Shown: in pieces, positions 1 through 64,000 of the stretch
Numbering within the stretch: the first letter of the stretch is position 1
Layout: the number at the start of each line of letters is the position of its first letter
Program-made: the position numbers and the translations under genes
The notes under the pieces: generated by a model
Seen by the model: the letters and a program-made list of their open reading frames with translations, nothing else
The model's database searches: none
Told to the model about the DNA's origin: nothing
Source of the DNA: Actinomycetota bacterium
GTDB lineage: Bacteria; Actinomycetota; Acidimicrobiia; IMCC26256; PALSA-610
Direction: 5' to 3'
Length of the DNA: 64,000 nucleotides
Assembly: GCA_005779395.1 (NCBI GenBank)
Contig: SXJP01000040.1
Span: 16,970-80,969, forward strand

Positions 1-889
1 CTGATTCGCGAGTCTCTTGGAGACGAACCCAGTAGCGGGCGAAGCTGTCGCCATCTGAGTGGGTCCAGACTTTCCAGTCGAGGTCGTTATAGACGAGGTA
101 CGGCTTGCCGTCGCGACGTAGGTCCCAGTCGACTCCGCTAGCGCGCAGGTTCGAGCCGGACACGCCATAGCTCGCGCCGAGTTCGGCCGGAATGATTCCG
201 ATTCCGCGCGTGCGCTTCTGAAAGATTGGGTTAGAGACAACGAGATCTTCGAACTCGTCGCAGCTCTTGAGAACCTTTCGCATTGATTCGCGGGTCTCGG
301 CGATCCAGCCCCAAGGCAAGTCATCTTTGAGGCCGCCGATGCGATTGAAGTTCGGGTGGAAACGACCACCGGTAGCGGACTCGATTGCATTGAGCACGTA
401 CTCACGATCGCGGAAACCGTAGAAAGCAGGAGTGATCGCTCCGACCTGAAGGCCCATCTCGCCGAGGAACAACAAGAAGGTCGCAATACGTGAAAGTTCG
501 GTAAGAGCGGTGCGAATGTACTCAGCTCGCGGAGGAGCCTCAATACCCATGAGTTGTTCGGCGGCGTGGACGAACGGGACTTCGTTCGCGAAGCTGCTTA
601 GCCAGTCGATGCGATTGATGAGAGTTGTGATCTGCGGATAAGTGCGGTATTCCGTGAGTTTTTCGTATCCGCGGTGCATGTAGCCGATGACCACATCGCT
701 AGCTACGACACGCTCGCCATCGAGACGCACAACAAGTCGCAGGGTTCCGTGGGTAGCAGGGTGTTGCGGCCCAAGGTTCAAGATCATGTCGCCGTTGTCG
801 ATTTCGACGTTGAGACGCGCATCGGCGAGACCGCGGTGAACTGCGGGATCGACCTCGAATTTCGGCATCTGGGGCGATGTAGTTGTCAC
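1..889 (-). CDS. nuoD: NADH-quinone oxidoreductase subunit D, second copy (runs off left edge)
   Basis: Not in the ORF track. Manual translation from GTG 889 (GTGA overlap with the nuoC stop) gives MTTTSPQ...MILNLGPQHPATHGTLRL...GYMHRGYEKLTEYRTY...RIDW. Confidence 0.93.
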   Translation of the reverse strand, partial: MTTTSPQMPKFEVDPAVHRGLADARLNVEIDNGDMILNLGPQHPATHGTLRLVVRLDGERVVASDVVIGYMHRGYEKLTEYRTYPQITTLINRIDWLSSFANEVPFVHAAEQLMGIEAPPRAEYIRTALTELSRIATFLLFLGEMGLQVGAITPAFYGFRDREYVLNAIESATGGRFHPNFNRIGGLKDDLPWGWIAETRESMRKVLKSCDEFEDLVVSNPIFQKRTRGIGIIPAELGASYGVSGSNLRASGVDWDLRRDGKPYLVYNDLDWKVWTHSDGDSFARYWVRLQETRES

Positions 890-1536
890 TCGGCCTCTTC
901 TTCGACGTCTTCGCCAGGCATCGGCTCAACATTCACAAGACCTGGCCATGGCTTCACTTCGCGCGCAAGCAACGGAAAATCTTTGCGCAAAGGATTGCCT
1001 TCGAATTCCGCTGGCAGATATAGGTGGCGCAGGCTTGGGTGGCCATTGAACCCAATGCCCAACATCTCCCATGTTTCGCGTTCATGCCAATCGGCACCGG
1101 GGTAAATCGAAACCCAGGAATCGACAGCAGGCGATTCCTCATCGAGATCGACCTTGAGGGTAAGGCCCGATCGGGGAACGCTCGTGGACGCAACACGGGC
1201 GAAGACTTGGAAGCGCCCAGCACTGCCAGCAGCGCCGTAGGTCTGCTCTGCTGGTTGCACTGGCGAACTCGTGTCGCCTGCCTCGCCACCAACGACCGGA
1301 GCTGGCATCCAGTCGATACCGCCGATGAAAGATAGGTAGTTGAATCCAAGTGCACCACGACAGGCTTTGGCGGCTTCGCGCCAGCTTGCGTTAGCAACAC
1401 GCACAACTAGATCGCCTACGGCCTGTGCACTTTCGATTATTGCTTCGGCACCCAACGCAGCTGAAACTCGACCCAATAGCTCAAGGTTTTCGGGGCTCAT
1501 CGTTGCGCCCACTTCTACTTCTGTGTTTTCACTCAC
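886..1536 (-). CDS. nuoC: NADH-quinone oxidoreductase subunit C, second copy
   Basis: [39 protein letters not shown]; GTG 1536 overlaps the nuoB stop. Confidence 0.92.
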
Positions 1537-2063
1537 GCCGGAACTTCTCCGCCACCAACAACGATTGGTTCCCAGTGCTTGCCTTGCCAGCGTTCGGCCG
1601 GGTCTTCTCGCTGAATGCGTTCCTGCAACATCACGATGCCCTGCACGAATGCCTCGGGCCGCGGTGGACACCCGGGGATATACACATCGACAGGGATTAT
1701 CTGATCGACGCCCTTCGTAACCGAATAGCTATCCCAGTAAGGTCCGCCACAGTTCGCGCAACTACCCATCGAGATTACGTACTTCGGGTCTGGCATCTGT
1801 TCGTACAAACGACGAATTGCTGGTGCCATCTTGTCTGTGACAGTGCCGCTGATGACTATGAGGTCGGCTTGGCGTGGGCTAGCAGGGAATGGAATTACAC
1901 CCAGGCGCATGACGTCGTAGCGCGGACCAGCGAGCGCAGCGCCCATCTCGATTGCGCAACACGCAAGGCCCCACTGGAACATCCAGAGTGAATACTTACG
2001 CGAGTACTTAAGGAGTTCGCCTACGGGCTTTAGAGGCCCGCTACGCAAAGCACCACCAGACAT
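1533..2063 (-). CDS. nuoB: NADH-quinone oxidoreductase subunit B, second copy
   Basis: [31 protein letters not shown]; ATG 2063 overlaps the nuoA stop (TGATG). Confidence 0.95.
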
Positions 2064-2443
2064 CAGGCCCACTTGAGTAAGCCCTTCCTCCAGAGATAGC
2101 CAAGGCCGGCAACAAGCACTGCAGTGAAAATCGAAATCTCGACGAACCCGAACCAACCGAGACCGCTACCTGCGTCGGCGTCAACTGCCCAAGGAAACAA
2201 GAAGACGGTCTCGACGTCGAATATCACGAACAGCAATGCGTATAGGTAATACCGAACATTCTGCTGGCCAAACTGTCCGAAAGGATCGGAACCAGATTCG
2301 TAAGTTATGTACTTCTGATCCTGCGGTCGTGTCGGCCGCAACAGGACGCCAACACCGAGCATCGCTCCGACCATCACCATCGCGGCAACTGCGAACACCG
2401 CAACTGTGAGGTATTGCCTGTAGAACTCGGTCATTGTCTCCAT
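2063..2443 (-). CDS. nuoA: NADH-quinone oxidoreductase subunit A, second copy
   Basis: [26 protein letters not shown]; start at 2443 or 2434. Confidence 0.92.
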
Positions 2444-2644
2444 CGCTCCCAATCCGCGCGGGAAAGGGAACCTTTCGAATTTCGGATCTCTCGTCTCAAT
2501 CTGACGACTGCCCGCGGAGTATAAAGCCACAGATTTTGAATGGAGCGGATCGGACACACAGGAAATGTCTATTACTTCGCGGACCTATTCGGCCGATGCA
2601 CGCGGAGTACATCAACATGGGGCCAACACTGGGACAAGCAGCAC

Positions 2645-3616
2645 ATGATGCGACGGGCCAGACCATCTGAAGAACTCGCCGAGGCACCGCTAGACCGCGG
2701 ATCCAAAGTTGCTTTCGTGCTGTCCGGCGGAGGCAACCAGGGCGTCGGCCAGGTCGGCATGTTACGCGCACTTATCGAAGCTGGCATCACTCCAGATGTG
2801 ATCGTCGGTTGCTCTGCAGGCGCTCTCAACGGCGCGGCACTCGCATACGCACCCAACCTGACAGGCGTGGCTCGTCTTGCGAGCGTCTGGGGCGATCTCA
2901 AAGGCTCTGAAGTTTTCCCCGGTTCGAAATTCACTCGCGCATGGAGTGTCGTGCGACACGGGACACACCTATTTGACAACGGCGGCCTACAAAAGGTGAT
3001 TCGTACAGGATCAGCAGCGCGCTCTTTCGCTGACCTATCCGTGCCGTTGCGGGTTGTTGCAGCCGACCTCGACACCGGCGACGAGGTTGTCTTCGTCCGC
3101 GGTCCACTTGAACCAGCGCTACTTGCTTCTGCTGCTCTGCCAGGCGTGTTCCCGATCATCGAACACGACAATCGCCGCCTTGTCGACGGTGGCATCGTCA
3201 ACGCCGTACCGCTATGGCATGCACTTTGTGGTCCATGCGACAAGATCTATGTACTGAACGTGTCGCACAGCTCGGGAATTCAGGCGTTCCGTTCACCGTT
3301 AGACGTCGTCATGGCATCTTTCTCTCATTCAAGAAACTTGCGTTACAAGCTCGAACGTCGCCACGTACCGGACGGCCCGGAAATCTTCGAAATGCCTCAC
3401 CCGACGGACAACCGCGAACTGTTTGACTTCACGGGGGCAGAGGGAATCATCGAAGAAGGCTACGAACTAGGTCGCGAGTTCTTAGCGGCCCAAGTCGAGC
3501 GCGCCGCGAACAGCCACGCCGTCCAACAAGAGGCCTGGACAAACAAGAAACGCCGCTCCAAGTTTCGCTTCGGGAGTGGCCACGCGGCCACAGGCCACGA
3601 GCGCGCAGCCTCTTGA
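2645..3616 (+). CDS. Patatin-like phospholipase
   Basis: GGGNQG, GCSAG nucleophile elbow and DGG motifs; start uncertain. Confidence 0.88.
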   Translation: MMRRARPSEELAEAPLDRGSKVAFVLSGGGNQGVGQVGMLRALIEAGITPDVIVGCSAGALNGAALAYAPNLTGVARLASVWGDLKGSEVFPGSKFTRAWSVVRHGTHLFDNGGLQKVIRTGSAARSFADLSVPLRVVAADLDTGDEVVFVRGPLEPALLASAALPGVFPIIEHDNRRLVDGGIVNAVPLWHALCGPCDKIYVLNVSHSSGIQAFRSPLDVVMASFSHSRNLRYKLERRHVPDGPEIFEMPHPTDNRELFDFTGAEGIIEEGYELGREFLAAQVERAANSHAVQQEAWTNKKRRSKFRFGSGHAATGHERAAS

Positions 3617-3617
3617 A

Positions 3618-5336
3618 TCAGCCAGCCAAGATGCTCGTCGCGTGTTCTGCGACATCAAGCAACCAGCCAGGCACAACCCCGAACAACAACACCAGCGCTG
3701 CGGTTAGCGAGATCGTGATCCGAACAGGTAGGTCGACGGTCAGACGGTTGCCTTCGACAGGAGTGGCCGACCCGTGCTCGTCGCCCGAATACATGCTCAG
3801 CACGATCCGTAAGTAAACGAAGGCAGCCACAGTTGCGCTCAACATACCGATAAGCGCAATCTGGAATTGCCCGGCATCTACGGCGGCCTTGAAGACTGTG
3901 AGTTTCGCGACAAAGCCAGCCGTTAGCGGCACGCCTGCTTGAGCCAACAAGAACAGTGTGAGGAGGCCAGCCAACACAGGCTCCTTGCGGGCAAGCCCCT
4001 TGTAGTCATCGAGTGACGAATCGGTCTCTCTCGCTCGACCAACAACTTGAATGACAGCAAACGCCCCAACTGCCATCAGCATATAGATACCTAAGTAGAA
4101 CAGCGCAGCGCTAGTACCGCCGAGGCCACCGTTTGACTCTGTAGCGACCTGAACCCCGATTAGCACGTAACCCGCGTGCGCGATTGACGAGTACGCGAGC
4201 ATTCGCTTGACGTCGGTCTGAACGATTGCAGCGACCGAGCCGACGATCATGGAGACGATAGCGAGTCCGTAAACGGCCGGCCGCCAGTCGGTCTGGAGAA
4301 GATCGAACGACCCAACGAATATTCGCAGCAGTGCTCCAAACGCCGCGACTTTGGTAGCGCCCGCCATGAATGCAGTGACAGGCGTCGGGGCACCCTGATA
4401 CACATCTGGTGTCCACATGTGAAATGGTGCAGCCGCGACTTTGAATCCAAGCCCAACGAGCATCAGTGCGAAACCAACCATCAACAGGCCATTGTCTCCC
4501 CCAACAAGACCTGTGAGGGATTCGCGAATCGTGACGAGGTTGGTAGAGCCCGTAGCTCCGTAGGTGAGGGCGACGCCGTAAAGAAAAATCGCGGAACTGA
4601 ACGCGCCAAGCAAGAAATACTTGAGACCAGCCTCTTGACTCTCGATCCTGTGTCGGTCGAAGGCAGTCATGACATACAGAGCTATCGAGAACACTTCGAG
4701 AGCGACAAAGACAACTATGAGGTCGTTCGCTGACGCCATGACGAGCATTCCCGTAGCGCAGAGCAACAAAAGAGCCAGGAACTCTGGTCCTTCGAGTTGT
4801 TCGCGCCTGATCCAACTCGTCCCTAGCAACAGGCCAAAGACCGTTGCAACAAGTACAACACCCATTACGAATACAGCCATGCCGTCGACCGCCACGGCTC
4901 CTGCCATCGATGTGAATGAACCGCTGGTGCGCACGACGTTCCACTGCGCGACCGTTATTGCAACCGCGCTGATGACACCAGCAAGTGCAATCACGAGAGA
5001 CGCTGCAAACGTATGTTTGCGCACAATGCTCACACCCATAGCGAAGGCCACCGAGCCGATACCGGCGAGCATCACGATGATGGAGAACACGTCGTGGTTG
5101 TAACGAATCGCAGAAAATCGTCCGAGCCAGAACTCGATCGGACCAGCGAAGGCACACAGCACTACCCAATCGTCTAAGTCATGTTGCAATGACCGGCCGC
5201 GCAACAACGATGCGAGCAGCACGATTGCTAATGCCGCCGTAAACAGGACAACAGGCGGACCTATTGCTAACCAGTCAATTTTCGGCACGGCGATCATGCG
5301 AGCGGCGTCTATTGGTTGTGTAAATAGCGCCAACAT
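3618..5336 (-). CDS. nuoN: NADH-quinone oxidoreductase subunit N
   Basis: EAGLKYFLLG, GFKVAAAPFHMWTPDVYQGAPTP, KRMLAYSSIAH. Confidence 0.95.
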   Translation of the reverse strand: MLALFTQPIDAARMIAVPKIDWLAIGPPVVLFTAALAIVLLASLLRGRSLQHDLDDWVVLCAFAGPIEFWLGRFSAIRYNHDVFSIIVMLAGIGSVAFAMGVSIVRKHTFAASLVIALAGVISAVAITVAQWNVVRTSGSFTSMAGAVAVDGMAVFVMGVVLVATVFGLLLGTSWIRREQLEGPEFLALLLLCATGMLVMASANDLIVVFVALEVFSIALYVMTAFDRHRIESQEAGLKYFLLGAFSSAIFLYGVALTYGATGSTNLVTIRESLTGLVGGDNGLLMVGFALMLVGLGFKVAAAPFHMWTPDVYQGAPTPVTAFMAGATKVAAFGALLRIFVGSFDLLQTDWRPAVYGLAIVSMIVGSVAAIVQTDVKRMLAYSSIAHAGYVLIGVQVATESNGGLGGTSAALFYLGIYMLMAVGAFAVIQVVGRARETDSSLDDYKGLARKEPVLAGLLTLFLLAQAGVPLTAGFVAKLTVFKAAVDAGQFQIALIGMLSATVAAFVYLRIVLSMYSGDEHGSATPVEGNRLTVDLPVRITISLTAALVLLFGVVPGWLLDVAEHATSILAG

Positions 5337-6943
5337 CAGTGACTCGCCGCCTCTTCGTTGGGTGAGTCGTTGTGTACATCGACCGGTTCAGGATTTGGCG
5401 ATTCGGGCTCTATGTAGCCAGTCGAATTTTCGAGATGCCCCATGAAATCTTCGACTGTCACTTTCATTCGGTCGAGCACCGGTTGCGGGTAAAAGCCTAA
5501 GAACAACGACAATCCGAGAAGCGGACCAACGCAAACCAACTCGCGCAGGGAGATGTCGCGTAGGCCAACGTTCTCGCCTGTCGGTTCTCCAGTGAAACTG
5601 CGCTGGAAGGCCCACAGCAAATACACCGCTGCGAGGATCACGCCACTAGTGGCAACGACTGCCCACCAGGGTCGAGTCACATAGGTCCCGAGCAAACTCA
5701 TGAACTCGCCGACGAAACCAGAGAAACCAGGAAGTCCGATCGATGCAAACGTCGCAACTAGGAACAACGCTGATAACACCGGAATCGATTTCCATAACCC
5801 ACCGAAATCTGCGATCAGACGAGTGTGTCGCCTGTCGTAAAGCATGCCGACGAGCAGGAACAGCGCACCAGTCGTGAGGCCGTGGCTGAGCATCGTGAAT
5901 AATCCACCGAGAATCGCTGGTGTCGTTAGGGCAAACGTCCCCATCACGACAAACCCGAGGTGAGCGACAGATGAATATGCAATGAGGCGCTTCAAGTCTG
6001 GTTGCATCGTCGCCACGATTGCTCCGTACACAATGCCAACTACTGAGAGCGTGAGAAGTACGGGCGCGAAGTAGTGAGCAGCTGCAGGGAACATTGGGAT
6101 CGCGAACCTCAAGAAGCCGTAAGTACCCATTTTTAGAAGTACTCCGGCTAGCACGACTGAGCCTGCGGTCGGTGCCTCTGTATGAGCGTCGGGCAACCAT
6201 GTGTGTAACGGGAACAACGGCACCTTGACCGCGAATGACACTGCAAATGCCAGGAACAACAAGCGCGCGGTGCGCGTCGAGATTGCACCATCGGTCGAGA
6301 TCCACTCTGTGATGTTGCCTACGTCAAAAGTTAGAGCGTGGCCGGACTTCGTATACAGATAGGCCACGGTGAGAATTCCGACGAACAGAAACGCAGAACC
6401 AGCCATCGTGTAAAGGAAAAACTTCGTGGCGGCATATGCACGGTTGCCGTGACCCCACCCTGCGATCAAGAAGTACATCGGCACGAGGACAAGTTCGAAG
6501 AATATGAAAAATACGACAAGGTCCAACGCTGCGAATACTCCGACAACGCTCGCCTGCAGCATCAACATCCAAGTCGCGAACTCTTTGAATTTTGGTTCGT
6601 TGACACTCGCCAACAACCCAATCGGGAACAACACTGCCGTGAGCACGACCATGAACAACGAAATCCCGTCGATTCCTAACGAGAAACGAACTCCGAGATT
6701 GCCAATCCAATTGTGGCTGACGTCGAACTGATAGCCGTGCGTCGCTTTATCGAACGCCGCAAGCATCCACAGAGACATCCCAAGAGTTGTTGCAGAGACC
6801 AGAAACGCAACTGCCTTCGCCCACTCTGGTCGATGTTTCGGCGTGAGCATCGTTGCAATCGCGCCAACAAAGGGCAGGACGATCAGGAATGTCAACAGCG
6901 GAAAATCGCGTGCGCGTTCGACAACGACAGTAGAGGCCAGCAT
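5336..6943 (-). CDS. nuoM: NADH-quinone oxidoreductase subunit M
   Basis: KVPLFPLHTWLPDAHTEAPT, LLKMGTYG, KRLIAYSSVAH. Confidence 0.95.
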   Translation of the reverse strand: MLASTVVVERARDFPLLTFLIVLPFVGAIATMLTPKHRPEWAKAVAFLVSATTLGMSLWMLAAFDKATHGYQFDVSHNWIGNLGVRFSLGIDGISLFMVVLTAVLFPIGLLASVNEPKFKEFATWMLMLQASVVGVFAALDLVVFFIFFELVLVPMYFLIAGWGHGNRAYAATKFFLYTMAGSAFLFVGILTVAYLYTKSGHALTFDVGNITEWISTDGAISTRTARLLFLAFAVSFAVKVPLFPLHTWLPDAHTEAPTAGSVVLAGVLLKMGTYGFLRFAIPMFPAAAHYFAPVLLTLSVVGIVYGAIVATMQPDLKRLIAYSSVAHLGFVVMGTFALTTPAILGGLFTMLSHGLTTGALFLLVGMLYDRRHTRLIADFGGLWKSIPVLSALFLVATFASIGLPGFSGFVGEFMSLLGTYVTRPWWAVVATSGVILAAVYLLWAFQRSFTGEPTGENVGLRDISLRELVCVGPLLGLSLFLGFYPQPVLDRMKVTVEDFMGHLENSTGYIEPESPNPEPVDVHNDSPNEEAASH

Positions 6944-8899
6944 CTAGAAATCCACCCGCGTCGCGAACCAGCCGAGCAATGCCACGGCACCCAACATGAT
7001 CCCGAGCGCGTAGCTACGCACCCGCCCTGTCTGCACTCGGCGCAATCCGCCACCAAGTTCTTTGAACGCTCGACCTGTGCCATTTACAGCACCATCGATA
7101 AGCCTGCGGTCGACCGTGTCTGTAAGGAAGTTTGCAGCACCAGTGAGCGGCCCACTAACGGCTTTCGCGATGCCGGCATCGATGTAGTACGCGTTTTCCA
7201 ACACCTTGCCGAAACCAGCCAAGCGGGTCTCTACTGGATCTGTTCCATCTTCAGCAAGGCCGCCTGAGTACACCCTGCGGCCGATCGCGATACCCGTTAT
7301 GCCGATCACGATTGCACCGACCGAAAGCGCGAAACCAAGTCCGAAAGACGAAGCCTCAATATGGCTCGCACCCTCTAGTGATGGTTCGAGCCATCGCACG
7401 AGAAACTCGAGGTTTGGGCTAGTGAACGGCAGCGACAGAAAACCACCGACGATCGAGAGGCCTGACAACACGACGAGCGGCAACACCATCGTCATCGGTG
7501 ATTCGTGCGGATTTACGGCATGGTCGCCCTCTGAGTCGTACCGCGCATTACCGAAAAACACGAGCCAAACTTGGCGTGACATGTAGAACGCTGTGAGCAA
7601 CGCTGCTACCAAACCGATCGCCCATAGCGCTTTGCCGCCAGCGACATCGGAAAACCATGCCTTCGCGAGAATTTCGTCCTTGCTCCAGAAACCGGCGAAC
7701 GGCGGCACACCGGCAATTGCTAGCCAACCGATAATGAAAGTGCCAGCCGTGATCGGCATCGCTCGCTTCAAACCTCCCATGCGCCGCATGTCCTGTTCGT
7801 GGTGCATGCCATGAATGACTGAGCCAGCGCCCAAGAACAAAAGAGCCTTAAAGAACGCGTGCGTGACCATATGGAACAGGGCTGCTGAGTAACTACCTAC
7901 CCCAACAGCAAGGAACATGTAGCCGAGTTGACTCAAGGTTGAGTACGCAAGCACACGCTTGATGTCGTTCTGGCGAATCGCGATAGTGGCGGCACCGAGC
8001 GCTGTGATCGCACCAATCCACGCAACAACGTCGTTCGCTGAACCGCCAAGATCGAAAAACACATGTGCGCGGCTCACGAGAAAGACGCCAGCTGTGACCA
8101 TGGTTGCAGCATGGATGAGCGCAGATACCGGAGTCGGGCCTTCCATCGCATCGGGAAGCCAGATGTGCAATGGGAACTGAGCGCTCTTACCCATCGCGCC
8201 AACGAACAACAGCAAGGCGATCGCAGTAATCGTGCCTTGCGACAAGCCCGGCGCCGCTGGCAGTGCAGTCGCATAATCGAGTGAGCCGAGCTTCGAAAAA
8301 ATCAGGAACATCGCGATCATGAACCCGAAATCGCCGACACGGTTAGTGACGAAGGCCTTCTTGCCTGCGACTGCTGCTGAGTTGCGCTCGAACCAGAAAG
8401 AAATGAGCAGATACGAACAGAGCCCAACGCCTTCCCAGCCCATGAACGTCATTAGGAACGATGAGCCCAGTACGAGAACGAGCATCGACGCTGCGAACAA
8501 ATTGAGGTAAGCGAAGAATCGGCTGAACCGCGGGTCTCTTGCCATATATCCGATGGCATAAAGGTGGATGAGAGTTGAGATACCCGTGACGAACAAAATC
8601 ATCGTGATCGAGAGCGGATCTGCGAGGAACCCGAAACTCACGGTGAAATCGGAGTTCTTACCAATCGATGAAATCCATGTGAACCAGTTGTACACGTGGT
8701 GGCGTTCTTCGGAACCAAGACTTCCGAGCGCAAAGAAGGCAGCTACGGAACCAAGAAAAGACAGTGCCATTAGCGACGTCGCTAGATAGCCGGACTTCGG
8801 TTCGCCAATGCGTTTCCCGAATAGCAAGAGGACTACCGCTCCAATAGCTGGCAAGGTCGGGACTAGCCAAATGAGATCGAGTACGTCGAGCGCGTCCAT
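6944..8899 (-). CDS. nuoL: NADH-quinone oxidoreductase subunit L
   Basis: GWEGVGLCSY, GKSAQFPLHIWLPDAMEGPTPVSALIHAATMV, HAFFKALLF. Confidence 0.96.
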   Translation of the reverse strand: MDALDVLDLIWLVPTLPAIGAVVLLLFGKRIGEPKSGYLATSLMALSFLGSVAAFFALGSLGSEERHHVYNWFTWISSIGKNSDFTVSFGFLADPLSITMILFVTGISTLIHLYAIGYMARDPRFSRFFAYLNLFAASMLVLVLGSSFLMTFMGWEGVGLCSYLLISFWFERNSAAVAGKKAFVTNRVGDFGFMIAMFLIFSKLGSLDYATALPAAPGLSQGTITAIALLLFVGAMGKSAQFPLHIWLPDAMEGPTPVSALIHAATMVTAGVFLVSRAHVFFDLGGSANDVVAWIGAITALGAATIAIRQNDIKRVLAYSTLSQLGYMFLAVGVGSYSAALFHMVTHAFFKALLFLGAGSVIHGMHHEQDMRRMGGLKRAMPITAGTFIIGWLAIAGVPPFAGFWSKDEILAKAWFSDVAGGKALWAIGLVAALLTAFYMSRQVWLVFFGNARYDSEGDHAVNPHESPMTMVLPLVVLSGLSIVGGFLSLPFTSPNLEFLVRWLEPSLEGASHIEASSFGLGFALSVGAIVIGITGIAIGRRVYSGGLAEDGTDPVETRLAGFGKVLENAYYIDAGIAKAVSGPLTGAANFLTDTVDRRLIDGAVNGTGRAFKELGGGLRRVQTGRVRSYALGIMLGAVALLGWFATRVDF

Positions 8900-8900
8900 G

Positions 8901-9227
8901 TCAGCCCTTCAACAAATCGACATCATCGGCTGTGACGCCTTGGCGGCGGCGAAAGATCGCCACGATGATCGCGAGACCAACGGCAACTTCAGCCGCCGCA
9001 ACAACGAGAGTGAAGAACACGATCGCCTGGCCATGAGCATCGTTGAGTCGCTTAGCAAATGCAACGAACGTGAGGTTGACTGCGTTCAGCATTAGTTCTA
9101 CGCACATGAACATGATGAGCGTGTTGCGCCTAATCAAGAGTCCGACAGCACCAATCGTGAACATGAGCGCGCCGACGGCGAGGTAGTACTCGGTCGTGAT
9201 CTTGACTGCGCCTAGCAAAGGGGTCAT
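8901..9227 (-). CDS. nuoK: NADH-quinone oxidoreductase subunit K
   Basis: [23 protein letters not shown]; ATG 9227 overlaps the nuoJ stop. Confidence 0.95.
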
Positions 9228-9793
9228 GCGAGCGCCTCTCCGCTTGAGCGTGCGACACCAGATCGACTCCGCCTCGCAAGTACTACAGAACCGACAACAG
9301 CTATTACGAGCATCACCGAAACCGCTTCTACAGCCCATATGTAATCGGTGAACAACACCTTGGCGAGAGCCTCAACGTTGCCTTCATCTGCCGGTGCGAC
9401 ACCATCGGTTGCTGGCGCCGTCAAAGGATGGGTCTGCGGCGCAGTTCCTGCAGATAATTCTCGACCAGCGATAGTTCCAAGACCGACGAGCATCAAGATG
9501 CCGAGCAACACCGCGACGATACGTGCTGACTTGAAACTCGTGTCGCGTTCTTCTCGCTTGTCCACACCGAGCAGCATGATTACGAATAGAAACAGAACCG
9601 TTATCGCGCTCGCGTAAACAACGATCTGCACGATCGCAACCAGATCAGCGTCTTGTTGCAAAAACAGCACAGCAACCGAAATCATCGCTGCGACGAGCGA
9701 CAAAGCCGAGTAGACCGGGTGTCTGAACAGCACGACGCCGAGTGCACCACTGAGTACGAGTCCTGAGAAAATAAAGAACACAATGGCTTCCAT
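9224..9793 (-). CDS. nuoJ: NADH-quinone oxidoreductase subunit J
   Basis: [28 protein letters not shown]; operon position. Confidence 0.93.
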
Positions 9794-10455
9794 CAGTGAT
9801 CAGCCTTCGCGTTGTGGCCGTTGTGTGATTCTGTGGCATGGGTAGGCGCCAACGCAATGTTGCTATCGACGGTCTGGCCGTCCTCGGGCGCACGCACGCC
9901 GAAGCCAAGTTCTCCCGACCAGTTCACCCGGCCTTCGTAGTCAGAGCGACCCGAAGACGAGGTCGCGCGCATCCACGCACTCGTGTGGTCGTCTTCGTCA
10001 CCGCGCCAGTATTCCCACGGCATCCGTTTAGCCCGCCCGTCATCACCTACGAGTAGCTCGTTCTTGGTGTAGATCGCGTCTTGGCGGTTCGCGAAACTGA
10101 ACTCGAACAACTTGGTCTCGGTAATGGCTTGTGTCGGGCACGCCTCTACACAAAGGTCGCAGTGAATACACCGCAGGTAATTGATCTCGTATGTGAAACC
10201 GAACCGCTCGCCGGGGCTGACAGGGTTGTCCGGAGGGTTGTCGCCGCCTCGCACATAGATGCACTTGGCAGGGCAGACTCCAGCACATAGTTCACAGCCG
10301 ATGCACTTTTCCATGCCGTCTTCATAACGATTGAGAACGTGTCGGCCGTGAAGACGTTGAGGCTTTGCACGCTTCTCTTCTGGGTACGGAACCGTGACGC
10401 GCTTCTTCTTGCCCATCTGGCGAAGCGTCACTCCGAAACCTTTTGCAAGGCCCAT
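9793..10455 (-). CDS. nuoI: NADH-quinone oxidoreductase subunit I
   Basis: [12 protein letters not shown] and [12 protein letters not shown]; ATG 10455 overlaps the nuoH stop. Confidence 0.95.
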
Positions 10456-11678
10456 TAGCGGAACTCCTCCACCGTCTCGCCCGACTTGGGCATACACAAA
10501 TACAACAAGCCATACGCGGCACCGGCAATTCCAAACGACAGCACGCCAGCGGCCGCCGGATTCCAGCCACGATCGCCGAGCACGAGGATTCCAGCAGTCA
10601 CGAGCACCCAAAGAACGGCCAACTCGATGAGCCATTTCCATCCGAACGCCATGAGTTGGTCGTAGCGAAGTCGCGGGACAGATGCACGAAGCCACACCGT
10701 TCCGAACGTAAGCAAAAGCACCTTGCCTACGAACCAAAGAATAGGGACGACCGTGCCGTTAACCCATCCTGATTGACCAAACCGCGCTGGCATGAACATC
10801 GGACCGTTAGGGCCCCCAAGAAACAAAGTGACCGCGACAGCCGACATCGTTATGATGTTCATGAACTCAGCCAAGAAGAAGATCGCGAATCGGATACCCG
10901 AATACTCGGTTACGAATCCTCCGACGAGTTCTTGTTCGGCTTCAACAAAGTCGAATGGAGGGTGGTTCGTTTCTGCGATTGCAGCGATAATGAAAATTAC
11001 GAACCCGAGAGCCGCTGGCACGACATAGAAGTTGCTCAAGTTTTGCAGGATGCCATCGGTATTCGTCCACGATTGCTGGTTCACAATCTCACGCGTGCTC
11101 ATCGTTCCGGCACGCATAAGCACAGACAGGATGCCAAGGCCGAACGCCGCTTCGTACGACAACATTTGTGCGCTGGCTCGTACCGAACCAAGCAGCGGAT
11201 ACTTAGATCCAGACGACCAGCCTGCGAGCATCACCCCATAAACGGCGATACCCGAGCAACCGAGAATAAACATGGCCCCAATTGGTAGGTCGACAACCTG
11301 AAGGTACGTCTCGTGGCCGAGAACATTGATCTTGCCGCCAACCGGGATCACGCAAAACATCAGGAACGCTGGCAGGATCGAAAGATATGGCGCAAGTCTG
11401 AAAATTGGCTTGTCGGCCGAACTCGGTATCGACTGTTCCTTGAAGAAGAGTTTGATGCCGTCGGCGAGTGTCTGCAAGATCCCGAACGGACCCGCATTTG
11501 CTGGGCCTGTGCGGTTCTGCATGTCTGCGATCCACTTGCGCATACCCCAGATGTAAAGCATCACCGAAACGAGCAACACGACGAACGCGATGACAACCTT
11601 TAGTAATACGACTACGAAGATCGAGCCCCAAAGACCATCACCGTTAAACAGTGGGTCCGCTGCAAACAACGCGTTCAT
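10455..11678 (-). CDS. nuoH: NADH-quinone oxidoreductase subunit H
   Basis: [46 protein letters not shown]. Confidence 0.96.
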
Positions 11679-14305
11679 CGGAGAGTCTCGACTCGAATAT
11701 CGGTCACTGAAACTGAAGCGTCGATGAGTTCGGATGCGCCAGTGCCATCAGCAGAAAAACCGAGCGAAGCGGTACCTGGGGCAATGCCGCGCGCTGCCTT
11801 CAGTTCTACCGTGATGCTCCCGCGCGAGCTAGTTGCTTTCACGGATTCGCCGCTCAGCACTCCGAGGCGTGCAGCGTCGGCTGAGGAAACAAGCATCGTT
11901 GGTGCCTTCTTAAGCCCGACGAGCGACGGTGACTCCGCAACGATACGACCTCCGTCGTAAAGCTTGCGGCCAACATTGACTCGCAGAGCGTATGCGTCAC
12001 GCTGCGGAATCGACCTCGGTGCCACAACACGGTCCCAAACGAAAAGTGTCAACGCATCTTCAGTCGCAATTGTTCGGTCGATCTCTGCTGTTTCATCGAC
12101 ATCGCTGGCCTCAACGGCAACGTCGTCTCCATCTGCGCGAATCGGCTCCCAACTCAAGGAGTACTCGATGTCGAGAGATGAGCCGCCACGTCGGAAGACA
12201 ACCTCGCCGAGGTGGTCTGCGAAAGGCAACACAACTCCGTCGCGGGCGTTTCGAATAGTGGCCGTCGACGCTCCAGCCCATGCCGGCGCCACACGACTGA
12301 ATTCTTCGGTGATTTCATCGACCGTCTCAAGATCGAAATCTGAACCCATGCGCTGCGCTAGTTCAGATGCGATACGCCAATCGTCGAGCGCAAGTCCGCT
12401 TGCTGAGACCTTACGGCTGACTCTCTGCACGCGCCCTTCTAGATTCGTGACAGTGCCACCCTGTTCGGCCCAGAGAGTGCAAGGCATGAATACCTTGGCG
12501 CGACGGTTTGAAGGAGTTTCGAATGCATCGATTGCAATAACTACGCCGACAGTATCGAGTGCTTGCTTAGCTAGCGATCGATCCGGGAAATCCGCGAGCG
12601 GGTCGGCGCCAACAAGCACGAGGACATGAATCTTGCCCTCAGCGCATGCCCGAAGTATTCCTTCGGTGCCGAGCCCGCGCTCGGCTGGCACGCTTCCCCA
12701 GTTCGAAGTGAAATGAACTCGTCCCGAATCGAGGCTCACCCGGCCCGGCAAGAATCCCGGTGCGAGTCCCGCTTCGAGTGCACCATGCACGTTCGACCGA
12801 CGCAGCGCAGACAGGAACCGGACACGTGGCAACGCTCCGAGCGCCGCCGCTGCGCTCACGACTGTGTCATCGCGCTCTGCCAAAGACGTACGGCCGAGTA
12901 TTACAACGATGTTTCCCTCGCGGCTGCCGATCGATCTTGTGGCCGCAGCGATCGTTTCATTCGCTGGCGTCGCCCCGCCGATTGCCGAGGCGAGTTGTTC
13001 GGCAACCAAGCCTTGCTCGCCAGGCGCCGCACCTAACGCATGCGTGACGTACTTGCTCAAGCCGTGTGGTGCCGCAGAAAGGTCTACTAGCGGAACGCCG
13101 AGTTCAAGCGCAGCACGCTTCACGCGAAGGAACAACACGGGGAGCTCTTCTTTGAGATCACCAGCACAAAGGACAATCGCGGCCGCGTTATCGAGGTCGC
13201 TGATTTGAGCACGATCCGAACCAAGAACAACCTCGGCAGCTATGCCGTCGCCGAGTTGAGCGTCGACGTTGTCTGTGCCGATGACGCCCTTTGTGAGTCG
13301 CGCCCACGCATATGCGCTCTCGTTTGTACCGCTCGCCCCGCCGATCATGGCAATTGCGCCACCGCCGTGCAAGTTCTTAGCGCTCTTCAGTTCCGCCACC
13401 GCAGCATCAAGCGCCTGCGGCCACGACGCTTCCCGGCCACCAACCCGCGGAGTAAGAACCCTTGCTGCACTGTGTACATGTTCGTAGCCGAAGCGGCCCT
13501 TGTCGCACAACCAACCCTGGTTCACCGGTTCAGAATCGACACCGAGCAACCGCACGATTTGATTACTTGAACTTTGCACAGCTCCACGACAATGCACGGC
13601 ACATGTCGTGCAACTCGTCTCAACTGTCGCAAGGTCCCACGGGCGCGCCTTAAATCGGTACGGCTTGGCCGTGAGTGCACCGACGGGACAGATCTGCACA
13701 ACATTTCCAGAGAAGTACGACGAAAATGGGTCGTCAGGAAAATTCAGGACCTGCGTGTGATCGCCACGATCAACGAAACTAATGAGCGGATCGCCTGCAA
13801 TCTCGTCTGCGAACCGGGTACAGCGCGCACACTGAATACAACGTTCGCGGTCGAGCAAGACAAGATCGCTGATTGCAATCGGCTTTTCGAAGTGACGCTT
13901 TTCTTCTACGAAACGAGACTCGACTGGCCCAAATGCAAGTGTCGTGTCTTGCAGCGGGCACTCGCCTCCGCGATCGCAAACCGGGCAATCGAGCGGATGA
14001 TTGATGAGCAACAATTCGAGTACGCCGTCTTGCGCCGCTTTCACGCTGTCGGTGTCTGTGTGACAAACCATTGCTTCACTAACCGGCATCGTGCATGCTG
14101 GCGGGAAACCACGGATACCGTCGACTTCGACGAGACACATGCGACACATGCCGACGGGCTTCATGCGCTCGTGCCAACAAAAACGCGGGATGTAGATGCC
14201 GTTGTCTTGCGCGACTTTGATGAGAAGTTCACCTGGGCGCGCTTCGATGCTTTTGCCATCGATTGTTACGGTCACTGTCGTCTTGGCTTCGTTCACAGCT
14301 GTCAT
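11675..14305 (-). CDS. nuoG: NADH-quinone oxidoreductase subunit G
   Basis: PRFC..CRMCLVE, HPLDCPVCDRGGEC, CIQCARC, CTTCAVHC..WLCDKG (N7). Confidence 0.95.
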   Translation of the reverse strand: MTAVNEAKTTVTVTIDGKSIEARPGELLIKVAQDNGIYIPRFCWHERMKPVGMCRMCLVEVDGIRGFPPACTMPVSEAMVCHTDTDSVKAAQDGVLELLLINHPLDCPVCDRGGECPLQDTTLAFGPVESRFVEEKRHFEKPIAISDLVLLDRERCIQCARCTRFADEIAGDPLISFVDRGDHTQVLNFPDDPFSSYFSGNVVQICPVGALTAKPYRFKARPWDLATVETSCTTCAVHCRGAVQSSSNQIVRLLGVDSEPVNQGWLCDKGRFGYEHVHSAARVLTPRVGGREASWPQALDAAVAELKSAKNLHGGGAIAMIGGASGTNESAYAWARLTKGVIGTDNVDAQLGDGIAAEVVLGSDRAQISDLDNAAAIVLCAGDLKEELPVLFLRVKRAALELGVPLVDLSAAPHGLSKYVTHALGAAPGEQGLVAEQLASAIGGATPANETIAAATRSIGSREGNIVVILGRTSLAERDDTVVSAAAALGALPRVRFLSALRRSNVHGALEAGLAPGFLPGRVSLDSGRVHFTSNWGSVPAERGLGTEGILRACAEGKIHVLVLVGADPLADFPDRSLAKQALDTVGVVIAIDAFETPSNRRAKVFMPCTLWAEQGGTVTNLEGRVQRVSRKVSASGLALDDWRIASELAQRMGSDFDLETVDEITEEFSRVAPAWAGASTATIRNARDGVVLPFADHLGEVVFRRGGSSLDIEYSLSWEPIRADGDDVAVEASDVDETAEIDRTIATEDALTLFVWDRVVAPRSIPQRDAYALRVNVGRKLYDGGRIVAESPSLVGLKKAPTMLVSSADAARLGVLSGESVKATSSRGSITVELKAARGIAPGTASLGFSADGTGASELIDASVSVTDIRVETLR

Positions 14306-15651
14306 GAATTAACCCTGACGTTCACGGCGATGCCCGGTCGACCACCACTGCACGCAGCGTCGACCTCGGCTCGGAAGTATTTCTCGAGGCTCGCTACAGC
14401 GCTTACTGGCGACGGTCCGAGCGGACAGATAGTGGTCTGCGTGAACGGTGCTCGCAAGACATCGGGCGAGACGTTCGCGCTCATCGACAACAGTAACTCC
14501 ATGTCGGTCGGGCGGCCTTGCCCATGGCTCATGCGATACAAGATCTTCTCGATCCATCCGGTGCCTTCGCGGCACGGCGTGCACTTGCCACAGCTTTCGT
14601 GCGCATAAAACTTAGCTAGACGCCAAGCGACCAACACCGGGTCCGTGCTCTGGTCGTAGACCATGATTGCGCCAGAGCCAAGAGTTGTACCAAGTTTGGC
14701 TGTGATGTCATCGATGTCGTAGACCTGGTCGAGGTGCTCGTCGCAGTTCACGAGCCATTGGAACGATGCCCCACCGGGAAGGAAGAATTTCAGTTCTTTG
14801 TCGTCGCGAAGTCCCCCACAAAGTTCGAAAATGATTTCGCGGAAAGTCATGCCGAATTCGATCTCATAAATTCCGGGGTTCTTGATGTGACCCGAAATTG
14901 CAGCAACCCGAGTACCGGTACTGCGCCCAACGCCTAGTTTGGCGTACTCGGCCCCGCCCATCTTGATGATGTGTGTAAGAGTCGAGGCTGTTTCAACGTT
15001 GTTGACCACCGTCGGTTTCGCGTACACACCTGAGTGGATCGGAAGAGGTGGCTTAATTCGCGGCATACCGCGCTTGCCTTCGAGACTCTCGATCAGTGCG
15101 CTTTCTTCGCCACAGATATATGCACCGGCTCCGCGGTGTACAACGATGTCGAGGCTGAAGCCCGAACCTTGAATATTTTCGCCGACCCAGCCGTTTGCGG
15201 AAGCTTCTTTCACCGCATTGACTACGCGGTCATACCCGAGTGCGAACTCGCCGCGCAGATAGATGAAGGCCTTGTTGATGCCACATGCAAACGCCTCGAT
15301 GCAGACGCCTTCTACGAGGGCATGCGGATCCTTTTCGATGATCTCGCGGTCCTTGAAAGTGGAAGGCTCGCCCTCGTCGCCGTTGATCACAAGGTAACGC
15401 GGGAAGACGTCCGCTGGGAGCGATTCCCACTTGATCGCCGTCGGGAAGTTCGCCCCGCCTCGCCCGCGTAGACCAGACGCCTTGACTTGCGCCAAGAGGT
15501 CGGCTGCATCGCCCTTGCGTAGGACATCTGCCCAAATTTGGTACGCACCGTCGGCGCGGGCGTTTTCGTACTTCCATGCATCTACAACGTCGTGGAGTCT
15601 GCGCGTGACTATGCGCGTCTCGCGTACCTCAATCTTTTTTGTGTCAGTCAT
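14302..15651 (-). CDS. nuoF: NADH-quinone oxidoreductase subunit F
   Basis: GLRGRGG, GAGAYICGEESAL, ESCGKCTPCREG..TICPLG. Confidence 0.95.
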   Translation of the reverse strand: MTDTKKIEVRETRIVTRRLHDVVDAWKYENARADGAYQIWADVLRKGDAADLLAQVKASGLRGRGGANFPTAIKWESLPADVFPRYLVINGDEGEPSTFKDREIIEKDPHALVEGVCIEAFACGINKAFIYLRGEFALGYDRVVNAVKEASANGWVGENIQGSGFSLDIVVHRGAGAYICGEESALIESLEGKRGMPRIKPPLPIHSGVYAKPTVVNNVETASTLTHIIKMGGAEYAKLGVGRSTGTRVAAISGHIKNPGIYEIEFGMTFREIIFELCGGLRDDKELKFFLPGGASFQWLVNCDEHLDQVYDIDDITAKLGTTLGSGAIMVYDQSTDPVLVAWRLAKFYAHESCGKCTPCREGTGWIEKILYRMSHGQGRPTDMELLLSMSANVSPDVLRAPFTQTTICPLGPSPVSAVASLEKYFRAEVDAACSGGRPGIAVNVRVNS

Positions 15652-16136
15652 TTCAGACCGCCTGACACTCCACGTGGTTGCAGCACGCCAGACTTGTAAT
15701 CGTCGACTATGGCTGCTGCCATCTCAGGTACCAAGTGTTCGTGGTACTCGTAGTTCACCTGCATCGCCGGGGCATTCCCACACGCAGCAAGGCACTCAAC
15801 CTCTTCCACGAACACGTCATCGTCCGCTGCGTAGCGGTCGTTGAGGTGTTCAAGGATTTCGGGACCACCAACTACAAGACAGGTCACGTTCGTGCACACG
15901 CTTACCACTAGCTTCCCGCATGGCCGACGCTTGTACATCGTGTAGAAACTGCAAACACCTTGGACGTCGGCGGGCGTTGTTCCTACGAGGTCTGCAATCT
16001 CTGCCATGGCCTCTGTTGTTAGCCAACCATCTTGATCCTGTGCGATGTGGGCTAGCGGAAGTATGGCTGAATGAGCATCTGGATACTGCGCGATAACGGA
16101 CTGCGCTCGTGCGAGATTCTCGGGTGTGAAACTCAT
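15648..16136 (-). CDS. nuoE: NADH-quinone oxidoreductase subunit E
   Basis: SFYTMY, CTNVTC, ECLAACGNAP. Confidence 0.93.
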   Translation of the reverse strand: MSFTPENLARAQSVIAQYPDAHSAILPLAHIAQDQDGWLTTEAMAEIADLVGTTPADVQGVCSFYTMYKRRPCGKLVVSVCTNVTCLVVGGPEILEHLNDRYAADDDVFVEEVECLAACGNAPAMQVNYEYHEHLVPEMAAAIVDDYKSGVLQPRGVSGGLK

Positions 16137-17419
16137 CGATCGACCTCACCCAAGATCGGGTCGATGCTCGAAACGATTGCGACGGCATCGGCGACTAGAG
16201 CGTTACGCACCATTGGGCCCATTGATTGAAGGTTGTAAAATGATGGACCGCGAACATGCATGCGTAGCGGCTTCGCTGAACCGTCGCTCACGATGTAGCA
16301 ACCGATCTCTCCACGTGGACTCTCAACTGCAACATACGTTTCCCCTGCAGGAACTTTGAATCCTTCTGTAAACAATTTGAAATGGTGAATGAGCGCTTCC
16401 ATCGACTCGTCGATGCGCGCACGCGGTGGTGGCGTTACTTTTGCGTCATCTACTCGATAGTCGCCCGCAGGCATTTTCGCCACGCACTGACGCACGATCT
16501 TGATTGACTCGTAGATCTCTTCAAGCCGAACGCGCCACCGGTCGTAGACATCGCCAGCGGTTGCGTAGACAACGTCAAAGTCGACCTCGTTGTATTTGAG
16601 ATACGGCTGTGACTTGCGAAGGTCCCATGCGAATCCAGTGCTGCGCAAGATCGGACCCGTAATTGAAAGATCGAGGCATTCTTGAGTCGTGATCGTGCCA
16701 ACGCCAACGAGTCGGCTTTTCCAGATCGGGTTCTCCGTGAGAAGGTCGGCATAGTCGCGCACACCTGCTTCGACTTTTTCGAGGGTTGCTAAGACGTCGG
16801 TAGCCCAACCGTCTGGGAGGTCTGCTGCGACTCCTCCGACGCGAATGAAATTGTGGTTCATCCGTAGTCCGGTAATGCTCTCGAGGAGGCGAAGGGTTTC
16901 TTCGCGCTCGCGCCAGCCGTAAATCATCATCGAGACCGCACCGATGTCCATGCCGTTCGTGGCTTGGAACAAAAGGTGAGAGCTAATCCGGTTGAGTTCG
17001 ACAAGCATCATTCGGATCCACTGCGCACGATCGGGGACTTCGATTTCGAGAAGTTTCTCGACTGCCATGCAGTACACGAGTTCATTCGAAAGCGGTGATG
17101 CGTAATCCATGCGGGTCACGTTCGTGCAGCCCTGCACGTAGCTCAGTTCTTCGCCGGTTTTTTCCATGCCTGTATGCAGGTAACCGATGACGGCTTTGGC
17201 GTTAACGACTTCCTCGGAGTCGAGCTCCATCATGACGCGCAATACGCCGTGAGTTGACGGGTGCTGAGGACCCATGTTGATGAGCATCGTGTCGCCGAGT
17301 TCGTCGTCTGGCCACGGCGCGCCAGTCACGACCAATTCCTTTTGCGTCAACTTGAGCTTCTGTTTGCCCTCGTCTGTTTGACGACGAAGTCGGCTGAACA
17401 TTTTCGATCTCTCGGTCAT
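16133..17419 (-). CDS. nuoD: NADH-quinone oxidoreductase subunit D
   Basis: NMGPQHPSTHGVLR, GYLHTGMEK, ESPRGE, DPILGEVDR. Confidence 0.96.
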   Translation of the reverse strand: MTERSKMFSRLRRQTDEGKQKLKLTQKELVVTGAPWPDDELGDTMLINMGPQHPSTHGVLRVMMELDSEEVVNAKAVIGYLHTGMEKTGEELSYVQGCTNVTRMDYASPLSNELVYCMAVEKLLEIEVPDRAQWIRMMLVELNRISSHLLFQATNGMDIGAVSMMIYGWREREETLRLLESITGLRMNHNFIRVGGVAADLPDGWATDVLATLEKVEAGVRDYADLLTENPIWKSRLVGVGTITTQECLDLSITGPILRSTGFAWDLRKSQPYLKYNEVDFDVVYATAGDVYDRWRVRLEEIYESIKIVRQCVAKMPAGDYRVDDAKVTPPPRARIDESMEALIHHFKLFTEGFKVPAGETYVAVESPRGEIGCYIVSDGSAKPLRMHVRGPSFYNLQSMGPMVRNALVADAVAIVSSIDPILGEVDR

Positions 17420-17967
17420 CGCGGACTCGGATCAGTCTTGAATGTCACAGGGACACGCGCTGCTGCAAAGTCCTTGCGCAACGGGTGCCCTTCCCACTCG
17501 TCCGGCATCATGATGCGGGTGAGGTCGGGGTGACCTTCAAAGTTGATGCCAAATAGATCGAACACTTCCCGTTCGGCGAAGTTCGCGCCCGAAAAGATTG
17601 GGGTAACAGACGGCACCGTTGGATCTGTCGAAGGAACCTCGCAGATGACTCGGATTCGACGGTTGCGAGCATGGCTAAGGAAGTTCGCGATTACCTCGAA
17701 CCGTTCTGGCTCGACACCCGATGGCAGATTTCGTGCCGGGTTCGTGAGGTGGTCAACGGCTGTCACATCGACGCACATCGTGAACTGCTGCTCGTCTCGG
17801 AGCAGCTTTGCCGCTTCTGCGAGCTTCGAACGTTCGAGATACACAACCGGCTGGGCAAGTGAGTCTCTGTAGATCGCGCCGAACTGAGCACAAAGGACCG
17901 TCGCCACGTCATCGACATCCACCGGCGCGTTATTCGTCTCTGTGGCTTCGTCTGACATGTCGCTCAA
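17416..17967 (-). CDS. nuoC: NADH-quinone oxidoreductase subunit C
   Basis: EREVFDLFGINFEGHPDLTRIMMPDEWEGHPLRKDF. Confidence 0.95.
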   Translation of the reverse strand: MSDMSDEATETNNAPVDVDDVATVLCAQFGAIYRDSLAQPVVYLERSKLAEAAKLLRDEQQFTMCVDVTAVDHLTNPARNLPSGVEPERFEVIANFLSHARNRRIRVICEVPSTDPTVPSVTPIFSGANFAEREVFDLFGINFEGHPDLTRIMMPDEWEGHPLRKDFAAARVPVTFKTDPSPR

Positions 17968-17991
17968 GTTCTTGTCGTTTACTAGTGAGGA

Positions 17992-18546
17992 TCAGGCTGG
18001 TGCTGTGGCTTCAGCGTTTAGTTGGATAGCAGCACCGCCGGTATGGCTGTTGGCCCGCCGACGCATTAGCTCGCCGCTACGGATTTGTTCGTGCAGGGTC
18101 AGGATGCCGTGCATAAGTGTCTCTGGGCCAGGAGGGCAGCCAGGCACATAGACATCTACCGGCACGATCTGGTCAACGCCTTGCACGATCGCGTAATTGT
18201 TGAACATCCCGCCGCTGCTTGCACATACGCCCATTGAGATGACCCACTTGGGTTCGACCATCTGGTCATATACCTGACGAAGTACAGGCGCCATCTTTTG
18301 TGAGACGCGTCCAGCGACAATCATCAGGTCGGCTTGACGCGGGCTAGCTCGAAATACTTCCATGCCGTAACGAGCGATGTCGTAGTGCGCGGCACCCGAT
18401 GCCATCATTTCGATTGCGCAGCAGGCGAGCCCAAATGTTGCTGGAAAAACAGAGTTGCGACGTGCCCACTTGACTAAATCTTCGAGCATTCCTGTAGCGA
18501 ACCCATGTGGGACTGCTTCGAGACCAATGTGTGGAAGTTCGGTCAT
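17992..18546 (-). CDS. nuoB: NADH-quinone oxidoreductase subunit B
   Basis: [24 protein letters not shown]; ATG 18546 overlaps the nuoA stop. Confidence 0.96.
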
Positions 18547-18995
18547 GCGGCTTGTCCTGTTGTGCCTTCGGTGAGTGCAGGATCGAGTACCGCAACGGAT
18601 GTACGACGTACTGGAACTATCTCTCGGATGACCTGTGCCACAGGACCCCATGCGAGTGCGCCAACAGACAGTAGGTATGCAAACGGAATTAGGAGGACGA
18701 GCACAAAAATCGTTATCGCTACGAGTCCGAATACGCCAAGACCTCTCATCACCATGGCGAACGGATAGAGAAACACGATCTCAACATCAAGAACGATGAA
18801 ACTCATGGCTACCAAGAAGAACTTCACTGGGAAACGCTCTGCAGGTTCTGATTCTGGAACGATGCCACACTCGTACGCGGCTTGTTTTGCGCTGTTCGGA
18901 TTGCGTGGACCAAGCAAGATCGACGCGACAAATGACGCAAGCACAAACACAATTACAAGTGCAATCATGCCAACAAGCGGCAGGTAATCGTTCAC
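18543..18995 (-). CDS. nuoA: NADH-quinone oxidoreductase subunit A
   Basis: [18 protein letters not shown]. Confidence 0.94.
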
Positions 18996-19002
18996 GTTGA
19001 CG

Positions 19003-19008
19003 AAACTA
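19003..19008 (-). promoter_or_regulatory. Putative -10 element (TAGTTT) of a leaderless nuoA-N transcript
   Basis: TANNNT hexamer 7 nt upstream of GTG 18995; no Shine-Dalgarno visible. Confidence 0.4.
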
Positions 19009-19064
19009 ACCGGCGCGCCCGCTGTGGCTGCTCATCGGGCGACTCAAATTTGCACGTGAATCGG

Positions 19065-20336
19065 CTAAGGCTCTGGACCGATCTTCACGATCTGCGCGAC
19101 GAGTTTGTATGCAGCTTCGGCCGGACCAAGTTCGTCTGGTCGCATCAGGTTCGCCATTATTCGCAACACCCATTCCATGAGCGACCTGTTGTGCATGCCG
19201 ACGCGAGCTAATTCGCGCATGATCGCGGGATTGCCTATCGCCTTCACGAAGGCCCGCGCCACTTTGAAATACAAGCCGTAGATTTCTTGCAATCGTTCTT
19301 CGTATGTAAGTAGTGCGAGTCCATCGCCACTTGTTAGTGCGAGGCTCACGGCATCTGCTGCGAGTCTGCCCGTCTCAAAAGCAGTCGAGATGCCTTCGCC
19401 GTTGAATGGATTAACGGACCCGGCCGCATCACCAACGACGATCCATGTCGGTCCGACATGCGGGGTAACGCAGCCACCGGTTGGCAGGCGTCCCCCAGTT
19501 GCCGGACCACATGATGTCTCGGGCTTTATTCCCCAACGCTCAGGGGCTGTCTGCGTAAACGCATCCATCAGCTTGGTCGTATTTATGTCTTTCCAGCCTT
19601 TGAAGGTCGATAGCAAGCCACAGCCGACATTTATTGTGCCGTCACCAACCGGAAAAATCCATCCATAACCGGGCAAATGGTTTCCATCGCGGTCTTTGAT
19701 GTCTAGGTGGCTCTCGATCCAGGGGTCGTCGTGCATCGGGCTTTCGTAATAGCCCCGAATTGCCATGCCGAGCGGGTAGCTCCGATCCCTAGAAGTACCC
19801 AAAGCCCTTCCGAATCGCCCGTTCGCACCATCGGCAATAACCACATATTTCGCCTGAACCGTTACTTTTTCGCCACTATCTTTGTGCTTCACTACCACGC
19901 CACGCACGATTCCGTGCTCGAGCACGGGTTCTATTGCCTCGGCGCCTGTCCAAAGCTCCGCTCCTGCTTTAACTGCGTTGTCTGCGACCATCTGATCGAG
20001 TTCTCGCCTGCGCACGACATACCCGTACGAAGGGAACTCGGGGTGCGACGGCCATGGCATTTCTAGCGTTACCCCATGGGCGATCGCCCGTAGCCCGTCG
20101 TATCGCAGGTAGTTGTCCGCAAGGCGGTCACCGAGACCCATGTCGCTGAGTTGGCGGACTGCGCGTGGCGTTAGTCCATCACCACAGGTTTTCTCTCGCG
20201 GGAAGTCTTTCTTCTCTATGCAGAGCACCCGATGCCCGTTTTGTCCGAGCCAGAAAGCGCACGCAGCACCAGCAGGTCCAGCGCCGACAATTACCGCGTC
20301 AAAAACTGCGTCGTTGCTTGCCGATTTCACCGCCAT
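19065..20336 (-). CDS. menJ: Geranylgeranyl reductase family protein, probable menaquinone reductase MenJ
   Basis: VIVGAGPAG, FPREKTCGDGLTPR, GYGWIFP, GDAAGSVNPFNGEGI; located upstream of nuoA as in other Actinobacteria. Confidence 0.8.
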   Translation of the reverse strand: MAVKSASNDAVFDAVIVGAGPAGAACAFWLGQNGHRVLCIEKKDFPREKTCGDGLTPRAVRQLSDMGLGDRLADNYLRYDGLRAIAHGVTLEMPWPSHPEFPSYGYVVRRRELDQMVADNAVKAGAELWTGAEAIEPVLEHGIVRGVVVKHKDSGEKVTVQAKYVVIADGANGRFGRALGTSRDRSYPLGMAIRGYYESPMHDDPWIESHLDIKDRDGNHLPGYGWIFPVGDGTINVGCGLLSTFKGWKDINTTKLMDAFTQTAPERWGIKPETSCGPATGGRLPTGGCVTPHVGPTWIVVGDAAGSVNPFNGEGISTAFETGRLAADAVSLALTSGDGLALLTYEERLQEIYGLYFKVARAFVKAIGNPAIMRELARVGMHNRSLMEWVLRIMANLMRPDELGPAEAAYKLVAQIVKIGPEP

Positions 20337-20543
20337 GTGATCCATCGTCGCGCACCGAGACACGCATGCGTTCATCGACTATGCGAGCATGTGATTTTGT
20401 GCATGGATCACGGCGTGAGAATCGCGAATTTTCATGGTTGTCGTCGATGAGTCGCGTCTTCATCTAGCGTGCTAGTAAGCCATGCAAGAAGCGACACGAA
20501 CGCCGCTTCGCCGCCACTCGACTACCCGCAGGAGTACACAGGA

Positions 20544-21062
20544 ATGAGGCATGTTCTCGGTTTAGCCGTGCCCAATATCCTGCCCGAAACGTTGGGCTTG
20601 CGCGCTGCTGGTCGTTTGATTTGGACGACAGTCCTATTCGTAGTTTTGCTTTCACCTGTCGTGGTTGCGTTGAAACGCCAGAAGTCAAAACTCAAAGCAA
20701 CTTGGGCTCAAGCAATGGCTGGCGCTGTTTATGTTTGGGTGCTAATGGTCCTCGCCTACGGATCGATTCCGCATGAGTGGCTCACGTTCGCAAACGGTTA
20801 CCTCAAGTGGGATGAGTCTCACTTCTTGCTCACTTCTGGCCAATCGATTGGTCCGTTCAACTGGCTCAACCTAGACGTCGATAAGCGCGCCATAACCGAC
20901 ACAGTCGCCACGCTTATCTATGTTGTGTTGGCCGTCGCCAACTTCAAAATGTTTGCGGCATGGCAACGGCGCCCAGAGGCGCCATCTGTTAGCACCGCAG
21001 TCGAGACTGAAAAGGTCATTGGTACATCTGCATTCGGACGCCCAGTAACGGTGAAGTCGTAA
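20544..21062 (+). CDS. Hypothetical 3-TM membrane protein, first gene of the cytochrome b6-type operon
   Basis: AGGAG upstream of ATG 20544; three hydrophobic segments; 4-nt gap to the ferredoxin. Confidence 0.7.
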   Translation: MRHVLGLAVPNILPETLGLRAAGRLIWTTVLFVVLLSPVVVALKRQKSKLKATWAQAMAGAVYVWVLMVLAYGSIPHEWLTFANGYLKWDESHFLLTSGQSIGPFNWLNLDVDKRAITDTVATLIYVVLAVANFKMFAAWQRRPEAPSVSTAVETEKVIGTSAFGRPVTVKS

Positions 21063-21066
21063 AGAC

Positions 21067-21480
21067 ATGGCCAAGATCGACGCCAATCCGCCGATGCCAG
21101 ACTTCAGCACGGACTACGTCCTGCAAGAGGTCGATCCAAATTGGCTCACCAAGGCAGTCAAGCCAAAGCAGTTTTTGCACATTGACCAAGCCGAATGCAT
21201 CATGTGTGAAGGCTGCGTCGACATTTGCCCTTGGAAGTGCATTCACATGTTGTCGCTCGATGCGATCACAGACGCGACAAATGCCGACCAACCAGGTGAC
21301 GATCCGACCGACCATGTGTTTTTTGTCGTCGACGAAGACATCTGCACGCGCTGCGCACTTTGCGTCGATCGCTGCCCAACAGGCGTCATCGTGTTAGGCA
21401 AGGTCACAGATAAATGGTCCGATGGGGACCCGAACGACCGTACTAATCGTCACGGCTACGCCTACGGCGTCCGTTTCTAA
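21067..21480 (+). CDS. 2[4Fe-4S] dicluster ferredoxin
   Basis: CIMCEGCVDICP and CTRCALCVDRCP. Confidence 0.92.
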   Translation: MAKIDANPPMPDFSTDYVLQEVDPNWLTKAVKPKQFLHIDQAECIMCEGCVDICPWKCIHMLSLDAITDATNADQPGDDPTDHVFFVVDEDICTRCALCVDRCPTGVIVLGKVTDKWSDGDPNDRTNRHGYAYGVRF

Positions 21481-21500
21481 GTAGACCTCAGGAGAAACTC

Positions 21501-22295
21501 GTGGCCGAAGCCAACGGGAACAATGGATCGGGTTTAGGCGCCAAGGTGGCCGAACGCGCCACGAAGATGTGGGACAACACTCGCAACTCTCAAGCCTGGA
21601 ACTCAATCTTCCGGCCGGGTTCGATCTATCGCAAGGGCTACACAGACAGCCCTCGTAACCGCAGTTACGTGATCATGAACAGCGTCTTGTTCCACCTCCA
21701 CCCCGTGAAGGTGAAGCGCCACGCTGTCAAGGTGAGCTACACCTTATGCCTCGGCGGCCTCTCGTTTTTCTTGTTCATTCTGCTTACGGTCACAGGCATC
21801 TTCTTGATGTTCTTCTACCGACCGACTGCTACCGAAGCGTGGGCGACGGTTCAAGATCTCGAAACAGCAGTGGCATTTGGATCGCTAGTAAGAAATATGC
21901 ATCGGTGGGGCGCTCACCTAATGGTGTTGTCGGTCTTCTTGCACATGAGTCGCGTCTTTTATCACGGTGCCTATAAGTCGCCACGGGAGTTCAACTGGGT
22001 TATCGGCGTCATCCTCTTGCTGCTCACCTTGTTGCTTTCGTTCACGGGCTATCTACTCCCGTGGGACCAACTCGCACTTTGGGCCGTAACCGTAGGTACC
22101 AACATGATGGGCTACACGCCCGTGCTTGGTAACCAGGTTCGTTTCGTATTGCTTGGTTCTAAAGAGATCGGGAACGACACGCTCTTGCGGTGGTACGTGT
22201 TGCACGTGCTCATGTTCCCGTTCGTCATCGTGATCTTCATGGCGGTTCACTTCTGGCGCGTCCGCAAGGATGGCGGCATTTCCGGGCCCCTCTAG
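21501..22295 (+). CDS. Cytochrome b6-like subunit (N-terminal half of a split cytochrome b)
   Basis: CLGG, MHRW..H, TGYLLPWDQ, H-x14-H in helix D, C-terminal GISGPL as in PetB. Confidence 0.92.
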   Translation: MAEANGNNGSGLGAKVAERATKMWDNTRNSQAWNSIFRPGSIYRKGYTDSPRNRSYVIMNSVLFHLHPVKVKRHAVKVSYTLCLGGLSFFLFILLTVTGIFLMFFYRPTATEAWATVQDLETAVAFGSLVRNMHRWGAHLMVLSVFLHMSRVFYHGAYKSPREFNWVIGVILLLLTLLLSFTGYLLPWDQLALWAVTVGTNMMGYTPVLGNQVRFVLLGSKEIGNDTLLRWYVLHVLMFPFVIVIFMAVHFWRVRKDGGISGPL

Positions 22296-22310
22296 GCCGA
22301 TAGGACAGGT

Positions 22311-23135
22311 ATGGCTGAGGTTCCAGAACACTTACTACGTCGTAGCGCCGAACGCCGCGCGGCGTTATCAGGCGAAGAAGCGCCAGCCGAGGCGCCCGTA
22401 GCTGCCGACGTCCCCGCACAAGAGGCAAGTGCCGAAGAAGCCGTCGCCGCGCCCGCAGACACAGGCGAAAAGATCACCGAAAGTGTCGGGGGCGTTCCAG
22501 CACACCTCTTAGAGCGTGCTCGTTTGAAGAAACTCGCAGCCGCTGGCGGCGACGCTGGCGCAAGTGGCGCAGTCGCTACGGCAACAGCAGCTAAGGCGCC
22601 TGCCATGACAGCAGGTACACCGACAGGAACTGGCCCGAGTGGCCACACTCAGCGCCTGCTGACCGTGGTGAAGGCTGGATCGATCCAACAGACCAAAGCT
22701 GAAGCCCAAGACAAGGTCCATGTCTGGCCTCACTTGCTTGCCATCGAGTTCGCATCGATCATGATTCTGATGGCACTCACGACCATCTTCTCTGCACTCG
22801 TGAAGGCACCACTTCTAGGCCTCGCTGATGTCAACCAGACGCCGAACCCGTCGAAGGCTCCCTGGTACTTCTTGGGCCTTCAGGAACTTCTCACCATGTT
22901 CCACCCAATGGTCGCCGGTGTGACGATCCCTGGCGTCGCACTCGTCATCGTTGCGCTCGCCCCATATGTAGATAAGAACCCGTCAAACAAACCAGCCGAC
23001 CGCAAGTTTGCGATCGCGATGATGACGATGTTCCTTATGTTCTGGGCTGTACTTGTGATTATTGGATCGTTCTTCCGCGGCGAAGGCTTCAACTTCGTGT
23101 TCCCGTGGAACAACCATGTGTTCTTCGAGCTCTAG
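22311..23135 (+). CDS. Subunit IV-like (C-terminal half of cytochrome b) with Ala-rich N-terminal extension
   Basis: VWPHLL, TPNPSKAPWYFLGL (PEWY-equivalent), 3 TM helices. Confidence 0.85.
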   Translation: MAEVPEHLLRRSAERRAALSGEEAPAEAPVAADVPAQEASAEEAVAAPADTGEKITESVGGVPAHLLERARLKKLAAAGGDAGASGAVATATAAKAPAMTAGTPTGTGPSGHTQRLLTVVKAGSIQQTKAEAQDKVHVWPHLLAIEFASIMILMALTTIFSALVKAPLLGLADVNQTPNPSKAPWYFLGLQELLTMFHPMVAGVTIPGVALVIVALAPYVDKNPSNKPADRKFAIAMMTMFLMFWAVLVIIGSFFRGEGFNFVFPWNNHVFFEL

Positions 23136-23149
23136 GAGAATAAAGGGCA

Positions 23150-24004
23150 GTGCTACCAGCAGCAATCTTCGCCATTTTCGGGGCCATCGTGCTCGTCTTG
23201 GTCGTCACAACGGCCCGACGTTCGAGCACGAGCGGACGGCTCTCTCGCGAGACCAAGTCGCGCGACAAATCCGGTCCAGCCTCAACGAGCGCCACTACCG
23301 AACTTGAAGCGGCAGATTCGGCCGTCGCTCGCGAACGTGCAGCACTTGCCCAGAACGAAGCCGTATCTGGGGTCCCAGCAATGGTTGGCGAGACTGGAAT
23401 CGCTCGTTGGGAGCCCGTAGACGAAGAAACTCTCGGAGTTTCGCGTCGTCAGTTCCTCAACCGTGCCAACATCTCGATGCTCGGAATTGGGATGCTCCCA
23501 ATTTTTGGCGTCTCCCTAATTGCGTTCTTGTACCCAAGTGGCGCAGGCGGGTTCGGATCCAAGGTCACCGTCGGGAAATTGTCCGACATCCTTGCCTCGA
23601 TCACAGCAAAGAAGCAACCGTTCTACGCGGCAAGTGCGCGCACCTACATTCAGATTTTCGACAACGCAAAGACCACGGCCGCAGAAGTAACAAGCGCCTA
23701 CGAAGGTCGCGAAGTCGAGATGGGTCTCCCCGACGGTTACGTCGCCTTGTGGCAGCGATGCGTGCACCTTGGCTGCCGGGTTCCGTGGTGTCAGAGTTCG
23801 CAGTGGTTCGAATGCCCCTGCCACGGATCCAAGTACAGCAAGATCGGCGAAAAGCGCGACGGGCCCGCACCGCGTGGTCTTGACCGATTCGCAACCGAAG
23901 TCGTCGACGGCAACCTCGTCGTAAACACAGGCGTCATCATTCAGGGCCCGCCTATCGGCACGACCACAATCGACCAGAAGCAGGAAGGTCCGGCGTGCGT
24001 CTGA
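23150..24004 (+). CDS. Rieske [2Fe-2S] subunit
   Basis: CVHLGC, CPCHGSKY, GPAPRGL, internal SRRQFL Tat motif. Confidence 0.93.
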   Translation: MLPAAIFAIFGAIVLVLVVTTARRSSTSGRLSRETKSRDKSGPASTSATTELEAADSAVARERAALAQNEAVSGVPAMVGETGIARWEPVDEETLGVSRRQFLNRANISMLGIGMLPIFGVSLIAFLYPSGAGGFGSKVTVGKLSDILASITAKKQPFYAASARTYIQIFDNAKTTAAEVTSAYEGREVEMGLPDGYVALWQRCVHLGCRVPWCQSSQWFECPCHGSKYSKIGEKRDGPAPRGLDRFATEVVDGNLVVNTGVIIQGPPIGTTTIDQKQEGPACV

Positions 24005-24059
24005 TGCAACTTTTCGCAACTAAAGGCCCGTCACTGAGCACCGAGAGGACAACGCAGGT

Positions 24060-25484
24060 ATGAGGCTCCTCGCTGCCTGGGATTGGCACAGATTCACGAA
24101 GTTCGACGTCTGGGGCGTCCTGTTCTGGGTCAATGCGATCGCACTATTAGCACTACTCATCGTTGCTGTCGTCTCAATCTCGCGTGACAAGCAAGACAAG
24201 CCAGCAGCGAACACGGTCGCGTTCTTGGCCGACGACGAACTCGAAACTTTCCGGCTAGAGCGAGTGCTCGGCTGGGCGCTCGTATTCTCGGCAATTCTCG
24301 CAGTTAGCTACGGCGTCTACTGGCTGCGCGAGCCTTCTCGTCAGCACGACTCCGACATCTACTTCGCAGAAGGAGCGATCGAGCGCGGCGAAGAACTGTT
24401 CGCCAACGAATCGTTCGAGGTCTACAACTCTGCGAAGTCTCTCAAGTGCGCAGACTGCCACGGCGGACCTGGCATCGATGCCGACCTCGGCCGCGAAGTA
24501 GTTGGTGGCGGTGGGTCCGCGCCATACACGCACATCATCGACCCAGACAATGCGTTCTCCGTTTCGTGGAGCGCGCCTGCTCTCAACACCGTGATGTATC
24601 GCTTCTCGCCTGAGGAAGTCCGTGAGATCATCACCTACGGGCGGCCAGGAACGCCGATGCAGGCATGGGGTACAGACGGCGACGGTCCGAAGAATGCTCA
24701 GAGCGTCACCGACCTTGTCGCATATATCGCTTCAATACAAATCTCGCCAGATGAAGCCCAAGGAAAAATCGCAGCCAACCTCAAAGCGGCCCAAGAACAG
24801 TCCGCCTCGCAGGTAAAGAGCGCAGAAGAAGCAGTAGCCGCTGCGACCGAAGCCCTCGACGAAGCGCAAACAGCTAGCGACGAGATTAAGGACCAAGAGT
24901 CGAACGAGGGACAACTTGCCATCCGCAAGGTTGAAGCTGCCGCGAAGAAACTCGAAGTTGCACAAGCGAAGCTAGATTGGGCCAAGGAGTGGGCAGACAA
25001 GCGTTCCGGAATCAGTGACGGCCAGTTGCTGTTCGAAATGAACTGTGCTCGTTGCCACACCAAGAACTGGAGTTTGTTCAACCCGAGCAACCCATACCTA
25101 CGCCCAGAGACATTGCTCGGTCCGGCTGGTGGGGGCGGCAACACAGGCTTCAGTCTCGTGAACGTAGAGAAACTTCGGTTCAACAACGGACTAGACGCAG
25201 AAGGCAAGCCAGACCCGACGTCGGGCTGGACTAGCCACAACCTGTTCGTGACAAACGGTTCTAACAAGCAGAAGCCATACGGCAACGGCGGCAGCGGAAG
25301 CGGTCGCATGCCAGGCCAATGCAACACCGACTTCTTCGCTTCCTTCGACATCCTCGAGCACAGCGGGTGCATGCTCACCACAGTGCAGATCGAAGCGATC
25401 GTTGCGTACGAACGCTGTGGACTCCTAGCAACATTGCCAGACCACAGTGCAGCCAAATATGACACAGACTGCGATAAGCCGTAG
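24060..25484 (+). CDS. Membrane-anchored diheme cytochrome c subunit
   Basis: CADCH and CARCH; candidate Met ligands in TPMQAW and GRMPG; two N-terminal TM helices. Confidence 0.85.
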   Translation: MRLLAAWDWHRFTKFDVWGVLFWVNAIALLALLIVAVVSISRDKQDKPAANTVAFLADDELETFRLERVLGWALVFSAILAVSYGVYWLREPSRQHDSDIYFAEGAIERGEELFANESFEVYNSAKSLKCADCHGGPGIDADLGREVVGGGGSAPYTHIIDPDNAFSVSWSAPALNTVMYRFSPEEVREIITYGRPGTPMQAWGTDGDGPKNAQSVTDLVAYIASIQISPDEAQGKIAANLKAAQEQSASQVKSAEEAVAAATEALDEAQTASDEIKDQESNEGQLAIRKVEAAAKKLEVAQAKLDWAKEWADKRSGISDGQLLFEMNCARCHTKNWSLFNPSNPYLRPETLLGPAGGGGNTGFSLVNVEKLRFNNGLDAEGKPDPTSGWTSHNLFVTNGSNKQKPYGNGGSGSGRMPGQCNTDFFASFDILEHSGCMLTTVQIEAIVAYERCGLLATLPDHSAAKYDTDCDKP

Positions 25485-25515
25485 TCCTAAAAGATTTCAG
25501 AGAAGAGGAGACCCC

Positions 25516-26373
25516 GTGCAGGTACTGCACATTCTCGCTAGCGAAGGCGGCGGCGCCAAGAACCTTTGGGATCCCACGATCCTTGGTGTTCTCACGGTGC
25601 TGTCTGGCGTCGTGCTGTTCTGTGGTTCGACATACATGTTGCTCACAACGAACATCGGAGCCCGCCAGGGTTTCCTAGTTGCATTCTGCAGCCTCACCGG
25701 AATAACGATGTTGCTCGGCGCTCTGTGGCTAACGACCAACACGCCACTCAACGTTCCGAAGGGACGCGTGGCCCAGTGGATCCCCGTTTCCGAAGAGCCG
25801 ACTGATGCCATCGTTGCCAATCTGAGTGACTCAGCGATTCAAGCACTCAGGTCAATCGATTCAGAAGGCACGCCCGTACCCGAGAAGGGTCCGGCCGACT
25901 CGGACGTCCTTGAGCGCGGCGAGCTTCGCCCTGCAGTCGAAGCGGCGCTAGTAAAAGAAAAGACTGAAGGCCCCCACGAAGTCGAAGCCGGACCGCTAGT
26001 GCTCGTGTGCGATACATGTGCAGGCGATGTCATCACCAACCTCGATGAACTCAACTCGTACACGATTGGTGGCGGCACCAAGAACCTCTTCTGGCACAAC
26101 ACTCAATACGCAGCCGTTGAGTTCTGCACTCGCTTTGCTCTAGACCCGGTTTTTGCTGACCCAAGTGCCGAAATCAAAGACGCCGAGTGCGACCCAGCCA
26201 TCGCCCACAAATTCCTTCTCCTAAAGCGCGACTTCGGATCACTTCGGTTACCTGCACTGTTCTACACACTCGTTTCCGGGTTGCTGCTCGGACTTGGCCT
26301 GTACGCAATGCACATCAAGGAACGGTCCGAACAACGGACCTCGGCAGGCGCACTCACGCCGACCAACGCCTAG
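25516..26373 (+). CDS. Hypothetical membrane protein (2 N-terminal TM, soluble Cys-containing domain, 1 C-terminal TM)
   Basis: GAGGAG RBS before GTG 25516; hydrophobicity pattern. Confidence 0.75.
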   Translation: MQVLHILASEGGGAKNLWDPTILGVLTVLSGVVLFCGSTYMLLTTNIGARQGFLVAFCSLTGITMLLGALWLTTNTPLNVPKGRVAQWIPVSEEPTDAIVANLSDSAIQALRSIDSEGTPVPEKGPADSDVLERGELRPAVEAALVKEKTEGPHEVEAGPLVLVCDTCAGDVITNLDELNSYTIGGGTKNLFWHNTQYAAVEFCTRFALDPVFADPSAEIKDAECDPAIAHKFLLLKRDFGSLRLPALFYTLVSGLLLGLGLYAMHIKERSEQRTSAGALTPTNA

Positions 26374-26382
26374 GAGAACACG

Positions 26383-26550
26383 ATGATAAGAAACCTGATC
26401 GCCATCGCCCCTCAACCGGTCGACACAACCGAACAAGGCCCGCTCGGATTCATTCTGCTAGCGGTGCTGTGTACAGCGATCATGGCGAGCCTGTTCTACA
26501 TGGACCGAATCCGTCAACGCGCTAGTGATCGTCGCGACTCAGAGCAGTAG
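26383..26550 (+). CDS. Unannotated 55-aa single-TM small protein
   Basis: AGGAG RBS; MIRNLIAIAPQPVDTTEQGPLGFILLAVLCTAIMASLFYMDRIRQRASDRRDSEQ; fills the gap up to the hemL stop. Confidence 0.7.
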   Translation: MIRNLIAIAPQPVDTTEQGPLGFILLAVLCTAIMASLFYMDRIRQRASDRRDSEQ

Positions 26551-27810
26551 TCAGAGGTTCGCTGCAGTAGCCGCGGCTGCTGCGATGGTCTCCTCGATCA
26601 CCTCATGGGTGTGAGCGAGACCGCAAAAGAGAGTTTCGTAGCCACTAGGAGCAAAGAAGACTCCCCGCTCGAGTAGCCCATGGAAGAATTTCGCGTAACG
26701 CGCATGGTCGGCTTGCTTGGCTGACTCATAGTCACTTACCGCTCCGCCAAAGAACACCCCAACAAGGGTCGCCGACCTGGTTACGTTCGCTTGTACCCCA
26801 GCGTTCACAAAAACATCTGACAGTCCCTCAGCGAGATGGGTTGCGAGATCGACGAGACGTTCGTAAGCAGAGTCGTCTAACAACTTGAGTGTCGCAATTC
26901 CTGCCGCGGTTGCTAGCGGGTTTCCGCTCAGTGTCCCGGCCTGATAGACGGAACCGAGCGGCGCTAAGTGGTCCATGATGTCCGCTCTGCCGCCGAGACC
27001 AGCGAGTGGCAACCCACCGCCGACCACCTTGCCGAAAATTGTGAGGTCGGGAACAATTCCGAACAGGCCTTGTGCGCCTGCTCGCGCGACGCGAAATCCT
27101 GTGATCACTTCATCGAAGATGAGCAACGCTCCGTGCCTGCTGCAAATGGCTCGTAGCGCTTCGAGGTAGCCATCTTGCGGCGGGACTAACCCCATGTTCG
27201 CAGCGATCGGCTCGACAAGCAGCGCAGCGATGTCAGAGCCATGTAGCGCAAAGGCCTCTTCGATAGCAAGTACGTCGTTGTAAGGACACGCGATCGTGTC
27301 TGCGACTGTTCCTTCGGTGATTCCAGCAGAACCAGGTAGCCCGAGCGTTGCGAGACCAGAGCCCGCTGCAACCAGCAGCGAATCCAGGTGCCCGTGATAA
27401 CAGCCTGCCAGCTTGATGACCTTTGAACGGCCCGTCGCACCGCGGGCGAGTCGCACGGCCGTCATCGCAGCTTCGGTGCCGGATGACACGAGACGGACTT
27501 TCTCGATGGATCGAACACGCCCGCAGATCAGTTCCGCTAGTTCCACTTCGCCTTCTGTTGGAGTGCCGTAACTAGTGCCAAGAGATGCCGCTTGCTGAAT
27601 CGCATCTACGGCTGCCGGATGAGCGTGACCGAGAATGACAGCACCCCATGACTGCACATAGTCGGTGTAACGCTTGTTGTCGGTGTCGTACAAATACGCG
27701 CCACGAGCGCGAGCCGTGAAGAATGGCTGCCCACCGACACTGCCAAAGGCGCGCACCGGCGAGTTGACACCACCAGGAATGCGCGCCTCTGCGCGCTCGA
27801 ACAAACTCAA
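26551..27810 (-). CDS. hemL: Glutamate-1-semialdehyde 2,1-aminomutase
   Basis: IPGGVNSPVRAF, SSGTEA, FDEVITGFR, GKVVGGGLP, YQAGTLSGNP. Confidence 0.96.
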   Translation of the reverse strand: MSLFERAEARIPGGVNSPVRAFGSVGGQPFFTARARGAYLYDTDNKRYTDYVQSWGAVILGHAHPAAVDAIQQAASLGTSYGTPTEGEVELAELICGRVRSIEKVRLVSSGTEAAMTAVRLARGATGRSKVIKLAGCYHGHLDSLLVAAGSGLATLGLPGSAGITEGTVADTIACPYNDVLAIEEAFALHGSDIAALLVEPIAANMGLVPPQDGYLEALRAICSRHGALLIFDEVITGFRVARAGAQGLFGIVPDLTIFGKVVGGGLPLAGLGGRADIMDHLAPLGSVYQAGTLSGNPLATAAGIATLKLLDDSAYERLVDLATHLAEGLSDVFVNAGVQANVTRSATLVGVFFGGAVSDYESAKQADHARYAKFFHGLLERGVFFAPSGYETLFCGLAHTHEVIEETIAAAAATAANL

Positions 27811-28781
27811 TTGAGCAACTCAGCTACCTCGCGCGCGAGGTACGTGAGTATGAAGTCTGCGCCAGCGCGTTTGATGCTGAGCAACTGCTCTAGCGCCACG
27901 GCAGTGCCATCTATCCATCCGTTCGCAGCCGCAGCTTTGATCATCGCGTATTCACCGCTCACGTGGTACGCAGCAATTGGAACATCGTGAGCTACTCGCA
28001 GACGCGCGATTACATCAAGGTACGACATCGCTGGCTTCACCATGATCATGTCGGCGCCCTCAGCGACGTCGAGATCTACTTCTGCTAGCGCTTCTCTGGC
28101 ATTGGCTGGGTCCATCTGGTAGCTCTTGCGGTCGCCGAATTGCGGTGCGCATTCGGCTGCGTCGCGGAACGGTCCGTAAAGAGCCGATGCATATTTTGCT
28201 GCATACGCGAGTATCGGAGTCTGGGCGAAGCCGTTGTCATCGAGCGCTCCACGAATCGCTGCGACTTGGCCATCCATCATGCCAGACGGTGCAATTACAT
28301 CAGCGCCCGCGCTGGCTTGGGCTACAGCTATCGAGGCGTAGCGATCGAGTGTCGCATCGTTATCAACGGCGCCCGAGGCCGTGAGGATGCCGCAGTGGCC
28401 ATGATCAGTGAACTCGTCCAAGCATGTGTCGCTCATGATGACCATCGCAGCGCCGACTTCGTCGCGCAATGTTCGTAACGCAATCTGCACAATGCCGTCG
28501 TTTGAATCAGCGCTGGAGCCGACCGAGTCCTTGTGGCGCGGAATGCCAAACAGAATGACAGCAGGTACTCCCAAGTCGCATAGGGCGCGTACCTCTTTGC
28601 GCAGACTCTCTACCGTATGTTGCGAGACGCCAGGCATCGACGTGACTGGTTCGGGCGAATCGATGCCCTCCTTGACAAAGAGGGGCGCTACTAAGTCATC
28701 GGTCGAGAGCCGATACTCTGCTACTAGCCGCCGCATGGCTGGCGTCTGGCGCAATCGTCTCATCCGGAGTGCTGGAAACAT
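27807..28781 (-). CDS. hemB: Porphobilinogen synthase
   Basis: RMRRLR, CLDEFTDHGHCG, APSGMMDG, MVKPA, YHVSGEY. Confidence 0.96.
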   Translation of the reverse strand: MFPALRMRRLRQTPAMRRLVAEYRLSTDDLVAPLFVKEGIDSPEPVTSMPGVSQHTVESLRKEVRALCDLGVPAVILFGIPRHKDSVGSSADSNDGIVQIALRTLRDEVGAAMVIMSDTCLDEFTDHGHCGILTASGAVDNDATLDRYASIAVAQASAGADVIAPSGMMDGQVAAIRGALDDNGFAQTPILAYAAKYASALYGPFRDAAECAPQFGDRKSYQMDPANAREALAEVDLDVAEGADMIMVKPAMSYLDVIARLRVAHDVPIAAYHVSGEYAMIKAAAANGWIDGTAVALEQLLSIKRAGADFILTYLAREVAELLN

Positions 28782-28785
28782 CTGT

Positions 28786-30246
28786 TCAGGCTAACTGTGA
28801 GAGGACCGCTGCAACGAGGCCATCAATATCGTGTTCGATCGCCTCGACCGCGACTTCGAGACCGGTGGCGCGCACCGCTTCGGAGGTAACGGGACCGATG
28901 CTGATGATCGGAATTCCGAGGCCATCGATGGATCCTGTTGCGCGAAGAAAATTGGTGACCGTCGAACTAGATGTGAAGCAAATTGCGTCAACCAAACCGG
29001 TACGAACTCGATCAAGGTCAACTGAGTCAGGCTCGACGGCGAGCGTTCGATACACATTGAGAACACGTACCTCGTATCCGAGTTCGAGAAGCCCTTCGGG
29101 GAGCACATCTCTTGCGGTCTCTGCGCGCACGAGCAGAACTCGCTCGCCATGCACTGTTGGCTGTGGGATCTCTGCCAACAAGGACTCCGCAACGAACCGT
29201 TGTGGAACGAGATCTGGCCAAATCCCGTACCGCATGAATGCTGCCGCCGTACCGGGGCCGATAGCCGCAATCTTCAGACCACTCAATGAACGCGCATCAG
29301 TACCAGCAGGAATGATGCCGCGTTCAAATAGGGCTTTGACACCGTTGGCCGAAGTCGCGAACAACCATCCGAATTCCGTGGTAGCTGGTAGGTCAAAATC
29401 GATTGGTTCAATCTTGATCGACGGAAGTTCGAGGACCTCGGCACCAAGTGCCTCGAGCCGCATCCGAAGAACGCTTGCCTGTTCCCTCGCTCGAGTTATA
29501 ACAACGCGCTTGCCGAATAATGGTTTGTTCTCGAACCACGCGAGATCGAGCGTCGCCACTCGACCGACGACTATGGCTGATGGCGATTCGATCCCGGCCG
29601 TCGGCGCTTTCGAGAGGGTGGTTCGAATCGTGCGCTGCTCGGGGCGAGTTCCCCAGCGCACAGCAGCGACCGGGGTCTCTGGATCACGACCTCCAGCGAT
29701 GAGCCGAGCGCTGATCTCGGCAAGTCGCGCGGCACCCATAAGGATCACGAGCGTGCCGCCAGCGCGCGCTAACGAATCCCAGTCTGTGTCTGTGGTGCCC
29801 TTAGCCGGGTCTTCGTGACCAGTGACGATCGTTACGTGCGTCGATAGCCCGCGATGGGTCACGGGGATACCTGCGTACGCAGCCGCGGCAATTGCACTCG
29901 TCACGCCAGGAACAATTTCGAATGCGATCCCTGCATCACGCAGGACCTCGGCTTCTTCGCCACCACGCCCAAAGACGTAAGGGTCACCGCCCTTAAGCCG
30001 AACGACGTGACGACCAGCGCCACCATGCTCGACGAGTACTGCGTTGATCTCGTCCTGAGTCATAGCAACATTTCCTGGTGCCTTGCCGACATCGATCCGT
30101 GTGGCAGATGAGGGTGCCAGATCTAGCAACTGTGCAGCGGCAAGACGATCGTGCACGACGACTTCGGTTTCGGCGAGTAGGTCCGCCGCGCGCATAGTCA
30201 ACAGTCCGGGGTCACCGGGGCCAGCACCAACTAGGTAGACGGTCAC
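28786..30246 (-). CDS. cobA: Fused uroporphyrinogen-III C-methyltransferase / uroporphyrinogen-III synthase (CobA/HemD)
   Basis: LVGAGPGDPGLLT, RLKGGDPYVFGRGGEE, then HemD motifs (TSANGV, AIGPGT, FTSSSTV). Confidence 0.93.
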   Translation of the reverse strand: MTVYLVGAGPGDPGLLTMRAADLLAETEVVVHDRLAAAQLLDLAPSSATRIDVGKAPGNVAMTQDEINAVLVEHGGAGRHVVRLKGGDPYVFGRGGEEAEVLRDAGIAFEIVPGVTSAIAAAAYAGIPVTHRGLSTHVTIVTGHEDPAKGTTDTDWDSLARAGGTLVILMGAARLAEISARLIAGGRDPETPVAAVRWGTRPEQRTIRTTLSKAPTAGIESPSAIVVGRVATLDLAWFENKPLFGKRVVITRAREQASVLRMRLEALGAEVLELPSIKIEPIDFDLPATTEFGWLFATSANGVKALFERGIIPAGTDARSLSGLKIAAIGPGTAAAFMRYGIWPDLVPQRFVAESLLAEIPQPTVHGERVLLVRAETARDVLPEGLLELGYEVRVLNVYRTLAVEPDSVDLDRVRTGLVDAICFTSSSTVTNFLRATGSIDGLGIPIISIGPVTSEAVRATGLEVAVEAIEHDIDGLVAAVLSQLA

Positions 30247-31091
30247 GAGGAGACTCCCAACGCAGAAGCCGCAGTGATTCCGAGTCGTTCGGGGTCGGTG
30301 CCGCGGACCTCAGCTGACCGAGCGCCCTCGGCGGTTTCGAGAAAGACTCGAAGTTCAAGTTCATCGTCGGGACCCGTCTGTGCATACGCTCCGACAGGCA
30401 GGTCGCAACCACCGCCTAGAACAGCAAGAAATGCACGTTCGGTAGAGACTTCGCGATGCAGTCGTTGGTTGTCAATCGTGGCAAGCAACGCGAGAGTTGC
30501 GTGATCGTCTGATCGGCACTCGACTGCCAATGCGCCTTGGCCGACTTGTGGCAACATCACATCGATAGCGAGGGTCTCTGCGATCACGTCTAGTCGCCCA
30601 AGACGATGCAGCGCCGCTGCTGCAATAACGACAGCATCGAACTGGGCCGCCTTTTCAATGCGCGTGTCGACATTGCCTCGCAACTCACCGAACGCAAGGT
30701 CCGGGCGCAACGCGGCTAGTTGGGCACGCCTGCGCACTGCTCCTGTGCCGATTCGCGCTCCTGCTTTGAGTTCGGCAAATCTGCACCCAACTAACGCGTC
30801 CCGAGGATCGGCACGTTCGGGGATAGCTCCGAGTACAAGTTCTGTTGGTGTGACTGCTGGCAAATCCTTGGCGGAGTGAACGGCAATGTCGGCATGATTT
30901 TCGATCACAGCCTGTTGAACTTCTTTGACGAAGACTCCCTGGCCGCCAAGAGCGTGGATCGGAACATCGGTGCGGACATCGCCGACTGTCGTGATGATTA
31001 CAAGTTCGTGGGCAGGATTCCCGAGTAGTGCGACCACGCGCTCGGCCTGCCAGCGCGCGAGTGCGCTCCCGCGCGTAGCGACTCTCAACAC
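30243..31091 (-). CDS. hemC: Hydroxymethylbilane synthase
   Basis: TRGSALARWQA, GVFVKE, VHSAKDLP, LRGNVDTR, GQGAL, GGC. Confidence 0.95.
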   Translation of the reverse strand: MLRVATRGSALARWQAERVVALLGNPAHELVIITTVGDVRTDVPIHALGGQGVFVKEVQQAVIENHADIAVHSAKDLPAVTPTELVLGAIPERADPRDALVGCRFAELKAGARIGTGAVRRRAQLAALRPDLAFGELRGNVDTRIEKAAQFDAVVIAAAALHRLGRLDVIAETLAIDVMLPQVGQGALAVECRSDDHATLALLATIDNQRLHREVSTERAFLAVLGGGCDLPVGAYAQTGPDDELELRVFLETAEGARSAEVRGTDPERLGITAASALGVSS

Positions 31092-31093
31092 GG

Positions 31094-32389
31094 TTAGCTC
31101 GACGAGTCGGTGTCGGTTGGAACTTGTTCTTCGAGTGCAAACAATTCCCGCACTGCATCGACATACAGGTCGCCGCGATCCGTGCCAGCGGATTCCTTAA
31201 GGCGTGTGGTCGGTTCGTGCAACAATTTCTTGATTACGCCGTCGACGAGCGATTCGATAACCGCTGTTACTTCGGGACCGAGGGAGGAGAGTTTGCTTGC
31301 GAACCGCTGTAGCTCGGCGGTGCGGATGTCTCGACTCTGCTTGTGTAGCGCCCCTATAACCGGAGCGACGATCCGTTGCCTGCGTTCATCGAGATACCGG
31401 TCCACAGAGTCAACAATGATTTCGTGTGCCCGAGTGATATCAACTTTTCGGCGTTCGCTGCTCCGTTGCGCGAAGTCTTTGAGATCGTCGAGATCTAAGA
31501 GCGTCACACCGTCGATTTCTGACACACCGTGATCGAAGTCACGCGGCAGCGCAATGTCCACGATCAGCAAGGGCCTGTCGGCGCGCGCCTGCATCGCTGC
31601 CTCAACAACGGAGCGTTCGATCAAGACTTCGCTCGATCCTGTAGATCCGAGCACGAGATCTGCGTTAGCAATTTCGGCTGGGATTCGAGCGAGCGGAATT
31701 ACGCTCCCGCCAACTCGTGTAGCTAGTTCTTCGGCTCGTTCAATCGTGCGATTCGCGATCGTGATTTTTTCGACATCTCGCAACGCAACAGCGAGCGCCA
31801 TGCCCTCGCCCATCTCGCCAGCACCGATAACGAGTACCCGTGCCCCTTCGAGCCCGCCGAGTTGCTCGCTTGCAACAGCAACCGCCGCCGAAGAAACCGA
31901 GACCGGATGGCGGTTGATTTCGGTCTCTGTCCGCACGCGTTTGCCGGCCTCAATCGCGTGGCGAAAGACGTAGCCGAGCAATGTCGAAGATGTAGCAGCA
32001 GCATTCGCGTCCTGCCATGCTTCGCGCACTTGCCCGAGAATCTCGTTCTCGCCGACGATGAGTGAGTCGAGTCCAGCAGCAACCGTAAACAAATGTGTGA
32101 CGGCGACGTCGTCGAAGTGCGTGTAGGCGTGCTCCGTTAGATCGACGACGGTCGCTCCGCTGTAGTCGGAGAGAAACTGCAAGATGTCATCGACTGCCGC
32201 GTGGAATCGTGTGCAATATGCGTAAATCTCGGTTCGGTTGCAGGTAGAGAGGATCGCTACTTCGATTAGGTGTTCGCGGCTCTCGAGGTCATGCAATGCC
32301 TTTGGAAGCGCTACGGTCGGGATCGACAGTCGCTCGAGGAGTTCAACTGGCACTGTTTTGTGGTTCAGTCCGACAACGATCAAAGACAT
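31094..32389 (-). CDS. hemA: Glutamyl-tRNA reductase
   Basis: GLNHKT, LSTCNRTE, GLDSLIVGENEILGQ, GAGEMG, DIALPRD. Confidence 0.96.
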   Translation of the reverse strand: MSLIVVGLNHKTVPVELLERLSIPTVALPKALHDLESREHLIEVAILSTCNRTEIYAYCTRFHAAVDDILQFLSDYSGATVVDLTEHAYTHFDDVAVTHLFTVAAGLDSLIVGENEILGQVREAWQDANAAATSSTLLGYVFRHAIEAGKRVRTETEINRHPVSVSSAAVAVASEQLGGLEGARVLVIGAGEMGEGMALAVALRDVEKITIANRTIERAEELATRVGGSVIPLARIPAEIANADLVLGSTGSSEVLIERSVVEAAMQARADRPLLIVDIALPRDFDHGVSEIDGVTLLDLDDLKDFAQRSSERRKVDITRAHEIIVDSVDRYLDERRQRIVAPVIGALHKQSRDIRTAELQRFASKLSSLGPEVTAVIESLVDGVIKKLLHEPTTRLKESAGTDRGDLYVDAVRELFALEEQVPTDTDSSS

Positions 32390-33024
32390 GAGTTCAACAA
32401 CTCCTTCGCCTCGTCGACTCGACCCGATTTTACAAGGTCAACAATGCCCGAATCGAGTGCCAGACGCCAATTCGCATCCTCGGAGGAACGGCCTAATGAC
32501 CGCAGCGACTCCCGCGCCTCGGCGAAAATATCGAGCAGTGTCGAATACTCCGGACCTATCTCTTGCTGCAAGATTTCTTTCAGCCATTTTGCGATTGCGG
32601 GGCTGCGCCCGCCTGTGCCTAAAGCCACCACTAAGTCACCCTGTCGCACTACTGACATCAGCGTGAACGAGCAGTGTGCAGGATCATCTGCGCTATTGCA
32701 AAAGAGGTTGCGAGCTTCCGCCTCGGCGTGAACCGCGGCGTCGACGTCGAGGTCGCCTGTGGCCGTTAGAACAAGCCATGCGCCGTCAAGGTCTTGCGTT
32801 TCGAACGATTTCAACGCGACCGTGACCTTGCCTTCGCGCTCGAGCAAAGCAATCGCATCAATAATTTCTAACGCAATAACTCGAACGAGTGCTCCGACGT
32901 TTACGAGGTCAGCGATTTTTCGTGCAGCTATGCGTCCACCGCCTACAACAACAATTTTCCGACCAGCTAAAAGCAAGTTGACGGGCAACCCGACAAGCGC
33001 AGGACGGCCAGAGGTCGCACTCAC
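32380..33024 (-). CDS. Precorrin-2 dehydrogenase/sirohydrochlorin ferrochelatase (SirC/Met8/CysG N-terminal type)
   Basis: VVGGGRIAARK, CNSADDPAHCSF, GTGGRSPA. Confidence 0.88.
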   Translation of the reverse strand: MSATSGRPALVGLPVNLLLAGRKIVVVGGGRIAARKIADLVNVGALVRVIALEIIDAIALLEREGKVTVALKSFETQDLDGAWLVLTATGDLDVDAAVHAEAEARNLFCNSADDPAHCSFTLMSVVRQGDLVVALGTGGRSPAIAKWLKEILQQEIGPEYSTLLDIFAEARESLRSLGRSSEDANWRLALDSGIVDLVKSGRVDEAKELLNSCL

Positions 33025-33704
33025 GAAGGGCCCGTCCCATTCGCGGAACCGTTGTTCCCATTTCCATTTCGAAGTTGATAGAAACTCAAGATCTGCAGTT
33101 CCGTCGCTAGATCAACCTTACGTACAGCGACGCCGTCTGGGACGCTCAACATGCCACTCGCGAAGTTAAGGATCGACTTGACGCCGGCTTCCACGAGCGT
33201 GTCTGCAACATTCTGAGATTCTGATTGTGGTGTTGCAATAATCGCGATCGTGACTTTTTCGCGTTCACAGATGGTTGTAAGTTCGGTCACTGGTTCGATC
33301 TCAAGGTCGGCGACTTTCTGCCCAACTTTCGAACTGTCCGCGTCTGCGAGCGCAACTACCCGAAATCCGCGCGCACCGAAGCCGCGATAGTTCGCGAGAG
33401 CAGCGCCAAGATTTCCGATGCCTACGATCACGCATGGCCAGTCCTGGGTGAGGCCAAGCTCGCGAGCAATTTCATGCAACAAATATTCGATGTCATAGCC
33501 GACACCGCGTGTGCCGAAAGAGCCGAGGTAAGACAGATCCTTGCGAACTTTCGCTGCATTTACACCCGCTAGTTCGGCGAGCCTGTCTGAAGAAATGGTG
33601 ACGAGACCCGTACCCGTGTTCTCGAGCAACACCCTGTAATACTGAGGAAGTCGCGAGACGGTCGCCTCAGGGATGCGTCGGCCTGATTCTGTTGGCACAA
33701 GCAC
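33021..33704 (-). CDS. rex: Redox-sensing transcriptional repressor Rex
   Basis: IPEATVSRLPQY, VRKDLSYLGSFGTRGVGY, VGIGNLG, ILNFA; start may be GTG 33698. Confidence 0.96.
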   Translation of the reverse strand: MLVPTESGRRIPEATVSRLPQYYRVLLENTGTGLVTISSDRLAELAGVNAAKVRKDLSYLGSFGTRGVGYDIEYLLHEIARELGLTQDWPCVIVGIGNLGAALANYRGFGARGFRVVALADADSSKVGQKVADLEIEPVTELTTICEREKVTIAIIATPQSESQNVADTLVEAGVKSILNFASGMLSVPDGVAVRKVDLATELQILSFYQLRNGNGNNGSANGTGPS

Positions 33705-33767
33705 TCCTGATGATGCGACACCTGCGCTGCAGGCGAGTCCGGTGGGTTGGGCTCAACGGTAGCCACC

Positions 33768-33785
33768 TTGTGATCATTTTCTCTA
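33768..33785. promoter_or_regulatory. Putative Rex operator
   Basis: TTGTGAT-CATT-TTCTCTA versus consensus TTGTGAA-N4-TTCACAA (3 mismatches), upstream of rex-hem. Confidence 0.5.
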
Positions 33786-33803
33786 AGTCTGGAGTGGCCT
33801 GTA

Positions 33804-34538
33804 ATGTCGGCTTCGATGGTGAGCGTTTGGGCGGCAATTGCAGCGGTTGTCGCAACAATCTTCGCTCAGGCAACATCGGTGCGCTTTCACCAGCGCCGAG
33901 CACCCCATGAACTCGCATGGACGATCGCCCTCGCGATGTTTGCTTTAGCTGCCGTCGCACTGTTTCTCGGCGATTCAACCGGTTGGGACAATGGCACCTA
34001 CCGGGCGTTCTACCTTCTCGGCGCAATCTTGAACGTGCCTTGGCTTGCCATGGGCACGATCCATCTCCTTGCTCCGTCTCGGATTGCGTTACGCATCAGA
34101 GCCGGTCTGATTTTCGTGACCGGGATGGCCGTCGGCACGATGCTCGCTAGCCCAATCCGCGGAACCCTGGTAGCTGGCCACATCCCTCAAGGGCGATATC
34201 ACTTCGATGCATTGCCGCGAATTCTCGCTGGCGCTAGCTCTGGGACCGGCGCGCTGATTCTGTTTAGCGGTGCTGTGATTTCTGGTTGGCGGTGGAAACG
34301 CAGACGTGGCGAAGCAGGAGCGACCCGCTTGGCTTACTCGAACTTGCTTATTGCTACCGGGACTTTGGTCTTATCGAGTGGCGGTCTAGTGAAAGGTTGG
34401 ATCGCTGTCGACGCAGACGAAGCCTTCGCTATGTGCACAGCAATCGGGATCAGCATCGTCTATTCCGGATTCTGGGCTGCATCGGCTCGACCGCCTGCAC
34501 GTAGCGCGCGCCGCAATACCTTGCCGGCAAAAGTCTGA
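33804..34538 (+). CDS. Hypothetical polytopic membrane protein (about 7 TM)
   Basis: Multiple hydrophobic segments; YRAFYLLGAILNVPWLAMGT. Confidence 0.75.
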   Translation: MSASMVSVWAAIAAVVATIFAQATSVRFHQRRAPHELAWTIALAMFALAAVALFLGDSTGWDNGTYRAFYLLGAILNVPWLAMGTIHLLAPSRIALRIRAGLIFVTGMAVGTMLASPIRGTLVAGHIPQGRYHFDALPRILAGASSGTGALILFSGAVISGWRWKRRRGEAGATRLAYSNLLIATGTLVLSSGGLVKGWIAVDADEAFAMCTAIGISIVYSGFWAASARPPARSARRNTLPAKV

Positions 34539-35932
34539 GGTAATTCGCTCACAAACTTGTAGTCACGCGGGATCTTGTAGCGAGCGATCCTGGATCGCAA
34601 GAACTGGTCGAGTTCAATTGGGGAAGGGAGAGAACCAGACTTTGCGACTACATACGCGACAACACGTTCGTTGCCGTTGTCTTCTCGTTCACCGACCACG
34701 GCCACGGCTTCTATCGACGCATGGCTAGCAAGTGCTAACTCAACTTCGCCTGGATAGACATTAAAGCCCGAGACGATGATTAGGTCTTTGGCGCGATCGA
34801 CCAAGGTGAGCCAACCGTCATCGTCTCTCACCGCGATATCACCAGTATGTAGCCAGCCATCTCTCAAGACTTTCTCGGATTGCTCGCGGTCATTCCAGTA
34901 GCCGCAGAAAACATTGGGGCCTTTGATGAGAATTTCACCTGGGTCCCCGCTGACGGCGTCTAAGCCGTCTTTATCGACGAGCCTGATTGCAATTCCGGGT
35001 AACGGTGGCCCGATCGATCCCGGTCGCGTCGCGGATCCGATGGCCGTCGTCGTGACAATGGGCGAGGCTTCAGTAAGCCCGTACCCCTCCTGTACGACGA
35101 GCCCAAAGTTCTCTACGAGTGCGCCCTGCAGAACCCCGCCGAGTTCCGCTGCGCCAGATACGGCTAGCCGGACGGTCGCGAACGCATCGCCGCCGATTTC
35201 GGCGCGATGGTCGAGCCATGTTCGATAAATAGCAGGTACAGCAGCAACGACTGTTACGCCATGGGTTCGAATTGACTCGGCCGATCTGACCGGATGAAAG
35301 GTTCCGCTGATCACTAGCGCGGCACGCGACGCGAGCGCGAGACCGATTACGACATTCAGACCGAATATGTGAAAGAAGGGCAACACTGCAAGGCCGACAT
35401 CGTCTGCTCGCATCGCCAAGCCCGCAGTGTCTTGCACTTGGCGAATATTCGCGATGAGGTTGCCGTGGGTCAGTATCGCTGCCTTCGGCATGCCAGCTGT
35501 CCCAGATGTGAATAGCAGAACGGCAATGTCTTCGGGATTACGCGGCGTACAAGCTTCGGACGGAGTCGCTTGGCGCGCCGTAGAGATCTCCATTCTCGCG
35601 ACCTCCGGAAGCGGTGGCACATGACCGTTGCCACAGAGGACTAAACCAGGCTCGATCACGTCAAGTTCGGTCGCAAGTTCGGCGGCTGGGGCGCTCGGAT
35701 TCAATGGCACAGCAACCCGCCCTGCGAGCAATATCCCTAGGTACGCAGCAATAAAGTCTTCGCCGTTGTCGGCCAGAATCACGATCCGCGCTTCGGGCGC
35801 ACTATTAGCTTCGACAGCCCCGGCGACTCGAGATGCCTCTTCTGCGAGTTGAGATCTGCTCCAGGTTGCAGTTGGAGTAACGATTGCTGTTGCACCGCTC
35901 GGGTCAGCCAACAATAATTCGACGAGATTCAC
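34460..35932 (-). CDS. Long-chain acyl-CoA synthetase (AMP-binding family)
   Basis: FTSGTAGMPK, EGYGLTE, WLHTGD, RAKDLIIVSGFNVYPGEVE, GKVLR. Confidence 0.9.
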   Translation of the reverse strand: MNLVELLLADPSGATAIVTPTATWSRSQLAEEASRVAGAVEANSAPEARIVILADNGEDFIAAYLGILLAGRVAVPLNPSAPAAELATELDVIEPGLVLCGNGHVPPLPEVARMEISTARQATPSEACTPRNPEDIAVLLFTSGTAGMPKAAILTHGNLIANIRQVQDTAGLAMRADDVGLAVLPFFHIFGLNVVIGLALASRAALVISGTFHPVRSAESIRTHGVTVVAAVPAIYRTWLDHRAEIGGDAFATVRLAVSGAAELGGVLQGALVENFGLVVQEGYGLTEASPIVTTTAIGSATRPGSIGPPLPGIAIRLVDKDGLDAVSGDPGEILIKGPNVFCGYWNDREQSEKVLRDGWLHTGDIAVRDDDGWLTLVDRAKDLIIVSGFNVYPGEVELALASHASIEAVAVVGEREDNGNERVVAYVVAKSGSLPSPIELDQFLRSRIARYKIPRDYKFVSELPQTFAGKVLRRALRAGGRADAAQNPE

Positions 35933-36052
35933 GGTCGGCGAGCCTAACGAATGGAACAAGTGCTGCGTCGAAGGGCGCCCGTCGCAAAAATCTCACTCTA
36001 AGTGAGAAAATTTCTCAAGACTCGCGCGGTGCGTGTCGTAAATAATTTTACG

Positions 36053-36220
36053 CTCGCAGGGTTCCCCACTCCCTGTCGAGGCACAGAACCGGGGTTCCGG
36101 AGACGTGGCGTGGGCGTGTGACTCAACGCGGAGATTCCGCAACGGGTCGCACACGTAGCCTCCCAGCCCGCCCCAGAAGCGTCCACGCAGGCGGCCGGAA
36201 CCCCGATAGTTCTCTTCTAA
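36053..36220 (+). ncRNA. Putative structured small RNA (unassigned family)
   Basis: Nested stems 36090-36100/36195-36205, 36108-36115/36181-36188, 36116-36124/36144-36152, 36128-36132/36136-36140, plus 5' hairpin 36053-36080; G-U pairs favour the + strand. Confidence 0.55.
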
Positions 36221-36229
36221 AGCCAGCCC

Positions 36230-36316
36230 TCAGGCGATCTTGAAAAACATGATCAAGTTGGCGATCAGTATCGCCGCGATCAGACAGACGATAACGATCG
36301 TTGTTCCTTGTCTCAC
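36230..36316 (-). CDS. Unannotated 28-aa hydrophobic microprotein
   Basis: GTG overlaps the upstream stop (GTGA); MRQGTTIVIVCLIAAILIANLIMFFKIA. Confidence 0.55.
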   Translation of the reverse strand: MRQGTTIVIVCLIAAILIANLIMFFKIA

Positions 36317-37221
36317 TTCGGGTCCACCTTCGTTGTTGTTGGCCTTAAGGCGATGGGCATCTCGGTAACGCTTAACGCCCCTGCTGCGGTCATCGGCACA
36401 ATAACCACCGGAATCCCGGCATCGGCACCTAGGTGTGCCGCAGCACTTTCCTTGTCGAGCACTAACGACAGAAGTCCGCTGCTGTCGGTCAGGATGCAAA
36501 GTTCTGCCGGTCGCGCCTCGGCATAAGTAGTGACCCACCTCGCTATGCGAATTGCTCCGCCGACCTGCACTTCGATCTGGTCACCGAGAAGCACCCCATG
36601 AGCTTCGAGCATTTCCGGATCGATGTTCAGTTGCGCGTTGCCGAAGCGATCAACCCACAACACCTCACCGACAAGTACCCCACCAGGCCCTTCTTGTGGG
36701 AGCGCTACCAAGCCCGGAACGAGTCCACTCGGGTCGACTTGTTCACCGAGTTTTTCGATCGCGATACCTGCCATCAGATGCCCCGCTGCTGGCGCCATCA
36801 CATCTCGGCCCGCAAAGGTCGCTCCGTGAGTCTTGAGTTGGTAATCGGGGTTGGTCAGGGAAAACACGCGCTGTGCTCCTCCGAGCATTGCGACACTCGG
36901 AGCGAGCAGACCGTTGTCTGGCCCGATCAAGACGCCGTTTTCGACCTCTACAGCGACCGAGCGACGTTCGGTACCAACTCCAGGGTCAACAATCGCGAGC
37001 ACGATGCCACTTGGTAAATATTGGATCGCTCTAACGAGACTGAGACCACCACCTCGCACATCAAAAGGCCTAACACCATGGGTTACGTCGATTACGACAA
37101 CCTCTGGAGCTAGCTCCAAGATCACAGCTTTGCAAACACCGACGAACTCGTCTCTGGCACCGAAATCACTGAGAAACGACACAAATTTCGGTGCCTCGTC
37201 GCGTTGTGTAATGCCAGCCAC
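36313..37221 (-). CDS. SAM hydrolase / SAM-dependent halogenase (DUF62) family protein
   Basis: SDFG, IDVTH, VDPGVG..RR, GPDNG, TFAGRD, DRFGN. Confidence 0.9.
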   Translation of the reverse strand: MAGITQRDEAPKFVSFLSDFGARDEFVGVCKAVILELAPEVVVIDVTHGVRPFDVRGGGLSLVRAIQYLPSGIVLAIVDPGVGTERRSVAVEVENGVLIGPDNGLLAPSVAMLGGAQRVFSLTNPDYQLKTHGATFAGRDVMAPAAGHLMAGIAIEKLGEQVDPSGLVPGLVALPQEGPGGVLVGEVLWVDRFGNAQLNIDPEMLEAHGVLLGDQIEVQVGGAIRIARWVTTYAEARPAELCILTDSSGLLSLVLDKESAAAHLGADAGIPVVIVPMTAAGALSVTEMPIALRPTTTKVDPK

Positions 37222-37270
37222 TTAAAGGAACGTATCGGTCGGAGGAGTCCGATAGAGAACTCCGTGATGT

Positions 37271-37465
37271 CTAGCCAGCGCGGGTGTAGTGCTGTTCTAG
37301 GTAGACATCGACGTCAGCATCAGAGACTCGGAATGATCGACCAACGCGAACGGCTGGAAGATCACCGACCTTGATAAGTCGATACACCGTCATCGATGAA
37401 ACGCGCATTAGGTCGGCAACTTCTTGAACCGTCAAGAAACGCGACTTACTCAACTCTTCTGCCAC
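37271..37465 (-). CDS. Excisionase-type HTH DNA-binding protein (Rv0500A-like)
   Basis: FLTVQEVADLMRVSSMTVYRLI..G.LPAVRVGRSFRV; position after proC as in other Actinobacteria. Confidence 0.9.
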   Translation of the reverse strand: MAEELSKSRFLTVQEVADLMRVSSMTVYRLIKVGDLPAVRVGRSFRVSDADVDVYLEQHYTRAG

Positions 37466-37533
37466 ACGTACTCCCTACTCCAAACCGCTTGGCAGTGACA
37501 CTAGAACCACTATGCACCCGTTGTCCAGCGCGC

Positions 37534-38334
37534 TTAATTGCCTAGTTCCTTTGAGCGGCTTGTGGCGGCCGTTACCGCGTCCAAGAATGCGGCCCTAAGG
37601 CCTGCCTTTTCGAGTTCACGTAGGCCGGCTGCTGTCGTTCCACCTGGCGATGTAACCGAAGCACGAAGTTGCTCAGGATCGCGATCGGCGCTCAGTAATG
37701 CTGCAGATCCGGCGAGTGTTTGGATGACGAGATCGGTGGAGATCTCTCGCGAGAGGCCAACGAGCACTCCCGCCTCGATCAGAGCCTCGGCAACAAGAAA
37801 AACGTACGCAGGTCCGGAACCAGAAAGCCCGGTAACAGCATCGAGCATCTTTTCCTCTACCTGGACAACCGTGCCTACAGCGCTCAGCAAACGTACCGCT
37901 AGTTCGACGTCGGTGAGACTCGCATTGGTCCCCGCAGCGATGCCTGCTGCTCCCTGGCGCACAGTCGCTGGGGTATTTGGCATTGCTCTAACTACAGGTC
38001 GCCCCGGTACGGCAGACTCGATCGTAGCGATGGTGACACCAGCAGCGATCGAGATCACGAGCGTCGATTCGCCGAGCGACAGGAGTGCGCCCGAAAGGAC
38101 CTGCCCAACGTCGCTCGGTTTTACGGCAACGACCACAGCATCGGCGTCGGGTACGGCCCACGCAGCGCTCGGGACAACCCGAACTCCACCGAATGCCGCC
38201 TCCAACTCGCGTCTGCGATCGCCGTCGGCCTCTGCTACTACAAGGTGTTCCGGTTCGTATCCGGCATCTAGCCAGCCAGACAAGAGCGCGAAACCCATCT
38301 TGCCGGCACCGAGCAATGCGATAGTCACGCGCAT
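37534..38334 (-). CDS. proC: Pyrroline-5-carboxylate reductase
   Basis: GAGKMG, AVKP, RAMPNTP, GLSGSGPAY, VTSPGGTT. Confidence 0.95.
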   Translation of the reverse strand: MRVTIALLGAGKMGFALLSGWLDAGYEPEHLVVAEADGDRRRELEAAFGGVRVVPSAAWAVPDADAVVVAVKPSDVGQVLSGALLSLGESTLVISIAAGVTIATIESAVPGRPVVRAMPNTPATVRQGAAGIAAGTNASLTDVELAVRLLSAVGTVVQVEEKMLDAVTGLSGSGPAYVFLVAEALIEAGVLVGLSREISTDLVIQTLAGSAALLSADRDPEQLRASVTSPGGTTAAGLRELEKAGLRAAFLDAVTAATSRSKELGN

Positions 38335-38368
38335 GAGATTACGCGTCGTTACGAATCGAATGGTTCGC

Positions 38369-38496
38369 AATAGAAGAGTTACGGGCCCGGGGCAATTTTG
38401 CTAGCCGATCCGATCCTCCCCGATCCGGTCGACCTGCCTGCCCCGAGCCCTACGGCTACCAGGGGTGCCACGCCGGATGCGCGGGCGCCGATAACC
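38369..38496 (-). ncRNA. Putative two-hairpin small RNA or structured leader
   Basis: Starts 7 nt after a -10 box; hairpin 1 at 38454-38496, hairpin 2 at 38383-38450, pyrimidine-rich tail. Confidence 0.6.
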
Positions 38497-38503
38497 AAGC
38501 GCC

Positions 38504-38532
38504 AGCATAGGAGGTGTTGCTATTTAATGCAA
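38504..38532 (-). promoter_or_regulatory. Sigma70/SigA-type promoter TTGCAT-N17-TATGCT with AT-rich upstream tract
   Basis: -35 at 38527-38532, -10 at 38504-38509, exact 17-nt spacer. Confidence 0.7.
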
Positions 38533-38539
38533 CTTATTA

Positions 38540-39007
38540 CTACTTATTGCTATATCCGATTCTTACGGCTGCCTGAAAATACCGTTCCGTCAACACATAC
38601 AGGACCCCGATGACGCGATCTAACTCGGCAGAATCGATGTGCTCGAGCAATATGCGCCCTGTCAGATAAAGGTCGCCGTCGGGGCCTAGGGAAAACTTGG
38701 CGCCGTAAAGGTCGTGGTTCCATCGCAAGGCAGAGCGATACAGCTCGAGATGACCAGATGGTGGATCCGGCAGGAAATACAACTCGTAGTGCAGCGAGCG
38801 CTGGTGGAGATCGAAGTAGATCGTCGCTGCGTCACGACCATCGCAACCGAAGCGGACGTACCAACGCGGGATTGTGGAGTCATACTCGACTGTCTGAACC
38901 CAATCCTCGATCGCTACTGACTGAGTCAAATGCCGGTCAACGAGGGAGTAGACAGCCGCAATTAGTTCTGGAGATGGTGGGGCGCCTTCTTCGTTGTTCG
39001 ATGGCAT
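38540..39007 (-). CDS. YbjN domain (T3SS-chaperone-like) protein
   Basis: Directly after mshA; LR.N..LYG.KFS..DGDLYL.GR...ELDRVIG pattern. Confidence 0.75.
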   Translation of the reverse strand: MPSNNEEGAPPSPELIAAVYSLVDRHLTQSVAIEDWVQTVEYDSTIPRWYVRFGCDGRDAATIYFDLHQRSLHYELYFLPDPPSGHLELYRSALRWNHDLYGAKFSLGPDGDLYLTGRILLEHIDSAELDRVIGVLYVLTERYFQAAVRIGYSNK

Positions 39008-39016
39008 GCAATTCAG

Positions 39017-40234
39017 CTATTTGCAGAGAACAAGTTCACGAGCGCCAAGATCGGCATACAGGCGACGCAAGCGCGCGCCAGCGACACTCCACGAACGCAT
39101 CGCCGCAAGTCGGGTCGCTCCACGCGACAACTCGTCGGCCAAGGCCGGGTCGTTCAGAACCTGTCTGACAGGTTCTACGAAATTCGCCGCGTCACAGCAC
39201 CCGACCAAGAAGCCGCTTTGTCCATCTGCGACGATGTGCGTCAAGCCACCAACCGCAGAAGCCACGACCGGAGTCCCACAGGCCGCTGCTTCTAAAGCAA
39301 CCAACCCGAACGACTCGGTGCGCGATGGCACCACGCAGACATCGGCCGCGCGGTAGTACTGCGCGAGCGCATTGTGGCTCTGTGGTGGCACAAAACTCAC
39401 CTGGCCAACAACGTCTAGCTCTTCAACTAGGGCCCTGAGGCGCCGCATCTCGCGTTCGCCGTCGATACCGCTCGGGCCGCCGACTAACAGGAGGTGGGCA
39501 TCGGGGTCCTTCAACATGGCGACCACCCGGACAGCTACATCGGCGCCTTTCAACGGCTGGATGCGGCCTGCAAACAGAATGATCTTCTTGCCGGGGAACC
39601 CAATTGCTGACCGGTCGGCTACGCGCCCGTGTGGGTTGAAGACCTCGTGGTCGACTCCTGGAGATAGAACTTCGATTCGGCTTGGCGTAGCGCCGTACAT
39701 GCCGACAAGCTGGTCGCGTTCGTCGATCGTGTTAGCAAGCATGACATCGGAGCATCGCATGACGCTCGCCTCGATTAACTCGCGCTCAGGTTCAGAGTCA
39801 AAACCAGCTTGTTCCTTGACGAGCGCGAGAGTGTGAAAAGTGGTTACAAGCGGTACGTCGAGGTCATGCTTCAGTGCGTGCGCCACTGCACCCGAAACCC
39901 AGTAGTTCGCGTGCAACACGTCATAGGAGCCATTCGCCAAAATGAACGACCGCGCAGCAGCTGTGTACTCGTCAATCAGTCCTGGCCATGCGTAGCTCGC
40001 GACCGACCGCAAAGGCCCGGCCTCAATTTTGACCACGCGGTAACCGGGTGTGACTTCTACGACCTGCGGGACGTCAAGTGCGTCGGCTCGAGTGAAAACG
40101 TCGCACGTGACACCGGCTGCTGCGAGGGACCGAGCAATCGAATCGACGTAAACATTCATGCCGCCGCCATCGCCACTCCCGGGCTGGGCGAGCGGCGAGG
40201 TATGCACGCTGAATAAAGCAACACGCCGAGCCAT
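39017..40234 (-). CDS. mshA: D-inositol-3-phosphate glycosyltransferase (mycothiol biosynthesis)
   Basis: HTSPLAQPGSGDGGGMNVYV, HANYWVSG, TFHTLA, GRIQPLKG, ESFGLVALEA. Confidence 0.88.
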   Translation of the reverse strand: MARRVALFSVHTSPLAQPGSGDGGGMNVYVDSIARSLAAAGVTCDVFTRADALDVPQVVEVTPGYRVVKIEAGPLRSVASYAWPGLIDEYTAAARSFILANGSYDVLHANYWVSGAVAHALKHDLDVPLVTTFHTLALVKEQAGFDSEPERELIEASVMRCSDVMLANTIDERDQLVGMYGATPSRIEVLSPGVDHEVFNPHGRVADRSAIGFPGKKIILFAGRIQPLKGADVAVRVVAMLKDPDAHLLLVGGPSGIDGEREMRRLRALVEELDVVGQVSFVPPQSHNALAQYYRAADVCVVPSRTESFGLVALEAAACGTPVVASAVGGLTHIVADGQSGFLVGCCDAANFVEPVRQVLNDPALADELSRGATRLAAMRSWSVAGARLRRLYADLGARELVLCK

Positions 40235-40245
40235 GGGCTGACAGG

Positions 40246-40647
40246 CTACCGGGCGTCTAGCGATTCTGTCCCTGCGGCCGATTCTGCCTGAAAAGACCTG
40301 TAGATGGCTATGAGAGCATCCTTCTGGCGCTCGTTGATGCTGTGATCAGCCAAGATCTGCGGTACGAGGTCGTCTGACGCACCTCGTTGTTCGAGTAATC
40401 CCGCACGCTCATAAAGCGTTTCCGCCGAGATCCGTAAACCCTTGGCGATCGACTGGAGTATCTCTGCCGATGGCTTGCGCAAGCCTCGTTCGATCTGACT
40501 GAGGTAAGGGTTTGAGATTCCGGCAACGTCGCTGAGCTTGCGAAGCGACAGGCGAGCGGTGCGACGTTGTTCGCGAATGAAGTCGCCTAGGTCTGCGAGT
40601 CGCCCCTCTATCTCGGCCGCAACTCCCGACGCTACATCTCTTGGCAC
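40246..40647 (-). CDS. XRE-family HTH regulator (Rv0474-like)
   Basis: LGDFIREQR..SLRKL..ISNPYLSQIERGLRKPSAEIL. Confidence 0.9.
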   Translation of the reverse strand: MPRDVASGVAAEIEGRLADLGDFIREQRRTARLSLRKLSDVAGISNPYLSQIERGLRKPSAEILQSIAKGLRISAETLYERAGLLEQRGASDDLVPQILADHSINERQKDALIAIYRSFQAESAAGTESLDAR

Positions 40648-40653
40648 AATGGC

Positions 40654-41169
40654 TCAGTTCGCTGCGGTAACTCGCGAAGCAATCTCGCCTTCGATGACGT
40701 CGATTACGCCGTGCAACGCGCGACGAAAGCCAGACAGTTCAGCCTCGAACTCGCCTAGCTGAGCGATCGTCGAACTCAATTCGGCGTCGCCGAGTGACAC
40801 AAGGTTGGCGAGCGAATCGTCGGCTACTAGGTGCTGGCGTCCGTCTTCCCATGTCAGCTCGAGAATGTCGTCGTCAAACTCGGCGTGGCGAGTATTCGCA
40901 GCGCTCGAACGACCCTGATCGCCAGCAAGAATTTTGGGAAGTTGTTCAATGAGTTCCGCGAGCGTTCCTCCGTTAGCGCGTCGCTCTTGCTCCGCTTTCA
41001 GGATCTCGACACGGCCGTGGGCGAGGCGGCGAGCAAAGGACACTGCCGTCTCGAGCGCGCCCGACTCAGTTTTCATAGATCTCAGTTGCTCGATGTCTTT
41101 CGTTGCAACATCAGCAACGTAGGAATCGTCGAGCACGCGTTCGATGCGTTTCGTTGGGACCACCTCCAA
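40654..41169 (-). CDS. rsiG: RsiG/AmfC-like c-di-GMP-binding anti-sigma factor
   Basis: Two ExxxSxxRxxx(Q/H)xxx(D/E)-like motifs: ETAVSFARRLAHGRVE and EAELSGFRRALHGVID. Confidence 0.75.
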   Translation of the reverse strand: MEVVPTKRIERVLDDSYVADVATKDIEQLRSMKTESGALETAVSFARRLAHGRVEILKAEQERRANGGTLAELIEQLPKILAGDQGRSSAANTRHAEFDDDILELTWEDGRQHLVADDSLANLVSLGDAELSSTIAQLGEFEAELSGFRRALHGVIDVIEGEIASRVTAAN

Positions 41170-41259
41170 GGCAAGTCGGCGTTTCGCAGAGTACCGCCCA
41201 ATCCTCTAATCGGCACGACCAATCCGCGAGATATAGCAACTCGGAGCGAGCGCAAAGCC

Positions 41260-42300
41260 TTAGCAGTACGCAGCGACCGTCGGGTACGGATTTACCGCTG
41301 ACCCGCCGCCTGGATGAATCTCGAAGTGCAGATGCGGAGCGCCACCTCTGGCATTTCCTGTGTCGCCTACGTACCCAACGACCTCGCCAGCGCTAACAGA
41401 CCTACTGCCACCTGAGTACCCGGCTAGGTGAGCGTAGAAGTACACATGGCCATCGTTGCCAGACAGCCACACCTGTAATCCACCGAGACCCGAACTGCTC
41501 TCACGAATCGAGCCTCCGACGACTGCTACAAGCGGTGTGCCGTTTGGCGACATGATGTCGACACCTTTGTGGGTACGCCCACCGGAGCGAGGGGCACCCC
41601 ACGTGTCACGGAACGACATGGAACCTTGCACTGGACATACCCAATCGCCACTCGCAATAATTCTGCCGGGGCTTCCGCCCGAAAACCCGCTACCAGGCTG
41701 CGATGCCGCAGCACGCGCTGCTGCCTCACGGCGCTGCGCGTCAGTGCGCGCTTCATCCTCTGCGCGATCGGCGACCTCGAACGCTTCTGCCAATGCAGTC
41801 TTCTTAGTTGCGAGTTCTTCGATCAGGCCTTGCTGGATATCTAGAACTGATTCGAGTCGCGTCTCTTGCACTCGAAGGTCTTCTGTTATTGCTCGAAGAT
41901 CGTCAATGGCATACGCACTCTTCGAATCGATCTCGGCGAGCAATGCTTCTCGTCGGGCAGCGTCGAGAGTTGATTCGGCATCAAACAGCGGTAACGGCAG
42001 GACGGAACCGCGGAGATATTCGTCGACAGCGCGTGCGTGGCTAGCCGACCGAACGTCTTTGAGAGCAAGCTTGGTAGTCGATATCTCTGCCACCAGGTCA
42101 GTGATCTCTGTCTCTAGTTCATAGCCGCGATTCTCGGCCTCTTCGTATGCCGAGGCAGCGCGGTCAAGGTCGTCGCGCGCACGCTCTGCACGCTCTATCG
42201 CAGCGTCGAGGGCTGAATCAGCGTTAGCGCTAGTCGCGACCAATCCCTGGGCAAGCACCACGACGGCGAGGATCAACGGAAGAACGTGGAGGCGGCGCAT
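41260..42300 (-). CDS. Secreted coiled-coil M23 metallopeptidase
   Basis: Signal peptide, coiled coil, HKGVD, YAHL, PHLHFE. Confidence 0.9.
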   Translation of the reverse strand: MRRLHVLPLILAVVVLAQGLVATSANADSALDAAIERAERARDDLDRAASAYEEAENRGYELETEITDLVAEISTTKLALKDVRSASHARAVDEYLRGSVLPLPLFDAESTLDAARREALLAEIDSKSAYAIDDLRAITEDLRVQETRLESVLDIQQGLIEELATKKTALAEAFEVADRAEDEARTDAQRREAAARAAASQPGSGFSGGSPGRIIASGDWVCPVQGSMSFRDTWGAPRSGGRTHKGVDIMSPNGTPLVAVVGGSIRESSSGLGGLQVWLSGNDGHVYFYAHLAGYSGGSRSVSAGEVVGYVGDTGNARGGAPHLHFEIHPGGGSAVNPYPTVAAYC

Positions 42301-42339
42301 AAAGGAGAAGATCGCGCACAACCGTAGTAGCTAGTGCCC

Positions 42340-42597
42340 CTAGCCCCCACTTACGGGCGGAAGCACAGCAACTTCATCGCCGTCGCGCAGTAACGCAGAC
42401 GTATTCAGACCTGGTTCTTCACCGTTCACCCAAACCCGAGATATTGCCAAGACTCGCGAGAACTCCTCGCCATAACGAGACTGTGCCGCTAGGAGAAGGT
42501 CATCAAGTGAACACAACGGAAAAGAGTCGTTAGAACGCCCTGCTGCCTCTCGGGCTGCAGCGAAGAGCACGAGTCGCACTGATTGCGATTCGGTCAT
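42340..42597 (-). CDS. MoaD/ThiS family sulfur carrier
   Basis: LFAAAREAAG, VNGE, DGDEVAVLPPVSGG C-terminus. Confidence 0.9.
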   Translation of the reverse strand: MTESQSVRLVLFAAAREAAGRSNDSFPLCSLDDLLLAAQSRYGEEFSRVLAISRVWVNGEEPGLNTSALLRDGDEVAVLPPVSGG

Positions 42598-42607
42598 AGA
42601 GCGATAC

Positions 42608-42739
42608 TCAGAGAAAGTTCGCCTCTAGCGCAGCCAACTCCATCTCGAGCGAGACGAGATCGGCCTCGAGCAATGCCGCTAGATCTGTGTCGGATTGCAC
42701 CGACACACTCTGCTCGTCCGTCACAACTTCTTCATCCAT
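42608..42739 (-). CDS. Unannotated 43-aa acidic helical protein
   Basis: MDEEVVTDEQSVSVQSDTDLAALLEADLVSLEMELAALEANFL; fills the gap with 9- and 10-nt spacers. Confidence 0.55.
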   Translation of the reverse strand: MDEEVVTDEQSVSVQSDTDLAALLEADLVSLEMELAALEANFL

Positions 42740-42748
42740 CCTTGCAGG

Positions 42749-43369
42749 CTAACTATCGGCTAGCCCAGAACGCAGTATCACTAGTTGATCGTCTAGTAAG
42801 TCACAAAGCAAGACAAGCCTTTGTCCAACCGAATCACAAGTCAATAACTTTTGCGCGTCGATTGGTCCTAGTGGAGATAATTGACAGAGTTGGAAACTCG
42901 CGATGGCAATGTCGACATCGAGGTTCGGTAGCGCACCGGCGACATCATGCAACCCAGACTCTTTATATAGCGCCAACAAGTCTCGTAATCTCGCCTCGAC
43001 TTCGCGCAAGTGGAGCGCGTCGTCTTTTCGCAATTCGTTCCGATCATCCTCGGTGACTAGCGCTCTGGGATATGGCTGTTCGGCGAGCCAGTCGAGAATC
43101 CTGATGCGCGAAATACCAAGCGTTGTTAGTGCGAATTCCCCGTCGAAGAGTTGATCGCAACTCACCAGCCGGCTCAGTGTCCCGACATCGAATCGAGTAT
43201 CGCCACCTCCGACATCGCGGCCGCGCTCAATGAGCACAATTCCAAACTCGCAATCGCCCGTTAGCAAGTCCCTAACTAGCGCCTGATAGCGAGGCTCGAA
43301 GACATGCAAGTCGAGCATTGCGTGAGGAAACAGCACCGTCTCAAGAGGGAACATCGGAAGCTCTCGCAT
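42749..43369 (-). CDS. LON peptidase substrate-binding (N-terminal) domain protein
   Basis: LPMFPLETVLFP..LHVFEPRY, FGIVLIERG..VGGG. Confidence 0.9.
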   Translation of the reverse strand: MRELPMFPLETVLFPHAMLDLHVFEPRYQALVRDLLTGDCEFGIVLIERGRDVGGGDTRFDVGTLSRLVSCDQLFDGEFALTTLGISRIRILDWLAEQPYPRALVTEDDRNELRKDDALHLREVEARLRDLLALYKESGLHDVAGALPNLDVDIAIASFQLCQLSPLGPIDAQKLLTCDSVGQRLVLLCDLLDDQLVILRSGLADS

Positions 43370-43438
43370 AGAAGTCCCGACTCGCACTTCCCAACCCTAT
43401 CGGTCTCGAAAGTGTCTCTCATTCCGTACACTCACAGC

Positions 43439-43597
43439 GTGCAACGACACGAGTACTACATCGACGTCAATGGCACAATCGCCGAAGTTTGGGACGTCTT
43501 TTGGGACAGAACCCGGCCGAGGTCCGATAGCCGAGACAACGATGAAATGATCGCTCTCACAGAAGGTGCCGTCCGCTGGAATCGCGGTGAGGGGTGA
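43439..43597 (+). pseudogene. Short ORF, possible truncated SRPBCC/START-like gene
   Basis: MQRHEYYIDVNGTIAEVWDVFW resembles an SRPBCC N-terminus; only 52 aa; GTGA overlap with the next gene. Confidence 0.35.
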
Positions 43598-44613
43598 GTC
43601 CACATTTGCTTCGTCGAGCATTCCGACTCATTGGAGTTGCGAGCCTGCTTACGGGAGCGACGCTCGTACTGGCTTCCTCGTCAGCGAGCGCTCACAACAC
43701 TGTTGGTTCCCCGGGTGCGAATTTTCGGGCAGAGATCCGGGGCGTCGCCCCAGCGGTCGCTGACCTTACTGTCAAGATCACTGACCTCGGCCAACACGTC
43801 GAGGTCACTTCCACATTGCACACCGTGATCGTGCTCGGATACGACGGTGAGCCGTATCTCCGCATCGACGACAGAGGCGTATCTGAGAATGTGTTCTCCC
43901 CATCAAGCTTCTTGAACCGCACGTCGACTCCGGCCCACCTTGCTCCCGATGAATTCGATGCAACGGCTGAGCCATCGTGGAACAGACGCACCGAGACACG
44001 AGTCGCTTCGTGGCACGACCACCGCATCCATCCGATGGCATCAGGCAGTTCGCTCGACCACCTTGGCCACGCGATGAGTTTCGTTTGGAGACTCGAACTG
44101 CTCGTCGATGGACAACCCGTCACCGTCAACGGAACTACGCGCCTCCTCACGGCACCTTCATTGCTGCCGTCGATTCTCGTGACACTCGGTGCTGCTGGTT
44201 TAACCCTCGCACTCCTAAGAAGGTTTCCGCGCATTGCAGCCACGACGCTCGGCATCGGGACAATTGGCGTTGCCGTAGCAATCTCGTTTGCCCGCTGGCA
44301 CGCATCGACCGCCACTACAGAATCACAGGCAGTAGGTGGAATCGGACCGCTGATCGCCACAACACTCCTGGCTATAGCGATCTTCAAGACGGTGCGTCGA
44401 GGCCCGCGCGCCGCAGCGCCCTTTCTGCTGTTCGCGTTCGGCGCCACGACGATCACGGTCGGTTTCGCCTTGGCGGAGTGGCTGTTCTACGCGGAATTGC
44501 CAGCAACCGGACCTGCGATGCTCTGGCGCCTATTGGTCGCTACGGTCATCGGAGTTGGTAGCGGTGGCGTTCTAATTAGCGCGATGTGGCTTCGGTCGAA
44601 ACCTACCAACTAG
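43594..44613 (+). CDS. Hypothetical exported/membrane protein with His motifs
   Basis: Signal peptide ending ASA-H; GYDGEPYLRI, WHDHRIH; about 5 C-terminal TM helices. Confidence 0.75.
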   Translation: MSPHLLRRAFRLIGVASLLTGATLVLASSSASAHNTVGSPGANFRAEIRGVAPAVADLTVKITDLGQHVEVTSTLHTVIVLGYDGEPYLRIDDRGVSENVFSPSSFLNRTSTPAHLAPDEFDATAEPSWNRRTETRVASWHDHRIHPMASGSSLDHLGHAMSFVWRLELLVDGQPVTVNGTTRLLTAPSLLPSILVTLGAAGLTLALLRRFPRIAATTLGIGTIGVAVAISFARWHASTATTESQAVGGIGPLIATTLLAIAIFKTVRRGPRAAAPFLLFAFGATTITVGFALAEWLFYAELPATGPAMLWRLLVATVIGVGSGGVLISAMWLRSKPTN

Positions 44614-45125
44614 TGAGCATCCGCAGCTTTTTCCGCTGCGATCCGTCGCTCTAGATATGTAGACATGTATCCGCGATAACGATCCTGCAATTCGGGAATC
44701 CGCCAATCGCCACCGGTTACGAGCCGTCGACATTGTGGCGCTCCGCACTCACAAACGAATTCGTCGTAGTCGTCGGTATCGGTCATGGCATAGTCAAAAC
44801 AGATCTCTTCGCCTACCGAAATCTCGGTCATGGCAACCAACAGAATGTTGCCTACAACTCCAGCGTTTGGAGCGCAGCAATGGTTCGCGAAATCTGCAGG
44901 GTCAGGATCGACCGAGCCGACCATGAAGAGATTCTCATCGATTTGCAGAGCGTGGGTTCTGCGGTGCTCCGACTCAGCGTTGAAATCCTCGCGCCCCATG
45001 ATTTCGCCGCCCCATGCAGCAACCGTCTCGCCGGCTGCAATTACTTCGGTCGCGAATAGGCCGATGCCTTTACGCCCAGCGTCTTGTACTACAGCCTTAG
45101 GGTTCAGGTACGAGGACCGATTCAT
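44610..45125 (-). CDS. SET-domain protein-lysine methyltransferase with post-SET
   Basis: GIGLFA, NHCCAPN, GEEICFDY, CECGAPQCR. Confidence 0.9.
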   Translation of the reverse strand: MNRSSYLNPKAVVQDAGRKGIGLFATEVIAAGETVAAWGGEIMGREDFNAESEHRRTHALQIDENLFMVGSVDPDPADFANHCCAPNAGVVGNILLVAMTEISVGEEICFDYAMTDTDDYDEFVCECGAPQCRRLVTGGDWRIPELQDRYRGYMSTYLERRIAAEKAADAH

Positions 45126-45257
45126 TGGTAACACCTCTGTAACTAAATACCAACATTCGGCCGTCTCCGCCACGGCACAGGGTTTCCAACGATAGTGGCC
45201 GTAACCTAGAAAAGTTGAAACGATCAATCTTGCAAAACAGAAAAACGTGAGTAACGA

Positions 45258-46199
45258 ATGACCCGTCGCACCCCGAAACGAACCGTCCAGAGCCGCACGG
45301 CACGCACGAGTGATGCGATGCCCGCAATGCGAGTACGCCCAGGCAGAATCTCCCCAGAACGCACAGTTCCTGCAGGAATCCAAAGACCTCCATATGCAAT
45401 GAGCCCTGGCGCGCTTAGGAGCGCTATTCGGCCGGGAGATTTCAAAGATCGTATGAGGGCCGCCAGCCAAGCAGCTCGTGCCGTCCTAGACGAAGTAGGA
45501 GCCGCTGTCGCGCCTGGCATCACAACCGACCAACTCGACCAGATAGCCCACGACGGCTATATCGCCCGCGGGGGTTACCCAAGCACTTTGCGCTACCGCG
45601 GATATCCGAAATCGCTGTGTACATCGATCAACGAAGTGATCTGCCACGGGATACCAGACGACCGTGCACTCGTGGAAGGCGACATCGTGAACGTTGATGT
45701 CACGATCTATCTCGATGGGGTGCACGGCGACTGCAGCGCAACGTTCGCAGTTGGCGAGATTGACGACCACAGCGCCGAACTAGTTCGTGTAACTCACGAA
45801 TGTTTGTGGCGAGCCATCAAGACGGTTCGTGCAGGTGTCGCAGTAAACGAAATTGGCCGAGCAATCCAAACCCACGCCGAAGCACACGAGTTCAGCGTCG
45901 TTCGCACTTTTGTCGGTCATGGGATCGGGCACGAGTTTCATACCTCCCCGTCGGTACCTCACTATTTCGATCCTCGACTCTCCGAAACAATCGTCGCTGG
46001 GAGCACGTTCACTATCGAGCCAATGATCAACATGGGAGGATGGCAGGTCGGACCGATCTGGCCTGACGGATGGACGGCCCCAACTCTTGACGGATCGCGT
46101 AGCGCGCAGTTCGAACACACTCTGCTAGCTACCGAAACCGGAGTCGAAGTACTCACGGCGCTCCCCGATGAAGTCAATCAATGGATCGACTCACCGTAG
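45258..46199 (+). CDS. map: Type I methionyl aminopeptidase
   Basis: CTSINEVICHGIP, DVT..GVHGD, GHGIG, TIEPM, AQFEHT; start may lie further downstream. Confidence 0.95.
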   Translation: MTRRTPKRTVQSRTARTSDAMPAMRVRPGRISPERTVPAGIQRPPYAMSPGALRSAIRPGDFKDRMRAASQAARAVLDEVGAAVAPGITTDQLDQIAHDGYIARGGYPSTLRYRGYPKSLCTSINEVICHGIPDDRALVEGDIVNVDVTIYLDGVHGDCSATFAVGEIDDHSAELVRVTHECLWRAIKTVRAGVAVNEIGRAIQTHAEAHEFSVVRTFVGHGIGHEFHTSPSVPHYFDPRLSETIVAGSTFTIEPMINMGGWQVGPIWPDGWTAPTLDGSRSAQFEHTLLATETGVEVLTALPDEVNQWIDSP

Positions 46200-46200
46200 A

Positions 46201-47010
46201 GTGACCGACATCCCGAACGCTCAAGCATCCAACACCATGAACTCAACGACAGGTCCAGCACTCGTTGCCAACTACCTGAGCTTTAGCTTTGACGCGACCC
46301 CTGTTCTCGACAACGTCAACTTCACAGTCAATCGTGGCGAGTTCGTAGCCCTCGTAGGACCAAACGGTTCGGGGAAATCAACGCTCATTCGCATTCTCGT
46401 TGGTCTGCTTCGCGCTTCATCTGGGACCGTTGAGGTTCTCGGATGCGAGCCGCGAATGTTGCGCGAAAGATGGCGTATCGGATATGTGCCGCAACGCCCC
46501 GCCCTGACTGGCGACCTCCCTGCGACTGTTGAAGAAGTCATCCAGGCAGGCAGACTCGCTCGGCGCGGCTGGTGGAAAACATTCCGACAGGCCGACCACG
46601 ACGCTGTCGATCACGCGCTGGCGGCAGTCGCACTCACAGACCTTCGAAAGCGGCCCGTTACGCAATTGTCTGGTGGCGAACAACAACGCGTCATGATTGC
46701 AAAAGCCCTTGCTGGCGAACCTGACTTGCTCGTTTTAGATGAACCAATCGCTGGGGTCGACAAAGAGGCTCAGCGACAGTTCCGCGACTCTGTGGTCCAT
46801 TTGGTTGCCCACCACCAAGCGACCGTGCTGCTCGTGAGCCACGAATTAGGGGCGGTTGCCGCCGACCTCGATCGCGTCATCGTGCTGAAACGTTCAGTCA
46901 TTTTCGACGGCACTCCTGCGGAACTCACATCGCGTGGCGTGAGCCTCGGCATTCATCACGACGACCTACCGCTGTGGCTCGAAGACCTAGAAGTGCCGGG
47001 TGCCACATGA
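46201..47010 (+). CDS. Zn/Mn ABC transporter ATP-binding protein (ZnuC-like)
   Basis: GPNGSGKS, GYVPQR, LSGGEQQR, LDEP; start at 46201 or 46237. Confidence 0.9.
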   Translation: MTDIPNAQASNTMNSTTGPALVANYLSFSFDATPVLDNVNFTVNRGEFVALVGPNGSGKSTLIRILVGLLRASSGTVEVLGCEPRMLRERWRIGYVPQRPALTGDLPATVEEVIQAGRLARRGWWKTFRQADHDAVDHALAAVALTDLRKRPVTQLSGGEQQRVMIAKALAGEPDLLVLDEPIAGVDKEAQRQFRDSVVHLVAHHQATVLLVSHELGAVAADLDRVIVLKRSVIFDGTPAELTSRGVSLGIHHDDLPLWLEDLEVPGAT

Positions 47011-47846
47011 TGCCGTGGCCGTTCGAACTCGATTTCATGCAGCGGGCACTCATTGCTGGTCTCGCGATCGGCATTGCCGCGCCGCTAGTCGGCACGTTTC
47101 TTGTGCAACGGCGCATGGCATTGTTTGGCGATGGAATTGGGCACGCTGCCTTTGCTGGCGTTGGTGCCGGGCTACTGCTAGATGTGTGGCCAACCTGGAC
47201 AGCGCTTGCAGTAGCGGTTGGTGGCGCGCTCATAGTCGAATGGCTTCGCAGCCATGGCCGTGCCACGAGTGACCTCGCGCTAGCTCTCTTGTTCTACAGC
47301 GGACTCGCTCTTGGCAGCATTCTCCTAGCCAAGTCGGGCTCGAGCTCGATCGGACGCGACCAGTACTTATTTGGATCTGTTCTTACCGCCAACGCCAACG
47401 ACGTTCGTACTGTTGTGCTGTTAGCAATAACGATTGTTCTGATAGTCGCCGTCGCCGCTCGTGCCCTGTTTGCTGTCGTCCTCGATGAGGAAACTGCAAG
47501 GGTCAATGGGCTTCCGGTTGACCGTCTCAACCTGTTGCTTGCCGCGCTGACCGCGGTCACTGTTGTCGCTGCTATAGATGTTGTCGGCACGTTGCTTGTA
47601 GCTGCGCTCATGGTTCTCCCAGTGGCGACTAGTCGTTTGCTCGCAACGTCGTTTCGCCGGACCTTGTTACTTGCCTCAGTTGGCGGCGCTGTCAGCGTCA
47701 TCGCTGGCCTCAGCGCATCACGCGGTTTCGACCTAGCGCCAGGCGGTTCGATTGTGCTTTTCGCGGTTGCTCTTTTCGTCGTCGTAAGCCTCGTTCGCGG
47801 TGTCCGCACCGCCCCGGCAAGCAACGAACACACTCACCAGCACTGA
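47007..47846 (+). CDS. Zn/Mn ABC transporter permease (ZnuB-like)
   Basis: FMQRAL, GDGIGH, YLFGSVL, DEETA, VGTLLV; ATGA overlap; His-rich tail. Confidence 0.9.
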   Translation: MMPWPFELDFMQRALIAGLAIGIAAPLVGTFLVQRRMALFGDGIGHAAFAGVGAGLLLDVWPTWTALAVAVGGALIVEWLRSHGRATSDLALALLFYSGLALGSILLAKSGSSSIGRDQYLFGSVLTANANDVRTVVLLAITIVLIVAVAARALFAVVLDEETARVNGLPVDRLNLLLAALTAVTVVAAIDVVGTLLVAALMVLPVATSRLLATSFRRTLLLASVGGAVSVIAGLSASRGFDLAPGGSIVLFAVALFVVVSLVRGVRTAPASNEHTHQH

Positions 47847-47891
47847 GCACAGCGAGCAGACTCTGCCTCGCACTAACTACTGTGCGCAATT

Positions 47892-48659
47892 GTGCGAATG
47901 GTCGGCGAGCGTGCCCTAGTTACCGGATCAACGTCAGGCATCGGTCGTGCTTTAGCGATTCGTTTCGCTCGAGAGGGTGCCGCTGTCTGCGTTGCTGGTC
48001 GGGACCATGAACGTGGCGATGCCGTAGTAGCCGAAATTTTGGCGTCAGGAGGCGCGGCCTGTTTTTTTGGCGCTGACCTAACGGATGAACGCGAATGTTC
48101 GAGCCTCGTCGCGTCAGCCAGCGCCGCACTTGGCGGTCTTACCGTATTGGTCAACAATGCAGCTAGTAGTTCCCGTGACGACGCCGCTGTTGCCGATCTA
48201 GCTACCGAAGTCTGGGAGGCTGTAATTCGCGCCAATCTGACTGCGCCGTTTTGGTTGTGTCGCAGTGCTATTGGCGAGATGACTAACGCTGGCCACGGAT
48301 CGATCATCAACATTTCGACGCGCCAAGCTGAGCGCGCGAGCAAGAACTTCACGGCGTACGTCGCGAGCAAAGCGGGCCTCAATGGTCTGACCCGCGCAAT
48401 CGCGGTTGATTATGCAGATCGGAATATCCGCTGCAACACCATTAGTCCGGGCTTCATCCTTAACGACAGCCGTGACGCCGACATGGACGCAACGAGGTCT
48501 GCACGCTACGAAGCGATGCATCTCACGCGGTTAGGTGTTGCCGACGACGTCGCAAGTGCTGCTGTTTACTTCGCGTGCAGCGAGTCTGAGTTTGTTACTG
48601 GCACCAACCTGCAACTCGATGGCGGGAGTTCAATCGCCCGCGGTCTTACCCTCGGATAG
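47892..48659 (+). CDS. SDR family oxidoreductase
   Basis: TGSTSGIG, NNAA, YVASK. Confidence 0.9.
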   Translation: MRMVGERALVTGSTSGIGRALAIRFAREGAAVCVAGRDHERGDAVVAEILASGGAACFFGADLTDERECSSLVASASAALGGLTVLVNNAASSSRDDAAVADLATEVWEAVIRANLTAPFWLCRSAIGEMTNAGHGSIINISTRQAERASKNFTAYVASKAGLNGLTRAIAVDYADRNIRCNTISPGFILNDSRDADMDATRSARYEAMHLTRLGVADDVASAAVYFACSESEFVTGTNLQLDGGSSIARGLTLG

Positions 48660-48672
48660 GGCGGGCCACATC

Positions 48673-49491
48673 GTGAACGCAATTTCCGTAAGCGCAATCT
48701 GCACGTTCGGCCTTTCTCTCGAAGACGACATCGCCTTTTGGCGCCGACATGGCATCACAAATGTTGGTGTTTCTATTGCGAAGATCGAGCGCGAGGGCTG
48801 GAGTAAAGGCGTCGACCTTGTGCGTTGCGCTCAGCGCGATGCTGGTCTTCAGGTAGGCAACCTGATCGGTCTCGGACCGTTTCACCTTGCTGATCGAGCG
48901 CAGTGGACGACTCAGCGCGAACGGCTCTTGCGGTCTCTCGACGCTGCCGAAGGTTTCGACGCTGGCTGCATAGTTGTCACTACGGGTCCAGCCGGACCAC
49001 TCTGTTGGGAAGATGCCGCCGACGCGCTCTACGAGGCCATGGAGCCCGTGATAGACGAAGCCCGGCGGCGCGGAATTGTTATTGCGCTAGAACACACGAA
49101 CTCGTTGCGAGTTGACGTTGGCTTCATACACACGTTGCGCGACGCGATCGACTTGGCGCGGCGACTAGAGCTAGGCGTTTGCATGGAAATCAATGCTTGC
49201 TGGGCCGAGCGAGACCTCGCAAGCACAGTCAAGAACGGCATCGATGTAATCGAACTCGTGCAGGTTTCCGACTTCGCTGTCGGCACACTTTCGACGCCGA
49301 ACAGGTTGGTTCCTGGCGATGGCGACATCCCACTCGATCGAATTCTCACCAACGTGATTGCTGCCGGTTACGCAGGCGCGTTCGACCTCGAGTTAATAGG
49401 TCCGCGTATCGACGACGAGGGCTACGAAATTGCGGTGCCACGCGCTATCGCGGCTCTATCTGAGATGCTCGATGAGATCAAGCCCACATGA
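48673..49491 (+). CDS. Sugar phosphate isomerase/epimerase (xylose-isomerase-like TIM barrel)
   Basis: ALEH, VQVSD, RLVPGDGDIP, GY.G.FDLE. Confidence 0.8.
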   Translation: MNAISVSAICTFGLSLEDDIAFWRRHGITNVGVSIAKIEREGWSKGVDLVRCAQRDAGLQVGNLIGLGPFHLADRAQWTTQRERLLRSLDAAEGFDAGCIVVTTGPAGPLCWEDAADALYEAMEPVIDEARRRGIVIALEHTNSLRVDVGFIHTLRDAIDLARRLELGVCMEINACWAERDLASTVKNGIDVIELVQVSDFAVGTLSTPNRLVPGDGDIPLDRILTNVIAAGYAGAFDLELIGPRIDDEGYEIAVPRAIAALSEMLDEIKPT

Positions 49492-50233
49492 ACGCGCCAC
49501 CGTCGGCCATGAAAGTATGACCCGTTAGGTACCTGCTCGCGTCGGAACACAAGAACCATGCGAGTGGACCAATATCCCATTCGGGGTCGCCTTGCCTGCG
49601 CATCGGACAATTTTCGATGAACTGCCGGTAGCCCTCGCTCTGCTTTGCTGAGTCGCCTTTGTGTGTCGCTGCTGCTGGCGCGATCGCGTTCACGACAATT
49701 CCGTCCATTGCCCACTCGCGCGCAGCCGTGCGAGTAAGTGCGCGGATCGCTTCCTTTGATGCTCCATAGGCAGCAAAGCCTGCGCCACCTGTTATGCCCA
49801 TAGACGATGCAAAGTTGATGATGCGACCCCACTTCTGTTCAGCCATATGCGGATATACGGCTTGCATGGCCCACAGCGTTCCTTTAACTCCTGACTGAAT
49901 GAATACGTCGATGTCGCTTTCGGTGACGCTCTTAATTTCTGCGAGCGGCCGAAAAGTCTGAGCGTTGTTAATGAGGCCATCGACCCTGCCGAACCGTTCA
50001 ATGGTTGCTGTGACCATTGCATCGATCTGGTCGCGTTCCATGATGTTCACAGCGACCCCGAGGCAGTCGGCGCCTAGCGCTTCAAGTTGCGCGACTGCAG
50101 ATGCGAGAAGGTCCTGTTTCCATTCCGCGACCACGACCTTGGCTCCTCCTTTAGCGAGGTGCAACGCCATGCCAAGTCCAATGCCCCGGCCAGACCCAGT
50201 AACGATGACGACCTTTCCAGCAACACTGTGCAT
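49478..50233 (-). CDS. SDR family oxidoreductase
   Basis: TGSGRGIG, NNAQ, YGASK; AGGAG before ATG 50233. Confidence 0.9.
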   Translation of the reverse strand: MHSVAGKVVIVTGSGRGIGLGMALHLAKGGAKVVVAEWKQDLLASAVAQLEALGADCLGVAVNIMERDQIDAMVTATIERFGRVDGLINNAQTFRPLAEIKSVTESDIDVFIQSGVKGTLWAMQAVYPHMAEQKWGRIINFASSMGITGGAGFAAYGASKEAIRALTRTAAREWAMDGIVVNAIAPAAATHKGDSAKQSEGYRQFIENCPMRRQGDPEWDIGPLAWFLCSDASRYLTGHTFMADGGAFMWA

Positions 50234-50505
50234 GGCTCCTGCGTCCGTCGGCATGGCGAGCGGGTAATCGCCGTCGATATAAGTCCATGTTTCGTTCAAT
50301 GCAGTTCCTCCGAGCACCTCTAAACCTGACGCGCGTGTCACCTTAGCGATGCATGTACATGCCCCTCATCTTCCGTTTTGCTACTCGCTGTGGTTACTTA
50401 ACTACTTACAGTGTGGACAACTTGTCCGTGGCGCGATTCGGTCGCTAGTTTCTGCGAGTTGCTCGCCCTTTCGGGTCGAGATGATTAGCGACGAAAGAGC
50501 CGACT

Positions 50506-51444
50506 CTGTCACCTAGACCGACCCCGACAAATCAGAGCAGGTGGAGGCGAAAACTCGCTCTCTTCGTTGCTGTCGGCTCAATCATCGGCATTTGGCTTTG
50601 TCCCGTCACTGCTAGCGCGAACCCGAGCGATGACATCAGTACAGCGATGGCCGAAGCCGATCGCCTCGCCGAGAGATGGTTCGCCGCGCAAGAAGAAGCC
50701 GCAACGCTCGATGCGCGGATCGAAGAACTCGAAGTCGATCTAGAAAATCTACAAACAACAACTGTGGCTTCGCGAGACACGGCTCATCGCCTAGCTGTGA
50801 GTCTCTATCAGCGCGATATTCCGGTCCCAGTGGGGGAATTATTCGGCGGCACAGACGCCATGGATACTGCGCGACGGGCCGTAATCCTTGGACAAGTCAA
50901 CGAAAGCGCAAGAGATGAGTTACAGATCTACACGATTTCTGTTCGTGATGCTCGCGCTCGCCTCAAAGAAATCGAGCGGCAACGCGTAGAGCATGCGGCG
51001 GTTCTCGCACAATTGGACCGCGACCAAGTCGCAATGAAAAAGCAGTTGGCGGCGGCGCAACGCGCATATCGGGCTGAGCTCGCAGCACTAGCGGACGCGA
51101 CCACGACTACCGCGGCGCCTAGCGAATCATCTGACGACGCCCCAGCGACCGTTGATCCGCCACCCCCACCGCAACCGGGTGAATACGAGCATCGCAACGA
51201 TCCGTTCTTGTCGTGCGTCCGGCAAAGAGAAAGCCACGGGATATACACCGCAGTGAATCCTGCTGGTTACTACGGCGCATATCAGTTCGGGTCAAGTACA
51301 TGGGACGTCACCGCATCGCACGCAGGCAGACCGGAACTCATCGGAGTTCGGCCAGATACCGCATCTGTTTGGGACCAAGACGAACTCGCGTGGGTCTTGT
51401 ACCAATGGCAGGGAATGGGTCCGTGGGGCGGTGGCTGCGGCTAA
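50506..51444 (+). CDS. Secreted coiled-coil protein with C-terminal Rpf-like lytic transglycosylase domain
   Basis: CVRQRESHG..YGAYQF..TW..DQD..LY..QG..PW; an in-frame signal peptide lies upstream of ATG 50647; CTG 50506 start is inferred. Confidence 0.8.
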   Translation: MSPRPTPTNQSRWRRKLALFVAVGSIIGIWLCPVTASANPSDDISTAMAEADRLAERWFAAQEEAATLDARIEELEVDLENLQTTTVASRDTAHRLAVSLYQRDIPVPVGELFGGTDAMDTARRAVILGQVNESARDELQIYTISVRDARARLKEIERQRVEHAAVLAQLDRDQVAMKKQLAAAQRAYRAELAALADATTTTAAPSESSDDAPATVDPPPPPQPGEYEHRNDPFLSCVRQRESHGIYTAVNPAGYYGAYQFGSSTWDVTASHAGRPELIGVRPDTASVWDQDELAWVLYQWQGMGPWGGGCG

Positions 51445-51800
51445 CGAATCATGTAAGCCTTGCGCACGGTTGTGTGCACAACGCAAGTGCCTCGCCAGCC
51501 TTCCGCGAAAAACGCGACTACGTCTGGGCCAACCTCGATTACTTCACCGGACTCGTGGGTATAGGTAGCTGTGCCCGAAATGAAGTAACAAAACTCGTCG
51601 CTCGTTACATGGCAATCCCACGACCCTGGCGTGCAGGTCCAGATACCGCACTCGGATTCGTTGTGGGATCCACGATGAATCATTCGCCCGGCGGTCTTAG
51701 ACAGCCCCTCGATAGGCGCTGCGACCGGACCCCAATCAACTAGTTCCGTAACCGTTGAAGCGTCTTCTAGACGCGGCACACTCGAACTTGTTGCGGTCAT
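51441..51800 (-). CDS. Cupin (DUF861/EutQ-like)
   Basis: GIWTCTPG, DEFCYFISG, GD-like turn, F..GWRG, VRKAY. Confidence 0.85.
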   Translation of the reverse strand: MTATSSSVPRLEDASTVTELVDWGPVAAPIEGLSKTAGRMIHRGSHNESECGIWTCTPGSWDCHVTSDEFCYFISGTATYTHESGEVIEVGPDVVAFFAEGWRGTCVVHTTVRKAYMIR

Positions 51801-53089
51801 GGCCGCGAACTTTGCACAAGTGCGTCGAGAATCCTCGCGGCCTTCTTAGCGCCATTGTCCGACTGCATGTTCGCGCTCGTTGTTGCTAGGCGTTGATGCA
51901 TCGCCTTGTCTGTTAACAATGTGTTGATCGCCGCGGCAAACTCATCGTCGGACCAGTTTGAACGATGCATCGTGAGACCATGCCCGGTCTCGGCGACCCG
52001 CGTGGCGTTGTCGTGACCATCCCACACGTATGGCAACACAAGAGCAGGCTTGCCGAAATAGAGGCACTCAGTGAAGGAGTTGTTACCTCCATGGTGAATC
52101 ACCGCGTCTACCTGTGGGATCACAGACGGTTGCGGGTACCACGCGGCCAAGTGAACATTTGCTGGTGGTGTCGAATACCGATCCAGATATTCACCAACAT
52201 TTATCAAACACCGGTATGGCAGGCGCCCTAGCAACTCGATGATCCGGTCGAACAAGGCTGTGTCACCAGCGCCAAGACTTCCGAAAGATAGATACAAAAG
52301 CGGCGCATCGTTGTGCAACGCGAACACAGGGACTTCATACGGTTCGTCGTCGCGCACGCAACCCTGTAGGTACTCGAACTGCGGCGAGGCAAGTGGGATG
52401 CGACGATCAAATGCAACTGCTTCTGGATAAAGCAAGAAATTACACCATGGGGATGCCTCGAAGAACTGTCCCAACGGATACGGAGCTTCGCCACACTCAG
52501 CCAAAAAGCTATTGAAATCAGCATGTATCGGCGCGATGACCTCATTGAAATGTGTCTCGAATGCGACATGACCTTCGTGGTCATTCGATTTGCAGCCAGA
52601 TAGGTGTGGCGGAATACTCGCATCGGGGATCTCATTCTCACTACACGAGATAATCCGAACCCATGGTTTGCCGTACCGCTTGATCGCAGGAAACAAGATG
52701 ACGTTGTCTACACACACGACGTCGGCACCGATTTGGGCCAACGCTGCAGGCAGACTTTTCTCCGCCCACTTAGCTGTGTCGACTACCGCCTCCCAGCACT
52801 CCTTCACATAGTTGTCGATTTGCTCATAGGGCGACAACGCGAAGTTCGGGATGTGAGAGTTAATGAAGTCCGTCCAGTAACGCGCCATTTCCTCTGCCGG
52901 CATCGGTTCAGAGAGGCCGACCTCAACTTCTTCGAAACCGTACGCAGAAAAAACGCCAGTGAAGCCAGGGTCTCGAATGAAGACGCAACGGTGGCCGAGG
53001 TCGCGGCATGCCTGCGCGATGCCAACCGAGTTGAGCGCAGGGCCGTAAGCGCCCTCGGGAAAGAGAGCGATCGTCCCCGGCGTGCTCAT
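51797..53089 (-). CDS. GT1/UGT-family glycosyltransferase (GT-B fold)
   Basis: YLSFGSLG; PSPG-like box WYPQPSVIPQVDAVIHHGGNNSFTECLYFGKPALVLPYVWDG. Confidence 0.85.
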   Translation of the reverse strand: MSTPGTIALFPEGAYGPALNSVGIAQACRDLGHRCVFIRDPGFTGVFSAYGFEEVEVGLSEPMPAEEMARYWTDFINSHIPNFALSPYEQIDNYVKECWEAVVDTAKWAEKSLPAALAQIGADVVCVDNVILFPAIKRYGKPWVRIISCSENEIPDASIPPHLSGCKSNDHEGHVAFETHFNEVIAPIHADFNSFLAECGEAPYPLGQFFEASPWCNFLLYPEAVAFDRRIPLASPQFEYLQGCVRDDEPYEVPVFALHNDAPLLYLSFGSLGAGDTALFDRIIELLGRLPYRCLINVGEYLDRYSTPPANVHLAAWYPQPSVIPQVDAVIHHGGNNSFTECLYFGKPALVLPYVWDGHDNATRVAETGHGLTMHRSNWSDDEFAAAINTLLTDKAMHQRLATTSANMQSDNGAKKAARILDALVQSSRP

Positions 53090-53946
53090 CCACCACCTGT
53101 CAAGGTCGCTGCTATCTCACTACTCGAGTCCCCGGAGCGTCGCAAGACGAACACGACCGACCCAAGTGCAACGAGTGTCGCAAGCAAGATCAAGGTCGAT
53201 GCTGCTGCTAAGTCCGGCCGCAACACTGAGCGAACCTTGCCAAATACATACAGCGGGAACGTCGACGAACCGGGCCGACCCGTGAACTGGCTTATGACAA
53301 CGTTGTCGAGGCTGAACGTGAACGCCAAGAGCCCACCAGCGAGCAATGCAGGAAAAATGAGCGGCAGCGTTATCTGGAAAAATGCCCTTCGTGGCGTGGC
53401 ATACAGATCTGCTGCTGCTTCTTCGAGAGCATCGTCGAGTCCGGCCATGCGAGCACGCACGATGAGCGTCACGACCGCTGAACTAAAAATCGCATGCCCG
53501 ACGACTATTGGGAAAAGGCTACGCATGAACGGGACCGACGGCTGAACAAATGGCCCACCCACCTCGACAAACCAGACCTGTAGCCCGATGGCGTCGACAA
53601 TTTCGGGAGTTACCAAAATCAAGAATATGACTGCGAGAAAACCCTTGGTCCATGACCCTGGACGACGTGCCAACGCAACCCCAGCAAGACCACCGAAAAC
53701 GACGGAAATCGGCGATGAGTACAGGGCGACTTTGAATGAATTAGTGATCGTGTCTTTGAGTTGCTGATTCTCAAATAGTTTTCCGTACCAGTCGGTAGTG
53801 AATCCGCCCCAGCGCGTAAGAGCATTTGAGTCCGAAAAACTGTGGACCACGATAAAAAGAATCGGCAAGTACAAGAAGACAAGCACGATCGCAGCCCACG
53901 CGCCAAGCGAAAGACTGATGGTGTCGATGCGACGTCGCCTAACCAT
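53086..53946 (-). CDS. potC: Polyamine ABC transporter permease (PotC-like)
   Basis: FLYLPI, TTDWY, LEEAAADLYA, FTFSLD. Confidence 0.85.
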   Translation of the reverse strand: MVRRRRIDTISLSLGAWAAIVLVFLYLPILFIVVHSFSDSNALTRWGGFTTDWYGKLFENQQLKDTITNSFKVALYSSPISVVFGGLAGVALARRPGSWTKGFLAVIFLILVTPEIVDAIGLQVWFVEVGGPFVQPSVPFMRSLFPIVVGHAIFSSAVVTLIVRARMAGLDDALEEAAADLYATPRRAFFQITLPLIFPALLAGGLLAFTFSLDNVVISQFTGRPGSSTFPLYVFGKVRSVLRPDLAAASTLILLATLVALGSVVFVLRRSGDSSSEIAATLTGGG

Positions 53947-54910
53947 TTGTCGCCACCGCAAGGTCATCTCCGCGTGTGCCTGGAATGTCGACTTTCCGCA
54001 TCCGGTGTAGCACTGCCTTGAAAGCGAACGAGATAATCGCAACGATCGCAATCACGAGGAGGATGCTGCCCATAAGCATGACAGCGATCGCGGACCCGAG
54101 CGCCTGGTTTTGAGCCTGCAAGAACTGTGAAGCAACAAGCGCGCCAGACATGTTGCCGTCAGCTCCACCTAGCACTGCCGCGGTGATGTAGTCGCCAGAC
54201 AACGGAATAAAGACAAGCAACAGTCCCGCGATCACTCCGGGTGCACATAGAGGCAATGTGACTTGTAAGAACGTCTTGAGGCGAGAAGCACCGAGGTCCT
54301 TGCTCGCTTCGCGCAATGCTGGCTCGAGTCGATCGAGTGTGACGAACAGCGGGAAAATCATGAGTGGCAAGTAGTTGTACACAACTCCAAGCTGAACCGC
54401 GGCCTTAGTGTTTAGGACCTGAATGTTTGAGTCGCGCATGCCGATGTCTTGTAGCCAGTTCGACAAGAACCCAACCGGCGACAAAACGATCCGCCATGCG
54501 ATCGTCCGAATCAAGAAGTTCGTCCAGAACGGAATTATCAAGACACCTAAGAAAATGCCGCGCCAGCGCGCTGGAATCCGAATCGCCATGAAGTACGCGA
54601 CTGGAAATCCAATAATGAGGCAAAGCAAAGTCCCAGTTATCGAGATGCGCATCGTCTGCTGCAATACAACAAAGAACGTCGGCTTGATTGCATCGCGATA
54701 ACGGTCGAGTGTCAGTGGGCTGAATTCAGTCCGACCAGCCGAGCCTGGAATCTTCGTCCCGAAGCTATAAAAAATAATTAGTACGACAGGGACCAAGAAG
54801 AAGGCCACGTAGTAGCCCCACGACGGCAGGGCCAACGCAAACTTCGGCAGCCTCAGCGAGCGCCTCGGCGCGCGATGCACCGAGGCTCCGAAGTCCGACG
54901 TAGTTGTCAT
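53939..54910 (-). CDS. potB: Polyamine ABC transporter permease (PotB-like)
   Basis: IGFPVAY, PFWTNFLIRTIAW, YNYLPLMIFP, EASKDLGA. Confidence 0.85.
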   Translation of the reverse strand: MTTTSDFGASVHRAPRRSLRLPKFALALPSWGYYVAFFLVPVVLIIFYSFGTKIPGSAGRTEFSPLTLDRYRDAIKPTFFVVLQQTMRISITGTLLCLIIGFPVAYFMAIRIPARWRGIFLGVLIIPFWTNFLIRTIAWRIVLSPVGFLSNWLQDIGMRDSNIQVLNTKAAVQLGVVYNYLPLMIFPLFVTLDRLEPALREASKDLGASRLKTFLQVTLPLCAPGVIAGLLLVFIPLSGDYITAAVLGGADGNMSGALVASQFLQAQNQALGSAIAVMLMGSILLVIAIVAIISFAFKAVLHRMRKVDIPGTRGDDLAVATNG

Positions 54911-54928
54911 TGACGAATGCTTGGCGTA

Positions 54929-56089
54929 TTACGCGCCAGCAGCTGCCTTCGTGTTGTTGTAAATCTCGACGAGGCGGTCTTGTGCGCTGTTCACTGCCCC
55001 TGCGTGCATCGTCGCGACCTGAGCGTCTTCGAAGAAGATCATGTCGGCATATGGGAGGTCGTCAGGCAACAGGCTCGCAATGTCTGCCATGCCTGTGTTG
55101 TAACCGTGGAACTCAAGGTCCTTGACGGAGTTGTCCTGGTCAAGGATGAAGTTGATGAAGTCGTGTGCACCGTCTGGGTTTGGTGCGCCCTTCACGATTG
55201 CCCAGTTGTCCATCCAGAGTTCGGTGACAGGTCCGCCCAACGCCCACGAGTAATCAGCGGGGTCGCCTCCGGCACCTTCGTGGGCGATATATCCCATCCT
55301 GGCGTCACCGTTCCATGCCTGTGAAAGCACGTAGTTGCCTTCAACGAGTGTGACACCAGGGTATGAATCGAATGCCTTGATGTGTTTGGCGAGGGTGTTG
55401 ACCAGGTAATCCTCAGCAGCATCTAGATGAGCCGGGTCTTCTGTTGTCCAGTCGATTCCGTTAGCCCAGAAGTAGAGACCGCAGAGGTTTCCTGGCGTGT
55501 CGAGCACAGAGACTTGGCCGCTTGCCGGGCCTTCGCATGCGGCGAGGAAGTCGGCCCAGGTGACGATCGGGGTCGTAATGACTCGATTGTCGTACATGAA
55601 CCCGGTAGAACCCCAGTCCTTGCAGACCGAGTACTGGTTGCCCTGATCCCAAGCCTGGTTCGTGTAGGCAACGTCGAGGTTCTTGAAGTTTGGAATCTTT
55701 GATAGGTCGAGTTTCTGGAGAAGGTCCTCTGACACCATCTGCGGGATGAACACACCGGTAGGCACAACGACGTCGTAACCAGATGAGCCCTTTGCTGCTG
55801 CAAGCTTTTGGATGGCTTCCTCGTTTGAACCATAGATGTCGATCGTTAGACCACCCCATGAGTTGAGTAGTTCTTCGTCGTCGTAGTCGGCCCACGTGAA
55901 CAGGTTGATGTTCTTGTCGACCTTGCCGCCCATCGTGCTGCCTGTTGTCCCCGGCTTCTTCTCGTCGTCGCCACACGCAGCAAGGAATGCAGCTGCTGCA
56001 GTAGCACCAGAGAGCGCCAGGAAGTGCCTGCGGTTGAGTTGAGCTTTGAGGCGTTCTGCTGTCACCTGCGGAATAAGGATCTTGGTCAT
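54929..56089 (-). CDS. potD: Polyamine ABC transporter substrate-binding Tat lipoprotein (PotD/PotF-like)
   Basis: NRRHFL...LAAC; TWADY, SNEE, GYDVVVP, WNGD, WMDN. Confidence 0.87.
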   Translation of the reverse strand: MTKILIPQVTAERLKAQLNRRHFLALSGATAAAAFLAACGDDEKKPGTTGSTMGGKVDKNINLFTWADYDDEELLNSWGGLTIDIYGSNEEAIQKLAAAKGSSGYDVVVPTGVFIPQMVSEDLLQKLDLSKIPNFKNLDVAYTNQAWDQGNQYSVCKDWGSTGFMYDNRVITTPIVTWADFLAACEGPASGQVSVLDTPGNLCGLYFWANGIDWTTEDPAHLDAAEDYLVNTLAKHIKAFDSYPGVTLVEGNYVLSQAWNGDARMGYIAHEGAGGDPADYSWALGGPVTELWMDNWAIVKGAPNPDGAHDFINFILDQDNSVKDLEFHGYNTGMADIASLLPDDLPYADMIFFEDAQVATMHAGAVNSAQDRLVEIYNNTKAAAGA

Positions 56090-56107
56090 TGTCGCTCCCT
56101 AGTTCAG

Positions 56108-57271
56108 TCAGTCCCCAGATGGGGCGTTCTCGGTTGTCGGATCAACTAGCACCAGATCGCTCTGGCTTGAATCAAAAACATACGCGTCGGAAGCTGCCCA
56201 TGTGCACCAAACCGGGTCCCCTGGCAATACTCGCGCAGCTTCGCGCCTTGGTGCGCGAATCAGCAACTCTCTTGAGTCTGTGCGGACCACAAACTGCACG
56301 ATGTCCCCGAGCGGTGAAACGCCCGCAAGTACGCCAGCAACGCGGTTTGCGCCAGAGCCGGGGTCGGTGCTGGTGACTTCGATGGCTTCTGGTCTCACGC
56401 AAGCCAACACCGCGCTGCCAGCACCAATGCCCGACTGCATTTTTGCGCTTTCGATCTCGGTGCCGTCATAGGCTTTCAGGCCTCGGGTCGTAGCCGTGCC
56501 CTGCCAGAAGTTGTTCTGACCGATGAAGCCAGCGACGAAGGCCGACTTTGGGTCTTCATAGATCGTGTCTGGGTCTGCGAGTTGTTCGATATGACCTTCG
56601 AGCATCACGGCAATTCGGTCAGACATCGACAGGGCTTCTTCTTGGTCGTGAGTCACGAATATAAATGTGATTCCAAGATCACGCTGCAACATCTTGAGTT
56701 CGATCTGCATCTCTTGGCGAAGCTTCCGGTCGAGTGCACCAAGCGGTTCATCGAGTAGCAGAACGCTCGGGTTGTTTACGAGAGCACGCGCGAGAGCAAC
56801 ACGCTGTTGCTGTCCACCCGACATCTGACGAGGCTTGCGTTTCGCGAGTTTGGTCATCTTGACCATTTCGAGGGCTTCGCCGACACGGCGCGCAATCTCT
56901 TTCTTGTCGACGCGCTTTTGGCGAAGTCCGTACGCGACATTCTCGGCGACAGTCATGTGCGGAAAAAGTGAGTAGTTCTGGAACACGGTATTGACGTCGC
57001 GTTTGTAAGGAGGAAGCGCAGACACTTCTCGGCCGGAGATGTACATAGACCCGCCGTCAGGATTTTCGAAGCCCGCGAGCATTCGCAGAGTTGTTGTCTT
57101 GCCGCAACCGCTTGGACCTAAGAGCGACAAGAACTCACCTGGCGCTACACGAAGGTCGATCGAATCGACAGCGACTACGTCGCCAAAAAACTTGCTCACG
57201 CCGACGATGTCAACTGAACCATTCGCTGTCTGCAATCCAAACTCGTTTGTCTCGATTGAAGCCATAGTCAT
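56108..57271 (-). CDS. potA: Polyamine ABC transporter ATP-binding protein (PotA-like)
   Basis: GPSGCGKTT, PPYKRDVNTVFQNY, MSGGQQQRVALARAL, THDQEEAL; ATGA overlap. Confidence 0.9.
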   Translation of the reverse strand: MTMASIETNEFGLQTANGSVDIVGVSKFFGDVVAVDSIDLRVAPGEFLSLLGPSGCGKTTTLRMLAGFENPDGGSMYISGREVSALPPYKRDVNTVFQNYSLFPHMTVAENVAYGLRQKRVDKKEIARRVGEALEMVKMTKLAKRKPRQMSGGQQQRVALARALVNNPSVLLLDEPLGALDRKLRQEMQIELKMLQRDLGITFIFVTHDQEEALSMSDRIAVMLEGHIEQLADPDTIYEDPKSAFVAGFIGQNNFWQGTATTRGLKAYDGTEIESAKMQSGIGAGSAVLACVRPEAIEVTSTDPGSGANRVAGVLAGVSPLGDIVQFVVRTDSRELLIRAPRREAARVLPGDPVWCTWAASDAYVFDSSQSDLVLVDPTTENAPSGD

Positions 57272-58860
57272 ACTCGCCACACCTGCGCACCTTTTACCCA
57301 TGTGCCCTTCACCGGCACGTCGGCAATCTCGAGGCCACCGATCGAAGTGATGTCTGCCCCAAGTAGGCAGAAGTCAGCCCGCTGTCCCACGCTTATTGAC
57401 CCCCGTTTATCGTCGAACGCTTGAAACGCAACGTCCGAAGTGTACGCACGAATCGCTTCAACAATTTTTATTCGTTCCTCTGGCATCCATCCATCACGTG
57501 GCGTGCCGTCTGGCATCTGGCGAGTGACCGCAACCGACAGGCCGCGGAGTGGCGATAACGACGACACCGGCCAGTCGCTACCAAAAGAGATGCGGCTACC
57601 GAGACGAGCGAGGCTCGCTATCGGGTATTGCATCTCCGAGCGCAATGGTCCAAGTTTCTTTGAGACGATCTCAGAAATCGGTTCGAGTCGCGCCCAGAGT
57701 GGCTCAAAGTTCGCTATCACTCCCAGGGAAGCGAAGCGACCACGATCTGCAATGTCCACTAATTGGGTGTGCGCAATTACAGAACGCTGCGGCGCGGTCG
57801 TGTTGACGCGACCGGCGTGCTCAATCGCGTCTAACGCCATCCGGACTCCCCCATCACCGATGGCATGGATATGTATCTGGAATCCTGCCGCAGCAAACGT
57901 TGCGACCGCCTCAGCGAGCTCCGCTGGCACCCAGTTCGGCAAGCCACAGTCGTGTGGCTCTACCTCGTATGGCTCGAGCACGAAACCCGTGCCCTGTTCA
58001 ATGACACCGTCGGCGAAGAACTTGACAGTGAACGCAGTCAGTCGACCTGCGGCAGCTGGGTCAGCATCGACTTCGGCGCGCCAGTTGCAAAAATCGGCGA
58101 CTTGATCGCGCCATTTTTTTGGATCTGCTCGCCACGCCATGTTGATGTCCAGCTTTAGGCGGTCCTGCCGAGCTGCCTCTAGGTAGATCGCAGCATCAGC
58201 CGCCGTGACCATCGCGTCTTGAGACCACACAATGCCATTGCTCAAGAAGTGCTCGACGGCGACATCTAGGCCCGCACGGCGTTGGTCGTCTGTCGTTTCG
58301 GGCACATGCCTGTCGATCAGGTCAATAGCCCCCCATTCCACGAGCATCCCCGATGGCGAGTTGTCCGACCGACGCAGAATCTGTCCAAGTTGCGGCTCGC
58401 TAGTAAGCGCATCTATCCCGGCGATTTCGAGCGCCCGACTATTTACCCAAACGGTGTGATAGTCGGCAGCGCTCAGCTTGACCGGACGGTCGCTGACTAC
58501 GGCGTCGAGCCATGCGGCATCGCCCCGCCCGTCAGGCAACAATGACGGGTCATAAGGGCCAGCAACTATCCATGGCAGATCAGGATTCGTTGCGGCGTAG
58601 CGCCCGATCGTCGCAACGATCTCTTCGGTGCTGCTGCAATGCTCCAAGGGACAGCGATTGAGGTCTATCCCGCCCTCGAGCGGATGCGCATGGCCATCCC
58701 TGAAGCCACTAATAAGCAGGCCGCCTTCGAGGTCGACCTCTTTGCCACCTAGTTCTTTGGCGTCATCTCCAAGCCCGATGATGACACCATCGTGCACTGC
58801 TACGGCATCCGCTCGCGACCCGTCAGCACCCAGCACCAAGCCATTGACAAAACACTCCAC
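57268..58860 (-). CDS. Amidohydrolase 3 family (YtcJ/NfdA-like)
   Basis: GFRDGHAH, KFFADG, HAIGD, IAH, GSDWPV; GGGGGG RBS before GTG 58860. Confidence 0.87.
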   Translation of the reverse strand: MECFVNGLVLGADGSRADAVAVHDGVIIGLGDDAKELGGKEVDLEGGLLISGFRDGHAHPLEGGIDLNRCPLEHCSSTEEIVATIGRYAATNPDLPWIVAGPYDPSLLPDGRGDAAWLDAVVSDRPVKLSAADYHTVWVNSRALEIAGIDALTSEPQLGQILRRSDNSPSGMLVEWGAIDLIDRHVPETTDDQRRAGLDVAVEHFLSNGIVWSQDAMVTAADAAIYLEAARQDRLKLDINMAWRADPKKWRDQVADFCNWRAEVDADPAAAGRLTAFTVKFFADGVIEQGTGFVLEPYEVEPHDCGLPNWVPAELAEAVATFAAAGFQIHIHAIGDGGVRMALDAIEHAGRVNTTAPQRSVIAHTQLVDIADRGRFASLGVIANFEPLWARLEPISEIVSKKLGPLRSEMQYPIASLARLGSRISFGSDWPVSSLSPLRGLSVAVTRQMPDGTPRDGWMPEERIKIVEAIRAYTSDVAFQAFDDKRGSISVGQRADFCLLGADITSIGGLEIADVPVKGTWVKGAQVWRV

Positions 58861-59039
58861 AGATCCCCCCCTTTGTTCCAGCCCAAGATCTGAAGGATCG
58901 AGATTCGCAGAAATTTGTGCCAAATGCAACTGATTCCTCCGCAAGAGCCCAATATTTTCGTGGAAAACTTGGCGTCCGCGCTTCATCTCAGGCATTATGG
59001 AGCCACAACGACATCATTCGAACGAGGGAGATCACACAG

Positions 59040-60461
59040 ATGGGCACAGACAACTTCATCGGCGGCAAGTTTTCTCCGGCTGGTTCGGGCAAGACCGACG
59101 AGGTCATCAACCCAGCCACAGGCGAGGTCATTGCCAAGGTAGCTAGCTCTGACTCGATCGACGTCGACGCAGCAGTAGCCGCCGCGAGCGATGCCTTCGG
59201 TGAATGGTCGGCAAAGACTCCTCGTGAGCGATCCGAGGCCATGTTCGCTTTAGCAAAGATCATCGAAGACAACGTCGATGAACTATCCGAAATCGAGATG
59301 CGCAACGTCGGCAAACCAAAACAGATCATCGGCATCGAGATGGACCTTTCTGCAGACAACCTGCGCTTTTTCGGTGGCGCCGCCCGCAACATGGAGGGCA
59401 AAGCAGCGGGCGAATACCTCGCTGACCACACCAGCTACATCCGGCGCGACCCGCTCGGCGTAGTCGCAGGTATTGCACCATGGAACTATCCCCTCAACAT
59501 GGCCGTCTGGAAGTTCGGTCCCGCTCTCGCTACTGGCAACACGATCGTCCTGAAACCATCAGAGTTAACGCCACTGTCGCTGTTGCGTTTCGCTGAGCTC
59601 GCATCAGAGGTTCTTCCGCCAGGAGTTCTCAACGTGGTCTGCGGACAGGGCGAGACTGCCGGCGACGCAATCGTCCGCCACAAAGACATTCGTCTTGTGT
59701 CGCTCACCGGCGACGTCAACACCGGCAAGCTGATCGCCCGCAACGCCGCCGACACCCTGAAGCGCGTTCACCTAGAACTCGGCGGCAAAGCACCGGTGAT
59801 TGTCTTCGATGATGCCGATATCGAAACGCTCGTGACAGCTCTCGCCGAAGGTGCCTACTACAACTCTGGTCAGGACTGCACGGCGCCGTGTCGGGTGATC
59901 GCAGGCGCCAAAGCATTCGAGAAACTCGTGCCAGCGCTCACAGACGCCGTTGGCGCAATCGCAATGGGCGACCCGTTCGACGAGAACACAGCAATGGGAC
60001 CAGTCATCTCGAAGGACCAACAAGATCGTGTAGCAGGAATGGTTTCACGCGCTGCCGAAAGCGGTGCCGAAGTCACGGTCGGCGGAAACACCGGTGCTGG
60101 CGCTGGGTTCTTCTATCAGCCAACCGTTGTCGTGAACCCTGCGCAGAACTCAGAGATCGTGCAACGCGAAGTCTTTGGTCCGGTCGTGTCTGTCCAACGC
60201 TTCAACGACGAAGCCCAGGCGCTGCAGTGGGCCAACGGCGTTGACTACGGCCTGTCCGCGTCGGTATGGACGAGCGACGTCGGGCGTGCGATGCGCATGA
60301 GCAAGGCACTCGAATTCGGGTGTGTGTGGGTCAACCAGCACATCATGATCACTAGCGAAATGCCGCACGGCGGGTTCAAGCAGAGCGGCTACGGCAAGGA
60401 CATGTCCTCGTACGCGCTCGAGCACTACACCGAAGCCAAGCACGTAATGATCAAGCACTGA
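59040..60461 (+). CDS. Gamma-aminobutyraldehyde dehydrogenase
   Basis: PWNYPL, KPSELTP, LELGGKAP, NSGQDCTA, EMPHGGFKQSGYGKDMS. Confidence 0.88.
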   Translation: MGTDNFIGGKFSPAGSGKTDEVINPATGEVIAKVASSDSIDVDAAVAAASDAFGEWSAKTPRERSEAMFALAKIIEDNVDELSEIEMRNVGKPKQIIGIEMDLSADNLRFFGGAARNMEGKAAGEYLADHTSYIRRDPLGVVAGIAPWNYPLNMAVWKFGPALATGNTIVLKPSELTPLSLLRFAELASEVLPPGVLNVVCGQGETAGDAIVRHKDIRLVSLTGDVNTGKLIARNAADTLKRVHLELGGKAPVIVFDDADIETLVTALAEGAYYNSGQDCTAPCRVIAGAKAFEKLVPALTDAVGAIAMGDPFDENTAMGPVISKDQQDRVAGMVSRAAESGAEVTVGGNTGAGAGFFYQPTVVVNPAQNSEIVQREVFGPVVSVQRFNDEAQALQWANGVDYGLSASVWTSDVGRAMRMSKALEFGCVWVNQHIMITSEMPHGGFKQSGYGKDMSSYALEHYTEAKHVMIKH

Positions 60462-60511
60462 ATCAACACCAGTATCACCCTCTGTAACACAACTACAAAC
60501 AGGAACTAGTC

Positions 60512-61873
60512 ATGACAGACATACAACGCATCAACGCTCGCGCAGCCGAGATCGCAACGACCGAAACCGCTCGTCTCATCGAGCGCACCCCGCAGTCCAA
60601 GGTTTGGTATGAGCGCGCGCTCAAGTCCATGCCGATGGGCGTTGGCTCATCCTTCCAAGAGGGTGACCCTTACCCGATCTACTTGAGTCACGGTAAGGGC
60701 TCGCGCGTGTTCGATGTCGATGGCTCCGAATACATCGATACGCACGGCGGTTTCGGTTGCATGGTTTACGGACATGCCCACCCGAAGATTGCAGAAGCAA
60801 TCGCTCGCGCAGCGTCACGCGGCACGCACTTTGCTGCTCCGACTCCCGACGCTGTCTTGTTGGCCGAAGAAATCTGTTCGCGATACGACATGGACCAAGT
60901 GCGGTTCTGTAACTCTGGGACCGAAGCAACGATGAACGCGATTCGTATCGCACGCGCCCACACTGGCCGCGACCACATCATCAAAGCCGAGGGCTCCTAC
61001 CACGGTCACCACGACCCGGTGATGTTCTCGGTCGTCCCGAATGCCGACGTCATGGGTGGCCGCGAAATGCCAGCAAGCACCCCGATGTCGCTCGGTACTC
61101 CAAAATGGCTTGCGGATTACACCCACGTTGTGCCCTTCAACGATCTCGTAGTTCTCGATGCATTGCTCGAAGAACGTGGTGGCGAGATCGCCTGCATGAT
61201 CCTCGAACCCGTGATGATGAACATCGGGATCGCGCAACCACAGCCGGGCTACTTGCAGGGTCTCAAGGATCTGCTGCATAAGCACGGCGTTGTACTCATC
61301 TTCGACGAAGTCAAGACCGGTACAGCTATCGCGCGCGGTGGCGCAGGGGACCTGTATGGAGTTCGTCCCGACCTCACTTGTGTCGCGAAAGCGACGTTCG
61401 GTGGTACTCCTGGCGCTGCGTTCGGCGGTACCGCAGAGATCATGAGCGCAATCGGACGTGGCGCGGCGCAACAAGGAACGTTCAACGGTAACCCGCTAGT
61501 TGCTGCTGCAGGCCTCGCGGCACTGACGGAGGTCCTCACTGCCGATGCCTACGAGTATCTCGCAACGCTCGGTACGCGCCTTGCTTCTGGCTGCCAAACG
61601 GCTATCGATTCGAACGGGATTCCTGCGCACACAGTCGACCTTGGCGCTAAAGGCTGCGTGTCGTATCGGCCGACTCCTCTCACCAACTACCGCGATTTCC
61701 TCGACACGAACCTTGACTTGTATGCGGCTTCATACCCATGGATGGTGAATCGCGGGATCTTTATGACCCCAGGCGATGAAGAGCAGTGGACAATTTCGGT
61801 GCAGCACACAGATACCGACATCGACAACTACATCGCGGCTTTCAGCGAACTCTGCGCAGCGTTGGCTAGCTAA
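60512..61873 (+). CDS. Class III PLP aminotransferase, HemL/GSA-like paralog
   Basis: NSGTEA, EGSYHGH, EPVMMN, FDEVKTG, AK, GTFNGNP. Confidence 0.88.
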   Translation: MTDIQRINARAAEIATTETARLIERTPQSKVWYERALKSMPMGVGSSFQEGDPYPIYLSHGKGSRVFDVDGSEYIDTHGGFGCMVYGHAHPKIAEAIARAASRGTHFAAPTPDAVLLAEEICSRYDMDQVRFCNSGTEATMNAIRIARAHTGRDHIIKAEGSYHGHHDPVMFSVVPNADVMGGREMPASTPMSLGTPKWLADYTHVVPFNDLVVLDALLEERGGEIACMILEPVMMNIGIAQPQPGYLQGLKDLLHKHGVVLIFDEVKTGTAIARGGAGDLYGVRPDLTCVAKATFGGTPGAAFGGTAEIMSAIGRGAAQQGTFNGNPLVAAAGLAALTEVLTADAYEYLATLGTRLASGCQTAIDSNGIPAHTVDLGAKGCVSYRPTPLTNYRDFLDTNLDLYAASYPWMVNRGIFMTPGDEEQWTISVQHTDTDIDNYIAAFSELCAALAS

Positions 61874-61883
61874 GGACCTGTAA

Positions 61884-62372
61884 TTGTCTATTCGCACCGG
61901 TGGTACAAGACGTAGCGAACCACCGGTACAGCTAGATGACGCCGACAAGAAGATCGTTGAACTTCTGCAGCGCGATGGTCGACTGCCGTACACGCGGCTA
62001 GCGCAAGATGTTGGGCTATCCGAGGCGGCAATTCGCCAACGCGTTCAACGCTTGATCGATAGCAACGTGATGCAGATCGTCGCTGTGACCGATCCGCTAC
62101 GACTCGGCTTTCGCCGCCAAGCAATGGTCGGCGTGAAAACAGAAGGTGACATCACGGTCGTCGCAGACGCCCTCGCAGCAATACCTGAGGTCGACTACGT
62201 CGTATTCACCTCCGGCAGCTTCGACCTCTTGTTCGAAATCGTGTGCGAAGACGATGAACACCTGCTCGAACTGCTGAACGACAAAGTCAGAACAATTGGC
62301 GGGGTAAGGGGTGCAGAAACCTTCGTTTACCTCCGACTTCACAAACAGACCTATACGTGGGGCGCTAGATGA
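61884..62372 (+). CDS. Lrp/AsnC family regulator
   Basis: LQRDGRLPY..VGLSEAAIRQRVQRL, VAVTDP, GSFDL. Confidence 0.92.
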   Translation: MSIRTGGTRRSEPPVQLDDADKKIVELLQRDGRLPYTRLAQDVGLSEAAIRQRVQRLIDSNVMQIVAVTDPLRLGFRRQAMVGVKTEGDITVVADALAAIPEVDYVVFTSGSFDLLFEIVCEDDEHLLELLNDKVRTIGGVRGAETFVYLRLHKQTYTWGAR

Positions 62373-62382
62373 GGAGAACTCA

Positions 62383-63492
62383 ATGAGAGTCGGTATCCCT
62401 AAGGAGACCAAGCTTGATGAATACCGGGTAGCGATAACACCCGACGGTGTCCATGAACTCGTCAAGCACGGAGTCACGGTGAACGTCGAGGTCGGTGCAG
62501 GAGTCGGAAGCTCCATTTCTAATACCGACTACATGGCTGCTGGGGCCGAGATGGTGGAATCTGCGGCAGAAGCATGGGCTGCTGATCTCGTCTTGAAGGT
62601 CAAGGAGCCTCAGGAATCTGAGTTCAAGTACCTGCGCGCTGATCAAACTCTGTTCACCTATCTGCACTTGGCTGCATATCCGAAGGTCGCTAATGCGCTC
62701 CTAGCGGCTGGCACAACTTCGATCGCGTATGAGACGGTGCAACTGCCCGATGGCTCTCTTCCGTTGCTCGCTCCGATGAGTGAAGTTGCTGGACGCATGG
62801 CAACGCAAGTCGGCGCTCACTTCTTAGAACGCCGACACGGCGGACGCGGCATTCTGTTAGGTGGCGCGCCAGGAGTTCGGCCAGCGCGTGTCGTGGTCAT
62901 TGGCGCTGGAAATGTCGGTTGGAACTCTGCTTGGATTGCAGCTGGCATGCAAGCCGAGGTAGTACTCATCGACAAGAGCCTCGACCGACTTCGGTGGGTC
63001 GACCAGATTCATCAAGGTCGCATCGTCACGCTCGCGTCTAATTCTGCTTCGGTTGCGCGCGCCGTAGCTGACGCTGATCTCGTTGTTGGCGCGGTCCTAG
63101 TTGCTGGCGATCGCGCTCCGAAGGTCGTAACAGACGAGATGATCCGGGCGATGAAACCGCGCGCTGTGATCGTTGACGTAGCCATCGACCAAGGTGGTTG
63201 TGTAGAGGGAATTCGCGAGACAACGCATCGCGAACCAACATTTGAAAAACACAATGTCCTGCACTACGCGGTCGGCAACATGCCAGGTGCCGTTCCTCAT
63301 ACATCTACCTACGCGCTCACGAACGTGACCTTGCCTTATGTAGTCGATCTCGCTACAGAAGAAATCGGTGCGGTCCTACGTAGGCATCCGGAACTCGTCC
63401 ACGGCATCAACACAAGTCGCGGGCATATGACAAACAAAGTCGTCGCCGACGCGATTGGAATGCCATCAATACATTTCTCAGACTCTGTTTGA
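62383..63492 (+). CDS. ald: Alanine dehydrogenase
   Basis: GIPKETK..EYRVA, KVKEP, FTYLHLAA, PMSEVAGR, DVAIDQGGC, NMPGAVP. Confidence 0.95.
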   Translation: MRVGIPKETKLDEYRVAITPDGVHELVKHGVTVNVEVGAGVGSSISNTDYMAAGAEMVESAAEAWAADLVLKVKEPQESEFKYLRADQTLFTYLHLAAYPKVANALLAAGTTSIAYETVQLPDGSLPLLAPMSEVAGRMATQVGAHFLERRHGGRGILLGGAPGVRPARVVVIGAGNVGWNSAWIAAGMQAEVVLIDKSLDRLRWVDQIHQGRIVTLASNSASVARAVADADLVVGAVLVAGDRAPKVVTDEMIRAMKPRAVIVDVAIDQGGCVEGIRETTHREPTFEKHNVLHYAVGNMPGAVPHTSTYALTNVTLPYVVDLATEEIGAVLRRHPELVHGINTSRGHMTNKVVADAIGMPSIHFSDSV

Positions 63493-63494
63493 GG

Positions 63495-63734
63495 CTAATT
63501 GTCAGCCTTTTTAGGCACTTCAGGCAGAGTCGCGTTCGCTAGCTCTCGAGATGCCTTAGCTGCTGCAAGGTTGGCTTGTTGCAGGCTCGCGAAGACTTCC
63601 TCGCGGTGAACATCTACCGAACGCGGTGCTTTAATTCCGATGCGAACTTGATCTCCGCGCACCTCAAGAACAGTGATGACGATGTCGTGACCGATCATGA
63701 TGCTCTGGTTCGCACGTCTCGTTAGTACGAGCAC
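63495..63734 (-). CDS. csrA: Carbon storage regulator CsrA
   Basis: MLVLTRR..QSIMIG.DI.ITVLEVRGDQVRIGIKAP..V.VHREE; GGAGG RBS. Confidence 0.95.
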   Translation of the reverse strand: MLVLTRRANQSIMIGHDIVITVLEVRGDQVRIGIKAPRSVDVHREEVFASLQQANLAAAKASRELANATLPEVPKKADN

Positions 63735-63836
63735 GGGTCCTCCCTCCTTGGTGGCCGCCGCGTCGCGCGGATGGCAATCGCGAGCATAGAAGCTACGCGT
63801 GGGTTTGATGTAGAAAAAGCAAAGTTAGATTTTGGG

Positions 63837-64000
63837 TCACTGCTGTTGCGTCAATCGCGCACGCACGTCGTAGCCGGACGATGTCAACACGGCCTGGCAT
63901 GCTTCATGATTGGTTTTGTTGATCACTATCGGTCCGAGCAAATTGATTGTCGCGTCTTCGGCCTTATCGCTAAGCGTGACGACGCACACGACGATCGCAT
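63837..64000 (-). CDS. fliW: Flagellar assembly factor FliW (C-terminal part)
   Basis: Manual translation ..VVTLSDKAEDATINLLGPIVIN..ACQAVL..GYDVR; directly upstream of csrA. Confidence 0.8.
   Translation of the reverse strand, partial: AIVVCVVTLSDKAEDATINLLGPIVINKTNHEACQAVLTSSGYDVRARLTQQQ

Follow-up and report, generated by a model that had tools for sequence, protein, structure and literature searches.

A 2[4Fe-4S] ferredoxin conserved beside the cytochrome b6-type complex III of Acidimicrobiia, and its possible role as a cytoplasmic-side subunit

Eight consecutive genes, all on the forward strand, form an operon that, judged by its sequence, encodes a respiratory complex III of the cytochrome b6 type. 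Such operons are common in Acidimicrobiia. One of the genes encodes a 2[4Fe-4S] ferredoxin. The operon lies in a stretch of 64,000 nucleotides from an Actinomycetota bacterium (assembly GCA_005779395.1, contig SXJP01000040.1, positions 16,970 to 80,969), here called the window, to which all coordinates refer. We favour, with a probability of about 45%, a menaquinol:cytochrome c oxidoreductase built on the b6 plan, with the ferredoxin bound at its cytoplasmic side and electrons flowing outward via haem bH and haem ci. By analogy, the complex is best read as a variant of the anammox-type complex that has a ferredoxin only and lacks the flavin. We infer ferredoxin binding, electron transfer and its direction, with gene content, motifs, synteny and constraint as the observations.

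Cytochrome b is split, as PF00033 (Cytochrome_B, 2.7e-48) and PF00032 (Cytochrom_B_C, 1.6e-08) are found in two adjacent ORFs. The first encodes the four-helix half, a cytochrome b6 of 264 aa (21501..22295), and the second the three-helix half, a subunit IV of 274 aa (22311..23135), for which a TM scan predicts three segments, making seven helices (4 + 3) across both. The best solved relative of b6 is 6rqf_I, from cytochrome b6f (175.9 bits, E 1.1e-50), with residues 78-264 aligned to residues 30-215 of the 215-residue solved b6. When aligned to solved b6 chains, the protein has Cys83, in the motif TLCLGG, at their residue 35, where PetB has Cys35; Cys83 is the predicted attachment cysteine of haem ci. 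For the haem b histidines, the helix spacing rule is 13 in helix B and 14 in helix D. Here, His134 and His148 are 13 apart, and His235 and His250 are 14 apart. All 78 aligned b6 sequences keep the four histidines and Cys83, and the C-terminus reads GISGPL, the same as in solved b6 chains. In subunit IV, the sequence NPSKAPWYF contains the tetrad A183-P184-W185-Y186, invariant in 71 of 71 sequences. The original prediction had read the split cytochrome b, the haem ci-attaching cysteine in LCLGG, the 14 residues between the helix D histidines, the GISGPL end and APWY in place of PEWY from the window, and all of these stand. The marker traits of split, haem-ci-type complexes were taken from Baymann 2012.

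The cysteine at position 35, the helix D spacing and the GISGPL end are shared with cytochrome b6f (PetB/PetD/PetC). In contrast to b6f, the operon has no cytochrome f, its c-type subunit being a dihaem class I cytochrome c, APWY replaces PEWY, and b6 carries an N-terminal extension of about 48 residues relative to PetB. Against NF002990, the NCBIfam model of cytochrome b6, the operon b6 scores 219.3, under the cut-off of 325. A cytochrome b6f sensu stricto was rejected on the missing cytochrome f and on this score. The partner of photosynthetic b6f is a soluble [2Fe-2S] ferredoxin, whereas the operon encodes its own, dedicated 2[4Fe-4S] protein. For cyclic flow in b6f, an input of electrons from ferredoxin or FNR at haem cn is a proposal of long standing. 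With the QcrCAB of the bcc-aa3 supercomplex, the operon shares the phylum, a dihaem cytochrome c and presumably the menaquinol substrate. QcrB, however, is unsplit (535-573 aa in solved entries), and the operon b6 reaches 90.8 bits against solved QcrB but 175.9 bits against b6. The models for actinobacterial QcrB, QcrA and QcrC were all far under their cut-offs (NF050120, 118.5 against 500; NF050121, 22.1 against 275; NF050122, 22 against 200), which together with the split cytochrome b speaks against an actinobacterial QcrCAB. QcrB is not known to carry a haem-ci cysteine, nor the bcc complex a ferredoxin subunit.

Kao & Hunte 2014 (PMC4122944) define an APWY clade of Rieske/cytochrome b complexes, which includes the Geobacter genes ExtO/ExtP/ExtQ. 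They also list split cytochromes b with PEWY or APWY for Rubrobacteridae and Ilumatobacter coccineum. The actinobacterial split pairs in their list are five, one of them from an Acidimicrobidae strain, and fall into the APWY clade or the PEWY-cyt c clade; which of the two holds the Acidimicrobidae strain is not specified there. A split b6 in an actinobacterium, which the original prediction had set apart from the unsplit QcrB of model species, is therefore not new. The operon has in common with the APWY clade the split cytochrome b, the APWY Qo motif, the CxGG cysteine and a Rieske protein of another type than those that accompany PEWY or PDWY. The haem-ci motif of the clade is, according to the same paper, usually WCMGG, whereas the operon b6 has LCLGG, as cyanobacteria do. 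Moreover, the operon includes a ferredoxin, which is not mentioned in that paper's passages on the clade. The operon b6 scores 305.8 against NCBIfam ExtP, over the curated cut-off of 290, whereas subunit IV scores 54.7 against ExtQ, far under the cut-off of 150. Together with the listing of Ilumatobacter among the split pairs of these two clades, the ExtP score serves as a proxy for a place of the operon in the APWY clade. The family search found none of the Ext multihaem cytochromes, porin or rhodanese in the operon. Identity with the Geobacter Ext selenite/tellurite operon was rejected on the ExtQ score and these absences. As the ExtP model passes these b6 proteins, they could be mislabelled as selenite/tellurite-reduction proteins.

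The Rieske [2Fe-2S] protein (284 aa, 23150..24004, Rieske family) has the cluster boxes CVHLGC and CPCHGSKY and an additional N-terminal TM helix, which precedes a twin-arginine-like motif, SRRQFL. Its best solved match is 9rk4_A (52.9 bits), with the same CPCHGSKY box. This chain is Kuste4569 of Kuenenia, for which an Em of +303 mV was measured. The S..Y signature, found in 68 of 70 orthologues, is graded as "high, above 260 mV" by Kao & Hunte 2014 (PMC4122944), and the operon Rieske is likewise predicted to be of the high-potential type. The electron acceptor would be the membrane-anchored dihaem cytochrome c (474 aa, 24060..25484, cytochrome c family). It has a long linker rich in Ala, Glu and Lys, and two CXXCH motifs, the number that 66 of 68 orthologues have.

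The ferredoxin (137 aa, 21067..21480) matches the Fer4 families and has two CxxCxxCxxxCP motifs. Its stop at 21480 and the b6 start at 21501 leave the 20 nt between the two genes that had been pointed out originally. The protein is acidic, with a net charge of -11, and the TM scan gave no segment. No signal or twin-arginine motif was seen in it by eye. Furthermore, two database proteins from a sister lineage, P0151 (JGI) and P0152 (ENA), are clean in-frame fusions of the ferredoxin to b6; they are 93% identical, and their 5-residue linkers differ. The lack of a hydrophobic segment and of an export signal by eye, and the two fusions, are consistent with a cytoplasmic location. A complete complex I operon, nuoA-N, is also present in the window (3621..18995, reverse strand). 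It has its own NuoI (9796-10455), so the ferredoxin of the b6 operon was ruled out as a complex I subunit.

The best solved relatives of the ferredoxin are FwdF-type polyferredoxins (7bkb_K, 1.9e-12). In addition, positions 3-114 of its profile match residues 495-609 of P0346, a GltD-like FAD oxidoreductase of about 600 aa, with an identity of 42%. The C-terminal 2[4Fe-4S] domain of such oxidoreductases and the ferredoxin are homologues. Only Fer4 families were matched in its 137 aa, with no FAD or NAD(P) domain, and the family search found no N-terminal cluster pair.

The b6 scan returned at least 594 relatives, of which the best 80 loci were kept. These are close relatives (b6 78-91% identical) from one clade and do not count as independent observations. 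Their record titles include Ilumatobacteraceae, Microthrixaceae, Iamia and Aquihabitans. Among the loci, at least one, from Aquihabitans sp. G128, represents a strain in culture whose genome is complete. That the ferredoxin is a conserved part of the operon, on which the original prediction depended, was borne out: in 79 of the best 80 of at least 594 loci it immediately precedes b6 and is read in the same direction, as a complete ORF of 137-139 aa in 77 and cut by a contig end in two. The recurrence of an identical gene order in related genomes indicates that the operon is not due to chance. With a median identity to the window of 67%, the ferredoxin is the second most conserved product, after b6 (84%) and ahead of subunit IV (58%), Rieske (45%) and cytochrome c (32%). 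Pairwise distances of ferredoxin and b6 are correlated (r 0.73, reached by 0 of 999 permutations), a correlation that is also expected from vertical co-inheritance alone.

Neighbourhood by itself is poor evidence for binding, and adjacent, co-inherited genes may code for products that do not bind each other. The ferredoxin could thus stay outside the complex, either as a co-transcribed soluble housekeeping protein, or as the partner of mem197, the membrane protein encoded directly upstream, in a separate membrane module. The spacing of these two genes, with a median of 3 nt from the mem197 stop to the ferredoxin start in 74 loci and an overlap of 1-4 nt in 13 of the 74, suggests translational coupling and agrees with such a partnership. 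Nevertheless, we regard a ferredoxin outside the complex as very unlikely. In 79 of the 80 loci it keeps its place between mem197 and b6, it has been cleanly fused to b6 in the sister lineage, and its identity of 67% compares with 31% for mem197. The b6 extension, of opposite charge, is conserved as well.

This extension is the most plausible seat for a bound ferredoxin. The fraction of sequences with the majority residue is 0.39 in b6 residues 1-27, 0.95 in 28-57, 0.99 in 58-82 and 0.92 in the core, so that residues 28-82 are conserved on par with the haem core. Residues 28-57 are missing in PetB, precede the first residue matched by the ExtP model, and are net basic. The charge of residues 28-82 is +9, as opposed to -11 for the ferredoxin, and the two would offer conserved, oppositely charged, matching surfaces. 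Subunit IV, with an N-terminal cytoplasmic extension of about 135 residues and two (I/V)PxHLLxR motifs, or mem197 might contribute to the seat. Two monomer models, with pLDDT of 54 and 42, were too low for use.

On the ferredoxin, 54 of 137 columns are invariant in 78 sequences, among them nine Cys. Conservation peaks not only in the cluster motifs but also in the N- and C-terminal tails, which contain a DANPP motif and RxxxHGYxYGxR, respectively. Conserved tails are what would be expected of a docking subunit, and they also suit a supernumerary subunit that is bound but passes no electrons through, such as a structural cap, an electron buffer or redox sensor for tuning Qi or for keeping oxygen radicals low, or an assembly factor, for example for haem ci. 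Complex III often has supernumerary subunits, and no conserved cytoplasmic partner gene was found in the flanks of the 80 loci. Yet two clusters with nine invariant Cys would be costly for a purely structural role, and the nearest relatives of the domain, FwdF polyferredoxins and GltD-like C-terminal domains, are electron wires. We therefore consider a supernumerary role quite unlikely.

The idea of a cytoplasmic iron-sulfur subunit on a complex of the haem-ci type is already in print. The Rieske/cytochrome b complexes Kuste4569-4574 and Kustd1480-1485 of the anammox bacterium Kuenenia stuttgartiensis have a cytoplasmic NAD(P) oxidoreductase subunit (PMC12954380), and complexes of the NAD(P)-reductase type have been named "subfamily G" (Dibrova 2017). 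In AlphaFold3 models of the Kuenenia complexes, Arg511 and Arg550 of the reductase subunits lie at the b6 dimer interface, from which four FeS clusters run to the FAD (PMC12954380). The operon follows the same plan of b6 and subunit IV with a haem cN, here predicted, its Rieske is closest, among solved proteins, to the high-potential Kuste4569, and it encodes an FeS protein that is a candidate for a cytoplasmic-side subunit. The operon ferredoxin is also homologous to the FeS domain of the GltD-like oxidoreductases, which are similarly built; the GltD-like make-up of the anammox reductase subunit is deduced from its domains and the description in the paper rather than from an alignment to Kuste4570 or Kustd1483. 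The cytoplasmic module differs, as that of the operon is a protein of 137 aa with two clusters and no FAD/NAD(P) domain. The window and the 80 loci hold no GltD-like gene besides the ferredoxin itself. Subunit IV has five helices in Kuenenia and three in the operon, and the outer-face partner is a hexa-/octahaem or HAO-like protein in the former, but a dihaem cytochrome c in the latter. In the Kuenenia models, and only there, a bridging haem could be ligated by histidines near the b6 N-terminus (Kuste4571 His43, Kustd1481 His62). By analogy, an extra haem may bridge the b6 dimer here too; His65, His67 and His74 of the operon b6 are invariant in the 78 aligned sequences.

In the favoured reading, the ferredoxin would be a stably bound subunit whose two clusters form a short wire between the end of the low-potential chain, at haem bH and haem ci, and the cytoplasm. 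A menaquinol oxidized at Qo would give one electron to the Rieske cluster, at about +300 mV, and from there to cytochrome c and an oxidase. This would allow the second electron to be held by the b haems at a very low potential, from where haem ci and the FeS clusters would conduct it to a low-potential acceptor in the cytoplasm. The same outward mechanism has been proposed for the NAD(P)-reductase-bearing complexes of Kuenenia. Support for bifurcation is indirect, from the S..Y signature of the Rieske and from Kuste4569 as its nearest solved relative. A stronger version, which we regard as doubtful, is that a hard-wired junction of ferredoxin and haem ci splits the electrons of menaquinol aerobically, sending one over the Rieske to oxygen and the other to the cytoplasm at ferredoxin potential. 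Unlike anammox Kuenenia, the hosts of the operon are presumably aerobic heterotrophs. An aerobic heterotroph has no obvious use for low-potential reductant derived from quinol, which argues against outward flow. So do the missing flavin or NAD(P) domain of the ferredoxin and the failure to find a conserved cytoplasmic partner gene in the flanks of the 80 loci.

The Qi side adds a further counterargument. Arg253, Arg255 and Lys256 of b6 are invariant, along with Cys83, and their retention suits a normal Q cycle equally well. It also implies that the quinone-reducing site likely works, as it should if electrons flowed inward instead, from the bound ferredoxin via haem ci to menaquinone at Qi. 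In that case the complex, fed by low-potential cytoplasmic donors such as soluble ferredoxin that 2-oxoacid:ferredoxin oxidoreductases have reduced, would have a second function as ferredoxin:menaquinone reductase. Whether b6f has such a function in cyclic electron flow has been debated for a long time. Whatever speaks for a bound subunit at the cytoplasmic side speaks equally for this direction, and transfer from ferredoxin potential to menaquinone is downhill. Haem cn as an acceptor of ferredoxin electrons has been proposed in reviews quoted by Dibrova 2017, and Kao & Hunte (PMC4122944) link APWY to complexes run in reverse. However, the 80 loci share no enzyme next to the operon that would reduce ferredoxin, and inward flow has no need of a high-potential Rieske signature. 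Inward flow appears unlikely to us, and outward flow remains the favoured direction.

If menaquinol electrons are indeed split aerobically at a hard-wired junction, quinone-based bifurcation would supply low-potential reductant in common aerobic Actinomycetota of freshwater, soil and activated sludge. More generally, two questions could be addressed with this system. One is whether ferredoxin and haem ci can exchange electrons directly, an old problem in cyclic photosynthetic flow, where it concerns the ferredoxin:quinone reductase. The other is whether a Q cycle can drive electrons to the potential of NAD(P)H or ferredoxin, which for anammox has been proposed but never demonstrated. Cultivation of anammox bacteria is difficult, and they have large complexes, whereas here the cytoplasmic module is a single protein of 137 aa, and electron exchange between ferredoxin and complex would become testable in culturable aerobic bacteria.

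The remaining products of the operon are membrane proteins. The first gene, mem197 (20544..21062, with a possible ORF start at 20469), matches no Pfam or NCBIfam family. Its product is basic (pI 9.9) with three predicted TM segments, and its 172-aa form, starting at 20544, corresponds to an ESM Atlas entry. Its relatives are hypothetical clusters only, with Actinomycetota as the commonest phylum. It was found in 74 of the best 80 of at least 594 loci, with a median identity of 31%. The product of mem308 (308 aa, 25447..26373, likely true start 25516), of no known family, is predicted to span the membrane three times and has an acidic extracytoplasmic domain; it was found in 57 of the best 80 of at least 594 loci, with a median identity of 33%.

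Upstream and divergently transcribed (19065..20375, reverse strand), a gene for a geranylgeranyl-reductase family protein, a MenJ-like menaquinone reductase, is kept in 43 of the best 80 of at least 594 loci. Its product scores 248 bits against TIGR02032, over the cut-off of 158.8, and 319.7 bits against the MenJ equivalog model, under the cut-off of 700.

At the other end of the operon, an ORF of 55 aa (26383..26550) completes the count of eight products given in the original prediction, and its end coincides with that of the region, at 26550, to which the prediction referred. It has one hydrophobic stretch by eye and probably encodes a small supernumerary subunit. Matches to it downstream of mem308 (tblastn, E < 0.01) were found in 13 of the 80 loci, all from the sub-clade resembling the window.

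The eight closely packed open reading frames on the + strand at 20469-26550 of the window are predicted to encode a complete b6-type quinol:cytochrome c oxidoreductase, accompanied by a conserved, apparently cytoplasmic ferredoxin with intact cluster motifs. The first, mem197 (20544-21062), is a basic membrane protein of no known family, with three transmembrane segments. It is followed by the ferredoxin (21067-21480; 137 aa, two CxxCxxCxxxCP motifs), cytochrome b6 (21501-22295), subunit IV (22311-23135), the Rieske protein (23150-24004) and a dihaem cytochrome c (24060-25484), these five assignments being confirmed by Pfam and NCBIfam. The operon is completed by mem308 (25447 or 25516 to 26373), another membrane protein without a recognizable family, and by a 55-aa reading frame with a single hydrophobic stretch (26383-26550). 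An Rfam scan of the window at 18900-27000 returned zero families at E values up to 0.1.

Our results agree with the original prediction of a split, b6-type cytochrome b. Pfam and NCBIfam place b6 and subunit IV in separate reading frames, and Cys83 of the TLCLGG stretch, proposed to attach heme ci, aligns with residue 35 of solved b6 chains (6rqf_I, 175.9 bits, E 1.1e-50). The other details hold as well: b6 ends in GISGPL, 14 residues lie between the helix D histidines His235 and His250 (13 in the other haem pair, His134 and His148), subunit IV carries APWY in place of PEWY (NPSKAPWYF), and 20 nt separate the ferredoxin stop from the b6 start. This b6 is far nearer to photosynthetic b6 than to the 535-573 aa "cytochrome bc1 complex cytochrome b subunit" chains (~90 bits), which we take to be mycobacterial and corynebacterial QcrB. 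The operon also differs from actinobacterial QcrCAB in that its proteins score far under the cut-offs of the NCBIfam actinobacterial QcrB, QcrA and QcrC models.

Scanning genomes with b6 gave at least 600 matching stretches, at least 594 of which encode relatives. The best 80 loci were examined; with b6 78-91% identical to that of the window, they form a single clade of close relatives and are not independent observations. Their record titles almost always give Acidimicrobiia, Acidimicrobiales, Ilumatobacteraceae, Microthrixaceae, Iamia, Aquihabitans or unclassified Actinomycetota, and a few bins bear discordant names. The ferredoxin, whose absence from related operons would have spoken against a role in the complex, lies on the same strand and directly 5' of b6 in 79 of the 80 loci (tblastn with the window proteins). 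Its exact reading frame (137-139 aa) was recovered from 77 loci, and a contig end cuts it in two more. The operon is widespread within one class, and the association first noticed in the window is real. Median gaps are 3 nt from the mem197 stop to the ferredoxin start, and 26 nt from the ferredoxin to b6. It is possible that the ferredoxin is simply co-transcribed with the complex III genes. Across the 80 loci it is, however, the operon product under the second-strongest constraint, as its median identity to the window (67%) comes after that of b6 (84%), followed by subunit IV (58%), the Rieske protein (45%), mem308 (33%), cytochrome c (32%) and mem197 (31%).

One locus, from an Ilumatobacteraceae bin (L080), is the exception. 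It has a lone b6 (7956-8750, 82% identical) with the full conserved N-terminal extension, in unrelated surroundings, with a large membrane protein on one side and a sigma-factor/ABC transporter region on the other, and with no ferredoxin, subunit IV or Rieske gene nearby. This b6 may be a paralogue that stands alone, or else the bin may be misassembled here.

In the alignment of 78 ferredoxins, 54 of the 137 columns are invariant, among them nine cysteines, the DANPP at the N-terminus and the RxxxHGYxYGxR of the C-terminal tail. The protein is strongly acidic (net charge -11) and has no hydrophobic segments, and no signal or twin-arginine motif was seen by eye. The ninth cysteine, Cys58 (21238-21240, in CPWKC), lies beyond the eight cluster cysteines and is invariant in 78/78 sequences. 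An AlphaFold2 monomer model was poor (mean pLDDT 54.1, pTM 0.50). The complex I subunit NuoI was considered as an identity for the ferredoxin and rejected, because the nuo operon encodes its own NuoI: 5' of the complex III operon, on the opposite strand, lie a MenJ-like geranylgeranyl reductase gene and then a complete nuoA-N operon (3621-18995, - strand). Haem biosynthesis genes and Rex are found 3' of the operon.

The acidity of the ferredoxin, a conserved basic extension of b6 and the N-terminal region of subunit IV point to a putative docking site on the cytoplasmic side. Compared to PetB, b6 is extended N-terminally by ~48 residues. Among aligned relatives, the majority-residue fraction is 0.39 for residues 1-27, 0.95 for 28-57 and 0.99 for 58-82, with 0.92 in the haem-binding core. 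Residues 28-82 have a net charge of +9 and include His65, His67 and His74. These three histidines are invariant (78/78), as are Arg253, Arg255 and Lys256 toward the C-terminus. Subunit IV has a long cytoplasmic N-terminal region, also with conserved blocks. From these sequence features we infer that the ferredoxin would be a bound cytoplasmic-side subunit, its clusters linking haem bH/ci with the cytoplasm. A non-catalytic role of the ferredoxin is another possibility. A short motif, (I/V)PxHLLxR, occurs twice in the subunit IV extension (22320-22343 and 22494-22517), with two strict copies in 36 and one in 35 of 71 orthologues; it could be a docking motif.

The position of the ferredoxin is further suggested by gene fusions. 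The ferredoxin occurs in 106 longer database proteins, 18 of which, all singletons, combine Fer4 with cytochrome b domains. Most of the 18 were discounted as fusions, because they are garbled as if by frameshifts, lack a tail or are joined as chimeras. Only two are clean and in frame on alignment, P0151 (JGI, 407 aa) and P0152 (ENA, truncated). They are 93% identical to each other, their ferredoxin part is ~52% identical to that of the window, and the ferredoxin tail runs in frame into the b6 start via differing five-residue linkers. We read them as a genuine fusion in a sister lineage, which would put the ferredoxin on the cytoplasmic side, next to the N-terminus of b6. The AlphaFold2 model of P0151, built from an alignment with the 17 other fused proteins, was uninformative (mean pLDDT 41.9, pTM 0.23). 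In two chimeras on contigs of ~1.1-1.2 kb (P0135 and P0139), the N-terminal half of b6 enters the ferredoxin at a common "FLHIDQ"-like stretch; these chimeras probably arose during assembly, at a short repeat common to the two adjacent genes.

A profile search with the ferredoxin against 1.84 billion representatives found 969 proteins at E <=0.001, 60 of them at <=1e-30, with few full-length clusters. A sister family (P0276, 40% identical) is titled "Actinomycetota bacterium", apart from one Methylomirabilales bin. Outside the ferredoxin's own family, the profile hits ~600-aa GltD-like FAD oxidoreductases in their C-terminal 2[4Fe-4S] domain. Besides this dicluster domain, these oxidoreductases have a cluster domain at the N-terminus and an FAD/NAD(P) domain. 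For example, residues 495-609 of one such protein (P0346) match profile positions 3-114 with 42% identity. The best solved relatives of the ferredoxin are FwdF chains, including 5t5i_F.

Three strands, namely the Rieske protein, the ferredoxin domain and published models, lead to the complexes of anammox bacteria. In models of the Kuenenia complexes, NAD(P) reductase subunits sit against the b6 dimer on its cytoplasmic face, with reductase Arg511 and Arg550 at the interface, four FeS clusters reaching to the FAD, and a new haem b held by two histidines, one from the N-terminal region of each b6 (PMC12954380, 2025). The cluster positions in these models were taken from NfnABC and formylmethanofuran dehydrogenase 5t5i (PMC12954380), the latter being the structure that holds one of the best solved relatives of the window ferredoxin. 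Judging by domain make-up and the published description, the ferredoxin may correspond to the docking domain of the Kuenenia reductases.

The best solved relative of the window Rieske protein is 9rk4_A (52.9 bits, E 4e-13), narrowly above b6f PetC. This is Kuste4569 of Kuenenia, with a measured midpoint of +303 mV, while Kustd1480 (9rk3) has +335 mV (PMC12954380). Kuste4569 and the window protein have the CPCHGSKY box in common. The S..Y signature, found in 68 of 70 orthologues of the window protein, is rated "high, above 260 mV" by Kao & Hunte 2014 (PMC4122944). With menaquinone, a Rieske protein of ~+300 mV could bring haem bP down to ~-475 mV and haem bN to ~-330 mV, enough for NAD(P)+ reduction (PMC12954380). 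The MenJ-like neighbour gene is consistent with menaquinone use. If the hosts, as we assume, use menaquinone, the Kuenenia potential argument carries over, and by this analogy we favour outward, bifurcating electron flow to a putative acceptor. Electrons would leave the b haems and haem ci via the ferredoxin clusters toward the cytoplasm. Reverse flow, in which the ferredoxin would feed electrons to menaquinone at an intact Qi site, comes close to this in plausibility. As a further feature of the Rieske protein, its N-terminus (23150-23470) has an additional transmembrane helix and a ~80-residue linker before a twin-arginine-like SRRQFL motif. By a strict pattern, this motif occurs in only 18 of 70 orthologues.

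We regard the operon as a variant, with a ferredoxin alone as cytoplasmic module, of a kind of Rieske/cytochrome b complex that is known but experimentally unproven. Split, cysteine-bearing cytochromes b occur in many non-phototrophs, including Geobacter (Baymann 2012). Kao & Hunte 2014 (PMC4122944) gives five split pairs for Actinobacteria, with PEWY or APWY, among them Rubrobacter, Patulibacter, Conexibacter and Ilumatobacter coccineum. It also defines a cross-phylum APWY clade, uncharacterised in 2014, and suggests reverse running. In the literature text searched, a subunit consisting of a ferredoxin alone is not described, and the Acidimicrobiia complex appears only in the 2014 listing. 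Since the hosts include cultured strains, the system is more tractable than the anammox ones.

A likeness to the selenite/tellurite (Ext) operon of Geobacter was also seen. The window b6 passes the NCBIfam ExtP model (305.8 bits, cut-off 290), but subunit IV falls short of the ExtQ model and the remainder of the Ext cluster is absent, so the operon is a relative of Ext and not a member. As the ExtP model ("selenite/tellurite reduction operon b-type cytochrome") is passed by a non-Ext operon, b6 of the whole clade may be misnamed automatically.

Besides the complete nuoA-N operon, a partial second nuoA-nuoB-nuoC(-D) cluster lies at 1-2557 (- strand) and extends past the window start. Ferredoxin-dependent relatives of complex I lack NuoEFG. 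The flanking genes of the relatives were read from one locus in a complete genome, scanned with Pfam. Aquihabitans sp. G128 (L047, complete genome) has an extra class I cytochrome c gene (5851-6693, - strand) between the MenJ-like gene and the operon. Its nuo operon comes after the complex III operon and shares its strand, an arrangement unlike that of the window, in which the same three neighbours are kept.

Follow-up and report, generated by a model that had tools for sequence, protein, structure and literature searches.

A PotABCD-type operon with a His-less GT1-type glycosyltransferase and a cupin, and its putative role in amine metabolism

Gene content of the locus

The window, a 64,000-nucleotide stretch of an Actinomycetota genome, carries seven minus-strand genes arranged head to tail in the order amidohydrolase, potA, potD, potB, potC, GT1-type glycosyltransferase (GT) and Cupin_3 (Table 1), the content and order already described in a sequence-only reading of this DNA. 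The three ATGA overlaps named in that reading (amidohydrolase/potA, potC/GT and GT/cupin) were all present; the amidohydrolase stop overlaps the potA start, and the cupin start overlaps the GT stop, which couples the two translationally. In addition, potB and potC overlap by 8 nt, and gaps of 18 nt separate potA from potD and potD from potB. Because of these overlaps and short gaps, we read the seven genes as a single tightly packed operon, and the packing supports their earlier description as one unit. The minus strand of the window has 18 listed NTGA overlaps, including those in the nuo and hem operons. Such overlaps are the usual operon style of this genome; they support co-translation and are not unusual in themselves.

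Table 1. Features of the operon and of the divergent genes (positions in the window).
Feature	Position	Strand	Basis
Cupin_3 (DUF861) protein, 119 aa	51441..51800	-	PF05899, 54.5 bits (cut-off 23.5)
His-less GT1-type (GT-B) glycosyltransferase, 430 aa	51797..53089	-	PF06722, PF00201, PF04101
potC-type permease	53086..53946	-	NF007047 PotC best match, 175 bits (cut-off 326, not reached)
potB-type permease	53939..54910	-	NF007044 PotB best match, 212 bits (cut-off 348, not reached)
PotD-family substrate-binding lipoprotein	54929..56089	-	SBP_bac_8, E 5e-22; twin-arginine signal, LAAC lipobox
potA-type ABC ATPase with TOBE domain	56108..57271	-	TIGR01187 potA subfamily, 381.3 bits (cut-off 355.6)
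YtcJ-like metal amidohydrolase (Amidohydro_3), first gene of the operon	57268..58860	-	Pfam PF07969, E 1e-83
Intergenic region between operon and dehydrogenase gene	58861..59039	.	divergent
Aminobutyraldehyde dehydrogenase	59040..60461	+	NF010000, 705.3 bits (cut-off 615)
HemL-like class-III aminotransferase	60512..61873	+	NF000818, 384 bits, just under cut-off 398
Lrp/AsnC regulator	61884..62372	+	AsnC-type HTH and ligand-binding domains
Alanine dehydrogenase, ORF as listed	62311..63492	+	TIGR00518, 500 bits (cut-off 392)

The amidohydrolase begins at a GTG preceded by a G-rich ribosome-binding site, and its translation shows an HxH motif (DGHAHP). The nearest solved structures, 3icj and 3igh, are uncharacterised hydrolases, and two Streptomyces plasmids have relatives of about 39% identity at the head of Opp/Dpp-type ABC operons.

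The importer has the same four components as E. coli PotABCD, in the different gene order A-D-B-C, and its PotB, PotC and PotD fall under their equivalog cut-offs, as does PotA against NF006987 (396.7 bits, cut-off 482). The best PDB matches of the binding protein, and thus its best solved relatives, were polyamine-binding proteins of the PotD type (E 1e-31). Compared with E. coli PotD, the binding protein retains W34, Y37, W229, W255, D257 and Y293, whereas Glu36 is replaced by Asp, Asp168 by Thr, Glu171 by Asn and Tyr85 by Val. PotD makes its three strong amine contacts through Glu36, Glu171 and Asp257 (PMC4096761). The aromatic box and two of these three carboxylates are therefore retained, and a classical polyamine ligand is not assured; of the polyamine importer proposed earlier, membership of the PotABCD family stands and the polyamine substrate does not follow. 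Among 41 binding proteins linked to GT genes, Glu171 was lost in 37, with Trp in its place in 34; Asp257 and the aromatic box were retained. The window PotD is only 25-33% identical to those of the alphaproteobacterial loci.

On the plus strand, all four genes of the divergent set named in the sequence-only reading were found: gamma-aminobutyraldehyde dehydrogenase, class-III transaminase, Lrp/AsnC regulator and alanine dehydrogenase. The true hemL, of which the aminotransferase gene is a paralogue, lies at 26554-27810 and scores 610 bits. The TIGR00518 match to alanine dehydrogenase begins at residue 25, and the true start is probably a later ATG. The intergenic region matched no Rfam family, and a consensus promoter scan of 51000-59300 gave no site within it.

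The glycosyltransferase and its cupin partner

The GT aligned over its full length with the spider-mite enzymes TuUGT203A2 (7lvy, E 2e-52) and TuUGT202A2 (6pnt, E 2e-22), which matched a profile of the GT family at E 4e-67 and 9e-36, respectively. The spider-mite UGT genes, a GT1 lineage, are described as being of bacterial origin (PMC10731231). The mite enzymes and the GT share the HHGGNN(S/T)F.E box, and the UDP box of the GT (WxPQ...HHGGNNSFTE...D) is intact. Residues W317, P319, Q320, H333, G334, G335, N336, N337, E341 and D357 were invariant in 24 of 24 family members and fall on the UDP box in alignments with solved UGTs; from this pattern the GT is predicted to bind a nucleotide sugar. 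Proteins of the MGT family (OleD/OleI, CalG, YjiC) match the GT in the C-terminal nucleotide-sugar domain (E 1e-13 to 1e-24), whereas their N-terminal halves hardly align, and MGT enzymes use the GH motif. The MGT profile TIGR01426 matched the GT at E 2e-24, and membership was rejected at 86.7 bits against a cut-off of 260.

Two atypical traits that had been pointed out in the GT proved to be real and family-wide. The loop FPEGAYGPALN is without His, Pro17 aligning with the GH-motif His of UGT203A2 and a gap with the catalytic His25 of UGT202A2; and DG replaces DQ in the box (WDGHDN, compared with GDQHDN in UGT203A2). Both traits are invariant across the family, which is very tight (66-80% identity in 119 other relatives among the matches listed). 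The mite enzymes, in contrast, have DQ and glycosylate hydrophobic plant compounds. In the acceptor half of the GT, the stretches FPE-A-GPALNSVG, SCSENE and IPPHLSGC are invariant, and column identity averages 78%.

TuUGT202A2 has His25-Asp140 as its catalytic dyad (PMC10731231). Asp140 aligned with Asp128 of the GT, and this dyad Asp is retained in the His-less relatives. In an alignment of 15 relatives, position 12 was Glu or Asp in 11 of 12 His-less and none of three His-bearing sequences, and nine His-less relatives had a Glu151-x-Glu153 pair, which all three with His lacked. Glu12, Glu151, Glu153 and Asp156 form an acid cluster in the acceptor half; the equivalent residues of UGT203A2 are Met, Pro, Leu and Gly. 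With an acidic residue at position 12 and Asp128 kept, the earlier suggestion that no general base is needed is not required. A search of the PDB, NCBIfam and the literature for a characterised member of the family found none.

The cupin matched only uncharacterised structures (profile against 3bcw, E 2e-12; TM1112, E 6e-5), with weak, non-significant matches to sugar-phosphate isomerases (E 0.06-0.9). It shares Pfam PF05899 with 3bcw, TM1112 and 3es4, which are without known activity, and differs from them in a conserved Cys set, in His72 and in its constant pairing with a GT. In the GT-linked subfamily, Cys56 and Cys71 are invariant, Cys106 is conserved in at least 90% and Cys51 and Cys63 occur in most members; window-type cupins also carry His64. 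On the evidence of tandem genes and of 17 fused bicupins, GT-associated cupins are taken to act in pairs. BauB of the Pseudomonas beta-alanine operon is a small cupin too (PMC12431658).

A conserved module in other genomes

We surveyed gene linkage at 80 GT loci, which are mostly from Alphaproteobacteria and not phylogenetically independent. A same-strand cupin followed the GT at 58 of 72 testable loci. Flanking sequence of at least 6 kb was present on each side at 54 loci, 35 of which had at least three pot-like genes within 6 kb of the GT; the linkage between this GT family and pot genes proposed from the window is therefore conserved. A module-specific aldehyde dehydrogenase (ALDH) follows at 31 of 68 loci, each 52-62% identical to the archaeal one. 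This ALDH is absent from the window, whose aminobutyraldehyde dehydrogenase is only 33% identical to it. The amidohydrolase, which had been counted as part of the unit, was found at none of the 80 loci and lies outside the conserved module.

The conserved core consists of the GT with one to three cupins and, in many genomes, the specific ALDH. Its linkage to pot-type importers and amine-catabolic genes recurs in at least four gene orders and two domains of life. In most Alphaproteobacteria the GT sits inside an importer operon, the minimal module comprising an importer, two GTs, two cupins, an ALDH and a GntR regulator. Rhizobiaceae pair GT with ALDH twice (GT1-cupins-ALDH1 and GntR-GT2-ALDH2), the module is annotated likewise on Ruegeria and Shinella plasmids, and a glutamine synthetase-like (GS-like) gene and an FAD oxidase adjoin it in Mesorhizobium. 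On two haloarchaeal plasmids, IclR, GT, cupin and ALDH are accompanied by a ROK sugar kinase, a GlmM/PGM-like hexose-phosphate mutase, a HemL-like aminotransferase (36% identical to that of the window), a PotD-type ABC system and FAD oxidoreductases; on the Natrialba plasmid a GS-like gene and a glutamine amidotransferase are present as well. The sugar-handling genes count as one independent observation because they occur only on these two closely related plasmids, whose GTs are 89% identical.

The association has exceptions. The cupin was absent from 11 of the 54 loci, eight of them from Arenicellales, in which no cupin gene was found and the GT adjoins efflux and housekeeping genes. Arenicellales and Hyphomicrobium have the GT without any importer, and at some loci GT and cupin accompany TRAP or LIV-type transporters, where the amine link is indirect. 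No other biosynthetic genes were conserved near the GT-cupin pair at the surveyed loci. Across domains, GT, cupin and ALDH remain about 58-70% identical while the importers differ. Taken together, the GT and cupin, often with a dedicated ALDH, form a tightly conserved, uncharacterised module beside PotD-type importers and amine-catabolic genes.

Possible functions of the module

In the Puu/Pau pathway of putrescine catabolism the amine is tagged by gamma-glutamylation, its chain is oxidised, the aldehyde is dehydrogenated and the tag is removed. We tentatively favour, as a possibility short of an even chance, that the operon takes up and processes an amine-type compound, with a putative UDP-sugar tagging step in amine catabolism. 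The amidohydrolase would release an amine that is imported as an N-acyl derivative or amide, and the GT would move a sugar from a UDP-sugar onto the amine-bearing substrate or an intermediate, a putative N-glycosylation in which Glu12, Asp128 or both may stand in for the His-Asp dyad. Like the gamma-glutamyl group, the sugar would serve as a temporary tag, the proposed difference being its origin from UDP-sugar rather than glutamate. The cupin dimer would then act on the conjugate as an isomerase or deglycosylating enzyme. In the window, the divergent transaminase and aminobutyraldehyde dehydrogenase may oxidise the carbon chain, with alanine dehydrogenase regenerating pyruvate; elsewhere the module's own dehydrogenase would carry out the oxidation. 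Conservation of GT, cupin and ALDH beside differing importers would be explained if the sugar part were constant. Puu-like genes adjoin the module in Natrialba (GS-like gene, FAD oxidase, glutamine amidotransferase) and Mesorhizobium; no PuuA, PuuB or PuuD homologue was found near the window operon. Against sugar tagging, the minimal alphaproteobacterial module has no transaminase or oxidase to make the aldehyde, and some loci are cupin-less. N-glycosylamines of primary alkylamines are chemically labile and therefore odd as pathway intermediates. The adjoining regulators are of GntR/FCD and IclR types, which usually sense organic acids.

GT1 reactions are reversible, and the importer could instead bring in a glycosylated amine from which the GT, running in reverse, transfers the sugar to UDP and saves the energy of the glycosidic bond; isomerisation of the sugar or aglycone would fall to the cupin, and the transaminase and dehydrogenase would receive the amine part. 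The setting of the module, catabolic loci that have importers and local regulators of repressor type, fits such a breakdown, as does the haloarchaeal mutase, and the Trp that commonly replaces Glu171 might offer an extra aromatic face for stacking on a sugar ring. We nevertheless consider it unlikely: no glycosylated alkylamine is known to us to be naturally widespread in sea, soil or brine, a literature search on such compounds yielded a chemical synthesis and a goji-berry review and nothing on bacteria, the ROK kinase fits a free hexose rather than a UDP-sugar, and the extreme conservation of the acceptor half favours one fixed small substrate, yet importers vary. Synthesis of a cellular product that contains sugar (solute, thiol or part of the envelope), merely co-regulated with nitrogen scavenging and without the imported amine as substrate, would suit the importer-less GTs of Arenicellales and Hyphomicrobium. 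Among RmlC-like cupins, modification of nucleotide sugars for a partner GT is common, and the faint isomerase matches of the cupin point the same way. This seems quite unlikely given the translational coupling of the GT to potC, its position within alphaproteobacterial importer operons, the catabolic-type ALDH conserved alongside and the lack of other conserved biosynthetic genes.

The missing His bears on two further explanations. A carboxylate acceptor would make a general base unnecessary, and the GT might form a 1-O-acyl sugar ester of a dehydrogenase-made acid, such as an omega-amino acid, for the cupin to use or rearrange; the double GT-ALDH pairing in Rhizobiaceae and the acid-sensing regulator types agree with this. 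The acid cluster would repel a carboxylate unless the substrate were zwitterionic, the module ALDH is not in the window, and to our knowledge such a step has no precedent in bacterial catabolism, which makes the ester very unlikely. That the protein has lost its base and is no transferase, serving instead as a UDP-sugar-binding regulator or being a pseudoenzyme, is most improbable: the acceptor-half conservation points to a constrained active site, an acidic residue at position 12 arises exactly where His is lost, and the sugar-contacting Asp357 is retained.

The GT-cupin pair recurs next to genes for amine uptake and breakdown in many bacteria and in haloarchaea, and may thus represent a step in amine metabolism that has yet to be described.

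Organization of the operon and its surroundings

Seven genes on the minus strand of the window form a single operon. They encode an amidohydrolase, the PotA-, PotD-, PotB- and PotC-type components of an importer, a GT1-type glycosyltransferase (GT) and a cupin. The three ATGA overlaps pointed out in the sequence-only reading were all present in the sequence; the potB and potC genes overlap by 8 nt, and 18 nt separate the genes at each of the other two junctions. Overlaps of the NTGA type are frequent within the window (18 on the minus strand, including those of the nuo and hem operons), and those of the operon are therefore ordinary packing and nothing special. PotA passed a subfamily model, and for PotB, PotC and PotD the Pot models were the best matches, all below their equivalog cut-offs. 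The Pfam match of the amidohydrolase spans positions 1–471 of 472, and its translation contains the HxH metal motif DGHAHP.

Features of the window (strand as read in the window; scores in bits against model cut-offs)
Feature	Coordinates	Strand	Evidence
Amidohydro_3 hydrolase, 530 aa	57268–58860	minus	Pfam PF07969, E 1e-83
potA-type ATPase	56108–57271	minus	TIGR01187, 381 bits vs cut-off 355.6
PotD-family binding lipoprotein, twin-arginine signal	54929–56089	minus	
potB-type permease	53939–54910	minus	
potC-type permease	53086–53946	minus	
GT1-type glycosyltransferase (GT), 430 aa	51797–53089	minus	
Cupin_3 protein, 119 aa	51441–51800	minus	PF05899, 54.5 bits vs gathering score 23.5
Rpf-like transglycosylase, convergent to the cupin gene	50647–51444		
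Aminobutyraldehyde dehydrogenase		divergent from operon	705 bits vs cut-off 615
HemL-like class-III aminotransferase	60512–61873	divergent from operon	384 bits, just below cut-off
Lrp/AsnC regulator		divergent from operon	
Alanine dehydrogenase		divergent from operon	
HemL-type gene of the haem cluster	26554–27810		610 bits
Complete nuoA-N operon	3621–18995	minus	
Second complex I gene set, in tandem	4–2557	minus	
ORF without assignment in second set, 261 aa	889–1671	minus	
b-type cytochrome, lying within	20469–26370	plus	ExtP model, 306 bits vs cut-off 290

The GC content of the operon (0.545–0.566) lies inside the range of the window (0.545–0.589), and thus gives no compositional sign of recent transfer. 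An Rfam search of the whole window returned no match, and a promoter and terminator scan gave nothing above shuffles. The stop codon of the cupin gene overlaps that of the convergent Rpf-like gene (51441–51444; CTAA, both strands), which leaves no room for a terminator between them.

The operon is separated by a 179-nt spacer from a divergent gene set, for which family matches bore out the earlier assignment of a dehydrogenase, a transaminase, Lrp and ald. The transaminase is one of two HemL-type genes in the window, and resembles both the model of the guanitoxin transaminase GntE and the aminotransferase of a haloarchaeal GT cluster. In contrast to the Puu (gamma-glutamyl) putrescine pathway, the operon region is devoid of PuuA-like ligase, PuuB-like oxidase and PuuD-like hydrolase genes, none of which was found among the genes at 50647–63492.

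The other genes of the window are housekeeping genes, namely two nuo clusters, haem synthesis, Rex, and MshA-like and MenJ-like genes. Together with the Rpf-like transglycosylase domain, they suggest that the window is part of an actinobacterial chromosome. In the tandem complex I sets, the complete nuoA-N operon is directly followed by a second nuoA and nuoB, then by the unassigned ORF at the expected place of nuoC and a nuoD running off the window edge. The b-type cytochrome, whose model comes from selenite/tellurite-reduction operons, is surrounded by six ORFs lacking an NCBIfam match at E 1e-30.

The binding protein and the glycosyltransferase

The best solved relatives of the window binding protein are polyamine-binding proteins. 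In PotD, an excerpt of the structural account describes the three nitrogens of spermidine as held by Glu36, Glu171 and Asp257 (PMC4096761). Pairwise alignment with E. coli PotD placed Asp68, Asn201 and Asp294 of the window protein at these positions, with Thr in place of Asp168; the three-carboxylate set is incomplete, the Glu171 contact being lost. In an alignment of 41 GT-linked binding proteins, with columns of moderate reliability, every sequence retains the aromatic box and Asp257, and 39 retain Tyr293. In the Glu171 column of the same alignment, Glu is kept in four proteins, Trp is found in 34, Ala in two and Asn in the window protein. Pairwise alignment of a Rhizobiaceae binding protein confirmed the Trp at this position. 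Since Glu171 is lost while the aromatic box and Asp257 are kept, the imported ligand is predicted to be amine-like, but a classical di- or triamine whose two ends are both free is improbable; the site could accommodate a monoamine, or a diamine with one end capped.

GT scored above the cut-offs of PF00201, PF06722 and PF04101. The closest solved structures were those of spider-mite UGT203A2 (7lvy; E 2e-52, full length) and UGT202A2 (6pnt), and the full-length alignment with 7lvy suggests that GT adopts the two-Rossmann-domain GT-B fold. An excerpt of the work on the mite enzymes describes spider-mite UGTs as acquired from bacteria, and assigns the catalytic dyad conserved in GT-B enzymes to His25 and Asp140 in TuUGT202A2 (PMC10731231). 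We compared the dyad residues in 15 aligned sequences spanning the identity range from the tight group around GT to distant relatives. Asp128 of GT aligns with Asp140, in a column that holds Asp in 14 of the 15 relatives and Glu in one. His25 falls on a gap in the alignment of 6pnt with GT, Pro17 of GT is aligned to the GH-motif His in UGT203A2, and the GT loop FPEGAYGPALNSVG contains no histidine. The loss of the catalytic histidine proposed in the sequence-only reading proved to be family-wide, as a histidine between F10 and G23 was absent from all 24 aligned family members.

The nucleotide-sugar box of GT is intact (WYPQ, HHGGNNSFTE, D357) and aligns residue by residue with that of UGT203A2. 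Its only change is the replacement of the final Gln by Gly, so that the DG ending noted earlier was upheld by comparison with the mite DQ, and is invariant in 24/24 members. The final Gln of the DQ motif contacts sugar hydroxyls. As judged from these alignments, GT is a nucleotide-sugar-binding GT-B protein that lacks the canonical histidine.

GT belongs to a tight group. A search scored 2,710 relatives at E up to 1e-10; the 119 other family members among the matches listed were 66–80% identical to GT, the closest of them at 80% and 73%. The 24-sequence alignment had a mean column identity of 78%, with the loop, SCSENE, IPPHLSGC, the UDP box and WDGHDNATR invariant, and a search of representatives at 50% identity revealed a sharp drop from this group to relatives at most 43% identical. 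The loop histidine is missing from 12 of the 15 aligned relatives; position 12 is Glu or Asp in 11 of these 12, and Leu or Ile in all three that bear the histidine. A Glu151-x-Glu153 pair is present in nine His-less relatives. This pattern suggests that the catalytic base was relocated, or a cation-binding site created, with catalysis kept rather than lost. That the GT-like protein is non-catalytic is very improbable.

Assignment of GT as a macrolide glycosyltransferase was ruled out (TIGR01426 MGT, 86.7 bits against a cut-off of 260). No curated family naming GT was found, and the protein atlas gave generic glycosyltransferase names only. On plasmids of Streptomyces and Pseudomonas, distant relatives of GT had neighbours unrelated to its own. 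One distant relative (P0211, 887 aa, 30% identical) carries fused GNAT acetyltransferase domains, for which amines are common substrates.

A conserved GT-cupin(-aldehyde dehydrogenase) module

GT relatives were sought in one genome per species. At least 581 were found and the best 80 loci were kept, in which genes were called by the union of two heuristics, with clustering. Window proteins were then used as tblastn queries on the 80 loci, yielding matches for the cupin in 61, PotA-like in 51, PotB-like in 44, PotC-like and PotD-like in 38 each, and aldehyde dehydrogenase in 39. The amidohydrolase query matched none, and this enzyme, earlier taken as a partner in the polyamine unit, is confined to the version of the operon in the window. 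With contig ends allowed for, a same-strand cupin gene lay within 1.5 kb downstream of GT in 58/72 loci, and at least three of the four pot-like genes lay within 6 kb of GT in 35/54, in a set that is mostly alphaproteobacterial and, by its tree, phylogenetically non-independent. The linkage of GT to pot genes is thus conserved, and was seen in several different gene orders.

The order in the window is potA-D-B-C-GT-cupin. Loci of Rhizobiales, Rhodobacterales and Rhodospirillales have potD-B-C-A-GT-cupin(s)-ALDH, where ALDH is an aldehyde dehydrogenase, and also contain a divergently oriented GntR/FCD regulator gene and a GT paralogue, GT2; the Rhizobiales-type layout recurs on annotated Ruegeria conchae and Shinella plasmids. 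The Acidocella group has GT-cupin-cupin-potA-D-B-C, and the group of loci L054 and L067 shows one further layout. Importers of the other layouts are 25–53% identical to that of the window, compared with 64–70% for GT. Of 68 bacterial loci, 31 had the module ALDH on the same strand at a distance of up to 3 kb, each copy being 52–62% identical to that of Natrialba, to which the window dehydrogenase is 33% identical. GT occurred without a cupin in eight Arenicellales loci and three others, and in Hyphomicrobium GT-cupin occurred without the importer. In single loci, the module lay beside a LIV-type ABC system and a GCV_T gene, a TRAP system, or a creatinase-like peptidase.

Two haloarchaeal plasmids (Natrialba and Natronorubrum) encode a GT 57–59% identical to that of the window. 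Both carry IclR, GT, cupin and ALDH genes, a ROK glucokinase-like gene, a GlmM/PGM-like mutase, a HemL-like aminotransferase, a PotD-type ABC system and FAD oxidoreductases, and the Natrialba plasmid additionally carries a GS-like gene and a glutamine amidotransferase. The Natrialba GS-like protein, used as query, had no match anywhere in the window. The kinase and mutase genes lie 3' of the GT-cupin-ALDH trio (L082, 13343–15915; L083, 15296–17827), and the pair was beside the module in no bacterial locus examined. The best model for the mutase was the archaeal phosphoglucosamine mutase (288 bits, below the cut-off of 439).

GT-cupin(-ALDH) is a conserved module, at approximately 58–70% identity from bacteria to haloarchaea, and in both domains it repeatedly accompanies PotD-type importers and genes of amine catabolism.

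The paralogous GT2 was found in L062, an alphaproteobacterial locus (3586–5803), and in 24 others. Its loop has GA rather than GP, it is ∼48% identical, and its tree branches are much longer than those of the first paralogue; it sits behind the GntR/FCD regulator and is often followed by a second, betaine-aldehyde-dehydrogenase-like ALDH. In L054, a record labelled Flavobacteriales, GT and its neighbours closely match those of the alphaproteobacterial L067 and are in the same order (tree distance ∼0.14), and either the bin may carry a wrong taxonomic label or the region may have been transferred. On two Streptomyces plasmids (L088 and L089), Opp/Dpp-type ABC operons begin with a relative of the amidohydrolase (∼39% identical) and lie behind a divergent TetR regulator. 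By analogy, the placement of the amidohydrolase would suit an enzyme that unmasks an imported amide.

Structural matches to the cupin were to uncharacterised proteins (3bcw, E 2e-12 with the family profile; TM1112). A search of the PDB with the family profile gave only uncharacterised DUF861 proteins, with non-significant matches to sugar isomerases. Conserved Cys, His and acidic residues would allow a putative metal site. One to three paralogous cupin genes lie 3' of GT, and 17 longer relatives (P0271–P0287, all ∼240 aa) are fused bicupins; in the three aligned (P0273, P0277 and P0281), a B-type half precedes an A-type half, as in the tandem genes. The tandem paralogues and the fusions suggest that the cupins probably work as a dimer. 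Fusion of GT to a cupin was not found among the long GT relatives scanned (all five over 750 aa, and P0122 and P0260) or among the 17 long cupin relatives.

Possible roles of the module in amine catabolism

Polyamines and related amines are major sources of nitrogen and carbon in sea water and soil, and known bacterial routes for amines are transamination, gamma-glutamylation, acetylation and direct oxidation. The GT1-type enzyme and the Pot importer are of known kinds, and there is a fair chance that the operon hides a new pathway. A search of full text outside subscription journals found nothing on the GT family, bacterial glycosylated polyamines or the function of DUF861.

It is possible, at somewhat less than an even chance, that GT places a sugar from a UDP-sugar on an amine substrate or intermediate as a transient tag, and that the cupin acts on the sugar conjugate. 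The kinase and mutase of the haloarchaeal plasmids would recycle the sugar, and if the sugar part were constant, the strong conservation of GT, cupin and ALDH next to varying importers would be accounted for. Several points speak against such tagging: the minimal alphaproteobacterial module is devoid of an amine-oxidising enzyme, some loci have no amine gene at all, the sugar genes count as a single independent observation, and N-glycosylamines are labile. An Amadori-type sugar-mediated transamination, involving the HemL-like enzyme, FAD oxidases or a saccharopine-dehydrogenase-like gene, was set aside as it calls for too many unsupported steps. Alternatively, GT could work in reverse on an imported glycosylated amine, which we regard as rather unlikely; a biosynthetic role of GT-cupin unrelated to the imported compound is improbable, and a carboxylate as the acceptor of GT distinctly so.

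A broader form of the tagging proposal, which we hold to be doubtful, is that GT, the cupin dimer and the dedicated ALDH form the core of a third amine-catabolic tagging route, common to Alpha- and Gammaproteobacteria, Actinomycetota and haloarchaea. Unlike in gamma-glutamylation and acetylation, the tag would be a sugar. A GT1 enzyme whose base has moved from His to Glu12 would transfer the sugar from a UDP-sugar to the amine nitrogen, and the chain of the amine would be oxidised while tagged. The cupin would then free or rearrange the sugar, for recycling through the kinase and mutase.

GT1 enzymes are widely used as glycosylation tools, and the GT family would offer a natural case of a cleanly switched catalytic base. 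The analysis also identifies bacterial relatives of the horizontally acquired detoxification UGTs of spider mites. The module is widespread and is built into amine-uptake operons. If GT does attach a sugar tag to amines, this would be a new kind of logic in catabolism and would extend GT1 enzymes to new chemistry; should that idea fail, the module would still be a well-defined orphan open to testing.
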